From an uncultured Methanosarcinales archaeon (GTDB lineage: Archaea; Nanobdellota; Nanobdellia; Woesearchaeales; JAGWAF01): 55,044 nt of DNA. The stretch spans positions 1 through 55,044 of the forward strand of contig CAYHWL010000002.1 of assembly GCA_964359785.1 (NCBI GenBank). The letters are read 5' to 3'. Of this stretch, positions 1-55,044 are shown one piece after another; positions within the stretch are counted from its first letter, which is position 1; every line of letters begins with the position of its first letter. Under the pieces are notes generated by a model. That model was given only the letters and a program-made list of their open reading frames with translations, did not search any database and was not told the DNA's origin. Position numbers and translations under genes: made by a program.

Positions 1-483
1 CATCATTATTCTAGCTTCAAGTATAGTGAAGGCTAATTCCGCTACTAACTTTACATTATCAGCTTGAACACTTTTGTGTTCACCAAAGACGCAATAATTA
101 ACAAAGTGCTCACAATTATTTTCGCCTCCTTTATATCCGCCTTCTGACTTTTCTTCAGCCCTAGTCATAATTTCTTGAAACTTATCTAGCGTTGTTTCTA
201 AATGTGTTAGTTCCCATTCTTTACCCACAAGAACAAAATCATACCAGTTGACAGCTTCAACGCCATCTTGATTGTTTTCAATAAATAAACATTCTTCTGC
301 TTTAGTAATGCCTAAGAAAAAAGCATAGTGCCAAAAAGCCTTTTCTTTTAGTCGTCCTACTAATCTTCTGCGAAATATAGAACCAGTACAACCTATACTT
401 TTACCTAGTGTAAAAGAGTGATTAATTAATTCAGGAAGTTTATTTAGTTTATATGTAGGATAATCTCTTTTTAAGTTTTTCAT
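1..483 (-). CDS. LRAT/NlpC-P60 (papain-like) superfamily protein; C-terminal end cut by the window edge
   Basis: Hand translation of the minus strand from ATG 483-481 gives MKNLKRDYPTYKLNKLPELINHSF...YKGGENNCEHFVNYCVFGEHKSVQ. The frame stays open to position 1. NCEHF is the catalytic-Cys motif of LRAT/H-REV107-like enzymes. This ORF is not in the supplied track because it is truncated. Confidence 0.55.
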   Translation of the reverse strand, partial: MKNLKRDYPTYKLNKLPELINHSFTLGKSIGCTGSIFRRRLVGRLKEKAFWHYAFFLGITKAEECLFIENNQDGVEAVNWYDFVLVGKEWELTHLETTLDKFQEIMTRAEEKSEGGYKGGENNCEHFVNYCVFGEHKSVQADNVKLVAELAFTILEARIMM

Positions 484-738
484 GGTTTGAATTTTCTTGT
501 CTAAAGTGAAGTTTCTTAGTACTTGTCCAACGGTGCGGCATAACATCTCGGTTTACGCATACTTGCGTGTATTTCTGCATTACACGCAGATTTTAAAATA
601 GTGTAAATAACTGTTTTACAGTGTTTTAAATATTTTGTTACGTTTTTCACCACTTGCGTGTATTTTTTTTATAGTTTGTAAATTGGCTTTATCTCTTCAA
701 ATAAATTTAAAATTCAATACAGTACATGTAATGTTTAA

Positions 739-1545
739 TTAATCCACCTTTGTAAAATAAGATTCAGCAGTAGGCAACCACTCTTGTATTCTGCCAATAC
801 GAGTATCGTGGCTGGGGTGTGTGCTTAAAAATTCTGGCACAGAACCACCACCTCCTGTACTTTTCATTCGTTCCCAAAAAGGAATAGCTTCTTTTGGCTC
901 ATAACCAGCCATTGCCATAAATACCATTCCAAGTTTATCTGCTTCACTTTCTTGGTTTCTACCAAAAGCTAAAATCCCTACTCCTGCTCCTATTCCATAA
1001 GCACTCAAAAATAAAGCTTGTGTTTCTTGTGGTTTGTCTTTCATGTAAACTGCTATGGCAGCACCTCCTGCAGCAGCTAATATTCCCTGACTCATGCGTT
1101 CGTTTCCATGTCGTGCTATGGCGTGTGCAATTTCATGTCCCATTACTACTGCTAATCCTGCATCGGATTGTGTTACTGGTAAAATTCCTTTATAAACCAC
1201 CACTTTTCCACCAGGCATACACCAAGCATTCACCACATCTTGGTTGACCAAATTAAATTCCCATTTGTAATTTTTAACTCTATTAGATTGTCCTTCATTT
1301 TTTAAATAACTTTCTACAGCGTGGGCAATACGATTACCTACTCGTTTAACTTCTTTGGTTTGTTCTATCTGCTCCGACATAGGCGGATTTTCAGTTAAAA
1401 AACTTTTATATTGCACCAAACTCATACTCATTAACTCACTTTCTGGTACTAATGTTACTTGTCTTCTACCTGAAATAGGAACTTTTGCACAAGCGATTAT
1501 GATAAGTGTTATTAATACTAGGAAGGATGGTTTTATATATTTCAT
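739..1545 (-). CDS. M48 family zinc metallopeptidase, lipoprotein
   Basis: HEIAH zinc motif (VVMGHEIAHAIARHGNERM). Starting at ATG 1545 gives a lipoprotein-type signal MKYIKPSFLVLITLIIIAC. The track ORF extends to a GTG at 1581. Confidence 0.85.
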   Translation of the reverse strand: MKYIKPSFLVLITLIIIACAKVPISGRRQVTLVPESELMSMSLVQYKSFLTENPPMSEQIEQTKEVKRVGNRIAHAVESYLKNEGQSNRVKNYKWEFNLVNQDVVNAWCMPGGKVVVYKGILPVTQSDAGLAVVMGHEIAHAIARHGNERMSQGILAAAGGAAIAVYMKDKPQETQALFLSAYGIGAGVGILAFGRNQESEADKLGMVFMAMAGYEPKEAIPFWERMKSTGGGGSVPEFLSTHPSHDTRIGRIQEWLPTAESYFTKVD

Positions 1546-1732
1546 TTTTTTTAAATTCATAAGATTGTGTTTCAAGCCCACAATGGCGTTAATTAGAGTT
1601 TATCCATAAAGTCTGCAGTCCTCCATCTTCAGTTGGCAAAGGTCTCTGCAAAGTGTTGTTTTTTTTGCTAACTGCCAACTGTAGATTGCTGACTTAATTG
1701 CAAAAAGCCACACATTATTTTATTTATAGACA

Positions 1733-2008
1733 TTAATTAATCTCTACCGTTAAGCCATTATCAGCTAATATTCCAGACATTATTTCAAGCACCGCATATT
1801 CTCCTTTTTTAACTGCACATTTTCCTGAAAAATGAACTAAAGTTGCACATTGCTCTGCTTGTATCGCATCATGGTCGCATACCTTAATCAATAATTCGAT
1901 AACATGTTCGAACGTATTTATATCGTCATTAAAAAGAATTAAGTGGTGTTCTTTTACTGCTTCTTCTTTCACTTCTATTTTTTTAATGGTAATTGTTTTT
2001 GGATTCAT
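1733..2008 (-). CDS. clpS: ATP-dependent Clp protease adaptor ClpS
   Basis: 91 aa with a typical ClpS core: LILFNDDINTFEHVIELLIKVCDHDAIQAEQCATLVHFSGKCAVKKG. Confidence 0.9.
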   Translation of the reverse strand: MNPKTITIKKIEVKEEAVKEHHLILFNDDINTFEHVIELLIKVCDHDAIQAEQCATLVHFSGKCAVKKGEYAVLEIMSGILADNGLTVEIN

Positions 2009-2009
2009 C

Positions 2010-5000
2010 TTATTGGTTATTTTTCATTAATTCTAGTGCTTCTTCTATTTTTATCTGCACACCATCTTTAAAAACTATTGTTTCTGGTTTTTTTACTCCC
2101 AATTCTTTCATTTCTATTTGTAAGTCTAATGCTGAATTATAATCAGGAAAAGAGCCAATGGTATATACTGTTTTATTATTTTCTTCATAATTTTTTACTC
2201 CCCTTCCAGTTAATTGTAAAAACAAACCCGCATCTTCTACAGGCACATCTTCTTCATATTCGCCTAATTTAACTTTAAACTCTAGCTTTAAATCCGCTTT
2301 TGCCCCATATCCAGTTGTGTTATTAGTAACTGGAGTTTCTTCTATTGGATTTTTCTCAATAACTGGAGTTTCTATCGTTGGGCTTTTTTCAATGATTGGA
2401 GTTTCAATGGTAGGGTTATTATTGATAGGAGTATTTACAGTTGATGAGCCAGAACTCAATAGTTGTGTAGCTTCAGTAACTGTTATTTTAGTTCCGCCAT
2501 TGTAAGCTACCACAAAAGCATCGGCAATACCTAATGCTCTTATTTTATCTTTAGCAATATTGGCATCTGCTAAATTTTTGTAAACTCCCGAAGTGTATCT
2601 AATCAATCCATTTGTTGTTCTTTCGCTATTTAATGGAGAAACATTATTGAGCTGATTGGCTGTTACTGGTTTAGAATATACACCAACCTGAATGGAGTAA
2701 AATACACCGCCAATGTTTCTTACATCTGTAGAAACCCCATCTTTCACTTCTTCGGTAACAACCGTTTTGTTAGTTGTGTTTGTATTGTTGTTATTAACAA
2801 CATTTTCTTTGTTATTGGTGTTGTTAGTAGTATTAACAGTAAAGTTTCCTTCATCAACTGCATTTCCATTTTGCATAGCTCTGGCTTCATTAATGTTAAT
2901 TCTTTTACCATTCATAAAGGCAACCACAAACGCATCGCTATAACCAATGGAACGAATTGAATTTTTTGCTTCGTTTGCCATGTTAAATGTTTTGAAAAAT
3001 CCTGCAGTGTATCTAGTAATACCATTACCAGCATCTTCTGCCATAATGGGAGCAAATCCTTTGTAATGATTTTGAGGGATTGGATTTCTAAATGCCCCGA
3101 TTTGAACTTTAAAAACTAAACCTTCAGGCAATTTTGGTGAAACAGGAATTTTTTTATTTTCATTGTATACAGCCTCGTTCGTATTGTTGATGACGAATAT
3201 AGAGTTATTTAATACTGTTGGAATTTCATCAATATTGGTTGGAGTAATTTTTACAGGTTGGTCAACGATAGGTTTATCAATAATTGGTTGGTCAACTATA
3301 GGTTTATCAATAATTGGTTGGTCAACTACAGCCTTATCAATAATTGGTTGGTCAACTACAGGTTTATCCACAACTGGTTGGTCAACTACAGGCTTATCAA
3401 TAATTGGTTGGTCAACTACAGGCTTATCAATAATTGGTTTATCCACAACTGGTTGGTCAACTACAGGCTTATCAATAATTGGTTTATCTACAACTGGTTG
3501 GTCAACGATAGGTACAGTAGTTCTATTCATTGCATCAGCCAAAAATTGGGGCTCAAAAGTTTCAGTTTTTTCAATAGCAGCAATGCTTTTTGACGCATTT
3601 TCATCTGCATTAATTAAAATAAAATTAGATTTTTCGTTGGCATCTTTTGCTTTATTTTCTTTATCAACAGCACTTTGTTTTAACTCAGACGATTTAGCTT
3701 CATTTTCAGCAATCATCTTATTTAGTTTTTCGATTTGAGCTAATTTTTTAGCTTTATCTTCTTCAGAGGAAGCTCCATCTACCATTGCTTTTAAACTTAC
3801 TCCTAACTGTTGTTGATCTTTGGCTTCTTGTTTAAGTTTTTCAGCTTCCACGTATTCTACTTCTGCTTCTTTTGTTAGTCTTCTGTTCTCTTTTTTAAGT
3901 TCAGCATATACTTTATAATCTTCAGAATTTTTAATTGTTGTTATTTCTTCAGGTTTCAAATTAAGAATAACTTCTTGGTCTGCTTTTGTTATTTCAGTGT
4001 TGGTAGCAACAGGTACAACATTGGTAGGCTGATTGTTGTTGGTATTAATTTTCTCGTTGGTGTTAGAAGTATTGGTTGTTGTTTCGTTAGTTGTAGCAGT
4101 ATTCTCATTGGTAACTGCGTATAGGTTCTCCGTATCTCCTTTAGCTAATTGTTGAATTGCCTTATTCTGCTTTTCTAAAGCTTTCATCTCCAATTCATAA
4201 GCTTTTTGTAAAGCATTTTCTTTAGCGGTAATATTTTCAGCTTTTATTGCATCTTCCCTTTTAACTTTGGCTTCTGCAAAGTAATTATCAGCTTCTTCAA
4301 CAAATAGTTCTGTCATTAAAACATCATTAGAAAAAGGATCTTTATTAGCTGTTTTAAGTTTAGATAAAACAGCCTGATTATTATAAAACTCTGTCCTATT
4401 GGCAGTTTCATAAATTTTAGCTATTTCTTCTTGCTTGTTATTTGATTGCGTCTTTAATGCTTCTACTTTTATAATTAATGCATCTTTTTCTTCTTTCGTT
4501 TTAGCTGTATTTGCAGTGTTTAATAATACATTGGCTTCTTCATCTAATGTTCTTGCTTGATTTTTTAACTCAACAATTGCTTCTATTGTTTTTCTTGATT
4601 GAGTAGATTCATATTTAAAATTGTTATTGTACTTTAAGTTAGAAAATTCATCCTCTTTAGCATTTAAATTATTAACAGTTAAATTAGCTTCTTCTTTTGC
4701 TTTTTCTTCTTTAGTTAATTCAGCTTTGTTTTCGTTGCTGACAACATTAGTTTTTTCATTGGTCGAATTATTCTCGTTAGTTGTCGGTTTATCTGCAACC
4801 AATGCAGTTGTTTTTATCGACTCTGCTTGAGAATTAAACAAAGCCGCAAACTCTTGTTGTTCTTGTAAATTATTTTCTAAAACGGCTATTTCATTGGCTA
4901 TGCTATTTTTATTTTCAGGAGTTGCTGTTGCTAATTGTTGTTTTTTAGTGGTAATCTCTTCTTCTGTAGCTTTTGCCCAATTCGAGTGAATTTCTGCTTT

Positions 5001-8000
5001 TTTGGTAAAAGTTTCATAAGTGTCTTCTCCTGTTATCGAGTTCAACTCATCGGTGTATTTTTTTTGATAATCCTCCCCTTTGTTTTCGTTGCTAGCAACA
5101 TTAGTTTTTTCATTGGTCGAGTTATTCTCATTGGTTGTCGGTTTATCTGCAACCAATGCAGTTGTTTTTATCGACTCTGCTTGAGAATTAAACAAAGCCG
5201 CAAACTCTTGTTGTTCTTGTAAATTATTTTCTAAAACGGCTATTTCATTGGCTATGCTATTTTTATTTTCAGGAGTTGCTGTTGCTAATTGTTGTTTTTT
5301 TAGGGTAATGTCTTTTTCTGTTGATTTAGCCCAATTCGTGTGGATTACTGCTTTTTGCGTGTAGGTTTCATAAGTATCTTCTCCAGTAAAAGAATTAAGT
5401 TTATTCGTGTATTCAGCATTGTAATCAACAACATTGCCTTCTTTATTAACAAGTGGCACTTCCTCTGTGTTGTTGGTTGTAGTAGTATTATTTACTGCTA
5501 AAGCTGTATTTTCATTAATTTCTTTTTGTTTTTCCGATTTTAAAACCTCTAAAGAAGTAATTCTTTTTTCATATTTTTCCTTCTCAGTATTATTAGCCTC
5601 ACCTTTTAACTGATTTTTTCTAATCTCAATTTCTTCATCAATACTTTTTATCCATTCTTGATTTATTTTCACAATTAGTTGAGGCTTATCCACTTCATTC
5701 CCATAATTATCGAGTTTTGATAATTCAACACTATACTGTGTGCTATAATCTATTATTTTTCCATTTTCGTCAATAACATTAAACTCATCTTTGTGTTCGA
5801 TTAATTGATAAACTTCTTTATTGGTATTATCTGTAGTTAGTAATTCATCGCTAGATGGATATAATCCCACTAAACCTTCCTTTTCGAAAAAAAGAATATC
5901 ATTTTCTAATTGAAGTTTATTGCCAGGAGTAACTGCTGCAACTGAGCTAGTATTAAGATTGATAGTTGCTAGTGCTGCTTTTGTTATTTCTACCTGATTT
6001 TGAGTATCATCATATTCTTTTTTAGCGATAACTTCTTTTGCTTTTGCATTGTTTCGTTCAAATTTAGAGTCATCAATATCAATCGTTAATGCCTTAATTT
6101 GAGCATCTAGGTCTGCTTTTTCAGTTTTATTTTTTGTAGCTTCTTTTTTAGTTTCTAATTTGTTCACTGTTTCTGTCAATTCTAGCTCTCGATTTAATAA
6201 TGCGGTAGCATCATCTCTGGTTTTGTTATACAATTGTTGTTTTTCTTCCAGTTTTTGGTTTTGAATTTTTTCTTCATTAGCTAATGCCGATTCATTATGA
6301 TAACTTGCTGAAGCAATTTCATCTAATTTTGCTAAGTTATTTTCTGCTTCACTCCTATTTCCATCATTAATATTACTGTTAACTTTTTCTTTTATTGATT
6401 TAACGCTTGTTACATCGCTTTCTCTGTCTGTAACTTCACTATCGAGTATTCTGGCAATGTTTAATGTAGCAACTGCTTCGTTAATTAATTTTGCAGCTTC
6501 TAATTTTTTTTGCTCTGCTAATTCTAATTTTTTATCTTTTTCTGATGCAGAAGTAATTTGTTGTGCTTCGGTTATTAATTTTTCCGATTCGGTATATAAA
6601 TTTTTTGCTTTTAAACTTTTTTGTGAAGCAATCTGATAAGAATAGTTGGCTTGTTCTTTAGATTTATTAGTCTGCTCAATAATTTTATTAGCTTTTTGAT
6701 CAACTGTTTTTATAATTTGTTCGTTCGATAATTCTTTATAATTAGAGATTGGTTGTTCTTGATTTGCTAACACGTTGTTTAAGTTAGTTAACTCATCTTC
6801 GGTTGTGTTAACATCTAACTTTGCTTTTTGCTGTAATATATTTTGAACAACCAACGGGTCGTTGATGTCAAACTCATCAGATTCGTCAAATAAATTTTTA
6901 ACTACTAATTTTTCATTATTTCCTGCTCCAACCAATCTTAACTCTTGTTTTAAAGCCCTAAAACCATCTAGCTTAGGAATTTCTATAGTTGCAGAATGAA
7001 TGGGTGCGTCATTAGTTGTTTCCACTAATAGTTTAAATTTTCCACCACTTTGAGGAAAAACTAGTAAATATTCTCCTGTTTCATTATTGGTTGTATAAAC
7101 TCCATATTTTCTATCTTTTTCAACATCTTTGATAGTGATGGTTGCCGATTTCATGTTAGGATTTGACTCAGCTAAAAAGTAACCTTTAATTACTGAATTT
7201 TCTGCTGGAGGAGCATCTACAGTTACATTGTAAACAGTTAACTCTCCTTGCTGGCTTGCTCTTGAAGAAGCAAAATAGGCTAATTTATTATCTATGTCTG
7301 AAATATACAAAATGTCATCATCTGGTGTGTTTATTGGAAAATCAAGATTTTCTGGATAGGTCCATTTACCTGTAGTTGGATCTAAAGTGGATTTAAAAAT
7401 ATCAAACCCACCCATACTGTTATATCCTTTAGAACTAAAATAAAGTGTTTTTCCATCAGGATGCAAATACGGATATTCATCATCAAACTCGGTATTAATT
7501 TCATCTCCTATACTACTAGGTTTGCTCCATTCACCATCTGGTAGTTTTACAACTTTATAAATGTCTTTTCCAGAAGTACCGCTGGTTCCATAGGAAGAAA
7601 AAACGACCATATTTTTAGCTTCACTCAAATAGATGATAGATGTTTCATTATTTTTTTTATCGAGTTTTGTTTTAAATTCCTCAGGTTTTATAATTATTTT
7701 TCCACCAATACCTTTTAAGTTGTAAAGTCTAAAAAAATCTGTTTCTTTAATTTCTTTTTTACTTAAAACTCCAATATCTGTAATACCTGTCAAAAGTTTT
7801 CCTCCATTTTCACACATCTTAATCTCTCTATCAACCTGATAATCTTGGTGTTCTTTAGTGGTAGTTTTTTCTTTAAATTTATTGTAATTGACAATTGCTG
7901 GTGCAAATTGATAATTATGATGGTAGGCTTTAGCTAGGTAATAAAATGCCACAGGGTCAACTGTTGATTTAGTGGTTGAAAATTTTAAATATTGAATTGC

Positions 8001-8249
8001 TTTTTCTTTGTCTCTTGAACCAAAAAGAATGCATGCACCATATTTGTAATTATAATTAAGGTCTTTTGGGTATAAACTTAAGAGTTGAGAAAAAAGAGGT
8101 AAAGCATCAACATATTTTTTTTCTTGAAACATTAAATTCGCCGAAGTCTTTAGCTCCTCTTCAGATGCATATTGAGCTTGCACACGATTTGTAAGAAACA
8201 ATATCGTTACTATTGAAAATACTATTCTATATAAATATTTTCTAATCAT
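2010..8249 (-). CDS. Giant (2079 aa) secreted TPR / PD40 beta-propeller / coiled-coil protein with three C-terminal SPOR-like repeats
   Basis: Uninterrupted 6.2-kb ORF. N-terminal signal (FLTNRVQAQ), then TPR-like helices, then PD40/TolB-like motifs (YPYLHPDGKTLYFSS..., LAYFASSR). About 1000 aa of E/K/Q/N-rich coiled coil follow, then P(V/I)(V/I)D(Q/K) pentapeptide repeats. The end carries three units of the SPOR-like pattern FKVQIGAF...DAFVVAF, YSIQVGVY...DAFVVAY and FKVKLGEY. Confidence 0.85.
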   Translation of the reverse strand: MIRKYLYRIVFSIVTILFLTNRVQAQYASEEELKTSANLMFQEKKYVDALPLFSQLLSLYPKDLNYNYKYGACILFGSRDKEKAIQYLKFSTTKSTVDPVAFYYLAKAYHHNYQFAPAIVNYNKFKEKTTTKEHQDYQVDREIKMCENGGKLLTGITDIGVLSKKEIKETDFFRLYNLKGIGGKIIIKPEEFKTKLDKKNNETSIIYLSEAKNMVVFSSYGTSGTSGKDIYKVVKLPDGEWSKPSSIGDEINTEFDDEYPYLHPDGKTLYFSSKGYNSMGGFDIFKSTLDPTTGKWTYPENLDFPINTPDDDILYISDIDNKLAYFASSRASQQGELTVYNVTVDAPPAENSVIKGYFLAESNPNMKSATITIKDVEKDRKYGVYTTNNETGEYLLVFPQSGGKFKLLVETTNDAPIHSATIEIPKLDGFRALKQELRLVGAGNNEKLVVKNLFDESDEFDINDPLVVQNILQQKAKLDVNTTEDELTNLNNVLANQEQPISNYKELSNEQIIKTVDQKANKIIEQTNKSKEQANYSYQIASQKSLKAKNLYTESEKLITEAQQITSASEKDKKLELAEQKKLEAAKLINEAVATLNIARILDSEVTDRESDVTSVKSIKEKVNSNINDGNRSEAENNLAKLDEIASASYHNESALANEEKIQNQKLEEKQQLYNKTRDDATALLNRELELTETVNKLETKKEATKNKTEKADLDAQIKALTIDIDDSKFERNNAKAKEVIAKKEYDDTQNQVEITKAALATINLNTSSVAAVTPGNKLQLENDILFFEKEGLVGLYPSSDELLTTDNTNKEVYQLIEHKDEFNVIDENGKIIDYSTQYSVELSKLDNYGNEVDKPQLIVKINQEWIKSIDEEIEIRKNQLKGEANNTEKEKYEKRITSLEVLKSEKQKEINENTALAVNNTTTTNNTEEVPLVNKEGNVVDYNAEYTNKLNSFTGEDTYETYTQKAVIHTNWAKSTEKDITLKKQQLATATPENKNSIANEIAVLENNLQEQQEFAALFNSQAESIKTTALVADKPTTNENNSTNEKTNVASNENKGEDYQKKYTDELNSITGEDTYETFTKKAEIHSNWAKATEEEITTKKQQLATATPENKNSIANEIAVLENNLQEQQEFAALFNSQAESIKTTALVADKPTTNENNSTNEKTNVVSNENKAELTKEEKAKEEANLTVNNLNAKEDEFSNLKYNNNFKYESTQSRKTIEAIVELKNQARTLDEEANVLLNTANTAKTKEEKDALIIKVEALKTQSNNKQEEIAKIYETANRTEFYNNQAVLSKLKTANKDPFSNDVLMTELFVEEADNYFAEAKVKREDAIKAENITAKENALQKAYELEMKALEKQNKAIQQLAKGDTENLYAVTNENTATTNETTTNTSNTNEKINTNNNQPTNVVPVATNTEITKADQEVILNLKPEEITTIKNSEDYKVYAELKKENRRLTKEAEVEYVEAEKLKQEAKDQQQLGVSLKAMVDGASSEEDKAKKLAQIEKLNKMIAENEAKSSELKQSAVDKENKAKDANEKSNFILINADENASKSIAAIEKTETFEPQFLADAMNRTTVPIVDQPVVDKPIIDKPVVDQPVVDKPIIDKPVVDQPIIDKPVVDQPVVDKPVVDQPIIDKAVVDQPIIDKPIVDQPIIDKPIVDQPVKITPTNIDEIPTVLNNSIFVINNTNEAVYNENKKIPVSPKLPEGLVFKVQIGAFRNPIPQNHYKGFAPIMAEDAGNGITRYTAGFFKTFNMANEAKNSIRSIGYSDAFVVAFMNGKRININEARAMQNGNAVDEGNFTVNTTNNTNNKENVVNNNNTNTTNKTVVTEEVKDGVSTDVRNIGGVFYSIQVGVYSKPVTANQLNNVSPLNSERTTNGLIRYTSGVYKNLADANIAKDKIRALGIADAFVVAYNGGTKITVTEATQLLSSGSSTVNTPINNNPTIETPIIEKSPTIETPVIEKNPIEETPVTNNTTGYGAKADLKLEFKVKLGEYEEDVPVEDAGLFLQLTGRGVKNYEENNKTVYTIGSFPDYNSALDLQIEMKELGVKKPETIVFKDGVQIKIEEALELMKNNQ
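3256..3512. repeat. 15-bp periodic tandem repeat encoding about 17-19 P(V/I)(V/I)D(Q/K) pentapeptides, inside the giant CDS
   Basis: ggttggtcaac(t/g)a(t/c)agg(t/c)ttatcaataatt units are visible on the + strand. The protein reads PVVDKPIIDKPVVDQPVVDKPIIDK... Confidence 0.9.
4728..5435. repeat. 2 x 354-bp (118-aa) in-frame tandem duplication inside the giant CDS
   Basis: gttttcgttgct... starts at 4728 and again at 5082. A core of about 145 nt (4801-~4946 and 5155-~5300) is identical by eye, and the flanks are diverged. The protein repeat is TGEDTYET(Y/F)T.KA.IH.NWAK...KKQQLATATPENKNSIANEIAVLENNLQEQQEFAALFNSQAESIKTTALVADKPTTNENNSTNEKTNV. Confidence 0.9.
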
Positions 8250-8319
8250 TTAATTAACTAAACTAATTAGCAAAATTACGAATATTAATATGGATGCAAA
8301 AAATGAAATATTACCTAAT

Positions 8320-11300
8320 TTATTCATCAAAATCTCTTAAAAAATCTGTTTTCTTTCTTTCTGTCGAATACATAAACTGGTAAGGCTCTTGTCCTTTTTC
8401 AGCTTTTGATTTTCTTTTATCAGGTTTTGTTTCAGTAATAGCTGTATTAAATTCTACATCAGAAGATATTGCTTGCATTACACCTCTTGTATAAGAGAAG
8501 AAATACCAATTATTTTGGTTTATTTCTAAATATATAGTTAAAATGTCTCCACTTCTTTTCTTTATCAACTCAACTTTTCCATCTACATATTTATTAATTT
8601 GTTTGTTATAAATATTACTTATTCCAATCTTACTAAAAGATTGATAAGATTTACTCTCGTTGTTCCATTTCATTTTTAAATCGTTAAAAACTAGTGTCTT
8701 TTTAAAAGACTCTGGTAATTTTTTAAATTCTCCATATAAACTTGCCTGAGCAATCAACTTATCGGCTTCTTCTTTTCCAAGTATTTCTCTGAGTCCTTTT
8801 TCAAATGTTGGTCTGTCTAATTTAACAGGGTCTAATGTGCTAGCTTCTTGCAAATTTTTAGTCATCTTTTTCATCGCATCTTCTGTAAAGAAAAAATCGG
8901 TTAGCATTACTAAGTCAAAAATTACCTCGTCATCTATCTGATTATGGTCAATAGCTCCTGCAGCTTGAATGTTAACTTGTCCAGTTTCTCCACCTAAATC
9001 TATTTTTCCTTCCCCATAAACTTTACAATATTTTGTATTTAAACTCAAGTAATTACCACTAAATGACATTTCTTGCAATTTGTCTTTATTAGAAATTTTA
9101 TATTCTTCTTTTTCTTTGTCATAATACAAATAACCAATTGCAGGAAGGACATCTATGTGACTATATTTTTTCTTGTTATTTAAAAAAGTAGAATAAATCC
9201 CTAAAGAATCTGGGCTTAAGAAAACGCTTGCAATTAAAGGATTACCAACTACATCTTTTGTTGTGCTGTCAATTGGTATATATATTTCTTCTGGATTAAT
9301 CTGAGATTCAAAACTAAACCAGTTCCTGTCTAATAAATTGCAATCGTGAAAAATTCTAGCGAACCCATTAAAAGTTAAAAATTCATTGTTAGCAAATAAT
9401 TTAATTTTTCCATAAAATTCATAGTTTGGACTTAGCGTAAAATTCGAGGTGTCTTTGATGTCAGCTGAAGCATATGTTTGTCCAGAAGAATCAACACCAA
9501 TGTTTTGTAAATATATTGTTTGCGACTTATTAATCTCATCGACATAATCTACGTAACCACTACCAGCATATTTTTTCTTTCCAAATACATTAACGGTAGA
9601 ATTGTAAATAATGTGATTTTGCGTAATGTAACTTGCAATAATTTTTGAATTGTTAAGTGTTCGCATTTTTGCCTTTTTTTCAATAACAACCTTATTGCTA
9701 TCAGGATATACCATTACATCAGCAACATTTAAAAATTTAACTCCATCCGCATAAATAATTTTTCGCTTAATATCATATTTTGCTTTGATAGAATAGAAAC
9801 TTAATGAATCTTGTTCTGGATGTACAGAAATAAACTGAGCTCCTTCCAAATTAACACCAGAAGCATCTGTTTCTTTGGCTGCACCAGCAGAAAGTTCTAT
9901 ATCATCATTATCCATGTACCATTTAAATTCATCCATGTAACAAATGTATTGCATCGGATCAAAGGAAATATGAGAGCCTCCTCCATTAGACCTAAACTGA
10001 CCGTATCTTCCATCAAAAGTTACATAAGCGTTAACATTTACCGTAGAAAATGCTAGTGCTTCAGCATCAACATTTCCATCATCTTTTAATCTAAAATCAG
10101 CTGTGTCCGATTTAAAATCCTTAAAATTAAATTGTATCAAATTGGCTTCCAATTCAGCTTTTTGAAATTCAAAAATCCCTGTACCTGATAGTCCATCAGG
10201 TTGAATCATGGTTTGGCCATGCATATATGATTTCAAATCGTACATGGCAATTGGTTTATTAATTACTTTATGAATCATAATATCTTTTGTAGGGAACCAT
10301 CTTGTGAAAACATTTTCTCCCTCTACTGGAGGAAATTCTATTGCTACTGGGCTTTCTTTAACATTAAAATGCTGGGCAATGGCATTCATAGAATCTGGGA
10401 AAAAAATAAAATCGTTTGAAAAAGTAGTAGAAGTGATGTATTCTAATTTTCCGTTACCTCTTAATCCTTCATTACTCAACCTAATAGTATCTTTGTATGT
10501 TCCTTTTCCACCATACATTGGAAAACCTTCAGCAGGAGTTTTCCTTATAAAACCTAATGATTGGTCAGGTTGCAAAGTTAGCGTTTCATCAAAATCAGGA
10601 AAAATACCAGCAGATAACATTGTTCCCTTAAATTTTAATTGACTATTGTCGAAATTATCGAGACTATCAATTGAAAAAGGCTCCACATGAAAATAGAATT
10701 CATCTTTATTATAAACACCACCTTGTATGGATTTTTTGTTATAAAAAACGTAAGAATCTTTATAACTGTTGATAATTGGATATTCATCAGCTTTTTTAAC
10801 ACCTGATTTATTATTAGGTTTATCAATTAACAAATCGCCATTAATGTTTTCTATCACAGTTTTAACAGGTCTTATAATTGGTTTTCCTTCAATATCTAGT
10901 TTGCCAGTTTCTGCATATATTCTTAAAGAATCTACATTGGGCATTATTATTTTAAAGTCGTCGTATTTGAATGAAAAATTTCTACCCATAATGTCAAATC
11001 TTCCAGCTTGAACAACACCGCTAAAATCGAAATCTCTATTCTTTTTTAGGGTAATTTCTTTTTTGGAAGGATAAATTATTACTTCCTGCGAATCACTCAC
11101 GTTAACACTATTTACTCCTCTCATTTGTAAATCATAATTTAGCAAACTTAAAGTTGCATTGCTGTTGTTATTAGTATTAGAATAAAATCCTATCACATCA
11201 TAATCTACATTACCACCACTTGCTTTTACCCAATTAATTAATTTGTCTTTTATAATAAAATATTTACCATCGTAATTATAATTGATAAATCCTTTGTTGG

Positions 11301-12774
11301 ATAAATCCAGCAGCATAGTTTCCAATTGAGCATAGGATTTTAAAGTAAATTCTGCTAATTGTTCATTCGTGACGTAATTGGTATCCAATTTTTCGGCTAG
11401 TTTTTTTATATTATACAATGGATGTGATGTTTGAAGGGTCATCATTTGCATGTATTCATCTTTTTTAAAATAGTTGGAAGAGATAAAAGTAGCCTCCGTT
11501 TTAGTTCCTCCCTCCATGTTTTTAAATTCAATCATGGGCGAATCTACTTTCCATGTTAACGATTCAAAATCCATATCTACCTGATGATACGAGTTGAAGT
11601 AAGGAGTAATTTTAATTCCTTTATGGTCCCTAATTAATGTTACACTTCTGTCTGCGAGAAAAAATTTAAACGAAAGACCAGGGTGAAAAATAGAATCCTC
11701 TTTAATGTATATGGTTGCTGATGCCATTTGAGAAACAATTCGTTCTGGTTTGATAATAAAAGTTTTAGCTGCCATTTTTAAAAATGGGACGTTTTTTTTA
11801 TAAAAAATAACATACGCATCTTGGTCTTGATTTCCTCTTCCAATCACTTCTCTACCATTTAAAGAAAACCCGCCAATATAATCAACTCCTTCAGAAATTC
11901 CTGACAAAAGGAGTGTTGCATCATAAGAATTAAATCTAGGATATGTTGCTTTCTCTTCATCTACATTAGCTAATACTTTTTCTTCTATTGAACCTTTTAA
12001 AGGGCTTTTAAAATAATAATAATCGTAAAAAATGACATCTTTTATACCGTAACTTGGAGTTTTAAAGCTTATTTCGTATTGATTTATTTCTGCATAAACA
12101 GAATCAGAAGGAAACCCCGCACGTTCCCACGTTATTTTTCCACCTTCTCCATACCATTTATTTTCGGTAGGATAATAAACCCCTTTTGTATTTAAAATAA
12201 CTGAACTGTCACCTTTCGAATAACAAGTTAAGGTGAGTGCCTCAAAACTAATGGTAGGTAAGCTGTCAAATCCAAAAGTATAGTTACCATTGTTGGCTGC
12301 CCATGAGTTTGCAGCCGATTTATACAAGAGGTTTTCTGTAAATAAATCGTTACAAGACTTCAAATATTCGGTAAAATTTTTAGTATCTTTTTCTTTAATT
12401 AGGGTTATAATTATTTTTTGCCAACTCTCAAAACTATTTTCAGTCTGGTATTTACTGTTTACAAATTGAGAAACTGTAAATAAATAATTTCTAAAATCTG
12501 GGAAAGCTCTTTTTTTGTTTTTCAACATTAAATTGGCAACTTTATATACTCCATTTCTTTCATTATCAGAAAACTTTCCTCCAAACCAAGTCCAAGAAAA
12601 TTCATCCATCACAATTTTACCGTCTTCCTTTCTTGAATAAGTTAGAAATTCTTCCATTTCTTTGAAAAACAAAGAGGAATCAGCAGAAAATTCTTTTATT
12701 TTAGTTTGAGAATAACTAGAAAAAGTCATCACCAAACAAAATAGGGATATCAAGTATTTATATAATTTATTCAT
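8320..12774 (-). CDS. Large (~1484 aa) secreted protein of unrecognised function
   Basis: Uninterrupted 4.4-kb ORF. I prefer ATG 12774, which gives the signal-like MNKLYKYLISLFCLVMTFSSYSQ. That ATG overlaps the prmA stop as ATGA. No motif recognised. Confidence 0.8.
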   Translation of the reverse strand: MNKLYKYLISLFCLVMTFSSYSQTKIKEFSADSSLFFKEMEEFLTYSRKEDGKIVMDEFSWTWFGGKFSDNERNGVYKVANLMLKNKKRAFPDFRNYLFTVSQFVNSKYQTENSFESWQKIIITLIKEKDTKNFTEYLKSCNDLFTENLLYKSAANSWAANNGNYTFGFDSLPTISFEALTLTCYSKGDSSVILNTKGVYYPTENKWYGEGGKITWERAGFPSDSVYAEINQYEISFKTPSYGIKDVIFYDYYYFKSPLKGSIEEKVLANVDEEKATYPRFNSYDATLLLSGISEGVDYIGGFSLNGREVIGRGNQDQDAYVIFYKKNVPFLKMAAKTFIIKPERIVSQMASATIYIKEDSIFHPGLSFKFFLADRSVTLIRDHKGIKITPYFNSYHQVDMDFESLTWKVDSPMIEFKNMEGGTKTEATFISSNYFKKDEYMQMMTLQTSHPLYNIKKLAEKLDTNYVTNEQLAEFTLKSYAQLETMLLDLSNKGFINYNYDGKYFIIKDKLINWVKASGGNVDYDVIGFYSNTNNNSNATLSLLNYDLQMRGVNSVNVSDSQEVIIYPSKKEITLKKNRDFDFSGVVQAGRFDIMGRNFSFKYDDFKIIMPNVDSLRIYAETGKLDIEGKPIIRPVKTVIENINGDLLIDKPNNKSGVKKADEYPIINSYKDSYVFYNKKSIQGGVYNKDEFYFHVEPFSIDSLDNFDNSQLKFKGTMLSAGIFPDFDETLTLQPDQSLGFIRKTPAEGFPMYGGKGTYKDTIRLSNEGLRGNGKLEYITSTTFSNDFIFFPDSMNAIAQHFNVKESPVAIEFPPVEGENVFTRWFPTKDIMIHKVINKPIAMYDLKSYMHGQTMIQPDGLSGTGIFEFQKAELEANLIQFNFKDFKSDTADFRLKDDGNVDAEALAFSTVNVNAYVTFDGRYGQFRSNGGGSHISFDPMQYICYMDEFKWYMDNDDIELSAGAAKETDASGVNLEGAQFISVHPEQDSLSFYSIKAKYDIKRKIIYADGVKFLNVADVMVYPDSNKVVIEKKAKMRTLNNSKIIASYITQNHIIYNSTVNVFGKKKYAGSGYVDYVDEINKSQTIYLQNIGVDSSGQTYASADIKDTSNFTLSPNYEFYGKIKLFANNEFLTFNGFARIFHDCNLLDRNWFSFESQINPEEIYIPIDSTTKDVVGNPLIASVFLSPDSLGIYSTFLNNKKKYSHIDVLPAIGYLYYDKEKEEYKISNKDKLQEMSFSGNYLSLNTKYCKVYGEGKIDLGGETGQVNIQAAGAIDHNQIDDEVIFDLVMLTDFFFTEDAMKKMTKNLQEASTLDPVKLDRPTFEKGLREILGKEEADKLIAQASLYGEFKKLPESFKKTLVFNDLKMKWNNESKSYQSFSKIGISNIYNKQINKYVDGKVELIKKRSGDILTIYLEINQNNWYFFSYTRGVMQAISSDVEFNTAITETKPDKRKSKAEKGQEPYQFMYSTERKKTDFLRDFDE

Positions 12775-13604
12775 TTTTTTATTAAATGTATCATTAACCA
12801 ATCTTTCTTCTCTTCCGTATAACTATTTTTTAAACCTAATTTTGCAGCTTCCTCTAGTAATAAATTTCTATCAACATTAAAAAAACCACTTAATAGTAAA
12901 TCTCCATTGGTAGAAAGAGATTTAGCATATTTACTCATATCCTTTAAAAGAATGTTTCTATTAATATTTGCTAAAATAACATCAAATTTGTTATCTTTTA
13001 ATAATTCTGCTCCACCTTGTTTTACAACTATCTCCTTACAATTATTATTCCTAATATTTTCGATGGTATTGTTATATGCCCATTCATCAATATCAATCGC
13101 TTCAATGTATTTTGCATTTTTCATTTTAGCTAAAATAGCCAATACACCTGTTCCACAACCCATGTCAAGCACTTTTTTGTTGGTAACATCTAACGCCAAT
13201 AACCGTTTTATCATTAAATAAGTGGTTTCATGATGGCCAGTTCCAAAAGACATTTTTGGGTCTATGATAATATCAAATTCAATATCAGTAGGTTTTTCGT
13301 GAAATTTTGCTCTGATGTAACACCTATTTTCAACATTAATTGGATTAAAACTTTTTTCCCAAGCTTCATTCCAATTTTGATCTTCAATTGTTTTAGTTGA
13401 ATAGGCTACTGTAAATTCCGAATTATTAATAATTCTTAAGTTTTTAACAGCTTCCAATTTAAATTGATTAGACTGAATATAAGCTTCTAACCCATTTTCA
13501 GTTTCAACAAAACTTTCAAATCCAATTTCTGAAAGCTCTGCTACTAATATGTCTCTGCCAACTTCTAATGGTTTTATTGTTGCAGATAAATTGATATAGT
13601 TCAT
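12771..13604 (-). CDS. prmA: Ribosomal protein L11 methyltransferase
   Basis: 277 aa with the PrmA pattern FGTGHHETTYLMIKRLL and the SAM motif VLDMGCGTGVLAILA. Confidence 0.9.
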   Translation of the reverse strand: MNYINLSATIKPLEVGRDILVAELSEIGFESFVETENGLEAYIQSNQFKLEAVKNLRIINNSEFTVAYSTKTIEDQNWNEAWEKSFNPINVENRCYIRAKFHEKPTDIEFDIIIDPKMSFGTGHHETTYLMIKRLLALDVTNKKVLDMGCGTGVLAILAKMKNAKYIEAIDIDEWAYNNTIENIRNNNCKEIVVKQGGAELLKDNKFDVILANINRNILLKDMSKYAKSLSTNGDLLLSGFFNVDRNLLLEEAAKLGLKNSYTEEKKDWLMIHLIKK

Positions 13605-13731
13605 ATTTTTTTTGAATGTGATATAAAAAAACGAAAAATTTCTTTAAGAACTTATAAAATTCAAATTTTAGTTAACAATTTTTACAATTTAATCCTATTC
13701 TTTTGTTTTAACTTTACTAAAAAATAAACTG

Positions 13732-14313
13732 ATGAAAAAAGTCAAATTAATAATGATTTTACTATTATTAATTCCTTTTATTGCTTATAACCAAACTGTA
13801 ACAGAAAACTCATTTATTTTATCAGGTACTGTTGTCAGTGGAGTAAATAATCAACCATTAGCTGGTAGTCATTTACTGACTAATAGAAATATGGGAACCA
13901 AAACAAACGAGTTGGGAGAATTTACACTAATTGTTTATCCTAAAGATACGTTAAAAATCTCCTACATAGGTTTTAAAACAATCCATTACATCATTCCTTA
14001 TAAAGAAAGCGGAAAATACCTCATTAAATTTAAATTATTTACTGATTCTGTTGCTTTATCAGAAATTGAAATATTTCCATGGCCAACTTATGAAGAATTT
14101 AAACAAGCTTTTATTGCTATGGATAAACAAAATGAAGCAATTAAAATGGAAGGTGTAAAAATGTATCAGGATAAAATTATTACCCCAAAATCTCCTTCTC
14201 TGCTGAGTCCTGCTTCCTTTATTTACGACAAACTATTTGACAAACAAGCTAAACTTAGAAGGAGGTTAGAAAAAAGACGCAATACCATTAAAGATTCAAT
14301 GATGGATGATTAA
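13732..14313 (+). CDS. Carboxypeptidase-regulatory-like domain protein (secreted)
   Basis: Signal peptide MKKVKLIMILLLLIPFIAYNQ. LSGTVVSGVNNQPLAGSHLL matches the CarboxypepD_reg-type beta-sandwich start. Confidence 0.7.
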   Translation: MKKVKLIMILLLLIPFIAYNQTVTENSFILSGTVVSGVNNQPLAGSHLLTNRNMGTKTNELGEFTLIVYPKDTLKISYIGFKTIHYIIPYKESGKYLIKFKLFTDSVALSEIEIFPWPTYEEFKQAFIAMDKQNEAIKMEGVKMYQDKIITPKSPSLLSPASFIYDKLFDKQAKLRRRLEKRRNTIKDSMMDD

Positions 14314-14393
14314 TTTTTTAAACATTTGTTATATTTTAAACCTAAGTTATCTTTTTTTTTATATATTTGACAATAACAGTTAAATTTTAAACG

Positions 14394-15059
14394 ATGAAAG
14401 CTACTCATGTTATTGTAGAAGATATTATTAAAAAATCTCCTTTTTTAGAGGAAGCATTAGCTGAAGGAATTATTAATCTCTCCTCTTTATCAAGGCAAAT
14501 TAAAGCAGAGATTGACGAGCAACTTCACAAAGATGTTCAGATTGGAGCAATAGTGATGGCTCTTAAAAGATTATCTCCAAAGTTTGACCCAAATTTAAAA
14601 CTACGAGTAAAAAGAGTGATTAGTAAATTAGGAGATATTACAGTAAGATCTAAAATAACCTATTATACATTTGAAAATTCTGAAACGATAATAGAGAAAC
14701 AATCTGAATTATTAAAAAGGCTGAAAGGTAAAAAAGATACTTTTTTTGCTTTTTCGCAAGGTGTTTATGAAACCACTATTATTTTAAGTGATTCTGAACA
14801 TAATGATATTGATACGCTCTTTAAACAAGAGACGATAGTGCAAGAAACAAGTGGATTATCATCAATCACCATCAAATTACCTAGTGAAAATTCTGATGTT
14901 TCTGGAATTTATTATTTTATTCTTAAAAAAATTGCCTGGGAAGGAATTAATATACTAGATTTAATATCAACTACTCACGAATTTACAATTATTGTAAATG
15001 ATGAAAGTGTTGACAGGGCTTTTTCTATCTTAAAAAACTTAAATAAAGGAGATTATTAA
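14394..15059 (+). CDS. Conserved-looking hypothetical protein (possibly ACT-like C-terminal half)
   Basis: Clean 221-aa ORF with normal composition and no competing ORF. Function not recognised. Confidence 0.6.
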   Translation: MKATHVIVEDIIKKSPFLEEALAEGIINLSSLSRQIKAEIDEQLHKDVQIGAIVMALKRLSPKFDPNLKLRVKRVISKLGDITVRSKITYYTFENSETIIEKQSELLKRLKGKKDTFFAFSQGVYETTIILSDSEHNDIDTLFKQETIVQETSGLSSITIKLPSENSDVSGIYYFILKKIAWEGINILDLISTTHEFTIIVNDESVDRAFSILKNLNKGDY

Positions 15060-15131
15060 GCCTCATTTTCTATTGTAAAAAAGGTGTTTTTAATAAAAAA
15101 ACTACCTTTTTTATAACTCTAATTTAGTATA

Positions 15132-16532
15132 TTATCCTTTTAAAAATCCTAAAATTTTATCAACACTTTCTTTAGCATCTCCATAAAGCATTTCGGTATT
15201 TGATTTATAAAATAAAGGATTTTCAACCCCTGCATAACCAACTGCCATTGAACGTTTCATTACAATTACTGTTTTTGCTTTCCATACTTCAATTACAGGC
15301 ATTCCGTAAATTGGACTAGCAGGATCATCTTGTGCACCAGGATTTACTACATCATTAGCTCCAATAACCATCACGACATCAGTGTTTGGTAAATCAGGAT
15401 TAATTTCATCCATTTCAAAAACTATATCGTAAGGAACATTCGCTTCTGCCAACAAAACATTCATGTGACCAGGCAAACGTCCAGCTACAGGATGTATAGC
15501 AAATTTAACGTCTTTTCCTTCTTTTCTTAAATATTGTACCATTTCAAAAATTGGATATTGTGCTTTTGCAACAGCCATTCCATAACCAGGAACAATCACC
15601 ACCGAATTTGCTTCTTTCAATAATTCGGCAACTGCCTCATGATTAAGAGCTGTAACTTCACCTTCCATTTCTTGTGTAGAAGTGGTTGCAACAGCACCAA
15701 ATCCTCCCAAAATAACAGAGATAAAAGATCTATTCATGGCTTTACACATAATGATAGAAAGTATAGCTCCAGAACTACCCACCAACGCTCCTGTAACAAT
15801 TAATAAGTCGTTTCCTAACATAAAACCTGCTGCAGAAGCTGCCCAACCTGAATAAGAGTTAAGCATAGAAACAACCACCGGCATATCTGCACCACCAATT
15901 GCCATTACCAACATAATTCCAATAAAGGCAGCCATTGCTGTCATGATGTATAAATAAAGCATACCATCAATTCCAGTTGCCATTGTAAAAAAATATCCCA
16001 TTACAAAACTTGCTACCAATAATAAAATATTTACTAGGTGTCTGCCAGGATATAATAAAGGCTTACTCATTACCTTTCCATCTAATTTCCCCCAAGCAAT
16101 AATAGACCCTGTAAAAGTTATTGCTCCAATAAAAACACCAATAAAAACTTCCACTAAATGGATGGTATGTTCAGCCCCAACAATTAATTGAGTATCTGCA
16201 TCAATGTAGGAACCATAACCTACTAAAACTGCCGCTAGTCCAACAAAACTGTGTAAAATAGCAACTAATTGAGGCATGGAAGTCATCTCAACTTTGCGTG
16301 CAACTAAAATTCCTATAACTGATGCAATTGCAATAGCGACAATAATGTAAATTTGTCCTTCAACTCCTTGTCCTAGAACTGTGGCTACTATAGCTATTAT
16401 CATTCCGATAATTCCATAAAAAACGCCTCGTTTTGCCGATTCTTGAGAAGATAATCCTCCCAAACTAAGTATAAACAGAATACCTGCAAATAAGTAGGCT
16501 GCTGTTTGTATTTCTTTACCTATTTCTATCAT
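15132..16532 (-). CDS. pntB: NAD(P) transhydrogenase subunit beta
   Basis: Multi-TM N-terminus plus a dIII domain: [46 protein letters not shown]. Confidence 0.93.
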
Positions 16533-16537
16533 CTTAA

Positions 16538-18079
16538 TTATTTTTTAAACATTTTCAACATTCTGTGAGTAACCAAAAAACCACCTACTATATTTATGCT
16601 TGCAACTAAAATGGCTACAAAAGCTAAAACAGTCATTGGTGAAGACAAATTATTGGTGGTTTGCAATAATCCACCAACGATAATAATTCCACTAATTGCA
16701 TTGGTTACCGCCATTAAAGGAGTGTGTAAGGAATGTGAAACATTCCAAATTACTTGCCATCCAATAAATACGGATAATACAAAAACCGTAAAATGTTGCA
16801 TAAATTCTGCAGGAGCAAATTGTCCTAAAAGCAACAATAACGCACCAATTGCACCCAATTTAATAAGCATTCCAATTGCTTCTTTTTTAGCATTTTTTGC
16901 AGCTGTTATTTTTGGGTCTTCTATTTCTACTACAACTGGTTTTGGTTTTTGAGGACTAACAGGAAGTGGTTTTGATGGAAAGTTTATTTTTCCGTCGTAA
17001 GTAACCATGGCTCTGGAAACCACGTCATCTTCCATATCAATTTTAAATTTTTCGGCTTTTCCCATGTCATCTAAGAGGTGACAAAGGTTGTTTCCGTATA
17101 ACTGAGATGCTTGACAAGGCAATTGGTCTAATTTTCCCAATATGGTAACTCCATTATCGGTAGTATAAACTTCGCCATCTTTAGTCATGGTACAGTTACC
17201 TCCTGAAGATGCTGCTAAGTCAACAATAACAGAACCAGGTTTCATTGCTGCCACATGGTAATCTAAAATTAATTTTGGGGCAGGTCGTCCAGGAATTTGA
17301 GCGGTAGTAATAATAATATCAACATCCTTAGCTTGTTCTAAAAACAATTTCATTTCTGCGTCAATAAACTCTTGACTCATTACTTTAGAATAACCAGATG
17401 CAGTTGCTCCATCTTCCTCAATTTCTACTGTAAGAAATTTAGCACCCATCGATTCAATTTGTTCAGCAACTTCTTTTCTGGTATCAAATGCTCTCACAAT
17501 TGCACCTAACGAATTAGCGGTTCCAATAGCTGCTAAACCAGCAACTCCAGCTCCAATAACCAATACTTTTGCAGGTTCAACTTTTCCTGCTGCTGTAATT
17601 TGACCATTTAGGAATTTACCATAATAATTAGCTCCCTCAATTACCGAACGATAACCAGCAATGTTTGCCATAGAAGATAAAACATCCATTTTTTGTGCTC
17701 TTGAAATTCTAGGAATAGAATCCATAGCAATGGCATTTACTTTTTTATCTGCTAATTTTTGAAGTAAATCAGAGTTTTGTGCTGGCCACAAATAGCTTAA
17801 CAACACTAATCCTTCTTTCATTAGGTCAACTTCTTCAACCGTTGGACCTAAAACTTTAAGCACAATATTTGAATTGCTATAAATTTCGTTAGCTGAATCA
17901 ACTATTGTAGCACCTGCAGCCTTAAATTCTTCATCAGAAAAATTTGCTTTAACACCGGCATTGTGCTGAATGGATACTTCAAAACCTTGTTTTATCAGTC
18001 GGACAACTGTTTTTGGAGTAGCTGCCACTCTTAATTCTTTTGGAGTTATCTCCGATGGAATTCCAACTCTCATATTCAT
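16538..18079 (-). CDS. pntA: NAD(P) transhydrogenase subunit alpha (dI plus TM dII-alpha)
   Basis: Alanine-dehydrogenase-like fold with the Rossmann motif [22 protein letters not shown] and C-terminal TM helices. Lies directly upstream of pntB. Confidence 0.93.
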
Positions 18080-18436
18080 AATTTTTTAAATTTTATTTAT
18101 TGTATTTGATGCAATAACTATCTTAACTTTTTAATTCAAACGAATAACTCATTACCTGTACTTTTAGGCTTCGCAATAGGTATAACTTCTTTTGCTTAAG
18201 GTATTCCAAAACGATAAAAATTCCTCAATAATTTACCAACGAAAGTATAAATATTTCGTTAACAAATTAAATTGTATTTTTTTTATTTTCCGAAAGTATA
18301 AAGTTTATTTTATTCAAAATATAACATTTGTCATATTCTAAGAAATAAATAGTGCTAATAAATTCTGAGACTAGAAAATTAGCTAAATAAATTACTGAAG
18401 ATTTGATGAAAGACTTTACTTAAATAGATTAACTAA

Positions 18437-19402
18437 TTAGATTTCATCTAAATTGCAAGAATAAATATACTTGCAATTGTTGTGAATAATGTGGTCTAAT
18501 TCTAATAAAGAAGCCAACACGAGTTGAGAATAGTTTTGAGAGGCATTTCTAAAGCCACCTGCTTCAGTTTTCCATAAGGAGGTAATTAAATCCATATTTC
18601 CTTCCTGAGGATTAATAATTTCCATAACTTTTCTAACATTTCCTGCTCCTGCGTGATAAACATGCATTACCATTAAGCGATACCACATATCTGTTGGATT
18701 GTAGTTGATGCAATAATCATCTAAAATTTTATTCAATTCTGGAATACAAATGGTACGAATTAATTTAGCTGCTGCCCAAGCAGATTTATCAAAATCTTTA
18801 CGTTCATCTTCATATCTGTTTACTTTTAATCCTAAATTAATAGCTACTTTTTTCATGATTTGAAAAGAACCATAAGCACCAACATTAGATTTTTGTAAAG
18901 CATTTGGACTTTCTATTAATAAAATTGCTTGAGCGTAGAAAGGGTCTACTTTGTTGTCGTTAAAAATTTCTATTCCTCTACTAATCGTTGGTATTACATT
19001 TTCGAAATCATAGAAAAATTTTTTACCGCTGGTTACAAAAACCCTAGTTTCAATTGGCAAGTTGTAGTAGGTTCTTACACTGTCCCTATAACAATCCTTA
19101 TAAGAATCGGACAGCTTATTCCATTCTGATAAAGAAACTTTTTTAATAATTTGACGAGTACACCCAATATTAATAAGTGCAGAATCGGCACTCATGGTCA
19201 TCAATGTTCTCCAAAACTTTGGTTGTTCCAACGTATCCCACCCTCCTGAGTATATTTGTTTGTTTTGAACGAATTGATAGTACAACGAATCGTGTAACCC
19301 TGCTACTTCAACAACTAAAGAGTTATTTTGCTCTTGAGCTTGAATTAAACTATTAAAAAGTAGAAAAATAGTTAGACTGATATTTTTAAAATTCATTAGC
19401 AT
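18437..19402 (-). CDS. Lytic transglycosylase (SLT-like) domain protein
   Basis: AQAILLIESPNALQKSNVGAYGSFQIM matches the SLT catalytic E-S ... G..Q pattern. Signal-like MLMNFKNISLTIFLLFNSLIQAQ from ATG 19402. The track ORF extends to 19462. Confidence 0.7.
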   Translation of the reverse strand: MLMNFKNISLTIFLLFNSLIQAQEQNNSLVVEVAGLHDSLYYQFVQNKQIYSGGWDTLEQPKFWRTLMTMSADSALINIGCTRQIIKKVSLSEWNKLSDSYKDCYRDSVRTYYNLPIETRVFVTSGKKFFYDFENVIPTISRGIEIFNDNKVDPFYAQAILLIESPNALQKSNVGAYGSFQIMKKVAINLGLKVNRYEDERKDFDKSAWAAAKLIRTICIPELNKILDDYCINYNPTDMWYRLMVMHVYHAGAGNVRKVMEIINPQEGNMDLITSLWKTEAGGFRNASQNYSQLVLASLLELDHIIHNNCKYIYSCNLDEI

Positions 19403-19517
19403 ATACCAAAGAAAACGAGTATTTAGCGAATTTGTTACATTTTGCAAAGCATTTGTTAACATTTGTATGTTAAACTCGAGTTGATTTTGTTAAGTAAATA
19501 GTTTTTATTCCAAAGAA

Positions 19518-19868
19518 TTAATCTTTTTTAACCAACATCAACAAATCGTTTTCTAAAGCAGAATAGCCTTGGTCGTAACAGAAATAATAAACTTTACCTG
19601 CTTTTGTAGTGTATATTTCGGTGATGTAATTAAAGTTAAATCCTTTTGCATCTAATTTCTGTTTACTTATTGTACCTTTTCCATTAGGGTTTAATTCTTC
19701 TAATATTCGCCAATTTTTTCGTAATCGATTGTTGACATTACGAATTAAATTTTTACCATCTTTATTTATTTTATTGTTGTATGCATTGCGACATGCATCC
19801 GAACAAAATTTTTTATCTACTCTTCCCTTTAGTGATTCTCCACACTCTAAACACGCTTTTTTATCCAT
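19518..19868 (-). CDS. Small zinc-ribbon protein (CxxC...CxxxC)
   Basis: MDKKACLECGESLKGRVDKKFCSDACRNAYNNK starting at ATG 19868. Function unknown. Confidence 0.65.
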   Translation of the reverse strand: MDKKACLECGESLKGRVDKKFCSDACRNAYNNKINKDGKNLIRNVNNRLRKNWRILEELNPNGKGTISKQKLDAKGFNFNYITEIYTTKAGKVYYFCYDQGYSALENDLLMLVKKD

Positions 19869-19908
19869 AATTTCTATTTTTACCACCCAAATATACAAAA
19901 AATTATCC

Positions 19909-19928
19909 GTTTACAAACGTTTACAAAC
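19909..19928. repeat. Tandem 10-bp direct repeat gtttacaaac x2 in a divergent promoter region
   Basis: cgtttacaaacgtttacaaaca read directly, between the Zn-ribbon gene (start 19868) and ssb (start 20039). Confidence 0.8.
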
Positions 19929-20038
19929 AACTATAAACGATAGTAATTGCTTAACTACCGAATGTACTGTTTTTAAGCTCTTTACTTTGCCTCAACAAAT
20001 CTGAACGAATCAGGTTTAACAATTAAAACTTTTATATC

Positions 20039-20377
20039 ATGAACAATTTAAGAAACAAAGTACAGTTAATCGGGCACTTAGGTAACAATCCTGAAATCGT
20101 TAACTTAGAAAAAGGAAAAAAATTAGCAAAATTCTCTATTGCTACTAATGAATCTTACAAAAATGCTAAAGGAGAAACTATTAAGGATACACAATGGCAC
20201 AACGTAGTAGATTGGGGAAAAACTGCCGAGATTATCGAAAAGTACTTACAAAAAGGCAATGAAGTTGCTATTGAAGGTAAAATAGTAAATAAAAACTACG
20301 ACGACAAAGAAGGTAAAAAACACTACGTTACCGAAATAGTTGTTAACGAACTATTAATGTTAGGTGGAAAGAAATAA
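20039..20377 (+). CDS. ssb: Single-stranded DNA-binding protein (short form, no acidic tail)
   Basis: OB-fold SSB pattern: NKVQLIGHLGNNPE...FSIATNESYKNAKGE...TQWHNVVDWGKTAE...GNEVAIEGKI...Y.DKEGKKHYVTEIV. Confidence 0.88.
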   Translation: MNNLRNKVQLIGHLGNNPEIVNLEKGKKLAKFSIATNESYKNAKGETIKDTQWHNVVDWGKTAEIIEKYLQKGNEVAIEGKIVNKNYDDKEGKKHYVTEIVVNELLMLGGKK

Positions 20378-20394
20378 CACTTTTAACTAATTGG

Positions 20395-20425
20395 AAAAGC
20401 CACTGAAATTCAGTGGCTTTTTTTA
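20395..20425. terminator. Bidirectional intrinsic terminator
   Basis: aaaa-GCCACTGA-aat-TCAGTGGC-ttttttt: an 8-bp GC-containing stem flanked by an A-run and a T-run. It sits between convergent ssb (+) and the lipoprotein gene (-). Confidence 0.8.
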
Positions 20426-20426
20426 T

Positions 20427-21089
20427 TTAACCCATCATTACTGCTAATAATATCATTTCAGCAATAAAAACAAGACTGCTTAAAATAATTCCAATTATGG
20501 CAAAACCTTTTCCTGAATATTTTTCAGGATATTTTATTATTTGATTTAACCCTATTAATCCCCAAATTAATGATATTGGTGCTATTGGAAAGGCTATAAT
20601 TGGTGCAAAAACTGAAATAACGGCATTAAAATTTAGCACTCTTTCTTTAGGAGGTGGATTCATAAATATAGTATCAGGGATAGAAAAAATACTGTTTAGC
20701 TGTAATGCTTCAGTAGGAATAAAATGATTTAGATTTGGTGAATTTTCCACCTCCACCTTATTTATTTCAGTCATCTTATTACTTAAATCTTCTAAAATGA
20801 TGTTATTGGATTTTACATCAATGATATTTTGATTAGATGAAGCATAAATCTCCTCAGAGTCATTCTCTTTAATTATAAAAGCAGTACTTTTTTCTTTAAA
20901 AGCAATATTAGCTTCAATCTTATACTCTTTATGCTTATATTTTTTTAAATATTTCTTTTTTGAGAAAAGACATAAAATGTCATTTTCAGAACTACAGGAA
21001 ACAGGTAGCTGACTCATTATAAACAAACCAACTAATGTAAATAATTTTATTTTTTTATGCAGCAGCAATAAGGAGAAGTAGATATACAA
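20427..21089 (-). CDS. Paralogous lipoprotein A (SCSSEND leader, C-terminal double-TM anchor)
   Basis: Lipobox ...LPVSCSSENDILCLFSKKKYLKKYK, then a variable middle, then a hydrophobic C-terminus ending ...YSGKGFAIIGIILSSLVFIAEMILLAVMMG. The start is uncertain because the track start overlaps the upstream gene by 35 nt; an internal TTG is possible. Confidence 0.65.
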   Translation of the reverse strand: MYIYFSLLLLHKKIKLFTLVGLFIMSQLPVSCSSENDILCLFSKKKYLKKYKHKEYKIEANIAFKEKSTAFIIKENDSEEIYASSNQNIIDVKSNNIILEDLSNKMTEINKVEVENSPNLNHFIPTEALQLNSIFSIPDTIFMNPPPKERVLNFNAVISVFAPIIAFPIAPISLIWGLIGLNQIIKYPEKYSGKGFAIIGIILSSLVFIAEMILLAVMMG

Positions 21090-21669
21090 GAAAGAGTAAA
21101 GATATCATAATACCAGCAATTGCCCACCCTTTTCCTTTAAATTTTTCAGGATTAGAAGCAATTGCAATAATACCAATTATACCAAAAACGACGCCTCCAA
21201 TAACGAAACCAATCAATCCTGAAACAAAACTTGCTATTGCTGCCCAATGTACCTTTTTAACAACAAGTTGTTTTTCATATACATGATATATAGTATCAGG
21301 TGGAGAAATCATTTTATTATTTTGATTGACCATAGTTTGAGTAAATAAACTCAACTCAGAATAATTACTAGATGGCTCTTTAATTTTTTTAACTTGTGCT
21401 ACTTGCTCTTTATTTAATTCTAAAGCTACTGAATTGTCTGTAGCAACAATTTCATCTAATTGATAATTGGTTAGATTGCTAGTTGTTGAAGCCAACTCAG
21501 TAGTTGAGTTTTTACCATCACTTGCTTGATATTTAATATTTTTTTCTTTAAAATTTTTGAGGTACTTTCTTTTAGAAAACTGACTTAATACGTCATTTTC
21601 TGAACTACAAGAAACAAAAAAAAGATTTACTAAAAATATTCCAACTAGTCCAATTATTATTTTTTTCAT
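21055..21669 (-). CDS. Paralogous lipoprotein B (SCSSEND leader, C-terminal double-TM anchor)
   Basis: MKKIIIGLVGIFLVNLFFVSCSSENDVLSQFSKRKYLKNFK... with C-terminus FKGKGWAIAGIMISLLFLVYLLLLIAAA. Confidence 0.75.
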   Translation of the reverse strand: MKKIIIGLVGIFLVNLFFVSCSSENDVLSQFSKRKYLKNFKEKNIKYQASDGKNSTTELASTTSNLTNYQLDEIVATDNSVALELNKEQVAQVKKIKEPSSNYSELSLFTQTMVNQNNKMISPPDTIYHVYEKQLVVKKVHWAAIASFVSGLIGFVIGGVVFGIIGIIAIASNPEKFKGKGWAIAGIMISLLFLVYLLLLIAAA

Positions 21670-21697
21670 TTTGTGAAATTTTGTATTTATCCCTGCG

Positions 21698-21718
21698 TAT
21701 ATATATATATATATATAT
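21698..21718. repeat. (TA)~10 dinucleotide microsatellite
   Basis: tatatatatatatatatatat read directly. It lies 29 nt upstream of the lipoprotein B start codon (21669). Confidence 0.95.
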
Positions 21719-21768
21719 TGGCAAAAAATATCAATAAAAAAAATAGTTTAAGAGTTATTTTTTATTAC

Positions 21769-22698
21769 TTAAAATTTTCTAAACCATTGCAGCATAGGAA
21801 TAGGAATTGGCACCATTTCTCCATTACCATAAGCCCCTGCAAAACCAAATTGAAAAGCAGAATTATTATTTCCTTGAACACGTATTCCTGGAAGAAAAAC
21901 TATGAGTGGGCTTCTTTTAGTAACAACAGTAGAGGTGTTGGTAATGTTATCGTAAATATAAGTTGAATAGAAAATATTAGGCACTATAAAAGAATCAAAA
22001 ACAATGCTCACTTTTTTACCAATTTTAGCCATACCTGCGACAGAAAAAAGAGCCTTACCTTCCGATTTATTGTCATAAGCCACAACACCGTATCCACCAG
22101 AAAAGTTAATGTTTGCTCTTCTGTTACCAATTGTTAAAGCTCCAAAAGGCAATGCAATGGCAACATCTGGAGCAGCCCAAGAGCCTGTTCCTAATAATGT
22201 ACCAACTCCAACGCTAGTGGTTTCGGTAAGTTTAATGCTATATTTTGCAGTTCCAATTACTGGCATACCAACCCAAGAAGTCATAATTCCTAATCCTAAA
22301 TTTTCTCCAACTCCAAACTGAACTTCTGGTCCATATAAACTCCATAATACATAGTTTTCTCCTTTTTTAATTGGCAAGGCGTTGGTGGTTATAAAATATC
22401 TTGTAGAAAAAACTTCTTCAGGAATATAGTTTCCTTTTATGGTCATCTCATTCGGATTAACTTCTTTCATTTCCTTTATTTCATATTTAGGAATAGAAAC
22501 TTGTCCCCTATCTCTAGTGTTGATTAAAACTTCCTTTGCGTTTTGAGAAATTATTGTTCCAATAAACTCTCCTCCGCTGTTAGTAATTATATAAAAAAAA
22601 GTGGTAGAAGAATCTCTATCGGCTTGTGCAACCACTTTATTGATACTAAAACTAACTACCAATAAAGTTAAAAAGATTAATTTACTAATTGTTTTCAT
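21769..22698 (-). CDS. Putative outer-membrane beta-barrel protein
   Basis: Signal MKTISKLIFLTLLVVSFSINKVVAQ from ATG 22698. Gly/aromatic-rich alternating strands. The C-terminus ends ...MLQWFRKF (terminal Phe, typical of OMPs). Confidence 0.65.
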   Translation of the reverse strand: MKTISKLIFLTLLVVSFSINKVVAQADRDSSTTFFYIITNSGGEFIGTIISQNAKEVLINTRDRGQVSIPKYEIKEMKEVNPNEMTIKGNYIPEEVFSTRYFITTNALPIKKGENYVLWSLYGPEVQFGVGENLGLGIMTSWVGMPVIGTAKYSIKLTETTSVGVGTLLGTGSWAAPDVAIALPFGALTIGNRRANINFSGGYGVVAYDNKSEGKALFSVAGMAKIGKKVSIVFDSFIVPNIFYSTYIYDNITNTSTVVTKRSPLIVFLPGIRVQGNNNSAFQFGFAGAYGNGEMVPIPIPMLQWFRKF

Positions 22699-22717
22699 AA
22701 TAAATAGTGAATAGCGA

Positions 22718-23326
22718 TTAAACTGACACTCCGCCAAAACATACTAAAAAGGCAAAAATGATTCCTGGAATCCAAAATATAAAAGTTAAAAGTAAATCCA
22801 CCCAAAAGTTGGCAGTTACCGTATCTTCATAAACGATAACACCAATGGGTGGAAGAAAAATACACAAAATAGCAATTAACACTTCACTGGTTTTATTACT
22901 ACTGATATGATTTTTTTGAGCAATATTATTATCAGTATTTTTCGTCTCCATATTAGTAAATTCGATTTTTCTATTAACCCTGTTAAACGCCGTATAATCT
23001 TTTATAGCTTCTTTCACTTGTTTTAATTGTTCAATTTTTTCAGCTGGTAATTCAATATTATTTGAATTAGCTACTTCTTCTACTTCACTTACTTCAAAAT
23101 TGGTTGATTCAATTGCTATTGTTGCATATTCTTCTTCAGAAATTGCCTCATTCGTGTTATTGTCATACTTATTAATAACATCATTCTGCTTCATATTTTT
23201 ATCATCAAATTTTTTCAGGTATTTTCTTTTAGAAAACTGGCTTAGAATATCATTTTCTGAGCTACAAGAAACAAACAATTGGCTTGCAAAAAACAAGCTG
23301 ATTACTACAACTACTATTTTTTTCAT
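22718..23326 (-). CDS. Paralogous lipoprotein C (SCSSEND leader) with a C-terminal Pmp3/YqaE-like proteolipid domain
   Basis: MKKIVVVVISLFFASQLFVSCSSENDILSQFSKRKYLKKFD.... The C-terminus LIAILCIFLPPIGVIVYEDTVTANFWVDLLLTFIFWIPGIIFAFLV resembles the UPF0057/Pmp3 pattern. Confidence 0.75.
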   Translation of the reverse strand: MKKIVVVVISLFFASQLFVSCSSENDILSQFSKRKYLKKFDDKNMKQNDVINKYDNNTNEAISEEEYATIAIESTNFEVSEVEEVANSNNIELPAEKIEQLKQVKEAIKDYTAFNRVNRKIEFTNMETKNTDNNIAQKNHISSNKTSEVLIAILCIFLPPIGVIVYEDTVTANFWVDLLLTFIFWIPGIIFAFLVCFGGVSV

Positions 23327-23436
23327 TTTATTCGATTTTAATTTAAGTTAAAATTAAGCCAAGCAATTTTAACTCACAAAACTTTATAACAACACTTATT
23401 AACAAAATCAACTTTAAAAAGTAATTTCGCCAAGTT

Positions 23437-25035
23437 ATGAGTTTAGTGCAAGAAATAAGTAAAAGAAGAACCTTTGGTATCATTAGTCATCCCGATGCTG
23501 GAAAAACAACCTTAACCGAAAAGTTGTTATTATTTGGTGGTGCTATTCAAACTGCAGGTGCAGTAAAATCTAACAAAATAAAAAAAGCTGCCACTTCCGA
23601 TTTTATGGAAATTGAAAAACAAAGAGGAATTTCTGTAGCAACTTCGGTGATGGCTTTTAATTATAAAAATGTAAAAATTAACATTTTAGATACTCCCGGG
23701 CACAAAGATTTTGCAGAAGATACTTATCGAACATTAACAGCAGTTGATAGCGTAATTTTGGTAATAGATTGTGCCAACGGTGTTGAAACTCAAACTAAAA
23801 AGTTAATGGAAGTGTGTAGGATGAGAAATACTCCTGTTATTGTATTTATCAATAAAATGGATAGAGAAGGACGAGATCCTTATGATTTATTGGATGAGAT
23901 AGAAAATACCCTTAACATTAAAGTTCGTCCTTTAAGCTGGCCCATTGGAATTGGAAGTAGTTTTAAAGGGGTTTATAACATTTATGAGAAAAGTCTTAAT
24001 TTATTTGATTCTAATAAAACAAAAGTAGAAAGAGACATCGTTTCGATTAAAGATTTAAACGACCCAACACTTGATAACTTATTAGGAAACGCTTCAGAAA
24101 AATTAAGAGAAGATATTGAATTAATTGAAGGAGTTTATGATGAATTTGATGTGGAAAAATACAAATCGGGCAAACTGGCTCCTGTGTTTTTCGGAAGTGC
24201 TTTGAATAATTTTGGTGTTCAGGAATTGTTAGACACGTTTATTACTATTGCTCCTTTTCCAAAAGGGAGAGAAACCAATTTAAGGTTGGTAGCACCTACC
24301 GAAAATAAATTGAGCGGCTTTGTATTTAAAATTCATGCCAATTTAGACCCCAACCATAGAGATAGAATAGCTTTTTTACGCATTTGTTCTGGCAAGTTTG
24401 AGCGAAATAAATTTTATTACCATGTTCGAAATGAGAAAAAAATAAAATTTAGCAACCCTACCAGCTTTATGGCTCAAGATAAAAGTGTAATTGATGAAGC
24501 TTTTCCTGGTGATGTTATTGGTTTGTACGATACTGGAATATTTAAAATTGGAGACACACTCACCGAAGGTGAAATAATGCAATTTAAAGGTATTCCTAGC
24601 TTTTCACCCGAAATTTTTAAAGAGTTGATTAATAAAGACCCGATGAAAACCAAACAATTGGAAAAAGGAATACAGCAATTAACTGATGAGGGTGTTGCCC
24701 AATTGTTTATCCAACAACCAGGTAACCGTAAAATTGTGGGTACAGTTGGTGAACTGCAATTTGAAGTGATACAATATCGTTTATTGCACGAATATGCGGC
24801 TTCTGCAGAGTTTCAACCTAAAGCATTGTACAAAGCTTGTTGGATGACCACCAACGACGAAACCAAACTAGAAAATTTTATTGCCAGAAAAGCCCAAAAC
24901 ATTGCAAAAGATAAAGACAACAACTATGTGTTTTTAGCTCAAACAAAATTTTTATTAGAAAGTGCCGAAAAAGATTATCCCGAAATTACATTTCACACTA
25001 CTTCAGAGTTTAAAAGGGTTTTAGTTGAAGGTTAA
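23437..25035 (+). CDS. prfC: Peptide chain release factor 3
   Basis: GTPase G1 motif [28 protein letters not shown], plus DTPGHKDF and NKMDR. 532 aa. Confidence 0.93.
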
Positions 25036-25913
25036 TGCAAGCAATTGTTTTTTATATATCACTTCCTTTAATTTATTTACTCTCCATCCTACCCTTTTGG
25101 TTGTTGTATCGAATTTCTGATTTTATCAATTTTATATTGTTTACTTTGATTGGGTATAGGAAAGAAGTAATCATTACCAATTTAAAAAAATCCTTTCCAG
25201 AAAAATCAGTACAAGAAATTAAAAAAATTCAAAAAGATTTTCATCGATTTTTTTGCGATTTGATAGTAGAAACCATCAAAACACTCACCATTACCAAAAA
25301 GGAAGCGGCTAAAAGATGCCGGTTGAAAGATATAACACTTTTAAATAAACTGTACGACGAAAAAAAGAAGGTGATTTTTGTATTGGGACATTATGGCAAC
25401 TGGGAATTAGGTGGTGCTGCAATGAGTAGCATGAGTAATTACCAATTGTATGTTATTTATCGACCGCTTTCTAATCGTTATTTCGACCAGTTAATAATAA
25501 AAATGAGAACGCACTTAGGCACTAAATTAATCTCCATGAATGATACTTTTAAAAAAATGGTGAGTTTACGGAATAGTGATGAAATAAGTGCCACAGCTTT
25601 TATTGCCGACCAAGCTCCAACACCAGAAAATTCGTATTGGACAACCTTTTTAAACCAAGAAACAGCCGTTTTTTGGGGAACGGAAATTATTGCCAGCAAA
25701 TTAGATTACCCGATAGTTTACATTACTATTTCTCAACAAAAAAGAGGGTATTACGAAATGGCTACCGAATTGCTTTGTGAAAATCCTGCAGTCACTAAAA
25801 AAGGAGAAATTTCTGAGAAACATACCAAAAGATTAGAACAAGATATTATTAAACAACCCGAATTATGGTTATGGTCGCATAAAAGATGGAAACACAGAAA
25901 GCCAATGAATTAA
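25035..25913 (+). CDS. Lipid A biosynthesis (LpxL/HtrB-type) lauroyl/late acyltransferase family protein
   Basis: N-terminal TM helix and the GHYGNWELGG motif typical of the LpxL/LpxM family. The ATG shares 1 nt with the prfC stop (TAATG). Confidence 0.75.
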   Translation: MQAIVFYISLPLIYLLSILPFWLLYRISDFINFILFTLIGYRKEVIITNLKKSFPEKSVQEIKKIQKDFHRFFCDLIVETIKTLTITKKEAAKRCRLKDITLLNKLYDEKKKVIFVLGHYGNWELGGAAMSSMSNYQLYVIYRPLSNRYFDQLIIKMRTHLGTKLISMNDTFKKMVSLRNSDEISATAFIADQAPTPENSYWTTFLNQETAVFWGTEIIASKLDYPIVYITISQQKRGYYEMATELLCENPAVTKKGEISEKHTKRLEQDIIKQPELWLWSHKRWKHRKPMN

Positions 25914-25914
25914 T

Positions 25915-26005
25915 GTGAAGGGACAAGAGACAAGGGAAGGTGAAAGTGAATTGATTTTTAGTTAATTCTGAACTCTAAACTACCAACTCTAAACTCTCAA
26001 AACTT
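25915..26005. repeat. Short intergenic repeat, family F (GGGACAAG-rich part followed by AACTCTAAA units)
   Basis: tgtgaagggacaagagacaagggaaggtgaaagtgaattg...gaactctaaactaccaactctaaactc. It shares agggacaag and aactctaaa, in the same order, with the reverse complement of 43580-43653. It shares caactctaaa with 33225-33250. Confidence 0.55.
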
Positions 26006-26789
26006 CCTCCAATCCTTGATGATATTCTTGAAAAGTATTCAAGTTGTTATGAGAGCCATTCTTGATGGTGAATAATTTTATGTTATCAGCCAATTTCACT
26101 AATCGTTCACTAGCGTTATAAGGTATTGTTTCATCTTCAGTTCCGTGAAATAAATAAGTAGGAATCTTAATTTGTGGCAGCCATTTGTTTATTCTAAATT
26201 GATAATGGAGTAAAATTGAAGTAGGTAAATAAGGGTAATGGTATTTAGAAACATCGTAAAAATTGTAATAAGGAGTTTCTAATAGCAGCATTTTTGGATT
26301 TTTTTTATTCGCCAATTTAGTTGCAATGCCTGTTCCTAAAGACATTCCATATAAAATTAGCTCGCTCTCTTTGTATTTTTTAAGTAATTTTTTATAAATC
26401 ATTGATGCATCATTATAAAGCATTTTCTCATTTTTAATTTTACCAGTACTTTTTCCATAACCTCGGTAATCATACATCAATACATCATAACCTAATCGAG
26501 TAAAGTCGGTAGCTCTAATTCCCCAACTTTCAATATTTCCTTCATTACCATGGTGATAATAAATTAATCCTTTCGAATTTTTAGCTTTAAATAAGATAGC
26601 ACTAATAGAGCAACCATCTTGAGTCGCATAAGTTATTTCTTCAAATTCGTTAGGAAACTTAAATTGATACTTGTCAGAAAGTTTTTCGGGATGAAAAATT
26701 AAATGCTCCTGAAATATATATATAGCAATGCCTAATCCAGCTAATATGGCTGGAATAATGATGATGATATAAATAATAAATTTTAACAC
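25989..26789 (-). CDS. Alpha/beta hydrolase (membrane-anchored)
   Basis: N-terminal TM helix, nucleophile elbow GMSLGTG, and HGTEDETIP near the C-terminus. Confidence 0.8.
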   Translation of the reverse strand: MLKFIIYIIIIIPAILAGLGIAIYIFQEHLIFHPEKLSDKYQFKFPNEFEEITYATQDGCSISAILFKAKNSKGLIYYHHGNEGNIESWGIRATDFTRLGYDVLMYDYRGYGKSTGKIKNEKMLYNDASMIYKKLLKKYKESELILYGMSLGTGIATKLANKKNPKMLLLETPYYNFYDVSKYHYPYLPTSILLHYQFRINKWLPQIKIPTYLFHGTEDETIPYNASERLVKLADNIKLFTIKNGSHNNLNTFQEYHQGLEEVLRV

Positions 26790-26875
26790 GTTAAAAGATT
26801 GTTAAAATGAATTTTTGGTTACTCTATTCATCAAATATAATAGTAAATTTGATTTTCTTAAACGGAATCAAAATT

Positions 26876-28351
26876 ATGAAGAAAATTTTAGTTGTACTGC
26901 TTATACTTTGCTTTTCTTTAGCTGGGTTTTCTCAAAACAAAGGCTATAAAATTAAAATGGAAATAAAAGGGTTAAAAGATTCTACTTGTTTCCTTATTAA
27001 CTATTTTGGAATTCAACGATTTTATAAAGATACTGCTCAGTTTAATAAAGATGGTGTAGTTATTTTTTCTGGTAAAGAACAGTTGCATGGTGGTATTTAT
27101 GGTGTTTATACCAGCGGAAAATTGTTATTTGAAATTGTCTGTAACAATGAAGAATATATTGATTTAAAAACCGACACTTCAGATTACATTATGCACATGG
27201 AGGTAAAAAAATCGGAAGAAAATAAGGTGTTTTTTGATCACCTAAAATTTATTACTGAAAAACAAAGATCATCACAAGATTTAAGAAATAAAGCTAATTC
27301 TAAAGAATTGCCTGAAAACGAAAAAAAAGTAGTGAACGAAAAATTAGCTGAGATAGGGAAAGAAATAAATAAATACAGGTTAGATATTATAGACAAATAC
27401 CCGAACTTGTTCGTTGCTGTTATTTTTAAAACCATGAAAGAAGCAGAAACTCCTGAATTTGAAACTATTAAAAATGATTCTTTAAAACGATTAATGAAAT
27501 ACGAATATGTTAAAACACATTTTTTTGATGAAGTAGATTTTTCAGATGCTCGGATTAATTACACGCCTCTTTACCACAACAAAATTGAAAAATATTTTAA
27601 AAGTATCGTTTACCCTATTCCAGATTCAATCATTAAGGAGGTAGATGTGATTATTAACAAAGCAAAAGCCAATGATGATATTTTTAAATACACTGTTCAT
27701 TATTTATTGAGCGATTATGAAAAGTCGAAAATAATGGGAATGGATGGCGTTTTTGCTCACATTGGTTTAAATTATTATACCCACAAATTAGCTTTTTGGG
27801 CAGATTCTACTCAAATAGAAAAGGTGCAAGAACGGGCACGGAAATTATCGCCATTGCTTCTTGGAAAACCAGCAATCAATATCAGTTTGTTAGACACTGG
27901 TAATAATTGGATGAGTCTTTATAAAGTGCCAACAACTTATACAGTGCTTGTTTTTTGGGACCCAGAATGCGGTCATTGTAAAAAAGAATTACCAAAGTTA
28001 GCTCACCTTTACGATTCGTTAAAAACACACCTGGATATTAGTGTTTTTGCTGTTAGCTCCGACCATAATGAAGCATGGAAAAAATTTATAAGAGAACACC
28101 ATTTAGATTTTATTAATGTTGCTGTTCCCACTGAGGTTTATAAAGATCAACAATTAGCCACAGAATATATTATTAAAGGTTATACCGATTTAAAAAGCAT
28201 GAATTACCAAACCACTTATGACATTACAACTACACCACAAATCTATTTATTGGACAAAACAAAAAAGATATTAGCTAAAAAATTAGATACAGACCTCCTT
28301 CAACTCGTTTTAAAAAAAGAAGAGGAAAAAAAGAAGAAATTAGTTCATTAA
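26876..28351 (+). CDS. TlpA-like thiol-disulfide oxidoreductase (thioredoxin fold) with an N-terminal extension
   Basis: Signal MKKILVVLLILCFSLAGFSQ from ATG 26876. Thioredoxin CxxC motif VFWDPECGHCKKELPKL. Confidence 0.8.
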   Translation: MKKILVVLLILCFSLAGFSQNKGYKIKMEIKGLKDSTCFLINYFGIQRFYKDTAQFNKDGVVIFSGKEQLHGGIYGVYTSGKLLFEIVCNNEEYIDLKTDTSDYIMHMEVKKSEENKVFFDHLKFITEKQRSSQDLRNKANSKELPENEKKVVNEKLAEIGKEINKYRLDIIDKYPNLFVAVIFKTMKEAETPEFETIKNDSLKRLMKYEYVKTHFFDEVDFSDARINYTPLYHNKIEKYFKSIVYPIPDSIIKEVDVIINKAKANDDIFKYTVHYLLSDYEKSKIMGMDGVFAHIGLNYYTHKLAFWADSTQIEKVQERARKLSPLLLGKPAINISLLDTGNNWMSLYKVPTTYTVLVFWDPECGHCKKELPKLAHLYDSLKTHLDISVFAVSSDHNEAWKKFIREHHLDFINVAVPTEVYKDQQLATEYIIKGYTDLKSMNYQTTYDITTTPQIYLLDKTKKILAKKLDTDLLQLVLKKEEEKKKKLVH

Positions 28352-28358
28352 TTTTCCT

Positions 28359-29012
28359 ATGAAACGTTTTGTTCCTGCGTTATCAATAATTTTATTAGGC
28401 ATTATCGTTGCTTATCTGATTATTGATCAACCTAAAATTCTTAAAGTTTACAACCCAATTGATGTTAATCAAGAGCTAGTGGATGAATCTGTTAGAAATG
28501 TAGATAAATTTCATAGAGTAGGTTCTTTTAAATTAACAGATCAAGATGGAAATGAGGTTACCGAAGATTCTTTTGCAGCTAAAATATATGTAACTGACTT
28601 CTTTTTTGTAACCTGCCCAACTATTTGTCCTAAAATGGCGGCACAAATGAATCGGGTTTACGATGAGTTTAAAGAAAACAATACGGTTATGTTATTATCT
28701 CACACTGTTATGCCAGTTGCAGATTCCGTTCCTGTTTTAAAAGAATATGCTAAAAAATTGGGTGTATCTTCCGAAAAGTGGAAATTTGTAACCGGAGATA
28801 AACCACAAATATATAACTTAGCACGAAAAACTTATTTTGCTGCAATTACAAAAGGAGATGGTGGTGTTGATGATTTTGTGCATACAGAAAATTTTGTGTT
28901 AGTGGATAAAGAAAAAAGGTTAAGAGGATTTTACGATGGAACATCAGAAAAAGAGGTGGACAGACTAATTGCTGATATTTATTCGTTATTAGAAGAATAT
29001 AAGGATAATTAG
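28359..29012 (+). CDS. SCO1/SenC family copper chaperone
   Basis: N-terminal TM helix and the FFFVTCPTICPKM CxxxC motif. Confidence 0.85.
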   Translation: MKRFVPALSIILLGIIVAYLIIDQPKILKVYNPIDVNQELVDESVRNVDKFHRVGSFKLTDQDGNEVTEDSFAAKIYVTDFFFVTCPTICPKMAAQMNRVYDEFKENNTVMLLSHTVMPVADSVPVLKEYAKKLGVSSEKWKFVTGDKPQIYNLARKTYFAAITKGDGGVDDFVHTENFVLVDKEKRLRGFYDGTSEKEVDRLIADIYSLLEEYKDN

Positions 29013-29034
29013 ATAATGAAATAATTGATAAATA

Positions 29035-29385
29035 ATGACGAAATTTTTTTTAAAGTTAACTTTAATAGCATTTTTAATACTCACATTATTTTCTTGTAAT
29101 AAGAGAATTGACCAAGGCTCTATGTTTCATGGAAGAGCCCACAAAACAAAAGGTAAAGGTATTTATGATGCTGGATTAAATTCTAAAAAGCCCATTAGTG
29201 TGCAAACTGCACAAGATTTAGATAAATTATCTAAAAATGACACCGACCCTAAAAAAGCAGCAAAAAAAGAAGTAAAAGCGTTAGAAAAGAAACAACGAGA
29301 GTCTCAAAAAGTTAGGGATAAATACAATAAAAAAAGACATGTAAAGGTTAAAACCACCAAAGGAAAACCAGAAGGAAAAAATTAG
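29035..29385 (+). CDS. Small basic lipoprotein, unknown function
   Basis: Lipobox LTLFSCNK followed by a Lys-rich tail. Confidence 0.6.
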   Translation: MTKFFLKLTLIAFLILTLFSCNKRIDQGSMFHGRAHKTKGKGIYDAGLNSKKPISVQTAQDLDKLSKNDTDPKKAAKKEVKALEKKQRESQKVRDKYNKKRHVKVKTTKGKPEGKN

Positions 29386-29395
29386 AAAATATACC

Positions 29396-29515
29396 ATGGA
29401 ACAGAAACAACAAACAAGTAAAGAATTTTGGATTAAAGCGTTTACAGCTTTTGTTGCAGCCATTGCAGCTTTAGTTGTTTATGATAAATTTATAAAACCT
29501 CGTTTAAAAAAATAA
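29396..29515 (+). CDS. Possible 39-aa single-TM small protein
   Basis: Hand translation gives MEQKQQTSKEFWIKAFTAFVAAIAALVVYDKFIKPRLKK*. It is below the track's size cut-off, and the only support is the ORF and its hydrophobic core. Confidence 0.35.
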   Translation: MEQKQQTSKEFWIKAFTAFVAAIAALVVYDKFIKPRLKK

Positions 29516-29543
29516 ATGTGAGTTATAAATTTGGTTTTTTGAT

Positions 29544-29577
29544 TACACACCCCTTGCCCCTCTTATTAGAGGGGAAG
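29544..29577. repeat. REP-like GC-rich hairpin element, family E, copy 1
   Basis: tacacaccccttgCCCCTCTtattAGAGGGGaag. It matches 34281-34314 at 31 of 34 positions. It lies 39 nt past the stop of the minus-strand HD-hydrolase gene. Confidence 0.8.
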
Positions 29578-29615
29578 TAAAATGTTAATTTTTAGAACTC
29601 TCCTTTACTTTCTTC

Positions 29616-31679
29616 CTATTTCGGATATTCTATTCGAACATGGTAAATGTTCAACATTTTTTTAATGAACAAATTTTTAATGGTGGCAATATCGTTAAAA
29701 GTAATGTCGGTATTGATGTATTGATTTTCGTTGACTTGCGAAGTAATAATATTTTCTACCAGTTGGCTAATCGAATCCGTATTATAAAGTTTTAAACTTC
29801 TCGATGCCGCTTCAACAGAATCAGCCATCATTAATACTGCGGTTTCTTTTGAAAAAGGAATAGGTCCAGGATATTGAAACAAGTCAGCATTAATATCAAT
29901 CTCGGGGTTTTCATTTTTAGACATCCTCAAAAAATACTGAGTTTTTGTTGTTCCGTGGTGAGTTCTAATAAAATCGATAATGTGCTCAGGTATTTTATTT
30001 GCTTTCGCTATCTCAATTCCTTTTATAACGTGATTGATGATGATGTCTGCACTTTCTTCAAAACTTAATTCATCATGTGGATTGATACCTGCAGTTTGGT
30101 TTTCAATAAAATAAGCTGGAGCAAACATTTTTCCAATATCGTGGTACAACGCTCCTGCTCTTACTAATAATGGATTTCCTCCTATTTCTCGAATGGCTTC
30201 TTCAGCTAAATTGGAGACTTGCAATGAATGTTGAAAAGTACCAGGTGCTTTTAAATTAAGTTCCCTTAATAAACTATTATTGGTATCTGATAATTCTAAT
30301 AGTGTTACATCTGAAATGTAACCGAAAGTTTTTTCAAATAGATAAATTAAAGGATAAGTAATGATAGTAAATCCTGCGGCCATTGCAAACCAACCAAATT
30401 TACTCCAAACAATCGTGTTAATATTGCCTTCTTGCAAAAGAGATAATCCTAAATAGGAAAGAGAAAAAACAATGAAAATAATAAAACTAGTATAAAAAAG
30501 TTCAGATCGTTTATTTACGTTGAGTACGGTGAATATTGTAATTATTCCAGTTATGGATTCTAAAATAATAAACTCAAATGAATTAGGGACAATAAAACTG
30601 ATTAATAATATAGTGATAATGAAGGTAAATAAAGCTAATCGATTACCAAAAAATGTTCTAATTAATAAAGGAATGATACAATAAGGAATAACATAAACGC
30701 TTATTTCTTTAAAATTGAGAATCAATACTGTAATTGCAACAAAACTGACCACAATAATGAATAAGAAACCAATATCCATGTTGTCGTTAAATACTTTAGC
30801 ATTTACATTTTTTAGAAAAATAGATATGGCATAAAAAAGCAATATCACAATAATTAATTGACCTAAAATAATCCACAATGATTGATTGGAAGTACCAAGT
30901 TTAGATTCATATTCAATTTTTAATGATTGTAAAACAGCATATTTATCCTCTAAAACTAACTCGCCAGTTGAAATAATTTTTTCATTTTCATAAACGCCAC
31001 CTTTCACTAAGGAAATATTATTGAATTCATTTTCTAAATCTTTTTGAGTCAACTCCTTATTAAATTTTATGTTTTGTTGAATAAAATTTTCGATACCCGA
31101 CAATAAAAAATTAGCATTTTTTAATTTTTGTTTTTTTAAGTCATTGACAACAAAATCATAAGCCGATTTAATGGTATATAAATCTCCCATTTCCACTTCT
31201 TCCCCTACTTTATCTGCTCCCATTAATACAATGGTATAATTTTTATCTTTATCTTCTAGTTCATCAATTATTTCGATAACCCCAACAGCATATATTTCGT
31301 TTAGGTATTTAATTCCTTGTTGAATAATAATCTCCTTATCTTTTACATTTAAAGAATTGTTCTCCTTTTGATTTGCCCAATTTTTAAAATCATTAATCAC
31401 TTTATCTTTTACCTTTTCATTACTGTTAAAGTATAAGATTTGGTTTTGTTGAATTTGAATTTTTTCGGTAGCAATTTCTTCTTTAGATTTATTAATAGCA
31501 AAATCAAAAGGAGCTAATAAATCTTCATGAACCCATGGTTTATTTTTCTGAAACTCATATTTAAACTTGCCTTCCTTTGGTAATAATAAGACCACTAGAA
31601 TTATTGAAACAGAAAACAACAGAACTTTGAATATCAGTTCGTGCTTATCTCTAATTTGATTTAAAAATTGATTGATCAT
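29616..31679 (-). CDS. 7TM-HD (HDIG) membrane phosphohydrolase, PgpH-like
   Basis: 687 aa with an extracytoplasmic N-domain, about 7 TM helices, and a C-terminal HD domain (HSLQVSNLAEEA, GALYHDIGK, IRTHHGT). Confidence 0.85.
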   Translation of the reverse strand: MINQFLNQIRDKHELIFKVLLFSVSIILVVLLLPKEGKFKYEFQKNKPWVHEDLLAPFDFAINKSKEEIATEKIQIQQNQILYFNSNEKVKDKVINDFKNWANQKENNSLNVKDKEIIIQQGIKYLNEIYAVGVIEIIDELEDKDKNYTIVLMGADKVGEEVEMGDLYTIKSAYDFVVNDLKKQKLKNANFLLSGIENFIQQNIKFNKELTQKDLENEFNNISLVKGGVYENEKIISTGELVLEDKYAVLQSLKIEYESKLGTSNQSLWIILGQLIIVILLFYAISIFLKNVNAKVFNDNMDIGFLFIIVVSFVAITVLILNFKEISVYVIPYCIIPLLIRTFFGNRLALFTFIITILLISFIVPNSFEFIILESITGIITIFTVLNVNKRSELFYTSFIIFIVFSLSYLGLSLLQEGNINTIVWSKFGWFAMAAGFTIITYPLIYLFEKTFGYISDVTLLELSDTNNSLLRELNLKAPGTFQHSLQVSNLAEEAIREIGGNPLLVRAGALYHDIGKMFAPAYFIENQTAGINPHDELSFEESADIIINHVIKGIEIAKANKIPEHIIDFIRTHHGTTKTQYFLRMSKNENPEIDINADLFQYPGPIPFSKETAVLMMADSVEAASRSLKLYNTDSISQLVENIITSQVNENQYINTDITFNDIATIKNLFIKKMLNIYHVRIEYPK

Positions 31680-31974
31680 GTTTTAAAAATACCCGCTAAA
31701 ATAGGATATTATCTGCAAAAATACAGAAATGAATACCAAATACGTTTTCAATTTTTTTTCTTAACCATTAGATTTTTTTTAAATTCTACTTATCAAATAA
31801 CGATTTCAATTCTATTCAAAAAAAATTTAAACTGATTTGCATCATAGAAATAGAATTAATCTATTATTGTTGGTAAAAATCATTAAAATTAAATAGCTTA
31901 AATTGCTTCCTCTTAAACCAAATTATTACTTTCGTACCAATAAAATAAAAAAGTAAAAACTTAATAATATTATT

Positions 31975-33153
31975 ATGAAAGAAGTATATATTATATCTGC
32001 AGTTAGGACTCCAATTGGTAGTTTTTTAGGAAGTTTATCAACTGTTACCGCTACTAAATTAGGTGCGACAGCTATAAAAGGAGCTATTAAAAAGGCTAAC
32101 ATTGACGTTGCTGTTGTTGATGAAGTTTTTATGGGAAATGTATTACAAGCAAACGTAGGGCAGGCACCTGCTCGACAAGCAGCATTATTTGCTGGATTAA
32201 AAACTAGTGTGCCTTGTACTACCATTAACAAAGTTTGTGCTTCTGGAATGAAAGCTGTAGCAATTGGAGCACAATCTATACTGCTTGGTGATAATGATTG
32301 TGTTGTTGTTGGAGGAATGGAAAATATGAGCATGGTACCACATTATATGAATGCAAGAAATGGTGTTAAATTAGGTGATATTAAAGTTATTGACGGTATG
32401 GTGAAAGACGGATTAACCGATGTTTATAATAATGTACACATGGGTGTTTGTGCTGAAAAATGTGCCAAAGAAAAACATATTTCGAGAGAGGAACAAGATA
32501 ATTTTGCAATTGAATCCTATAAAAGATCAGCTAAAGCTTGGGACACTGGAAAATTTGATAACGAAATTGTTCCTGTTGAAGTACCACAACGAAAAGGCGA
32601 TCCAATAATTGTTAATAAAGATGAGGAATATACCAATGTTAAAATGGAAAAAATTCCATCTTTAAGCCCTGTATTTGATAAAGATGGTACTATTACTGCT
32701 GCAAATGCATCAACATTAAACGATGGTGCTTCTGCATTAGTTTTAATGAGCAAAGAAAAAGCAACTGAATTAGGATTGAAACCAATTGCTAAAATTGTAA
32801 GTTATGCCGATGCAGCACAAGAACCTGAAAAATTTCCAACTGCACCTTCTCTTGCTATTAAAAAAGCATTAAATAAAGCTAATTTAACTGTTAATGATGT
32901 TGATTATTGGGAGTTAAACCAAGCATTTTCTGTTGTTGGTTTAGCAAATATAAAAGAATTAGGATTAAACCCTGAAAAAGTAGATGTTAATGGTGGTGCT
33001 GTAGCATTAGGACATCCTCTAGGAAGTTCTGGGGCTAGAATTATAGTAACATTAATTAACGTTTTAAAACAGAATAATGGAAAAATTGGCGGTGCTGGAA
33101 TTTGTAATGGTGGCGGTGGTGCTGGTGCTATGATTATTGAAAATGTTAATTAG
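31975..33153 (+). CDS. Acetyl-CoA C-acetyltransferase (thiolase II)
   Basis: Active-site motifs NKVCASGMKAV, NGGAVALGHPLGSSGARI and GICNGGGGAGAMIIE. Confidence 0.93.
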   Translation: MKEVYIISAVRTPIGSFLGSLSTVTATKLGATAIKGAIKKANIDVAVVDEVFMGNVLQANVGQAPARQAALFAGLKTSVPCTTINKVCASGMKAVAIGAQSILLGDNDCVVVGGMENMSMVPHYMNARNGVKLGDIKVIDGMVKDGLTDVYNNVHMGVCAEKCAKEKHISREEQDNFAIESYKRSAKAWDTGKFDNEIVPVEVPQRKGDPIIVNKDEEYTNVKMEKIPSLSPVFDKDGTITAANASTLNDGASALVLMSKEKATELGLKPIAKIVSYADAAQEPEKFPTAPSLAIKKALNKANLTVNDVDYWELNQAFSVVGLANIKELGLNPEKVDVNGGAVALGHPLGSSGARIIVTLINVLKQNNGKIGGAGICNGGGGAGAMIIENVN

Positions 33154-33250
33154 TCTCGATAGCTATTAGGAGTGAAAATTTGATAATTTATTACTTACTA
33201 CTAATCTCTTACAACTATAAAAACTTTCAACTCTAAATCCTAAACTAAAT

Positions 33251-34027
33251 TTGAAATACGGCATTTGTCATTTAAGTATTGTTCCATGTAGATTTGAACC
33301 TTCAGATAAAAGTGAAATGGTAACTCAACTCCTTTTTGGTGAAACAGTTAAGGTTTATGAAGAAAAAAAGGGAAGTTGGAAAAGAATAAAGACTGCTTTT
33401 GATAATTATGATTGTTGGGTAGATGAAAAACAAATCACTATTATTTCATCAGAAGAATTTGAGCACATGAACTCTTCTATTGTTACCAATGAGTTAGTTC
33501 ATGTTGTTGTCAACAAAAAATCTAAGTTCATTATCCCTATTTTATTAGGAAGTACTTTACCCAATTTTACAAAAAAAACCTTAAAGTTTGGTGAACAAGA
33601 ATTTAGTTTTGATGGACAAATCATTAATACGTCTAAAAAAATAGTAAAAAATAATTTAGTGGCAAATGCCATGATGTATATCAATGCTCCTTATTTATGG
33701 GGAGGTCGTTCTCCTTTTGGTATTGATTGCTCAGGTTTTACACAAATTATCTACAAATTAAATGGTTTTCAATTGCCTCGAGATGCTTCCCAGCAATCGG
33801 AAATAGGGCAAACGTTGAGTTTTGTAGAAGAATCGGAAAGTGGCGATTTGGCTTTTTTTGACAATGAAGAAGGGAATATCATTCATGTTGGAATTGTATT
33901 AGCCGACAATCGAATTATTCACGCTTCTGGTAAAGTTAGAATAGATAAACTTGACCACCAAGGTATTTTTAATGTGGATACTGGACTTTATACTCACCGA
34001 TTAAGACTGATAAAGAAAATAATTTAA
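33251..34027 (+). CDS. NlpC/P60 (C40) peptidoglycan hydrolase with an N-terminal SH3-like domain
   Basis: Catalytic Cys GIDCSGFTQIIY and His IIHVGIVL. Starts at TTG 33251 according to the track. Confidence 0.8.
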   Translation: MKYGICHLSIVPCRFEPSDKSEMVTQLLFGETVKVYEEKKGSWKRIKTAFDNYDCWVDEKQITIISSEEFEHMNSSIVTNELVHVVVNKKSKFIIPILLGSTLPNFTKKTLKFGEQEFSFDGQIINTSKKIVKNNLVANAMMYINAPYLWGGRSPFGIDCSGFTQIIYKLNGFQLPRDASQQSEIGQTLSFVEESESGDLAFFDNEEGNIIHVGIVLADNRIIHASGKVRIDKLDHQGIFNVDTGLYTHRLRLIKKII

Positions 34028-34052
34028 CTTTTTTCTTAATCAGTATTCTCTT

Positions 34053-34241
34053 TTAATGAGAAGCCTCATCAGATTTTTTATTAAAAATTAAGATGGCTAC
34101 TACTGCACCAATTATCACAATAGCCATAGTTATTGCTTGTACTAACTGTGTTTTTACAGTAATATCAAAATATGCCCATTGAAATGGCACCAAGATTAGA
34201 AAAGCAATAATTGCTAATGCTACTATTTTATTTTTTTTCAT
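34053..34241 (-). CDS. Small two-TM membrane protein
   Basis: 62 aa: MKKNKIVALAIIAFLILVPF...AITMAIVIIGAVVAILIF. Confidence 0.5.
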   Translation of the reverse strand: MKKNKIVALAIIAFLILVPFQWAYFDITVKTQLVQAITMAIVIIGAVVAILIFNKKSDEASH

Positions 34242-34280
34242 TTTATTTTATTTTATTTCATTTTTCTACTTTCATCTTTT

Positions 34281-34314
34281 TACACACCCCTAACCCCTCT
34301 TTTTAGAGGGGACA
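34281..34314. repeat. REP-like GC-rich hairpin element, family E, copy 2
   Basis: tacacacccctaaCCCCTCTttttAGAGGGGacag. It lies 71 nt past the hppD stop on the minus strand. Confidence 0.8.
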
Positions 34315-34384
34315 GCCAAACGCACATTGCCCTCTCCTTTCTATTATCTTATCTCAAATTTCTCATTTCATCTTTCTCATTTCA

Positions 34385-35542
34385 TCATAATGTTCCTCTT
34401 TTTTCTTGCTCTCTTTCAATAGATTCAAATAAAGCTTTAAAATTACCAGCTCCAAAACCTCTAGCACCCATTCGCTGAATAATTTCAAAAAATAAGGTAG
34501 GTCTATCTTCTACTGGTTTGGTGAATATTTGTAATAAATATCCTTCTTCATCTGCATCAATCATAATACCAAGGCTTTTTAAAACCTCAATATCTTCTCC
34601 TAAAATGTGGTGATGTTTTTCTAACCTTAAAGGTACTGCTTTATAATATTCCTCTGGTGGTGTAGATAAAAACTCCACTCCTCTTTCTCGTAATTGTTTC
34701 ACCGTAGTTATGATGTTATCAGTAGCAACTGCGAGGTGTTGTGCTCCTGGTCCTTCATAAAAATCGATGTATTCTTCAATTTGAGATTTTTTTGCCGCTT
34801 TTGCTGGTTCATTGATAGGAAATTTAATTCGTCCATTTCCATTACTCATTACCTTACTCATTAGAGCAGAGTATTCCGTATGAATTTGTTTATCGTCAAA
34901 AGTTAAAAAATTAACAAAACCCATCACCTCTTCATACCATTTTACCCACTGATTCATTTCTCCCCAACCCACATTTCCAACCATGTGGTCGATAAATTTC
35001 AATCCAACTGAAGTAGGGTTATAATCAGATTCCCATTTTTGGTAGCCTGGTAAAAAAAATCCGTTATAATTTTTTCGTTCTACAAAAATATGAACTGTTT
35101 CTCCGTAGGTATGGATTCCAGAACGAACTACTTCACCATATTCATCTTTTTCTGTAGTTGGTTCCATAAAAGATTTTGCACCTCTACTGGTAGTTTCTTT
35201 CCACGATTTTGTAGCATCTTCCACCCATAAAGCAATCACTTTTACTCCATCTCCATGTTTAGTTAAATGCTGATTAATAGGTGATTTAGAGTTTAAAGGC
35301 GTTGTTAACACCAATCGAATTTTATCTTGTTTTAACACATACGAAGCGTAATCTTTACAACCAGTTTCTAAACCTTTGTAAGCATGAGATTGAAAACCAA
35401 ATGCTGTTTTGTAAAAGTGGGCTGCTTGTTTTGCATTACCAACGTATAACTCCACGTAATCGGTACCTAATAAAGGAAGAAAGTCTTGTGCTCCTTCAAA
35501 TATTTTCTCTAATCCGTATTCTACGTTTTTTATTTGTTTCAT
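34385..35542 (-). CDS. hppD: 4-hydroxyphenylpyruvate dioxygenase
   Basis: C-terminal HppD signature LFFEIIQRMGARGFGAGNFKALFESIEREQEKRG. I prefer ATG 35542, which avoids overlapping hmgA. Confidence 0.92.
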   Translation of the reverse strand: MKQIKNVEYGLEKIFEGAQDFLPLLGTDYVELYVGNAKQAAHFYKTAFGFQSHAYKGLETGCKDYASYVLKQDKIRLVLTTPLNSKSPINQHLTKHGDGVKVIALWVEDATKSWKETTSRGAKSFMEPTTEKDEYGEVVRSGIHTYGETVHIFVERKNYNGFFLPGYQKWESDYNPTSVGLKFIDHMVGNVGWGEMNQWVKWYEEVMGFVNFLTFDDKQIHTEYSALMSKVMSNGNGRIKFPINEPAKAAKKSQIEEYIDFYEGPGAQHLAVATDNIITTVKQLRERGVEFLSTPPEEYYKAVPLRLEKHHHILGEDIEVLKSLGIMIDADEEGYLLQIFTKPVEDRPTLFFEIIQRMGARGFGAGNFKALFESIEREQEKRGTL

Positions 35543-35553
35543 TTCAAAAAATA

Positions 35554-36711
35554 TTAATGATTCCATGATTTATAATAATCAGCTACCTGTAATTTCATAG
35601 CATCTTCAGTAATCATCATTGGACTAAAGGGATCTATCATCACCGCCAATTCTTCGGTTTCTTTTTTTCCAACACTTCTCTCAATGGCTCCAGGGTGCGG
35701 ACCATGAGGTATTCCACCAGGATGTAAAGTGATTTGTCCTTTTTTAATGTTATTTCTACTCATAAAATCTCCATCCACATAATACAAAAGTTCCTCCGAA
35801 TCGATGTTGCTGTGGTGGTAAGGAGATGGAATTGCTTGAGGATGGTAATCGTACATTCTTGGAACAAATGAACAGACTACAAAACCAGGCGCTTCCCATG
35901 TTTGGTGAGTTGGTGGTGGAAGATGAACTCTTCCTGTTATAGGTTCAAAATCAAAAATAGAAAACGCATAAGGATAATTAAACCCATCCCAACCAACTAC
36001 ATCAAAAGGATGATTCTCGTGTGTATATTCCCAAAGGATATTTTGTTTTTTTGATAAAATTTTAAATTGACCTTTTTCGTCGTGAGTTTCCAGATTTTCT
36101 GGCAATCTAAAATCTCGTTCACAAAAAGGGGAATGTTCTAATAGCTGGCCATAATTATTTCTGTATCGGCTAGGAGTTGTAATAGCTCCAACAGATTCAA
36201 TAAACAATATTCTATTTTCTTTGGTATCAAAATCAATTTGGTAGGTAGTTCCTTTTGGAATGATTAAATAATCGCCATACTTAAAATTTAAATTGCCATA
36301 CATCGTTCTTAGTTTTCCAGTACCTTGATGAATAAAAAGCATTTCATCTGAATCGCTATTTCTATAAAAATAATTTGCAGAAAACGATTTTGGTGCAGCT
36401 AAACCAATTTTTAAGTCGTTGTTAACAAAAAGAACTTTTCTACTTTCTAAATAATCTTCGGTTGCAGGTAAAGAAAAACCTTGAAAACTAAGTGCTTTCA
36501 TGTTTTTTTCGATAGCAATTTTTGGGGTAATGTCTTTTATTTGCTTTATTTCACTAACAACTGTTGGGGGATAAAGATGGTAAATTAGAGACGACCTTCC
36601 AACAAAACCTGCTGTACCAAATAATTCTTCCTGATACAAACTCCCATCTTCTTTTTTAAAAGTGGTGTGTCGTTTATGAGGTATTTTACCTAATTGGTGA
36701 TAACGTGACAT
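35554..36711 (-). CDS. hmgA: Homogentisate 1,2-dioxygenase (short bacteroidetal form)
   Basis: Cupin dioxygenase with PYHHSNIDSEELLYYVDGDFMSR and GGIPHGPHPG. Adjacent to hppD (tyrosine catabolism). Confidence 0.88.
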   Translation of the reverse strand: MSRYHQLGKIPHKRHTTFKKEDGSLYQEELFGTAGFVGRSSLIYHLYPPTVVSEIKQIKDITPKIAIEKNMKALSFQGFSLPATEDYLESRKVLFVNNDLKIGLAAPKSFSANYFYRNSDSDEMLFIHQGTGKLRTMYGNLNFKYGDYLIIPKGTTYQIDFDTKENRILFIESVGAITTPSRYRNNYGQLLEHSPFCERDFRLPENLETHDEKGQFKILSKKQNILWEYTHENHPFDVVGWDGFNYPYAFSIFDFEPITGRVHLPPPTHQTWEAPGFVVCSFVPRMYDYHPQAIPSPYHHSNIDSEELLYYVDGDFMSRNNIKKGQITLHPGGIPHGPHPGAIERSVGKKETEELAVMIDPFSPMMITEDAMKLQVADYYKSWNH

Positions 36712-36858
36712 TTGTTAAATGGTTATGGTCGATTGAATAATGAATTTAAAATTAACATTTCTCTTTCTATACAAGCTCTATTTTATGTTTTATAACACTT
36801 TTGATTAATTGCTTGTAAAAATACAAAATGAAAAGAAAGAAAAAATAAATTTAATAAA

Positions 36859-37302
36859 TTATTCATTATCTTCAGCAAACCACTCTGCATAAGAGTTTGG
36901 AGTTTCTCTTAAAAATAAACTGTGTAATTGAATGTTTTTAGGTAGTTTAATTTGAATCAATTTTGCAAATTGAACCAACAGTTGCTCACAAGTGGGTTGA
37001 AAAGGAACAATAATCAATTTATTCATAAATTCATATTGAGTTTTATCAATGTTCATTTTTTTGTTGAGCACCAACGAATGGTCGTAAGGATGCACCACTT
37101 GTTCGTTCACAATGTTTTTAACGATGCCAAAATCAATCACCATTCCTTCATCCGAATCGGAAGTATTTTCTTTTACTTTTCCTTTAACGGTTACTTTTAG
37201 CTGATAGGAATGTCCGTGTATGTTTTTGCATGGACCATCGTAACCTAATAAGGCATGAGCCATTTCAAATTGAAACTCTTTGGTAATTCTAATAGTTGAC
37301 AT
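36859..37302 (-). CDS. queD: 6-carboxy-5,6,7,8-tetrahydropterin synthase (PTPS family)
   Basis: FEMAHALLGYDGPCKNIHGHSYQLKVTV matches the PTPS/QueD zinc-His motif. Confidence 0.85.
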   Translation of the reverse strand: MSTIRITKEFQFEMAHALLGYDGPCKNIHGHSYQLKVTVKGKVKENTSDSDEGMVIDFGIVKNIVNEQVVHPYDHSLVLNKKMNIDKTQYEFMNKLIIVPFQPTCEQLLVQFAKLIQIKLPKNIQLHSLFLRETPNSYAEWFAEDNE

Positions 37303-37343
37303 CGTATTAATTTAGGTTGCGAAATTAGTTATTGTTTTTAGTT

Positions 37344-40300
37344 TTACAACTTGCTTCCAATTACAATAACATCATCAATCTGTTCGAAATCTCCCATCCA
37401 GTTACTTAATGCTGTTTCTAATTTAATTTTCTGTTCTTCCATGGATAAGTCATTGATAGAAAGCAATAATTCTTTGAGTTGTTTGTACCTGAATTTTTTT
37501 CCTTTTTCACCACCAAATTGGTCGGCAAAACCATCTGAGAATAAATAGATAACATCTCCTTTACTTAATTGAAAGCTGTGTTTTGAAAAACTATTAGCAC
37601 CTTCGGAATAATATCCAATTGGAAATCGATCTGCTTTTATTTCATACAACATCAAACCATTATTATCAATTATATTGGGTTTAATAGTTTCGCCATTCAT
37701 CACTTCTAATTTGTTTTTAGAAATGATATATAAAGGGTTATAAGCACCAGCATATTCTAAAACATTTGTTTCTTTATCAAAAGAACACAACGCAATATCC
37801 ATCCCATCCTTAATGGCATCAGAAGCTACCTCTTGCCTTAGCGTGTTGGCAACTCCTTTGTTTAATTCGTTTAAAATTTTATCTGGTTCAGTAGTTCCGT
37901 ATTCACCAACAATTTTATCTAATAAGTTATACCCAACAATACTCATAAAAGCTCCAGGAACTCCATGTCCTGTGCAATCTACGGCAGCAAAAAGTGACTT
38001 GTTGTTTTTTTGAGCTAACCAATAAAAATCGCCCGAAACAATATCTTTTGGTCGAAACAAAACAAAAGTCTGAGCCAATTGTTTGGTAAACATTTCTCCT
38101 GATGGTAAAATGGCATCTTGTATTCTTTTTGCATAAGTAATACTATCAATGATGTCTTTATTTTTTCGTTCAATTTCTTTGCTCTGTTTCACCACTTCTG
38201 CAGTTCTTTCTTCCACTTTTTCTTCTAATATCCGCTTTTCTTTCAATAGGTTTCTTTCTCTCATTTTTACGAATAGAATTACTAATATAATGAGAATTAT
38301 TCCACACAAAATTAGAAACCAAGGTCGTTGCCACAAGGGTGGGATGATGGAAAAACTATACGTAATAGGTTTGGAATTCCATATACCATTGTTATTACAA
38401 GCAATAACTTTAATTGTATATTTTCCAGGAGGAAGTGGTGAGTAGGTAACAAAAGTTTGTTGTGTAACTGGTCGCCAATCCTCTTCCAATCCTTCTAACA
38501 TTACTTTGTAATAAACTTGGTTAGGGTCTGTTAAACAGATGCTTGAATAGTTAAAGATGATTGATTTTTCTTTGTAATTTAATTCGAGGTTATCAGACAT
38601 TGGTCTATCTTCTAAGTTAACTCGTAATTGAGAAATTTGAGTGATTGGTTCGAGCGTATTCACTTTTTCATCTTTGATATTCAACTTCACAACTCCCTTA
38701 ATTGTTCCAAACCACAAATTACCTTCGTTGTCTTTATAGGTAGCATTGTGTTTCGATTCAATTCCGATATAACCCATCTTCTCAGAAAAGGAATAAAATC
38801 TATTTTGGTGAACATCGTATTTGTTCAATCCTTTGTTGGTTCCTATCCATATATTTCCTTTTTCGTCCATATTTAACAAAGAAATGTAATCGGACAATAA
38901 ACCGTTGTTGACGTTGTATTCTTTAATTATCTTTTTACCATCAAAAATGATAACTCCTTTACCTTCTGTTCCAATCCACAAATTCCCTATTTTATCTTCA
39001 ATTATAGAGGTTGGAGTGATTTTTTCTTTTAAATCAATTTTAGAAATTTTAGAACCTACAATTTTTGTAATTCCTTTTCCTCTGGCACCTACCCAAACCA
39101 CATTTTTAGCATCTGTAAAAATGGTAGTAATTTCATTTCCTGCTAATCCATTCGATTGAGTCAATCTGTCAACCAATTGATTGTTGATTTCATAATAAAC
39201 TAAACCATCAGTTGTTCCCACCCATAAGTTATTGGTTTTGTCAACATCCAAAGCAGTAATTAAGAGCTGATTCATGTAGGAATTGACTCTAAAATTCATT
39301 TCAAATTTGTTACTCCTATTGTTAAATTGCATCACTCCTCCACCCCAAGTGCCTATCCAAATATCATTATTTTTATCTTTTTTAATAAAACGAACATCTT
39401 GGTAAGGCATTCCTTTTGCTTCCGAATAAGAGTTAATTAGTTTCGAATCTTTAAAAACAGAAATCCCTTCATTTGTTCCAAACCAATCTTGTCCTTTGTC
39501 ATCTCTTAAAATTGCCCAAACTTGCTCATTGATGAGTCCATTTTGAATTCCATAAGAAACAAACTGGCTTCCTTTATAGATTAATAAACCATTTTCTTTT
39601 GTTCCTAACAATACATTTCCCTCTCTATCTTCCGAAATAAATCGGATGTTATTGTCAACTAATCCTTTTGCTTTATTGATGGTTGTTATTTTTGAGTTGT
39701 TAATGATGGACACTCCTCCGCCCCAAGTTCCTATCCAAATATTACTTTTAGTATCTTCATAAATAGTACTTACCCAGTTGGATGCCAAACCATCGCGGAC
39801 ATCATAAATTTTTAAATCGCCCGATGCTTTGTTGTAATGATACAAACCTCCATTGTAGGAACCAAACCATTGGTCTTGGTTTTTAGCTTCGTAGAGATAG
39901 GTAATTTGAAAGTAAGTAGGCAAGTTATTTACCTTATAAAAACTAAATGAATTTTTTTGATAATTGTAATTTTTAATACCAACATCAGTAATAAAATAAA
40001 TGTTGCCATTTTGTATTTTAGTGATTTGAAAAACAACGTCACTCAGCCCTTCTTGACCTTTGTATTGCTTAAAACTAATCGATTTTTTAGTCGCCAAATA
40101 AGGGTCGGTAATTTTTATGACTCCATCGCCAAAAGAACTTACCCATAAATTCCCTTCATCATCTTCGGCAAACGAAGTAATATCGGCACTCATGCTTAAT
40201 ACAATTTCTATTTTATTATTTTTCCCGTCCGTACCAGCACGGGCGGACATTCTGGAAACACCACCATCAACGTGTCCTAACCAAAGTATTCCAGCAGAAT

Positions 40301-40580
40301 CTATGTAAATAGTTTTTACTGCACCATCTGCTAACCCGTCTTCTGTGGTATAGTTGATAAATTCTTTTCCATCAAATCGGGATAAGCCACTTGCTGTTCC
40401 TAACCAGATGTATCCATTGTTATCTTGTACGATGGAATAAACACTGGATTGTGCCAAACCTTCTTTTACACTGTAATTATCAAAGTGATAGTTTTGGCTA
40501 AAAGAAAGATGATTTGACAATAAAAAAATAACCGACAAAGTAAATAACTTGTCGGTTAATAGCATTTTATAAAACTTCAT
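37344..40580 (-). CDS. Sensor phosphatase: periplasmic two-component-regulator propeller/Y_Y_Y repeats, one TM helix, cytoplasmic PP2C/SpoIIE domain
   Basis: Repeated ...G.IW.GT..GL... propeller blades over about 700 aa. TM helix WFLILCGIILIILVILFV, then a coiled coil. SpoIIE motifs SGDFYW, AAVDCTGHGVPGAFMS and DDVIVIG. Confidence 0.85.
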   Translation of the reverse strand: MKFYKMLLTDKLFTLSVIFLLSNHLSFSQNYHFDNYSVKEGLAQSSVYSIVQDNNGYIWLGTASGLSRFDGKEFINYTTEDGLADGAVKTIYIDSAGILWLGHVDGGVSRMSARAGTDGKNNKIEIVLSMSADITSFAEDDEGNLWVSSFGDGVIKITDPYLATKKSISFKQYKGQEGLSDVVFQITKIQNGNIYFITDVGIKNYNYQKNSFSFYKVNNLPTYFQITYLYEAKNQDQWFGSYNGGLYHYNKASGDLKIYDVRDGLASNWVSTIYEDTKSNIWIGTWGGGVSIINNSKITTINKAKGLVDNNIRFISEDREGNVLLGTKENGLLIYKGSQFVSYGIQNGLINEQVWAILRDDKGQDWFGTNEGISVFKDSKLINSYSEAKGMPYQDVRFIKKDKNNDIWIGTWGGGVMQFNNRSNKFEMNFRVNSYMNQLLITALDVDKTNNLWVGTTDGLVYYEINNQLVDRLTQSNGLAGNEITTIFTDAKNVVWVGARGKGITKIVGSKISKIDLKEKITPTSIIEDKIGNLWIGTEGKGVIIFDGKKIIKEYNVNNGLLSDYISLLNMDEKGNIWIGTNKGLNKYDVHQNRFYSFSEKMGYIGIESKHNATYKDNEGNLWFGTIKGVVKLNIKDEKVNTLEPITQISQLRVNLEDRPMSDNLELNYKEKSIIFNYSSICLTDPNQVYYKVMLEGLEEDWRPVTQQTFVTYSPLPPGKYTIKVIACNNNGIWNSKPITYSFSIIPPLWQRPWFLILCGIILIILVILFVKMRERNLLKEKRILEEKVEERTAEVVKQSKEIERKNKDIIDSITYAKRIQDAILPSGEMFTKQLAQTFVLFRPKDIVSGDFYWLAQKNNKSLFAAVDCTGHGVPGAFMSIVGYNLLDKIVGEYGTTEPDKILNELNKGVANTLRQEVASDAIKDGMDIALCSFDKETNVLEYAGAYNPLYIISKNKLEVMNGETIKPNIIDNNGLMLYEIKADRFPIGYYSEGANSFSKHSFQLSKGDVIYLFSDGFADQFGGEKGKKFRYKQLKELLLSINDLSMEEQKIKLETALSNWMGDFEQIDDVIVIGSKL

Positions 40581-40589
40581 AAATTCTTA

Positions 40590-42929
40590 CTATTTCTTAA
40601 TAAAGAAAAACGTACCATTTTCATCTTCTAAACCGGCAATTTTACCAAACTTAGGTTTTTGGTTAGAGCCATCTTTTGCCACAGCAGTGTTAACTTTAGA
40701 AACAACGGTTTCTATGGCAATGCAAGAGTTAGGATTACTGGATAAGGTGTTGGCAAATGTTTTAGTAAATTGAGAATTGTCGGAAGCTAACTCATATCCT
40801 GCAGAAGAAAAAACTTGAGAAGACTTAAATTTAGTGGCTTGCCAATCGTTGCAACTTCTATCTTCGGGTGTTGATCGCATTGCCTGATAAAAAGAGGGTC
40901 CAGATTCGCAAGCATCAGTAACCACTAACGTATGGGTAATTAATTTTGAATACGATTGCATGCTCGCCTTTAAATTGTTGATGTTAAAATAAGTAAACTC
41001 ATCGTCTCTTTTGGCATCAATTGGAATCCAATAACCCGATTCGTTGATGAATTTTCCGTGACCTGCATACCAAACCAACAGGGAGTTGACTTGATTACTT
41101 TTTACTAAGTCTCTTAATTCGATTGAGAAAAACTTTTCTAATTGAGCTTTTGTCATGTCTTTTTTATGAACTACATTATGAATTTTATATTTAGCAAAAG
41201 CAGATTTCATCATGGTCACATCTTTTGTTGGTCCATCTAATGGAGCAAAAGATTTATAACTGGCGTTTTCAATAAAAATAATCCAAGTTTTACCCATTGG
41301 ATTATCTGCTAACAAAGCTATGTTTTCTCTATTGATGGTGTATTTCTTTTCTACTTTATTGCAATATTGGTCAACAGCAGTAATGGTGAAACCATCCTTA
41401 TTCTTAATAGTTATTGAAGCTGAAAATTTTGGATTGTTTTCATCTAACACAAAACTTGCTGTAGCTCCTTCTATCAATATGCTTTTAATAAAACTTTCGT
41501 CCTCAATTTTACCTTCTACATACAAAGTTGGGTCATCAGCATCTAAATAAACCATTCCATCATCCGAAGCTAATGGAGCCATTAGTTTAACGACTGGAGC
41601 GTTGATTTCAGTTTCTACAATTTTATACGTCCATGTTTCGGAGTTTTGATAAATATCAAATGCTGTTATGCTTAATTCTTTTAACTCTTGCATATTTATT
41701 TCTAACTCAAAAGTAGGATTTAACGTATCCTTATTAAACTTCGCATCTTGATTGTTTACCTTAATAAATTCGATTGCACTTTGATCTTTAATTTGACCTT
41801 TGATTGTGTACAACACTAAATTTTTTGAAACATTCACCACTCCTGCTTCTAATGAAACTGGGTCAATCATTACAATAGTTGGGTTATTGGTTTCTTTATT
41901 TAATTCATGCAATCTTTTTTTAGCTTCATCATACAATTGCATTGCTTTACCGTCATAAGGAGATAATTTTCGTAAAGCTTCATAATCTTTAATGGCAGAT
42001 TTAAAATCAGACAAGGCTTCATAAGCTTTTGCACGTTGATAGTAAACAAAATAATCATCGCTTTTAATAGCAATTCCTTTGGTGTAATCGGCAATTGCAT
42101 TTTGGAATTGTCCCAAATCTTCATACATTTTTCCTCTTAACAAATAGTATTCTAACAAATTGGGATGGTAAGAAATTATTTTAGAAATGTCGTCAACTGC
42201 TTTTTGAGGATTATGGTTGGTGGAATTAATTTCCGCTCTAACCATTAAGGCATGCACATTTTCTGGTTCTAATTCTAACGATTTATCTGCTGCTTCTATG
42301 GCTTTAGGGAAATCATTTAATTTCATGTTGACATGAGCCAATCCGATGTAGGCTCCAGCCATTTTTGGTGAATAAAATTTTGCTCTTCCAAAATTGTAAG
42401 CGGCTTCTTTATAAAGCATCATGCTATCTTGAGCCATTCCTAAGTTATAATAAGCTTCGCCAGTTTTAGTTTGAGTAACAGCAATTTCAGCAGTTTCTAC
42501 AGCGTTTTTAAATTGTTTGATAGCGATACATGAATATACTTTGTAAGAATAAGCTTCTGACAATTTTTTATCAAAATCTATCGCTAAATTTAAAGCAGCC
42601 AAAGCATCTTCAAACTTTCCAAATTTATAAAAAGCCCTTCCTAAATTTAAATGGTATTCTCCCTCTTTTGGTTTAACGGTAATTGCTTTTTTGTAGTCAA
42701 TAATGGCTTTTTCAAAATCATTAGTTGCCTCGTAGGATAAACCTCTTAGCGATAAAGCTCTATCATGGTCATTTTTTATTTCTAACACTTTAGTAAATTG
42801 TTCAATGGCAGCAGCGTAATCTTTATTGGTATAATGATTTTCACCATTTTTAAAATTTTGAAAGTACGCTTGGGAGAAAATACTTCCATTTAGAACAATG
42901 AATAGGGATAAGATTAGTAACTTTTTCAT
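40590..42929 (-). CDS. Secreted TPR-repeat protein with a C-terminal caspase-like (C14) domain
   Basis: Signal MKKLLILSLFIVLNGSIFSQ and about 8 TPR units (AIEQFTKVLEIKNDHDRAL...). The caspase His/Cys dyad context is intact: LLVWYAGHGKF and TLVVTDACESGPSF. Confidence 0.8.
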   Translation of the reverse strand: MKKLLILSLFIVLNGSIFSQAYFQNFKNGENHYTNKDYAAAIEQFTKVLEIKNDHDRALSLRGLSYEATNDFEKAIIDYKKAITVKPKEGEYHLNLGRAFYKFGKFEDALAALNLAIDFDKKLSEAYSYKVYSCIAIKQFKNAVETAEIAVTQTKTGEAYYNLGMAQDSMMLYKEAAYNFGRAKFYSPKMAGAYIGLAHVNMKLNDFPKAIEAADKSLELEPENVHALMVRAEINSTNHNPQKAVDDISKIISYHPNLLEYYLLRGKMYEDLGQFQNAIADYTKGIAIKSDDYFVYYQRAKAYEALSDFKSAIKDYEALRKLSPYDGKAMQLYDEAKKRLHELNKETNNPTIVMIDPVSLEAGVVNVSKNLVLYTIKGQIKDQSAIEFIKVNNQDAKFNKDTLNPTFELEINMQELKELSITAFDIYQNSETWTYKIVETEINAPVVKLMAPLASDDGMVYLDADDPTLYVEGKIEDESFIKSILIEGATASFVLDENNPKFSASITIKNKDGFTITAVDQYCNKVEKKYTINRENIALLADNPMGKTWIIFIENASYKSFAPLDGPTKDVTMMKSAFAKYKIHNVVHKKDMTKAQLEKFFSIELRDLVKSNQVNSLLVWYAGHGKFINESGYWIPIDAKRDDEFTYFNINNLKASMQSYSKLITHTLVVTDACESGPSFYQAMRSTPEDRSCNDWQATKFKSSQVFSSAGYELASDNSQFTKTFANTLSSNPNSCIAIETVVSKVNTAVAKDGSNQKPKFGKIAGLEDENGTFFFIKK

Positions 42930-43276
42930 ATTTTATATTTTATATAAATAACTCATTATCAGTCAATCGATAAAATTAAGAAATATTTCGATGACTAGTT
43001 ATTTTTATACCCACAAAAGTTTATTTTTTTCAACAAAAAAATGAATTAAACGAGCCTGTTTCATCAGCAATTTTAGTAAATTCGCTTTCTTAAAACGGTT
43101 GAAGTTGTTAAAAAAAGATAAAATAAAAATCTTCGTTGTTGCTATTTTGGTAGTGTTATTAATCACTTCTTACATTATTGTTGGAAAAGATTCTGTGGTC
43201 ATGAAATATGTGAGTGGTTTTTGTTTACTAGCTTGGATAGCTACAATGGTTATTACTAATAAAAAATACAAATAAG

Positions 43277-43579
43277 ATGTTTGGAAATATGTTTAATAAA
43301 AATATGATGGAAAAGATGCGGGTGCAAATGGAGGAAATAAAAATAAAACTAAATAACATTAGTGTGCTTGGTGCTACCGATAACATTAAAGTTGTTGCCA
43401 ACGGAAATCGTTTATTAACTAGCGTTGAAATTGATGCTGATTTTTTTAAAACTGCCAACAAAAAACAAGTAGAAGAATTAATTGTGATTGCAGCTAACCG
43501 AGCATTAGAACAAGCCGAAAGGGTTGAAAAAAGTGAAATGAGTCATGCTGCAATGGGAATGCTACCTAGTTTAGGGTAA
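43277..43579 (+). CDS. ybaB: YbaB/EbfC family nucleoid-associated protein
   Basis: 100 aa: MFGNMFNKNMMEKMRVQMEEIK...VKVVANGNRLLTSVEID...VEELIVIAANRALEQA. Confidence 0.85.
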   Translation: MFGNMFNKNMMEKMRVQMEEIKIKLNNISVLGATDNIKVVANGNRLLTSVEIDADFFKTANKKQVEELIVIAANRALEQAERVEKSEMSHAAMGMLPSLG

Positions 43580-43653
43580 ATTAATTTAGAGTTTAGAAGT
43601 CCCCGTTCACTTGTCCCGTTCATTTGTCCCCTATCCCTTTCCCTTGTCCCTTT
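43580..43653. repeat. C-tract-rich intergenic element (family F). Carries a G-quadruplex-type motif on the minus strand at 43628-43650
   Basis: gtCCCCgttcacttgtCCCgttcatttgtCCCCtatCCCtttCCCttgtCCCtttc fills the whole gap between two convergent genes. The minus strand reads GGGACAAGGGAAAGGGATAGGGG. Confidence 0.7.
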
Positions 43654-44784
43654 CTACTTAACAGCAACCGATTCATAATTAATAACAGGGTTAGCGTACA
43701 TCTGCAAAAACAATTGTCTTGCTTTTTCGTTACCCGAAAAATTAGCTAATTTTTTGTTCATGTAATCAATAAATTGCTGTTTGCTTTCGGGAGTATATTT
43801 GGCAGCATATTTATTTGAATTGTTTAATAAATCATAAGCTACATAGTTAGAATTCCAAAGTCGATAATTGGTATAAATTTCTCTATCTATCACTTCAGCA
43901 ATATTTTTTAGCAATTCATTTTTGTTGGTGATGTGACTAAATTTTTTTATCTCCTCATTAATAGGAATGCCAAATTGAACGTGCACATGTCCCTTTTTAC
44001 CCTGCACTCCTAAAATCATACTAATTTCGTCTTCTCCTTCTTTTTTTACATATTCTTTTCCCTCTGATTTATTGAGTAGCTCAGGAATTTTTAATGCATC
44101 GCAAGGATCTAATTCATAGGAAATACTAACAGGAGTAATGTTTAAACTTATTAAATGATTTAATAAATTATCGTTAATGGATAATCCAAGCATTTTTAAT
44201 ACCCCAGGATTGGTTTTATCACAGCCATCTTTTGCTCTTCCTTCTCTTTGGGCAATCCAAATGGATTGTTTTTTATCTTTTAGCGTGTGATTAATATAGG
44301 TAGAGAGGTATTTTGATGCTTCTAAAATCTCTTGTTTAGGAATATTTCGTTTAACAATAAAACTCTTATTAATTCGAACCAAATCCTTAATCCATGGTTT
44401 TGCTAACAAGTTGCTTCCTATAGCTATTTCACAAGTATCGTAATCGTTAATATTTAAACAAAAATTAACCAGTGCTGAGTCGGAAACAATATCTCTATGA
44501 TTAGAGATTAATACATAGGGAGTGTGCTTATCTAAGCGTTGAAAACCGTCATAAGTAAATCCTTCTGATGAAGAGTTAATTAAACTTTGTATTATTCGAC
44601 AAACCATTTTGCTTTGAAACTCTCGAATGGTATGAAATGAAAGTAATATTTCTTTAATTTCTGTCGGAGATAATTCAGGTAAATATAGCTGAATAGCTTT
44701 CATCAATTGGTCAACTTCTACCAACTTTTTAATTACCGATTGGTATTCAATGTCGTAATATGGTCTTATATCGTCGAAATCCAA
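43654..44784 (-). CDS. Glycerolipid acyltransferase (PlsC/GPAT-like, HX4D)
   Basis: NHRDIVSDSAL (HX4D) and AQREGRAKDG motifs. TTG start according to the track. Confidence 0.75.
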   Translation of the reverse strand: MDFDDIRPYYDIEYQSVIKKLVEVDQLMKAIQLYLPELSPTEIKEILLSFHTIREFQSKMVCRIIQSLINSSSEGFTYDGFQRLDKHTPYVLISNHRDIVSDSALVNFCLNINDYDTCEIAIGSNLLAKPWIKDLVRINKSFIVKRNIPKQEILEASKYLSTYINHTLKDKKQSIWIAQREGRAKDGCDKTNPGVLKMLGLSINDNLLNHLISLNITPVSISYELDPCDALKIPELLNKSEGKEYVKKEGEDEISMILGVQGKKGHVHVQFGIPINEEIKKFSHITNKNELLKNIAEVIDREIYTNYRLWNSNYVAYDLLNNSNKYAAKYTPESKQQFIDYMNKKLANFSGNEKARQLFLQMYANPVINYESVAVK

Positions 44785-44816
44785 ATTTTGTTTTTTTGTT
44801 CAAAAATAGAAAAAAA

Positions 44817-46040
44817 TTAAAACTGAACTTCTACAGTTATTTTTTCTTTATTATTTCTTAATATGGTAACGGTTGTTTTATCTCCTTTTTTAAATTGACT
44901 TAAACTTTTCACGTAATCCATCATCGTTTTAATGGGTATATCACCCATTACCGTTACCACATCTCCTTTTTGAATTCCTGCCAATTGAGCGGGTTGATTT
45001 TCTTTTACACCATCAATTCTCATCCCTTCCCCTTCAAACATATAATCTGGAATAACTCCTAAAGTTACTGAATATTTAGGGGCTTTTTCACTCTCCTCAT
45101 CCTTGGTTTTAGTAAATGCTAATTTATCTGAACCATCTAAATCTGAAATAACTACATCTATTAAATTAATGATGGAAGCCATTCCCTCCACATTTACTTT
45201 ATCCGCATCGTCGGTGGGTTTGTGGTAATCGTCGTGCTGACCAGTAAAAAAATGAAGTACAGGAATATCCTGTAAATAAAACGACATGTGATCGGATGGA
45301 CCTACTCCACTTTCTTTTTTAATTAAATGAAATTTTCCTGCTATGTTTTTATCTAACTCCTCGTTCCAAACTGGAGAAGTTCCTGTTCCATAAACCAATA
45401 ATTTCATGTCAGGTGCTAATCTTCCAACCATATCTAAATTAATCATGTAGTTAATGGTGGAGAGTTCGATAGTTGGGTGTTTTACAAACCAACCAGAACC
45501 CCATAAGCCTTTTTCTTCACCAGAGAATGCAATAAAAAGGTAATTGTTGCCTTTATTTTTTTCTTTTAGAATTCTTGCCAATTGAATGATAGATGCAACT
45601 CCACTTGCATTATCATCAGCACCATTATGAATAGAATCGTTACCAGTGTAAAGCGAACCTTCGTCGCCAAAACCTAAATGGTCGTAATGTGCTCCAATAA
45701 CTATCGTTTTTGTTGCATTGTTATCGATATAACCAATAATGTTTCTACCAGTTATTGCTTTGGTGGTATCTACTTTTACTCGTGAATGTGGACTATATTT
45801 TGGTTTTACCGAGAACTCTTGTAAATATCCATTTTCGCCTTTAGGTAGCAACCCCAACTCATAAAACTTTCCCATAATATAACCCGCAGCCAATAATTCG
45901 CCTTTTGTTCCAGTGTTTCTTCCTTCTAAAACATCGCTCGCTAAAAAGGTAACATCTTTTTTAAGTTCGTTATTAACATTGATTTGGGAGGCTACTATTC
46001 CTGCATATCCAAGTAGTATAAAAGCAACTATAATTTTCAT
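44817..46040 (-). CDS. M28 family aminopeptidase with a C-terminal PDZ domain
   Basis: Zinc ligand motifs HYDHLG, GADDNASGVASI and FSGEEKGLWGS. PDZ domain GMRIDGVKENQPAQLAGIQKGDVV. Signal from ATG 46040. Confidence 0.85.
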   Translation of the reverse strand: MKIIVAFILLGYAGIVASQINVNNELKKDVTFLASDVLEGRNTGTKGELLAAGYIMGKFYELGLLPKGENGYLQEFSVKPKYSPHSRVKVDTTKAITGRNIIGYIDNNATKTIVIGAHYDHLGFGDEGSLYTGNDSIHNGADDNASGVASIIQLARILKEKNKGNNYLFIAFSGEEKGLWGSGWFVKHPTIELSTINYMINLDMVGRLAPDMKLLVYGTGTSPVWNEELDKNIAGKFHLIKKESGVGPSDHMSFYLQDIPVLHFFTGQHDDYHKPTDDADKVNVEGMASIINLIDVVISDLDGSDKLAFTKTKDEESEKAPKYSVTLGVIPDYMFEGEGMRIDGVKENQPAQLAGIQKGDVVTVMGDIPIKTMMDYVKSLSQFKKGDKTTVTILRNNKEKITVEVQF

Positions 46041-46139
46041 TCTTATTATTTTTTGTTTGCCCAAAATTACTTTTATTTTTTTAGAAAAATTTATAGTGTA
46101 AACCTTAATTCTTAATCAAGAATAAATACTTTTGTCCCC

Positions 46140-47255
46140 ATGAAAAAAATAATATTTACAATTGTTACCACTTCCCTTATTATTGCTTGCAATTCGAATG
46201 AGGAAAAAATAGCTGAACAACCAAAAGTTGACCAAACTTCTGGTGCCACCAAAAAATCGGCTATTCATTATCCAGAAGAAAAACATTTAAAAAATGTGAA
46301 ACAAATTACTTTTGGTGGCGATAATGCTGAAGCATACTTTAGTTTTGATAATCAACAGTTGGTCGTGCAAATTAAAAATGAAGCTTGGGGAATTGCTTGT
46401 GACCAAATATTTTTATTGGATGTTGATTCTACCTACAAACACAGCCGTCCAAAAATGATAAGTACTGGCAAAGGAAAAACAACCTGTTCCTACTTTTTAA
46501 AAGGCGATACTACATTTGTTTATGCCAGCACACACTTAGCTGATGCAAATTGTCCTTCAACACCCGAAAAAAGAGCTGACGGAAAATATGTGTGGCCTAT
46601 TTATGAAAGTTTCGACATTTTTGTTGCCGATTTAAATGGTAAAATCTTAAAGCAATTAACCAACACGCCCGGTTATGATGCAGAACCAACCGTTTCGCCA
46701 AAAGGTGATAAAATAGTTTTTACCTCCATCCGTTCTGGTGATTTAGAACTTTTTACCATGAATATTGATGGTTCTGAAGTGAAACAATTAACAAGTGGTT
46801 TAGGTTATGATGGTGGAGCTTTTTTTTCACCCAATGGCGAAAAAATTATTTTTAGAGCTTCTCGTCCAAAAACTGACGAAGAAATTAAAAATTACAAAAA
46901 ATTATTGGCAGAAGGTTTGGTACAACCTACCGAAATGGAATTATTTACTTGCAATGTGGATGGAAGCGACCTCAAACAACTTACCAACTTAGGTGGTGCC
47001 AATTGGGCTCCTTTCTTTCATCCTTCTGGCAAAAAAATACTTTTTTCGTCCAATCATACTTCTAAAAAAGGATATCCTTTTAATTTGTTTTTAATTAACT
47101 TGGATGGTTCTGGATTAGAACAAGTAACCTATGATGGTGTTTTTGATGCTTTTCCGATGTTTAGCAGCGATGGTAAAAAATTGGTTTTTAGCAGCAACCG
47201 AAACAATGGCGGCAACCACGATACCAACTTGTTTATTGCCGATTGGGAAGATTGA
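46140..47255 (+). CDS. PD40/TolB-like beta-propeller lipoprotein
   Basis: Lipobox TSLIIACNS and repeated PD40 motifs (DAEPTVSPKGDKIVFTS, GGAFFSPNGEKIIFRAS, APFFHPSGKKILFSS, FPMFSSDGKKLVFSS). Confidence 0.85.
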   Translation: MKKIIFTIVTTSLIIACNSNEEKIAEQPKVDQTSGATKKSAIHYPEEKHLKNVKQITFGGDNAEAYFSFDNQQLVVQIKNEAWGIACDQIFLLDVDSTYKHSRPKMISTGKGKTTCSYFLKGDTTFVYASTHLADANCPSTPEKRADGKYVWPIYESFDIFVADLNGKILKQLTNTPGYDAEPTVSPKGDKIVFTSIRSGDLELFTMNIDGSEVKQLTSGLGYDGGAFFSPNGEKIIFRASRPKTDEEIKNYKKLLAEGLVQPTEMELFTCNVDGSDLKQLTNLGGANWAPFFHPSGKKILFSSNHTSKKGYPFNLFLINLDGSGLEQVTYDGVFDAFPMFSSDGKKLVFSSNRNNGGNHDTNLFIADWED

Positions 47256-47261
47256 TTTTTT
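47100..47261 (+). repeat. Left copy of a 162-bp direct repeat (the functional 3' end of the PD40 gene plus 6 nt)
   Basis: Hand alignment with 49317-49478 gives 148 of 162 identical positions. Eleven of the 14 differences are synonymous third-position changes. Confidence 0.9.
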
Positions 47262-47414
47262 GACTATTCGATACTTGTTTTTATATCAATACCCCTCTTA
47301 AAACAATTCTAATAAAATCTGTTTTCTGCTATTTTTTTACTTTTTTGAAGTTTGTGCTACGATTACTGCTGTCATAGGCTGTCGTTCTTGTCTGTCGTGT
47401 CGTTGGCGCTTTGG

Positions 47415-47579
47415 CTATTGTGTCGGCCTATTCTTTTTAAAGTTCTCTGCTTGTTCAACTATTTCTACATATACTTCATCAGGCTTACGAGTAATCGAAA
47501 TACCTAAGTGATGGGGAAATCCTTCTTGCCCCAACAATTCGGTAAACGATTGTTCTAAACTTGCTTCTGTAAACTTCAT
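47415..47579 (-). pseudogene. hsdR: 5' fragment of a type I restriction enzyme R subunit gene (hsdR); only about 40-50 N-terminal codons remain
   Basis: Hand translation gives MKFTEASLEQSFTELLGQEGFPHHLGISITRKPDEV..., which matches the conserved HsdR N-terminus (MxFxExxLExxxxxxLxxxGY). The frame then runs into a stop after 54 codons. Its ATG overlaps the AbiEii stop as ATGA. Confidence 0.6.
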
Positions 47580-48532
47580 TCAATTCTTTTTATTAATTCT
47601 TCAAAGCATTTCGCTACATCATTTTCATCAGGAATTGGTCTATATGCTAAAGCGGATAGTTCAGTTTGATATTTTTCTGTTAATTGTTTCCAGATGGTTG
47701 AAAAATCATTTACCAAGGGATATTCAGCAATCAATTTTTTTTGCCAACCTTTTGGCTTTTCAAACATTTCTCTATCGTGTTGCAGAATGGTATCAAATTG
47801 TTTTTTAAACGAATCGGATGCTACAAATTCAATACACTCAGGATTTTTCATCAAGTAATACAAATCATAAAAGTGTCTTATTTTTTCGGAGATACTTTCA
47901 ACAGTATTTTCCTTAAATGAAAATCGAATTAACGATACCATCTTTTCCAATAGCGTTTGTTCTTTGCTCAATACGTTCACTTCAAAGGATTGGAGATTGT
48001 ATTCTTCAATGTATTTTTCATTGCTTGTTTGCATCAAAAAGTCAAACACCATACTCTGAATGGTAAGTCGTTGATAAGGGAAAGGATTAGCAAACGAGTT
48101 TATTTCAACAATGAGTTTGTTATTTGCATTGCCTTTTTCAGTTGTAACATATTCAAAAACAGATTTTCTGAATCTTGAACCTTTACTTGTTACACCTTCC
48201 ATTTGCACTTCGGTTAAATCAGGTGTTATTTCTTTTTCAATAGTTCGGATGATGGTTTTAATCTCATTACCTGTTTTACCCTTGTCGTTTATGATGGCAA
48301 TATCTACATCCTCCGAAAATCAATCTATCAGATTATATCCTTTTGATAGCGATGTGCCTCCTTTAAAAACAGATTCATCAACATATTTACTTTTCGCCAA
48401 ACGATTCAACACCAATGTTATCCAGTAATCTTTTTCTACAAATTCCAACTTAATATCTAAGTGTTGCGATGCAGATCTCAGAGTGCTGGAAAATAATTTT
48501 ATGTCGTGGTGCAGCCTCATAATATATTCCAT
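47576..48532 (-). pseudogene. AbiEii/AbiGii-family nucleotidyltransferase toxin, interrupted by one in-frame TGA (complement of 48320-48322)
   Basis: Track ORFs 48320..48532 and 47576..48208 are in the same frame. Reading through gives ...EKDYWITLVLNRLAKSKYVDESVFKGGTSLSKGYNLID*FSEDVDIAIINDKGK.... The family motif is GGT.L...Y.LI.RFSEDxD, so the stop replaces the expected Arg. Confidence 0.8.
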
Positions 48533-49257
48533 TTTTCGGTGGTGGATATTGCTTTCGCTGTACCTGTTAGTTTATATTTAGTAATTGGATTCAATGATTT
48601 GAAAAGTGACTCTGTTAAATTACTTTTTTGCAACTGCTCTAACAAAGCACCTAATAAAGCCCTTGTAGCAGGCGGATATTTTAATACCAAGCGAACCAAG
48701 GTATTGATTTCTTTGTCCGTAAAGTTTTTGATAATAGCTAAAAACCGCTTACAGGATGCTTCTATACCTGCATCAGGTATTTTTTTGATGTAGCGAATGG
48801 CATCCAGCAACTGCAACAAAGGAATATTCTCTTTGGTGATGGTGTTTTTTTGCTTTACAAAAGCAATCGTATAGCGTTCTCTTTTAAAATTGGGGCGAAC
48901 CTGATTTTTGCCAATTTGTATGGTATTGCTTACCTGTGTGGTTAAACCCAATTGATTGTAAATGCTGTAACCTGTGAGATAACCTGTTATTTTTCCATTT
49001 TCTTCCAGCAAGTCTTTTACTGTTTGTGCCTGATTGGGTTGAAGGTTGCCAAAGGGCGTATTTTCGGGTTTGTAATATTTGCCTTTGGATAGTTTGGCAA
49101 TTTTGCCCGATTCCACCATACGGTTCAATGCTTTTATTACCGCTTCTTTCTTGTTCACCTCTGTAGTAAAGTCGGCATAGGTGAATACATAACCCTTAGG
49201 GAGCCTATCTATGGTAAATGCTATGTATTCAACTGTTTTCATTCTATTTATTACCAT
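48517..49257 (-). CDS. AbiEi-family (type IV TA) antitoxin / wHTH regulator
   Basis: The N-terminus ...LPKGYVFTYADF...AVIKALNRMVESGKIAKLSKGKYYKP fits the AbiEi_4 winged-helix pattern. The gene overlaps the AbiEii start by 16 nt. An alternative ATG lies at 49242. Confidence 0.75.
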   Translation of the reverse strand: MVINRMKTVEYIAFTIDRLPKGYVFTYADFTTEVNKKEAVIKALNRMVESGKIAKLSKGKYYKPENTPFGNLQPNQAQTVKDLLEENGKITGYLTGYSIYNQLGLTTQVSNTIQIGKNQVRPNFKRERYTIAFVKQKNTITKENIPLLQLLDAIRYIKKIPDAGIEASCKRFLAIIKNFTDKEINTLVRLVLKYPPATRALLGALLEQLQKSNLTESLFKSLNPITKYKLTGTAKAISTTEKWNIL

Positions 49258-49273
49258 GCAAAGATAGCATATT

Positions 49274-49303
49274 TGTCCAGTTTATTAGCAAAAAAACTGG
49301 ACA
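49274..49303. promoter_or_regulatory. Perfect 10-bp inverted repeat (TGTCCAGTTT-N10-AAACTGGACA) upstream of abiEi; putative autoregulatory operator
   Basis: Read directly. It lies 17-46 nt upstream of ATG 49257. AbiEi antitoxins are known to autorepress through inverted repeats in their own promoters. Confidence 0.55.
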
Positions 49304-49316
49304 TTTTGAAATTTGA

Positions 49317-49478
49317 TTGGATGGTACAGGTTTAGAGCAAGTAACTTACGATGGTGTTTTTGATGCTTTTCCTATGTTTAGTAGTGATGGTAAAAAGTTA
49401 GTTTTTAGCAGCAACCGAAACAATGGTGGTAACCACGATACCAACTTGTTTATTGCCGATTGGGTAGATTGATTTTTT
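49317..49478 (+). pseudogene. Orphan right copy of the PD40 gene 3' end (51 codons + stop + 6 nt) with no start codon
   Basis: Encodes LDGTGLEQVTYDGVFDAFPMFSSDGKKLVFSSNRNNGGNHDTNLFIADWVD*. An in-frame TGA lies immediately upstream (49314-49316). Confidence 0.85.
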
Positions 49479-49597
49479 AACCCATCCATTTTTCTCTTTT
49501 GTTTCTTATCCTCAATGTTGCTTGATAGATAATACCGATTATACATTCAATATAGTCCACTTTCTGTGTACTATTTTCATGTTATATCGGCATTAAC

Positions 49598-49645
49598 CAT
49601 TGTAAAATTATAAAACAGTTTGAACTGTTTTATAATTACAATTGG
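49598..49645. repeat. Long AT-rich near-perfect palindrome (arms of about 20 bp)
   Basis: ccattgtaaaattataaaacagtt-tg-aactgttttataattacaattgg. The inner 14 bp of each arm pair perfectly, with one indel further out. Confidence 0.8.
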
Positions 49646-49723
49646 TATAATTTGCTAAACATGAGCACAAAGAGTTTACAAAACATAAAAAGCCCATTTA
49701 ACGATTTATGGTATATTTTTTTC

Positions 49724-49731
49724 TATTTTTG
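49724..49731 (+). promoter_or_regulatory. Bacteroidetes-type -7 box TAttTTTG, within a 13-mer TTTGAAATAAATA shared with 50597-50609
   Basis: Matches the TAnnTTTG consensus of Bacteroidetes sigma-A promoters. It lies 115 nt upstream of ATG 49846. Confidence 0.45.
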
Positions 49732-49755
49732 AAATAAATATACCTTGATAGTTTT

Positions 49756-49791
49756 CAGGCTAATCCACCCAAAATCAGATAGATTAGCCTG
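49756..49791 (+). promoter_or_regulatory. 10-bp inverted repeat (CAGGCTAATC-N16-GATTAGCCTG) in the putative 5' leader of the 49846 gene
   Basis: Read directly. It is flanked by the direct repeat AAAATCAG (49771 and 49794). Confidence 0.5.
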
Positions 49792-49845
49792 ACAAAATCA
49801 GGGGTATAAATAAGTTATGCGGCATGTTAAGACAACAGACAAACA

Positions 49846-50382
49846 ATGGGACTATTTGACAAAATAAAAACTAAGACTGACGAGTACGCAAGAGTAATCG
49901 AATGGACACCACAATGGGACACTGGAGCACCAATGCCTCAAGTGTTTTCTAACGGACACAAGACTTTTTTAATCTATTTAATCAATGAGCCTGACCCGAA
50001 CTGGGACGGAACTTATGTGAATATGATTGACAATACAAGCGAAACAACATATCCATTAGCTCTGGTTGAATTTAGCGGACACACTTTTCGTTTTGGAATA
50101 GCAAATGACGAAGTGTTTAGTGGACTTCCTCTTTGGGACAAAGGACTTGAAGGTTATACAGCACACATCATCGAGAACTCGACTTGGATAACTGAATTAA
50201 AAAATATTAACAAAGTTCATCCATATTACAACGAGGACAGGTGGAAGGAAAAAAAACACTTCACGCTATTGTTTCATGACGAAATATTTGAAGTGATTGC
50301 AACAGACTATAAAATTGAAACATTCAAAACGACCTTTGGACAATTGGCGACAGAAGTAGTGAAACGAATGAATGGAAAATAA
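49846..50382 (+). CDS. Orphan 178-aa cytoplasmic protein, function not recognised
   Basis: Clean ORF with no signal peptide. It is visibly richer in G+C than the surrounding genome. It lies in the island between the AbiE remnant and the PHP-ATPase gene. Confidence 0.7.
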   Translation: MGLFDKIKTKTDEYARVIEWTPQWDTGAPMPQVFSNGHKTFLIYLINEPDPNWDGTYVNMIDNTSETTYPLALVEFSGHTFRFGIANDEVFSGLPLWDKGLEGYTAHIIENSTWITELKNINKVHPYYNEDRWKEKKHFTLLFHDEIFEVIATDYKIETFKTTFGQLATEVVKRMNGK

Positions 50383-50547
50383 GCACGACTGCATAACACG
50401 GGTTTTGCGTTAGTGGGCGGACAGTGCGAATAGAAACAATTGAGCAATTGTCTCGTCCTAAAATAAGTTTACACAAAACAACCGACCCGAAGTAGTACCA
50501 AGGGTAAATTTATATTCATGTAAGTACGAAAAGTTTACAACAAATAA

Positions 50548-50565
50548 ATCCGTCAGCTGACGGAT
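50548..50565. promoter_or_regulatory. Perfect 18-bp palindrome ATCCGTCAGCTGACGGAT just upstream of the promoter-like box of the PHP-ATPase gene
   Basis: Read directly. Its centre lies about 40 nt upstream of the -7 box at 50593-50600. Confidence 0.5.
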
Positions 50566-50592
50566 GATGATTTGTAGTAACTGTTTTTTAGT

Positions 50593-50600
50593 TATATTTG
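50593..50600 (+). promoter_or_regulatory. Bacteroidetes-type -7 box TAtaTTTG
   Basis: Matches TAnnTTTG. It lies 80 nt upstream of ATG 50680 and is followed by the same TTTGAAATAAATA 13-mer seen at 49728-49740. Confidence 0.45.
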
Positions 50601-50679
50601 AAATAAATAACACTAAAAGGTGTACATATAAACAAGTTAATCGGCAATATTGTAGGACGACACAACAAAGAAAAGTAGA

Positions 50680-52824
50680 ATGAAAATAGACATTCATACA
50701 CATACGAAAAAGATAAAACAGGGCGACTCCGAAAATCGCAATATTGACGTTGACAGATTTGCCGAAATCATCAAAGAAACTGATGTAAAAATTTTAGCAA
50801 TTACGAATCACAATCATTTTGACTACAAACAATACAAAGACTTCAAAGAAAGTGTTGACGGAGTTTGCCAAATTTGGCCAGGTGTAGAATTTAATATACT
50901 TGAAGAGGAACGTAGAGCACATTTAATTACAATAGTGAATCCTAAAAATGCAGCCGCTTTTGGCAAAAAAGTAAATGAGGTTATTGGCTCTACTTCCGCA
51001 GACACTTTTACAATTAGTATTGATGATGTTGTGAATAAGTTTGCAGGGTTTGACACAATTTTCATTGTCCACTATCAATCAAAAAAGCCCAATTTAATTG
51101 ACCAAGACATTGATAAACTTTTGAAAAAGGTTTCTAACTCAAAAAGAGTTTTAAAGGAAGCTTCTAATTCTATTTCGGCAGGCATCTATATCAATCACGG
51201 ACACAACTCTATCCACGGTTCTGACGTTCAAAATTGGAGCGACTATGTAAGTAATTTCAAAAATTTACCTGAATTAAGATTGCCAGTTGAAAGCTTTGAG
51301 CAGTTTTGTTTGTTGTTAGACAAAGACGACACAACAATCAATACCATTCTTGACAAAAAAACTAAAGAAACAATTCAGATAAATCCGTTCAATAGTGCGG
51401 CAGAAATAATGGACATTGATATATACAATGACATAAATATCCTATTTGGCTCAAAGGGAACAGGAAAAACAGACATTTTAAAGGCACTTTCAAAACATTA
51501 CAATGGCAAAGGTTTCAAAACAAAAGTCTATGAATCCAATTCTAAAAAGATAGATGATGTTTTTGACCTTAAAGGCTCACAACTAAAAATTGATATTGAA
51601 CAATTGGGTATTGACAGTTGCTCCACCGAACTGACTTCTCTAAGAAATGCGACAGAAAAAGAAGTAACGAGTTTGTCAAAATATTTGCTTTACTATTCTG
51701 CTGATGCTACAAATAAAATATCCAAATACATCAAGGTTGACAAATTCACGCCTCTTGATGAGAAATCACCTAAAAGAAGTTTTGAAGACATAAAGAATAA
51801 TTTGAAAATATTTCAGGAGTTCAAAGAATATTATGCCGTTGATGCAAAACTAAAAGAGATTATTGGAGAAGAACTTTTAACCGAATTAGACAGTGTTGTA
51901 AATAAAATTTTAGACAAGATAAATACAGAATCTGGAAAACGATTTACGAACTTCAAAAGCATTAGTTTCTTTAATAAATTAGTGAAACTATTTGTTAAAG
52001 AAATTTCAAAAAAAACAGGACAACCCGAAAAGCCTACAAAAACTGGTTTTTCAGAATATGCAACCAATAGGATTGGCATTGAAAAAGATGTCAAGAAAAT
52101 TCTTGAAAATATCTCTAAAAAAATTGCACCAGTTATTGAAGAGGCTGGCAATTTAGGTGACAAAGGAAAACTGTATTGTCAAATAAATTTACTTCTACAA
52201 AACGGAAAGGTTTCGGACGTTAATTACAAGCACATTAACAGCACCACAAAAATTCCGCAAAAGTCGGTAGCTGCTAAAATAGAATTGATTTCAAAACACA
52301 TTTACACCAATACACTGTTTGAAAAAATTGATGATCTTAAAAAAGTTGAAAGTTCAGATACCGTTTCATCAATTAATGATTTATTGCTTTTTTATAAACA
52401 CTTTACTTTAGATAGTGAGTTTTATACCCCCTCAAATGGCGAATCTTCAATGGTTCTCTTGCACAATGAACTAATGAAAGACGAAGAAATTTATCTCATT
52501 GACGAACCCGAAAAAAGTTTAGGAAATGACTACATAAGCGAAGTAATTGTTCCCTTGATAAAAGAAAAAGCCAAAAGCGGCAAAAGAGTAATTATTGCAA
52601 CACACGATGCAAATATTGCGGTTAGAACATTGCCTTACAATTCCATTTATCGTGAACACGACATAAATGGTTATTACACATATTCAGGCAATCCATTTTC
52701 TAACAACTTAATTTGTAGTTCAGGTAAAAAACCAAATTTGGATTGGAAGCTAATTAGTATGAAAACTTTAGAAGGCGGCAAAGACGCCTTCGGTGAAAGA
52801 GGAAAAATATATGGCAACACATAA
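50680..52824 (+). CDS. PHP-domain phosphoesterase fused to an ABC/SMC-type (AAA_21/23-like) ATPase; candidate defence effector
   Basis: N-terminal PHP motifs MKIDIHTHT, AITNHNHF, WPGVEF and FIVHY. C-terminal half has Walker A LFGSKGTGKTDILKAL, a signature-like PSNGESSM, Walker B EIYLIDEPEKSLG and H-loop IIATHDANI. Confidence 0.8.
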   Translation: MKIDIHTHTKKIKQGDSENRNIDVDRFAEIIKETDVKILAITNHNHFDYKQYKDFKESVDGVCQIWPGVEFNILEEERRAHLITIVNPKNAAAFGKKVNEVIGSTSADTFTISIDDVVNKFAGFDTIFIVHYQSKKPNLIDQDIDKLLKKVSNSKRVLKEASNSISAGIYINHGHNSIHGSDVQNWSDYVSNFKNLPELRLPVESFEQFCLLLDKDDTTINTILDKKTKETIQINPFNSAAEIMDIDIYNDINILFGSKGTGKTDILKALSKHYNGKGFKTKVYESNSKKIDDVFDLKGSQLKIDIEQLGIDSCSTELTSLRNATEKEVTSLSKYLLYYSADATNKISKYIKVDKFTPLDEKSPKRSFEDIKNNLKIFQEFKEYYAVDAKLKEIIGEELLTELDSVVNKILDKINTESGKRFTNFKSISFFNKLVKLFVKEISKKTGQPEKPTKTGFSEYATNRIGIEKDVKKILENISKKIAPVIEEAGNLGDKGKLYCQINLLLQNGKVSDVNYKHINSTTKIPQKSVAAKIELISKHIYTNTLFEKIDDLKKVESSDTVSSINDLLLFYKHFTLDSEFYTPSNGESSMVLLHNELMKDEEIYLIDEPEKSLGNDYISEVIVPLIKEKAKSGKRVIIATHDANIAVRTLPYNSIYREHDINGYYTYSGNPFSNNLICSSGKKPNLDWKLISMKTLEGGKDAFGERGKIYGNT

Positions 52825-53107
52825 AGCAACAATTGAGAGAAAAGAAAAAAGTGCAACTTTAAAACTTGCAATTGACAAAACCGTGTTAGACATTGTTCTG
52901 ACCGAAGACAAACCGAATGATGTAAAGTCGGTATTTAATAAACTTTTGGAATTACTCAAAAGTGGAGTATTTGACTTTACTTTATCTGACGAAAAGGAAG
53001 ACTTGTATCATCACATTTGTAAAGAATACATTACTCAATTGAACGCAGAACTTAAAAGCACATTTCAAGAATTAAAGGACAACGGACTATTAAAAACGAA
53101 AAAATAA
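52811..53107 (+). CDS. 98-aa helical acidic/basic protein, translationally coupled to the PHP-ATPase gene
   Basis: ATG 52811 lies inside the last 14 nt of the upstream gene (ATGGCAACACATAA). The protein begins MATHKATIERKEKSATLKLAIDKTVLDIVLTEDKPNDV... and matches no motif I recognise. The track ORF starts earlier, at 52793. Confidence 0.6.
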   Translation: MATHKATIERKEKSATLKLAIDKTVLDIVLTEDKPNDVKSVFNKLLELLKSGVFDFTLSDEKEDLYHHICKEYITQLNAELKSTFQELKDNGLLKTKK

Positions 53108-53433
53108 ATACTGCTGCTAACACAGGTAACTGTTGCACAACTTCCAAAAAAGGTACTATTTTAGTAAAAATGGCTTTATTTTAGCTGTTTTAAGAGCGGC
53201 TAAATTTCGATTAACAAAAATTTACTTCAAAATTTAATTAGCACCTCAAAAACTGAGAAGGGAGAAAAGCAGAGATATTTTGCTCTTTTTTACCATCCTT
53301 ACAGAATAAACTACCAATAGATAATTTTATTTTTCTACAATTTTTGTTATTTCTATTTTTACTTAGAAAAAAAAGATTAATATTGATTTCATCTTAAATA
53401 TTTATACATTACAAAAAAATAAACTAAAAGACT

Positions 53434-54309
53434 ATGAAAACCATATTACTAACATGTTTAACTATTATATTTTTCACCATTAATACCCATTCACAAGGTA
53501 TTCCTGATAATGCTGAGAAAACAATTAATTTTTCTACTAGTCCCAATCCACCAGTTGTTAGTAAAGCAGAAACCATTACTTTTAAAGATGGTGACGCAAT
53601 TTATTCGACAACAAATTTTGGTGGACCAATCGTTACACAATTCAATTATCTTTATCCAACTCTAGTTATCTGGTTAGATGAAGAATTGGTAACTATACTT
53701 CCAATAGAGGAGCTACAAACTTCTCAGGAAACTAAACTTAATATTGGTATTTTTCCAAATCCTGCAACTTATGACGGGGTAAGTATATCATTGGGAATAT
53801 TGGAAGCTGTATTAGCTAAAATAACACCAGGTAACCATAAACTAATTGTAGGTTGGACAGCAAGTGGAGCTTTTACAAAAGCAGATTTAGGATGGTATGG
53901 AGAAATTAATTTAAATGCTGGTGATGCCTCTAAGTGGAAAGCAACTGTAAAAAAATTAAATGGAGCCAACGTTGCTAAAGTTGAACTACCTGAAGCTGTT
54001 GAATCTGACCCAGCATTAGAAGCAAAAATGGTAGCATTTACAAATAAATATGCTCTTGCTAACGGTTGGAAAGAAAAATTTAGTAAGGCTGTGATTACAA
54101 CTGATTGGCAAACAATTAGAAATGAATTAACAGGTGCAATATTAGGTAGAACAAGAGATGCTGCAATGTGTGCAACATGGCCAGATGGACATTGTACCTT
54201 TCAAACAATAGGATTTCAACAAGACTATGATGGGTCAAATTATTCTCCTTCCTTAATTTGGGGTGGAGTTGGCGATCAAAGTGAAATAGAATGTGAAAAA
54301 ATTAAATAA
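53434..54309 (+). CDS. Secreted protein, unknown function
   Basis: Signal MKTILLTCLTIIFFTINTHSQ. 291 aa with Cys residues near the C-terminus (MCATWPDGHCTF...IECEK). Confidence 0.7.
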   Translation: MKTILLTCLTIIFFTINTHSQGIPDNAEKTINFSTSPNPPVVSKAETITFKDGDAIYSTTNFGGPIVTQFNYLYPTLVIWLDEELVTILPIEELQTSQETKLNIGIFPNPATYDGVSISLGILEAVLAKITPGNHKLIVGWTASGAFTKADLGWYGEINLNAGDASKWKATVKKLNGANVAKVELPEAVESDPALEAKMVAFTNKYALANGWKEKFSKAVITTDWQTIRNELTGAILGRTRDAAMCATWPDGHCTFQTIGFQQDYDGSNYSPSLIWGGVGDQSEIECEKIK

Positions 54310-54339
54310 AACAATAATAACATAAATTAAATTTAAAAT

Positions 54340-54837
54340 ATGAAAACACTTATTAAAAATGTAGGAACACTAGCAAAATTATTATTTGTAGTTTTATTAA
54401 TTACAGGAATCTCTGCTGATTCTTTTGCACAAAAAGCAAAAAAAGAAAAGAAAAAGAAAAAAGAAAAAACTGAAAAATCTGCGAAAGCTTTAGAGAGACC
54501 GGCTTCAGTTGGACATGCTGCAACTGATGAGTTTGTTACCTCTTCTTTTAATTTGTATGAAAAAAATCAAGAAATTTCTAAAAAACTTTCAAATGCAGCT
54601 GGAAATGTAGCAGAAATGGGAACTTTAAAAAGTGATTTAGAAGGTCAAATGAAAGAAATAACTGGTTTATTAGGAAAATCTGCTGAGGTAATGAAATCTG
54701 CAAAAGAAATTACACCAGCTACTAATTCAATGAAAGCTGTGAAAGCATTGAATGCTGGAACAAAAGCTTTAAATGCAACAAAAGAGGCTATTCCTGGTCA
54801 GTTAGAAGCAATTAAAACTCAGGGAGCAAAAAAGTAA
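54340..54837 (+). CDS. Secreted Lys/Ala-rich helical protein, unknown function
   Basis: Signal ...LLFVVLLITGISADSFAQ, then a KKEKKKKKEK tract and helical repeats. Confidence 0.65.
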   Translation: MKTLIKNVGTLAKLLFVVLLITGISADSFAQKAKKEKKKKKEKTEKSAKALERPASVGHAATDEFVTSSFNLYEKNQEISKKLSNAAGNVAEMGTLKSDLEGQMKEITGLLGKSAEVMKSAKEITPATNSMKAVKALNAGTKALNATKEAIPGQLEAIKTQGAKK

Positions 54838-55044
54838 AAGAAGTAAGTTAATTAAATAGAGGGTTAACCTTAAGCTAACTCTTTATTTGTAAAAAACATA
54901 TTTAGTTCAAAGTAAGGGCTGTTTCATTAGAGGCAGTCTTTTTTTATTTGATGACTTTACTATTAAATTTATTTGATTATATTAGTAACTTGAACCAGTA
55001 ATAACCAAATTTGTTTTAATTTATTAATGTGAAGGTATGCCATT

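Follow-up and report, generated by a model that had tools for sequence, protein, structure and literature searches.

Diverged copies of a PD40 gene 3' end around a decayed restriction-modification fragment in groundwater Flavobacteriales: two alleles probably joined at a variable site

Gene content around the repeat

We analyzed a window of 55,044 nucleotides (the whole stretch of DNA, a contig of a metagenome-assembled genome), in which the last conserved core gene ahead of a variable region encodes a PD40 lipoprotein (Table 1). This gene and the upstream M28 peptidase gene are syntenic in four relatives, namely L095 (96% nucleotide identity), L082 (89%), L085 (85%) and L083 (80%). A preliminary description had reported, from a hand alignment, that the 3' end of the gene recurs downstream with 14 differences, and that the right copy has no start codon and follows an in-frame TGA. 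Machine comparison gave the same result: 148 of 162 positions are identical (91.4%) at an offset of 2217, with 14 nucleotide differences, and the BLAST E-value of ~1e-57 places the repeat far beyond chance. Similarity sets in abruptly at 47100/49317 and ends with the stop codon and TTTTTT (47261/49478); the TGA at 49314–49316 directly precedes the right copy, which has no gene body upstream.

Table 1. Features of the PD40 locus and its downstream region (window coordinates)
Feature	Position	Strand	Remarks
PD40/TolB-like beta-propeller lipoprotein gene	46140..47255	+	371 aa, intact; Pfam PD40 E = 1e-35
Left copy	47100..47261	+	last 51 codons, stop and TTTTTT of the functional PD40 gene
153-bp spacer	47262..47414		from PD40 stop to end of hsdR remnant; no match except same-population contig L081
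hsdR remnant	47415..47579	-	first 36 codons fused in frame to last 18 codons
hsdR deletion junction	47473..47480	-	common GATGAAGT, D-E-V codons at both breakpoints
abiEii toxin pseudogene	47576..48532	-	318 codons, collinear with an intact 314-aa homologue
abiEi antitoxin/regulator gene (DUF6088)	48517..49257	-	intact; PADLOC AbiEi E = 1e-58
Conserved inverted repeat upstream of abiEi	49275..49302		GTCCAGTTT...AAACTGGAC; kept in 7/7 cassette relatives examined
Putative illegitimate junction	49317..49326		10-nt TTGGATGGTA in PD40 coding sequence, 9/10 in L098 (TTGTATGGTA)
Right copy	49317..49478	+	3'-terminal piece of another PD40 allele, stranded without upstream gene body
Flank F (~54 nt after right copy)	49479..49532	+	homologous to sequence after the L095 PD40 stop
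178-aa protein gene	49846..50382	+	first cargo gene on the right-copy side; no family hits
714-aa PHP + ABC/AAA ATPase gene, overlapping 104-aa ORF	50680..53107	+	candidate defence cargo

The 2055 bp between the copies are a piece of a type I restriction-modification (R-M) operon, and the left boundary of this insert lies somewhere within the 153-bp spacer. Its reported content of abiEi, a dead abiEii and an hsdR stub agreed with PADLOC matches and an hsdR alignment, and two of the assignments could be refined. The stub, which matched no family in Pfam, PADLOC or NCBIfam and was identified by direct alignment to neighbouring hsdR genes, is a real hsdR remnant in which an internal deletion of ~3 kb fused both ends of the restriction subunit gene: its N-terminal part can be aligned with the start of HsdR in L098 and L099, and its C-terminal part with the last residues of the L099 HsdR (YVEI.EQAENFKKN). 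The abiEii gene is dead through a single nonsense codon, an in-frame TGA at 48320–48322 (codon 71, arginine in L098) just ahead of the catalytic SEDVD motif, and the two parts of the split protein were recognized by PADLOC (E = 3e-48 and 1e-23) and by alignment to L098. The intact abiEi likely starts at 49242, giving 241 aa as in its homologues; among the matches listed of 4500 homologues nearly all have this length, at 84–92% identity, and in exact look-ups the protein was on record with neither start codon. Because AbiEi autoregulation is known, the inverted repeat upstream of abiEi is a probable AbiEi operator.

Relatives of this cassette lie inside type I R-M operons with the order hsdM, hsdS, AAA ATPase, abiEi, abiEii, hsdR (L098, L099 and L116), and the DNA between the copies is 87.7% identical to the cassette of L098, its closest relative, over 1856 nt (47471 to 49326). 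The cassette was found at 84–92% protein identity in Saprospiraceae, other Bacteroidota and Parachlamydiaceae and was absent from all PD40-linked loci; the inserted segment is thus foreign to its recipient. The cassettes of L098, L116 and L117 have the order abiEi-abiEii-hsdR and the ATGA overlaps in common with the window, at 85–92% protein identity. In the window, however, the toxin gene carries its nonsense codon, only 54 codons (36 + 18) of hsdR are left, and hsdM, hsdS and the ATPase gene are missing. Neither an AbiE system, which requires AbiEi together with an intact AbiEii, nor a complete type I R-M system, which requires HsdM, HsdS and an HsdR with its motor and nuclease domains, is therefore present, and the cassette is non-functional, except that AbiEi is possibly expressed.

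To the right of the insert, flank F and the right copy are collinear with the end of the L095 gene and its own flank. BLAST extends to 49532, and local alignment of flank F to L095 gave z = 5.8, a score that none of 1000 shuffles attained; what follows the left copy showed no such match to L095 by local alignment. The 178-aa protein gene that follows travels as a single-gene module. It was considered as a lead to a parental allele carrying PD40, flank F and this gene in a row, and was rejected, since its homologues stand in unrelated contexts and homology is confined to the gene itself. The 714-aa ATPase matched the PADLOC candidate system PDC-M49A over its full length (E = 3e-28) and is TrlF-like, its match to the NCBIfam TrlF family (E = 1.5e-16) falling short of the cut-off.

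Origin of the two copies

We next considered how the copies differ. Eleven of the differences are single third-position synonymous changes, and the remaining two codons, TCT>ACA (S>T, 2 nt) and GAA>GTA (E>V), are non-synonymous, exactly as first counted by hand. The Nei-Gojobori method classed 12 differences as synonymous and 2 as non-synonymous (dS 0.59, dN 0.016, dN/dS 0.028), a synonymous excess with a binomial probability of P = 1.5e-7 under neutrality. The copies diverged under purifying selection, and the 51-residue peptide of the right copy equals the C-terminus of the closest orthologue, that of L095, with 12 nucleotide differences that are all synonymous. At 47156, 47183 and 47213 the right copy has ancestral states, and the left copy, L095 and L082 have derived states in common. 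At these three informative sites the left copy accordingly groups with L095 and L082 to the exclusion of the right copy, and the two copies stem from different lineages. The earlier proposal that both evolved as coding sequence in separate lineages, which a machine alignment without a synonymous majority would have contradicted, is upheld by the dN/dS value and by these sites.

A duplication in place, by target-site or tandem duplication and later divergence, would also leave a direct repeat flanking the insert, but it can scarcely be credited here. A dS of 0.59 greatly exceeds what a recent event of this kind would produce, and 12 of the 14 changes are synonymous, yet the right copy is not translatable as part of a gene. 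Moreover, the states that the left copy has in common with the orthologues of other genomes are derived, and those of the right copy are ancestral. The copies therefore separated before those lineages arose, yet no second copy is found in them. The 162-nt segment gave one match each in L095, L082, L085, L083, L002 and L003, and no second copy of the gene end was found among these six, the search in L082 covering only ~0.4 kb of downstream sequence; the two-copy arrangement, whose presence in all relatives would have contradicted the preliminary interpretation, is thus absent from the related genomes. Single-copy relatives, ancestral states and synonymous-dominated divergence together refute in-place duplication.

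Left-copy identity to the orthologues matches that of the rest of the gene (96.3% to L095, 92.6% to L082 and 85.8% to L085), and the distal copy is the outlier, in a comparison that spans only 162 nt of a recombining population. This bears on which copy is native in a suggestive, not a decisive way, because window–L095 identity in neighbouring 200-nt blocks spans 86–100%. The same mosaic of blocks shows frequent homologous exchange at the locus. Look-ups of the hypothetical PD40 chimeras that loss of the spacer would create, and of the peptide of the right copy, gave no record, so that no deletion allele was found, and JGI metagenome contigs had no exact match to the gene-end pattern GATTGGGWAGATTGATTTTTTRAC.

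The window is an assembled contig with evident strain-level mosaicism, and an assembly chimera joining two strain variants would likewise combine sequences of different lineages. We consider this highly improbable. Two contigs of another ENA assembly, made from the same groundwater well, L081 for the left junction and L096 for the right, reproduce both junctions at 99.9% identity with one SNP each. All direct structural evidence comes from this one groundwater well population. The two sources share only 3 + 6 bases at the junction, too little to connect them in a k-mer graph, and no long shared k-mer able to cause a chimeric assembly occurs there.

The right junction and possible routes of insertion

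The homology to L098 extends as far as 49326 and so takes in the first 10 nt of the right copy, where the two sequences agree in 9 of 10 positions (consensus TTGKATGGTA), for which the chance probability is ~1e-4; this microhomology is seen against one cassette relative, L098, the others diverging from ~49311 onward. The R-M operon is cut exactly at this point and continues beyond it in L098, L099 and L116, and the sequence next to the right copy belongs to the interior of the operon, the intergenic region between the AAA ATPase gene and abiEi. A second microhomology deletion, at GATGAAGT in hsdR, lies 1.8 kb from the right junction. No tRNA gene, Rfam family or convincing terminator or promoter was found near the junctions, and no integrase, tRNA gene or Rfam RNA in 47.2–55 kb. 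The 10 nt at the right boundary are a microhomology junction and not the core of an attachment site. The preliminary description had left homologous or illegitimate recombination at the gene 3' end as ways in which an island could be fixed; the 9/10 match backs the illegitimate route, and evidence for an integrase was not obtained.

The data show that the copies come from two lineages, what the spacer consists of, that both junctions have microhomology and that the site is variable. From this we infer, as the probable explanation, that homology-facilitated illegitimate recombination (HFIR) joined two alleles of the locus; the order of events is part of this inference. Allele 1 would have consisted of the functional PD40 gene, which ends in the left copy, and behind it part of a horizontally mobile type I R-M operon (abiEi-abiEii-hsdR). 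Allele 2 would have consisted of the PD40 3' end of another lineage, the right copy, followed by flank F and two cargo genes, for the 178-aa protein and the PDC-M49A-like ATPase. Incoming DNA of a related strain may have paired through the conserved PD40 gene and upstream genes, while its non-homologous tail was sealed at the 10-nt microhomology between the region upstream of abiEi and PD40 codons 321–324, so that the alleles came to lie head to tail. Such a join would have cut away the part of the operon with hsdM and hsdS and left 162 nt of the other allele stranded, and the cassette would have decayed afterwards through the nonsense codon in abiEii and the microhomology deletion of hsdR. 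The left side of the insert is continuous with core genes that are mosaic with respect to L095, among which no crossover point of this particular event was found. The same junction could also stem from a later internal deletion instead of import. Neither parental allele was recovered among the loci compared, whether a left-copy-type gene with an intact operon downstream or a full-length right-copy-type gene with flank F and the cargo.

Documented HFIR usually deletes recipient DNA and does not duplicate it. In this respect the window differs, as it keeps a 162-nt duplication of the putative anchor, and it is also a natural scar in uncultured Flavobacteriales and not a laboratory event. It resembles the HFIR products of Acinetobacter baylyi, Streptococcus pneumoniae and Pseudomonas stutzeri in having a putative homologous anchor on one side and foreign DNA on the other. 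Junctions with 3–10 bp of microhomology beside a homologous anchor are experimentally documented for HFIR (PMC6382021, with citation of de Vries & Wackernagel 2002, Prudhomme 2002 and Meier & Wackernagel 2003). The window, where foreign and resident DNA meet at 9/10 identity over 10 nt (to L098, the one relative concerned) and the junction lies 162 nt inside the anchor gene, is consistent with this pattern.

An insertion of Campbell type, followed by trimming, accounts equally well for the allelic, selection-shaped divergence and for the microhomology junction. Circular DNA with a PD40 homologue and cargo would have entered by a single crossover, creating two full copies, and a later microhomology deletion from upstream of abiEi into the second copy would have left its last 162 nt. 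Microhomology deletions do occur in the segment, as hsdR shows. However, this route calls for a second event although a single one would do, a PD40 homologue was seen on no plasmid or circular element, and two full copies were found in no relative; we consider it quite unlikely.

The main rival is site-specific integration of the e14/phage 21 type, in which the attP of an element carried a surrogate PD40 3' end, one copy completes the gene, the other is displaced, and the integrase and most of the island were later lost. In E. coli K-12, the cryptic prophage e14 (like phage 21) sits in icd, with icdC as the pseudogene, and a diverged direct repeat of the last ~55 codons of the gene brackets the insert (anatomy as in PMC13626634, where a crossover of the repeats would leave a gene that is chimeric and still works). 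We measured the icd/icdC repeat of E. coli K-12 and found 165 nt with 12 differences (92.7%), comprising 9 synonymous and 2 non-synonymous codons, which is nearly identical to the 162 nt, 14 differences and 2 non-synonymous codons of the window. The E. coli repeat has a block of identity at its 5' edge, and both window copies open with 9 identical bases (TTGGATGGT). A diverged 3'-end duplicate stands at both ends of the insert with the gene intact, and the downstream cargo varies in every relative, as for an attB site.

However, e14 has intE/xisE and defined att ends, whereas the insert in the window is 2 kb of a truncated R-M operon and its junction is a chance microhomology inside that operon. 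No integrase or excisionase was found between the copies (2 kb) or in 49.5–55 kb, no ORF in 47.4–55 kb matched a recombinase family, and neither enzyme was among the downstream genes listed for L083, L085–L094 and L095. The right copy abuts the interior of an operon that runs on in L098, L099 and L116, not an element terminus or attP arm at the repeat boundary, and the match to PD40 is only 10 nt. As far as 162 nt of a recombining population can show, the gene-proximal copy, which is the element-borne one in this model, is as close to the orthologues as the rest of the gene, the distal copy being the outlier, and no third, displaced copy occurs further right in the window. We consider an e14-type origin unlikely. 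It is very unlikely that the PD40 3' end is an attachment site for an unrecognized family of small, integrase-less defence islets, each with a surrogate gene tail and a ~54-nt flank such as F as its left end, mobilized in trans and piled up in tandem. If that were true, the right copy, flank F and the cargo would form one islet, and the L095 gene end, its flank and Tiamat another.

A variable site beside a core gene

Alignment of related loci showed that in six related lineages homology stops just past the PD40 stop codon and different DNA follows in each. The locus downstream of PD40 is a variable, cargo-bearing site in this groundwater Flavobacteriales group, defined from one side, as its left flank is conserved and no right-hand core flank was found up to the contig end at 55044. 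The closest relative, L095, carries TmtA/Tiamat downstream of PD40, and the other lineages except the window have type IX secretion system (T9SS) genes or genes of unknown function. The flank conserved up to the stop codon, with the AbiE remnant and the PDC-M49A-like gene here against TmtA/Tiamat in L095 (96% flank identity), resembles a defence island, but recognizable defence genes occur in only 2 of the 6 related lineages. The claim of a hotspot for defence cargo thus holds in kind, in that the cargo varies, and is based on few genomes. From 47262 to ~53 kb no homologue was found in 97 related loci, and tetranucleotide distance is raised and returns to core values near 52–53 kb, which fits the earlier assignment of this segment to the accessory genome; GC content and skew gave no usable boundary in 40–55 kb.

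These results support and refine the interpretation given in the preliminary description. The right copy is the leftover of a different allele, a clear case of a known process and not a new kind of element, and no new mechanism or system is revealed. A diverged 3'-end repeat like that of e14/icd is by itself no proof of site-specific integration. The locus offers a clean natural example, in uncultured groundwater Flavobacteriales, of the exchange of defence cargo beside a core gene without a dedicated recombinase. The route would be pairing through a conserved gene and a microhomology join, and its residue is a datable, selection-shaped gene fragment, which marks a second, unsampled allele of the locus.

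Divergence and origin of the two copies

We compared the two copies of the 3' end of the PD40 lipoprotein gene within the window and found 148/162 nucleotides to be identical at an offset of 2217, at exactly the positions assigned to them in the preliminary description. The similarity begins abruptly at 47100/49317, an in-frame TGA being the codon directly 5' of the right copy, and ends with the stop codon and TTTTTT. Eleven of the 14 differences are single synonymous third-position changes, and the remainder lie in TCT>ACA (S>T, two-base) and GAA>GTA (E>V, second-position). The machine alignment also agrees with the claim of a synonymous-dominated divergence, giving 12 synonymous and 2 non-synonymous changes (Nei-Gojobori, dS 0.59, dN 0.016, dN/dS 0.028; P = 1.5e-7 for so many synonymous changes if neutral). 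An in-place duplication of the gene end, the least probable of the explanations considered, is effectively excluded. The left junction is also spanned by contig L081 (44750-47628) and the right one by contig L096 (48704-50603); both belong to another ENA assembly of this population, made from the same groundwater well (Hainich H52), and match the window at 99.9%, with a single SNP in each. Because they reproduce both junctions, an assembly chimera is unlikely as the source of the structure, and we regard an assembly artefact as effectively excluded.

The left copy was 96.3, 92.6 and 85.8% identical to its orthologues in L095 (the closest PD40 relative), L082 and L085 (other PD40 lineages), in line with the remainder of the gene. 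For the right copy, identity was 91.4% to the left copy and 92.6, 89.5 and 90.1% to the same three loci. At 47156, 47183 and 47213, the right copy has the outgroup state, in contrast to the derived states common to L095, L082 and the left copy. The right-copy peptide equals the L095 C-terminus exactly, although 12 nucleotides differ, and the ~54 nt following the right copy (flank F) are significantly similar to the L095 post-stop sequence (z=5.8, 0/1000 shuffles), to which the sequence after the left copy has no such significant similarity. The right copy and its flank therefore represent the 3' end of another functional allele of this locus, belonging to a lineage beyond those sampled.

In 200-nt blocks, the window is 86% to 100% identical to L095, and this strong mosaicism makes it evident that diverged strains often exchange homologous DNA at this locus. 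Because such exchange makes identity mosaic, resident and imported copies are not told apart with confidence. In the alignment of window 40545-47284 with L095 3593-10358, most of 40.7-43.3 kb, together with 45.9-46.3 and 46.5-46.7 kb, reaches 98-100%; the majority of the remaining blocks are at 94-97%, block 44503-44702 drops to 86%, and a 51-column indel region occupies 43544-43702.

The spacer and its junction with the right copy

PADLOC and direct alignment bore out the genes originally named in the 2055-bp spacer, namely abiEi, a dead abiEii and an hsdR stub (see the table). The abiEii gene is collinear with an intact 314-aa homologue across 318 codons and is broken by one in-frame TGA, where the homologue has arginine; a SEDVD motif follows immediately. 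The stub, a 54-codon ORF that had no match in family profile searches, is a real hsdR remnant by alignment, and its description can be refined. Its first 36 residues align to the HsdR N-termini of L098 and L099, abiE-cassette relatives in which hsdR sits directly after abiEii; its last 18 align to the C-terminal end of the L099 HsdR, and both breakpoints carry GATGAAGT. The two hsdR ends were thus joined by a microhomology-mediated in-frame deletion of ~3 kb.

The AbiEi family is very widespread and highly conserved: a cut-off of E<=1e-20 gave 4500 proteins, of which the best 120 were 84-92% identical and included Saprospiraceae, other Bacteroidota and Parachlamydiaceae. In the retrieved contexts, the cassette often lay within type I R-M operons, in the order hsdM, hsdS, AAA ATPase, abiEi, abiEii, hsdR. 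The spacer is therefore the hsdR-proximal end of such an operon, with everything upstream of the abiEi promoter lost. The conservation of the 241-aa DUF6088-type AbiEi (84-92% aa) is unusual, holding between Bacteroidota families and extending even to a Parachlamydiaceae MAG, and the AbiEi operator inverted repeat GTCCAGTTT...AAACTGGAC was kept in every copy examined (including L098, L099, L116 and L119). Conservation of both implies that the cassette has spread horizontally, widely and very recently, in many cases as part of a type I R-M operon.

Over 47471-49326, which ends 10 nt inside the right copy, the spacer matches L098 DNA at 87.7%; L098 is the only cassette close enough for comparison across the 15 nt lying past the conserved AbiEi operator (others diverge from ~49311). 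At the junction, L098 reads ...GAAATTTGATTGTATGGTAGTACC... and then runs into the preceding ATPase gene's terminator hairpin; the sequences of PD40 and of the window are ...AATTAACTTGGATGGTACAGG... and ...GAAATTTGATTGGATGGTACAGG..., respectively. The join between operon and gene tail falls within TTGKATGGTA (9/10 match, chance probability ~1e-4), as is characteristic of illegitimate joining mediated by microhomology; an attachment-site core is expected to run into element-specific sequence.

Site-specific integration of the e14/icd type, the leading alternative, has a closely similar anatomy, since in MG1655 we measured 165 nt with 12 differences, in 9 synonymous and 2 non-synonymous codons. 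However, e14 of MG1655 contains intE and xisE, whereas this locus is without an integrase: no integrase, tRNA gene or RNA family was found in 47.2-55 kb, nor an integrase among the listed genes of relatives, and the repeat boundary is an internal operon point, not an element end. We consider this route unlikely, and what probability it retains is mainly for an integrase-made duplication later trimmed by deletion. A Campbell-type insertion with subsequent trimming is more doubtful still.

Variable cargo at the locus and in its relatives

PD40 and its upstream genes, as far as each contig extends, are syntenic in L095 (96.3% nt over 40545-47284), L082 (89%), the L085/L001 lineage (85%), L083 (80%) and L002 (76%, Vicingus MAG). 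In all, similarity to the left-copy side ends at or within a few bases of the stop codon and TTTTTT. The preliminary description had considered that relatives might all carry both copies; none of the six loci checked (L095, L082, L085, L083, L002 and L003) has a second copy of the 162-nt segment (one match each; L082 has ~0.4 kb downstream). Apart from L081, no homologues of the proteins encoded in 47.4-55 kb were found among 97 loci. The usual downstream neighbour in more distant Bacteroidota is lepA (33/72 loci), but not in this clade. Tetranucleotide distance from the contig core is raised (z=2-3.7) in 2-kb windows across ~47-53 kb and is back at core values from ~52-53 kb.

Features of the locus, and genes following the PD40 stop codon in relatives
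Locus	Feature	Coordinates	Strand	Remarks
Window	Left copy	47100-47261
Window	54-codon ORF (hsdR remnant)	47415-47579
Window	GATGAAGT	47473-47480
Window	AbiEii, two halves	48320-48532 and 47576-48208	-	PADLOC
Window	TGA in abiEii	48320-48322
Window	AbiEi	48517-49257	-	PADLOC E=1e-58
Window	Right copy	49317-49478
Window	Flank F	49479-49532
Window	Palindrome TTGTAAAATTATAAAACAGTTTGAACTGTTTTATAATTACAA	49599-49642		46 nt, near-perfect
Window	178-aa protein gene	49846-50382		module 49814-50413
Window	Palindrome	50508-50608		~100 nt, looser
Window	714-aa protein gene and overlapping 104-aa ORF	50680-53107
Window	Inverted repeat	47292-47325 / 53166-53199		34 nt
L095	TmtA (Tiamat) gene			PADLOC E=7e-75
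L082	T9SS-sorted protein		opposite
L085	IS5-like transposase fragment	11213-11589		then unknown and T9SS genes
L083	1869-aa protein
L002	1012-aa ORF

Throughout the 85%-identity lineage (L085-L094), the transposase fragment (DUF772 N-terminal part) comes first after the PD40 stop, another sign of mobile DNA accumulating at this position. Another variable boundary is found to the left of the 779-aa TPR/caspase-like gene (from ~40545 leftwards), where the window has a 1078-aa ORF, L095 (1-3592) CHU_C/T9SS-tail genes and L085 (1-4660) several T9SS-tail genes. A 122-nt intergenic stretch upstream of L095 tmtA (10454-10573) is 73% identical (E=1e-9, opposite strand) to window 630-743, an intergenic or gene-edge stretch near the window start, and may be a small repeated element.

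For the 178-aa protein of unknown function encoded to the right of flank F, 324 homologues were found (identity up to 92%), and Pfam, PDB, PHROG and PADLOC gave no match. Its gene recurs in eleven JGI contigs (L101-L111; 72-91% nt), with homology confined to the gene and ~30 nt on each side, among unrelated neighbours (DUF6000, HEAT- and TPR-repeat proteins, encoded by small genes in same-strand arrays that recall immunity-gene arrays); it behaves as a single-gene mobile module. The 714-aa protein combines an N-terminal PHP-like metallohydrolase with a split ABC/AAA ATPase and has a full-length match to PADLOC candidate PDC-M49A (E=3e-28), the TrlF family match being weak. An overlapping 104-aa ORF comes after its gene, and the defence cargo still live at this locus is probably to be found here. 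The palindromes on either side of the 178-aa gene, one between it and flank F and the other between it and the ATPase gene, may be terminators or module boundaries. The inverted repeat (74% complementary, 11-nt exact core CTCTTAAAACA), with arms just past the left copy and just past the last cargo ORF, near the return of composition to the core, may be chance in AT-rich DNA.

A recombination account of the locus

A single event of homology-anchored illegitimate recombination would explain the locus most simply. A related strain's DNA would have paired via PD40 and the core genes upstream of it, and sealing of the heterologous tail at a microhomology would have linked the end of one allele (PD40 with R-M/AbiE cargo) to the other allele at a position 162 nt short of its stop codon. 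Decay of the cassette, by the nonsense codon in abiEii and the deletion in hsdR, would have come afterwards. Homology-facilitated illegitimate recombination is known experimentally, with junctions at 3-10 bp (PMC6382021 and references therein). RecA-mediated recombination between the copies could remove the spacer and yield a chimeric gene, as recombination between the icd/icdC repeats does (PMC13626634); a database look-up found no spacer-less chimeric allele on record.

The original observation was confirmed, and its interpretation, that at least one copy had arrived by horizontal transfer and recombination, was supported and made more precise. What the locus shows is a known kind of recombination scar, at a site that is variable and in part defence-bearing; it is instructive rather than novel in kind.

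Follow-up and report, generated by a model that had tools for sequence, protein, structure and literature searches.

The window, as the whole 55,044-nucleotide stretch of DNA analysed is called here, carries two overlapping genes on its forward strand, one encoding a 714-aa protein in which a PHP phosphoesterase is fused to an ABC/SMC-type ATPase, the other a 98-aa partner (Table 1). Both ORFs and their 14-nt overlap had been proposed in a first-pass annotation of this DNA, and all are present as claimed. The same annotation named a decaying AbiE pair and a piece of hsdR as neighbours, which also proved correct: the decay affects AbiEii, and the HsdR-like remnant lies about 3 kb from the cassette.

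Table 1. Coordinates of the gene pair, its domains and motifs, and flanking elements in the window
Feature	Position	Strand	Description
hsdR remnant	47415-47579		54-aa ORF; first 39 residues match type I HsdR N-termini (49-59% identity)
AbiEii	48320-48532 + 47576-48208		Split into two pieces
AbiEi	48517-49257	-	Intact
18-bp perfect palindrome ATCCGTCAGCTGACGGAT	50548-50565	.	166 nt past stop of upstream 178-aa ORF, 115 nt before large gene
TATATTTG, Bacteroidota-type -7 promoter-like box	50593-50600	+	80 nt upstream of large-gene start codon
Large gene	50680-52824	+	ORF, 714 aa; PHP phosphoesterase + ABC/SMC-type ATPase fusion
PHP domain	50680-51354	+	Residues 1 to about 225; from conserved residues, relatives' Pfam matches and predicted fold
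Walker A GSKGTGKT	51448-51471	+	G257-T264
Helical insertion between ATPase lobes	51580-52119	+	Residues about 300-480; from AF2 secondary structure
ABC signature-like SNGE	52432-52443	+	S585-E588
Walker B IYLIDEPE	52489-52512	+	I604-E611
H-loop	52600-52605	+	T641-H642
Conserved C-terminal extension	52630-52824	+	Residues 651-714; ends ...LEGGKDAFGERGKIYGNT
14-nt overlap ATGGCAACACATAA	52811-52824	+	Partner ATG within last 14 nt of large gene
Small partner gene	52811-53107	+	ORF, 98 aa
Terminator-like hairpin + T-run	53180-53204	+	73 nt past partner's stop codon

Domains of the large protein and elements flanking the pair

All of the PHP and ATPase motifs quoted in the first-pass annotation were found, and their columns are invariant or nearly so in an alignment of 71 diverse homologues. 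Within the PHP domain this holds for D4/H6/H8/T9, N43/H44 and G68/E70; the invariant candidate metal ligands are H6, H8, H44, E70, H131 and D182, and D4, H81 and E160 are also conserved. The usual DxH ligand motif lacks its last His here, the sequence reading GSDVQNW. A Pfam search of the window's 714-aa protein gave no PHP match, and Pfam PHP matches were obtained in 15/41 relatives (best 1.9e-6); the window's protein is assigned to PHP because of its conserved residues, the matches in its relatives and its predicted fold. Foldseek matches to the PHP domain of the AF2 model (pLDDT 82.5 for the 714-aa protein) were 3e0f/3o0f, the RNase AM PHP domain (7ug9, 9etk) and 2yb1 (E 3e-5 to 4e-4, probability 1.00), making it nearest by fold to 5′-3′ exoribonuclease and pAp-phosphatase enzymes. 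These nearest structures to the N-terminal 225 or so residues (RNase AM, or YciV, and COG0613; PDB 7ug9, 9etk, 2yb1, 3e0f) are, however, stand-alone housekeeping enzymes without an ATPase, and share only 12-14% sequence identity with the window's PHP domain. The HxH motif and the downstream candidate His, Glu, His and Asp ligands, borne on a predicted PHP barrel, are those of the PHP superfamily (PF02811).

The ATPase is equally well conserved among the 71 homologues. G257 and K263 of Walker A are invariant and K259 and G262 at least 90% conserved; S585/G587 of the signature, D608/E609 of Walker B and T641/H642 of the H-loop are invariant. The SNGE signature aligns with the SSGE of AriA, and by fold the ATPase is nearest to SMC, Rad50, RecN, AriA and the retron IA ATPase chain, with JetC also among the fold matches. 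A predicted 50-residue helix (397-446) lies within the helical insertion, which in the model resembles a short coiled-coil arm such as those of SMC, Rad50 and AriA. With Walker A, signature, Walker B (DE) and H-loop in a head that is predicted to be split by a helical insertion, the protein has the defining features of an ABC/SMC-type ATPase. Its C-terminal extension has conserved residues of its own (W689, E698-G699-G700, F704, R707 and Y711).

The first-pass annotation had also credited the pair with a TAnnTTTG box and an upstream palindrome of its own; a reading of the two as conserved regulatory elements is not supported. The 18-bp palindrome exists, occurs once in the window where zero copies are expected by chance, and has a terminator-like score on both strands; none of 74 related loci, among them loci 82-87% identical, has it upstream. 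Its most likely role is that of a local bidirectional terminator, or of a hairpin at a boundary, rather than that of a conserved operator. The box TATATTTG is likewise present, but its motif, TAnnTTTG, occurs 73 times in the window, below the 100 expected, and so by itself says nothing, and none of the 74 related loci has the box at a fixed upstream position. The 25 nt surrounding the box are similar to a stretch (49716-49740) that precedes the 178-aa ORF, and a local promoter is plausible. With neither element conserved in the 74 loci, the idea of a conserved operator or promoter for the cassette was rejected. The hairpin downstream of the partner is likely the end of a two-gene transcript. 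An Rfam scan of the window found nothing.

The first-pass annotation had further judged the pair richer in G+C than the core genome, which was not borne out: it has a G+C content of 0.322 against 0.316 for the window, at the 60th percentile of equal-sized windows. Third-position G+C is slightly raised (0.29, compared with mostly 0.19-0.26 in other long ORFs).

The small partner and its overlap with the large gene

The small ORF is a real and conserved gene, co-inherited with the large one. A partner homologue of 94-110 aa, starting inside the 3′ end of the large gene, was found in 85/85 related loci, this being every related locus that includes that 3′ end; the first-pass suggestion of a conserved partner with a conserved overlap is thereby upheld. 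The partner is kept even where the large protein is only 34% identical, and also on plasmids of Staphylococcus aureus and Photobacterium. In the window its ATG arises from the TAT-GGC codons of Y711-G712 in the large protein. The offset of the overlap is identical in most of the 85 loci and ranges from 8 to 26 nt in the remainder, being longer in more distant clades (11 nt on the S. aureus plasmid). Such an arrangement suggests that the two genes may be translationally coupled.

A total of 264 homologues of the small partner were found, and the closer a large protein is in identity to that of the window, the closer its partner is as well (Spearman 0.94). The partners are mostly acidic (median pI 4.7) and have no catalytic motifs; conserved residues in their alignment are K39, F42, N43, L65, E72, Y73, L77, N78 and E80. 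The AF2 model of the window's partner (pLDDT 84) has three strands, a helix, a strand and a long helix, a fold with no significant match in PDB or BFVD. Profile-model searches detected no HTH and no other family match. We infer that the partner is an obligate subunit bound to the ATPase/arm module rather than a transcription factor.

Homology to LmuC or to kleisins was considered for the small protein and rejected. The PADLOC LmuC model gave weak matches in 3/10 partners scanned singly (15-17 bits) and in 4/22 of a diverse set, but these were not upheld by profile-profile comparison: against the MC3-family (PF20131) middle gene of a Lamassu locus, the partner profile reached an hhalign probability of only 0.5%.

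Distribution of the family and kinship with known systems

The large protein belongs to a family of 802 clusters at 50% identity (E<1e-3), 198 of them at E<1e-30; nearly all are about 700 aa long and matched over their full length. The family ranges over Bacteroidota, Bacillota and Pseudomonadota, and plasmid-borne cassettes occur in S. aureus, Photobacterium and Clostridium. One variant was present in hundreds of assembly blocks of the collection searched, and its examined contexts were gut-type metagenome contigs with a protein named after [Ruminococcus] torques. Loci were recovered far more productively by a metagenome scan with an alignment than by a genome-contig scan with a single protein, which yielded four useful loci.

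Flanking genes are almost wholly variable. The 286 neighbouring ORFs fell into 267 clusters, which means that the cassette has no conserved third gene, and homologues of the window's own neighbours (the upstream 178-aa ORF, the AbiE genes and others) were found in 0/114 related loci. Neighbours include Lamassu; a serine recombinase with ART-PolyVal; an integrase; IS elements, Zeta and HipA; Eco57I-type and BsuBI/PstI R-M genes; Vsr-Dcm-Eco47II; and Mrr with HigB. Of the family matches obtained for 143 neighbours, at least nine fell to DNA methyltransferase families, and methyltransferase models dominated the PADLOC ranking of individual HMMs. Some copies are surrounded by genes that are ordinary or lack annotation. 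The related loci showed no conserved link to replication or repair operons; the single dnaA neighbour in the family stands at a locus that also has a Lamassu system and IS21 fragments. The first-pass annotation had proposed homologues in conserved housekeeping operons as grounds for abandoning a defence role, and the homologues lie outside such operons, in variable surroundings with R-M, Lamassu, AbiE, TA, Mrr, integrase and transposase genes, in some cases on plasmids. It is clear that the cassette is mobile, occurring in different phyla, on plasmids and in genomic surroundings unrelated to one another. No family match was found in 50,697 deposited phage genomes, and in IMG/VR only seven contigs carry the family; this rarity on viral contigs and absence from deposited phage genomes speak neither for nor against defence.

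Profile and PADLOC searches had been recommended by the first-pass annotation. The best PADLOC match of the large protein, to PDC-M49A, is of full length (residues 2-712 against model positions 3-670 of 674) and weak for a 700-residue alignment (96.8 bits, E 3e-28). Neither Pfam PHP nor the Ppl model was matched, the cut-off of the TrlF model was not reached, and the window's partner matched no model. PDC-M49 is a PADLOC phage defence candidate, an A>>B cassette nominated from its embedding in BREX, DISARM or type I R-M (Payne et al., bioRxiv 10.1101/2024.01.29.577857). The window's pair is arranged likewise, with neighbouring genes on one strand in the order A>>B. Among 65 diverse family representatives the best match to PDC-M49A was only 2.3e-36, indicating that the seed sequences of the model form a sister clade, and the PDC-M49B models matched none of 22 diverse small partners, the window's included, even at E<=10. 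If both genes need matches, PADLOC 2.0.0 probably fails to call the window's locus. The design is nonetheless not unrecorded, since PADLOC already lists a two-gene PHP-ATPase cassette as the candidate PDC-M49; no paper that mentions PDC-M49 by name turned up in a literature search.

The link to Ppl suggested in the first-pass annotation, a system reportedly described by Gao et al. in 2020, is real. Ppl and TrlF proteins have the same domain order, an N-terminal PHP followed by an ABC/SMC-type ATPase with a helical insertion, and share with the 714-aa protein the C-terminal tail LEGGxxAFxxRxxIYG. BLASTP against Xanthomonas TrlF gave 30% identity over residues 567-711, and hhalign against the TrlF/Ppl type gave a probability of 97.5% for the C-terminal region. 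The kinship is nevertheless remote. Homology is limited to the lobe with signature, Walker B and H-loop and to the C-terminal tail; pairwise and profile comparison over the N-terminal 560 residues found nothing similar beyond the P-loop. PADLOC's Ppl model (PDLC02208) did not match the window's protein at E<=0.1, although the Xanthomonas TrlF protein, as a positive control, matched it at 4.9e-35; the relative P0486 matched only C-terminal positions 771-864 of 894 (7.6e-7). The NCBIfam model for TrlF family AAA-like ATPases (NF045780) scored 60.4 bits over residues 312-648 only, below its cut-off of 350. Neither the PDB sequence matches listed nor the top 50 Foldseek matches include a chain named Ppl.

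Ppl is a defence protein, reported as a single-gene system (PMC12904381). According to the same review, which cites no source for this mechanism, the E. coli protein is a 3′-5′ ssDNA exonuclease inhibited by bound NTPs, and is released by NTP depletion and 3′-OH ends (PMC12904381). Going by a title cited in PMC13434339, the primary paper is apparently Xu et al., Mol Cell 2026. The window's protein, at 714 aa, differs from Ppl/TrlF proteins of about 885-900 aa, which are 170-185 residues longer, and the partner ORF is absent in 3/3 TrlF/Ppl-type genes examined, so ‘distinct two-gene variant’, the first-pass term, is a fair description. That a partner-like domain might be concealed in the longer TrlF/Ppl proteins was also considered; the small-protein HMM finds nothing there. 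TrlF-type genes too can be plasmid-borne, and two of the three examined adjoin BREX or methyltransferase/helicase genes; in Photorhabdus, trlF (TRL operon) is followed by the 79-aa trlR (product WP_011144773.1) and then trlG. By domain order and C-terminal homology the cassette appears to be a distant, shorter sister of the single-gene Ppl/TrlF family.

For the ATPase, the closest solved structure by sequence among the matches listed is AriA of PARIS (profile E 4.7e-12). The 714-aa protein has its predicted head-plus-arm fold, and its general coupling of an ABC ATPase to a nuclease, in common with AriA, GajA, PtuA, LmuB, HEC-01A/02A and the retron IA ATPase. In the window, however, the nuclease is a PHP domain at the N-terminus, rather than a Toprim, HNH or other domain in a separate or C-terminal module, and the partner of about 100 aa is not the effector.

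A candidate nucleotide-gated conflict cassette

Genomic context and relatives lead us to infer a defence function. The pair is best explained, with a probability only slightly better than even (about 0.55), as a two-gene anti-phage or anti-plasmid conflict cassette of the nuclease plus ABC-ATPase type, gated by nucleotide. The ATPase would dimerise head to head around nucleotide, as in SMC, Rad50 and AriA, and the dimer would restrain the PHP nuclease, which by analogy with E. coli Ppl may be a DNA-end exonuclease. The nuclease would be freed on replicating or injected foreign DNA once infection disturbs the pool of nucleotides or leaves DNA ends exposed. The small acidic partner, made in step with the large protein, would bind the ATPase/arm module and set the activation threshold, as inhibitor or sensor-adaptor. 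A more specific proposal can be offered only tentatively, the odds being against it: that the partners are a family of undescribed regulatory subunits without detectable relatives, serving as the infection-sensing switch of a PHP nuclease-ATPase. The partner might, for example, be an acidic plug or guard that keeps the nuclease off until a phage product or DNA end displaces it.

Much of the same evidence could be read as a toxin-antitoxin or addiction module, with the PHP-ATPase as nuclease toxin and the acidic partner as its direct protein antitoxin, the pair serving mainly to stabilise plasmids and islands and defending against phage at most as a side effect. Carriage on S. aureus, Photobacterium and Clostridium plasmids, the TA genes and mobile elements among the neighbours, and a small, acidic, strictly co-inherited partner are all consistent with this, as is a likeness of the partner model to a HicB-like antitoxin, although that match is below significance (E 0.02). 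Antitoxins, however, are usually encoded first and made in excess, and the small gene lies downstream and is apparently coupled, with an expected output at or below that of the ‘toxin’. A 714-aa protein with a full conserved ATPase switch is also more elaborate than typical toxins, the TrlF/Ppl-type genes examined do without a partner, and the nearest characterised relative, Ppl, is a defence protein reported to form a single-gene system (PMC12904381). We consider the addiction module unlikely.

The partner might instead be a positive structural subunit and not an inhibitor, a clamp or adaptor that assembles the ATPase dimer or loads it on DNA, as kleisin-like or accessory subunits do for SMC-type complexes. 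In favour are the SMC/Rad50-like head and arm, the weak LmuC matches, and the partner's universal presence in the family of about 700 aa and absence from the longer TrlF/Ppl proteins, which would fit a function supplied in trans. The failed MC3-family comparison, the lack of any match to the small-protein profile inside TrlF proteins, and an AF2 model and fold search with no winged-helix or kleisin-like fold weigh against it, and the idea is rather improbable. A housekeeping or accessory role in nucleic-acid repair or processing, for example in processing ends like SbcCD or RecN or in trimming RNA like RNase AM, with its place in islands incidental, is very improbable. It would draw on a PHP fold nearest to RNase AM and pAp phosphatases, an ATPase nearest to Rad50 and RecN, and those loci that lie between core genes with no recognisable defence neighbour. 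A patchy spread across phyla with flanks almost never conserved, plasmid carriage, adjoining R-M, Lamassu, AbiE and TA genes, and the lack of a conserved link to replication or repair operons all speak against it.

The defence model libraries searched gave only marginal matches to the family. If the conflict cassette is indeed a defence system, it would add a common, compact two-gene type, and would offer a natural comparison with Ppl, where one nuclease-ATPase chassis either has or lacks a separate small subunit, allowing tests of what keeps such nucleases from attacking the host genome. An addiction module, should that be its main role, would be relevant to plasmid stability in staphylococci. 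Should the partner prove to be a regulatory switch, it would represent a new mode of control for a Ppl-type nuclease, common to hundreds of lineages that include common human-gut Lachnospiraceae and S. aureus plasmids, and might explain how the shorter family manages without the extra 170-185 residues of Ppl.

The small gene and its overlapping start

The small gene was inherited together with the large one. Among loci gathered from genome, metagenome and assembly collections, 85/85 that included the 3′ end of the large gene had an ORF of 94–110 aa whose ATG overlapped that end and whose product was homologous to the window's small protein, down to 34% large-protein identity. The overlap was 14 nt in most of these loci and 8 to 26 nt in the rest, longer overlaps being found in more distant clades, and the partner's ATG is made by the TAT-GGN codons of a conserved Tyr-Gly near the C-terminus of the large protein. 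Plasmids of Staphylococcus aureus carried the pair with a large protein 28% identical, an 11-nt overlap and a small protein matching the small-protein profile (E 1.7e-14), and a Photobacterium plasmid likewise carried the pair. Small-protein identity followed large-protein identity (Spearman 0.94), dropping somewhat faster. The two ORFs and their 14-nt overlap, reported in the first-pass annotation, are both seen in the window, and the conservation suspected there is borne out: the small partner is obligate, overlapping and co-inherited.

The small protein had 264 detectable homologues, forming an acidic family (median pI 4.7) in which the window's copy is an outlier (pI 6.8); conserved positions were K39, F42, N43, L65, E72, Y73, L77, N78 and E80. 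Its AF2 model (pLDDT 84) comprised three strands, a helix, a strand and a long helix, with no significant fold match in PDB or BFVD, and the sequence matched no family in Pfam, NCBIfam, PHROGs or PADLOC. At one further locus, an IMG/VR contig (L109:7675-7980), an overlapping ORF of ~100 aa lay 3′ of a 692-aa relative (23% identical), its similarity to the partner family not being significant (E 0.01); the two-gene architecture may extend beyond the reach of sequence comparison.

Features of the gene pair, its neighbourhood and the large protein (nucleotide positions in the window, or residues where stated)
Feature	Position	Strand	Details
PD40-repeat (TolB-like) gene	46140-47255		last ~55 codons and stop duplicated in the 195-nt repeat
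195-nt direct repeat	47088-47282 and 49305-49499		copies 86% identical
hsdR fragment	47415-47579	-	54-aa ORF; first 39 residues match type I restriction subunit R N-termini (49-59% identity)
AbiEii, split	47576-48208 and 48320-48532	-	C-terminal (210 aa) and N-terminal (70 aa) parts
AbiEi	48517-49257	-	246 aa, intact
Upstream ORF	49846-50382	+	178 aa; no family match; third-position G+C 0.35 (raised)
18-bp palindrome	50548-50565		real, unique in window
TAnnTTTG-type box	50593-50600		TATATTTG
Large ORF	50680-52824	+	714 aa
Small ORF	52811-53107	+	98 aa; ATG at 52811, within the final 14 nt of the large ORF (ATGGCAACACATAA)
N-terminal domain	residues 1 to about 225		AlphaFold2 model of large protein
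ABC ATPase split by helical insertion	insertion about residues 300-480		AlphaFold2 model; one 50-residue helix
C-terminal extension			AlphaFold2 model; conserved

Fold and relatives of the large protein

All motifs quoted at first reading (DIHTHT, ITNHNHF, PGVEF, GSKGTGKT, SNGES, IYLIDEPE and ATHD) were found and, when 71 diverse full-length homologues were aligned, fell on invariant or nearly invariant columns: D4, H6, H8, T9, N43, H44, G68, E70, H131, E160, G180 and D182 in the PHP domain, N253, G257 and K263 in Walker A, S585 and G587 in the signature, D608 and E609 in Walker B, and T641 and H642 in the H-loop. In Pfam, 15/41 relatives matched the PHP family; the window's own protein gave a marginal ABC_tran match and nothing else. 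The AlphaFold2 model (pLDDT 82.5) had three parts. In Foldseek searches of the PDB, the N-terminal domain matched the PHP phosphoesterases 3e0f/3o0f, RNase AM (7ug9, 9etk) and 2yb1, and the remainder matched head domains (SMC, cohesin, condensin, Rad50, RecN, JetC and AriA) and the retron IA complex's ATPase chain. The solved chain nearest in sequence was AriA of PARIS (family profile, E 4.7e-12). The large protein combines conserved candidate PHP metal ligands with the full series of ABC ATPase motifs, carried on a head that resembles those of SMC and AriA and bears an arm.

When 1.84 billion representatives were searched exhaustively with phmmer, 802 clusters were found at E<1e-3, 198 of them below 1e-30, nearly all ~700 aa and aligned end to end. 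Members came from Bacteroidota (Flavobacterium, Sphingobacterium, Algoriella, Myroides, Maribacter, Paludibacter, Cyclobacteriaceae), Bacillota (Blautia, [Ruminococcus] torques, Megamonas, Clostridium, S. aureus) and Pseudomonadota (Photobacterium). The best PADLOC match was PDC-M49A, full length but at just 97 bits (3e-28), from a two-gene candidate (A>>B) nominated because cassettes of this kind are found within BREX, DISARM or type I R-M systems. Against 65 diverse family members the best PDC-M49A score was only 2.3e-36, so its seeds represent a sister clade outside this family.

The suggested kinship with Ppl holds, but is remote. PADLOC's Ppl model, which matches a Xanthomonas ‘TrlF family’ protein at 4.9e-35, did not match the window's large protein, and the TrlF model, with its cut-off at 350 bits, scored it at 60. 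Domain order is the same in Ppl/TrlF, but homology with TrlF was confined to the last ~120–145 residues (BLASTP, hhalign), including a common terminal motif, LEGGxxAFxxRxxIYG. The large protein is therefore a remote, shorter relative of Ppl/TrlF and lies outside that family. Three TrlF/Ppl-type genes on plasmids, by contrast, encoded 884–899 aa without an overlapping partner, and the small-protein profile found nothing inside their products.

Surroundings of the pair

For the non-redundant loci, as many as three ORFs to either side of the pair were compared. The 286 flanking proteins fell into 267 clusters, flanks being essentially never common between loci, and no conserved third gene was found among them; the pair is a mobile cassette. 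Its neighbours included a Lamassu system with IS21 fragments at one locus, and elsewhere a serine recombinase with ART-PolyVal, a tyrosine integrase, IS elements with Zeta and HipA, an Eco57I-type methylase with BsuBI/PstI R-M genes, HigB with Mrr, and a ResIII helicase; among 143 neighbours there were at least nine family matches to DNA methyltransferase families. A variant under the name [Ruminococcus] torques (P0486), listed in 349 assembly blocks, lay in every context examined (L097-L102, gut-type metagenome contigs) in the order Vsr – C5 methylase (Dcm) – Eco47II endonuclease – DUF6602 – pair, as an islet between tuf and a yitT-like gene. At certain loci the neighbours were solely unannotated or core genes. 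Deposited phage genomes held no member of the large-protein family, and IMG/VR few (7 loci).

On the S. aureus plasmid pCOL52-A5 (L092, 4962-7368) the neighbours of the pair were IS257, two Fst type I toxins and a DUF4238 gene, and the large protein matched neither the PDC-M49A nor the Ppl model at E<=0.001. Two Sphingobacterium genomes had a 385-aa ORF without Pfam match directly 3′ of the pair (L008:12500-13657, L103:10470-11627), which may reflect mere common ancestry of the two loci.

In the window, the decayed AbiE pair and hsdR fragment noted at first reading were recovered; since AbiEii is broken and AbiEi intact, the decayed gene is the toxin of the AbiE pair, and the 54-aa ORF is what is left of a type I R-M system beside it. 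The 2.2-kb remnant that holds the hsdR fragment and AbiE precedes the PHP-ATPase pair and is bracketed by the 195-nt repeat, outside which the PHP-ATPase pair is located; differences between the repeat copies are mostly at third codon positions. The repeat has the look of a scar left by an island that inserted at the 3′ end of the PD40-repeat gene; no integrase is left. None of the window's neighbours recurred at other loci of the pair. For the 178-aa ORF, not found beside the pair in any other locus, the only homologues found were on Fulvitalea (40% identity) and Paraburkholderia plasmids, and the 25 nt around its own TAnnTTTG box (49716-49740) resemble 50585-50609 upstream of the PHP-ATPase gene (84%). 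Far from the pair, two very long ORFs lie adjacent on the reverse strand (2010-8249 and 8320-12801; 2079 and 1493 aa).

The proposed upstream regulatory elements and the elevated G+C were not supported. Palindrome and box are both present, but TAnnTTTG was not above chance in the window (73 found, 100 expected), and upstream of 74 relatives, 82–87% identical ones included, there was no recurrence of the palindrome or of a box in fixed position. Both are local features, the palindrome probably a two-way terminator 3′ of the 178-aa ORF. G+C was 0.322 in the pair against 0.316 in the window (60th percentile), third-position G+C alone being slightly raised.

Proposed function and novelty

E. coli Ppl is reported to be a 3′–5′ ssDNA exonuclease inhibited by bound NTPs and activated by NTP depletion plus 3′-OH ends (review PMC12904381); the primary report is apparently Xu et al., Mol Cell 2026 (title cited in PMC13434339). 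The ATPase would dimerise around nucleotide and gate the PHP nuclease; by analogy with Ppl, the nuclease would be freed when infection alters nucleotide pools or DNA ends. The partner would be produced in concert with the large protein and be a bound regulatory subunit, either inhibitor or sensor-adaptor; it could instead be a positive structural subunit, or the pair a toxin–antitoxin or addiction module, or a housekeeping repair or processing enzyme. The closest PHP folds are those of RNase AM-type enzymes, so substrate and polarity may differ from those of Ppl.

Defence systems commonly couple a nuclease with an ABC ATPase; Ppl itself has been characterised, and a related cassette of two genes is already on record as a candidate. 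What is new is a large ~700-aa family, distinct from Ppl/TrlF, that is matched only marginally by the models searched (PADLOC, Pfam and NCBIfam) and that PADLOC would probably not call, and its invariable pairing, through a conserved overlapping start, with a small protein for which no fold match was found. As far as computation reaches, these findings support the original proposal that the pair would act as a defence module, a two-gene variant of the Ppl design.
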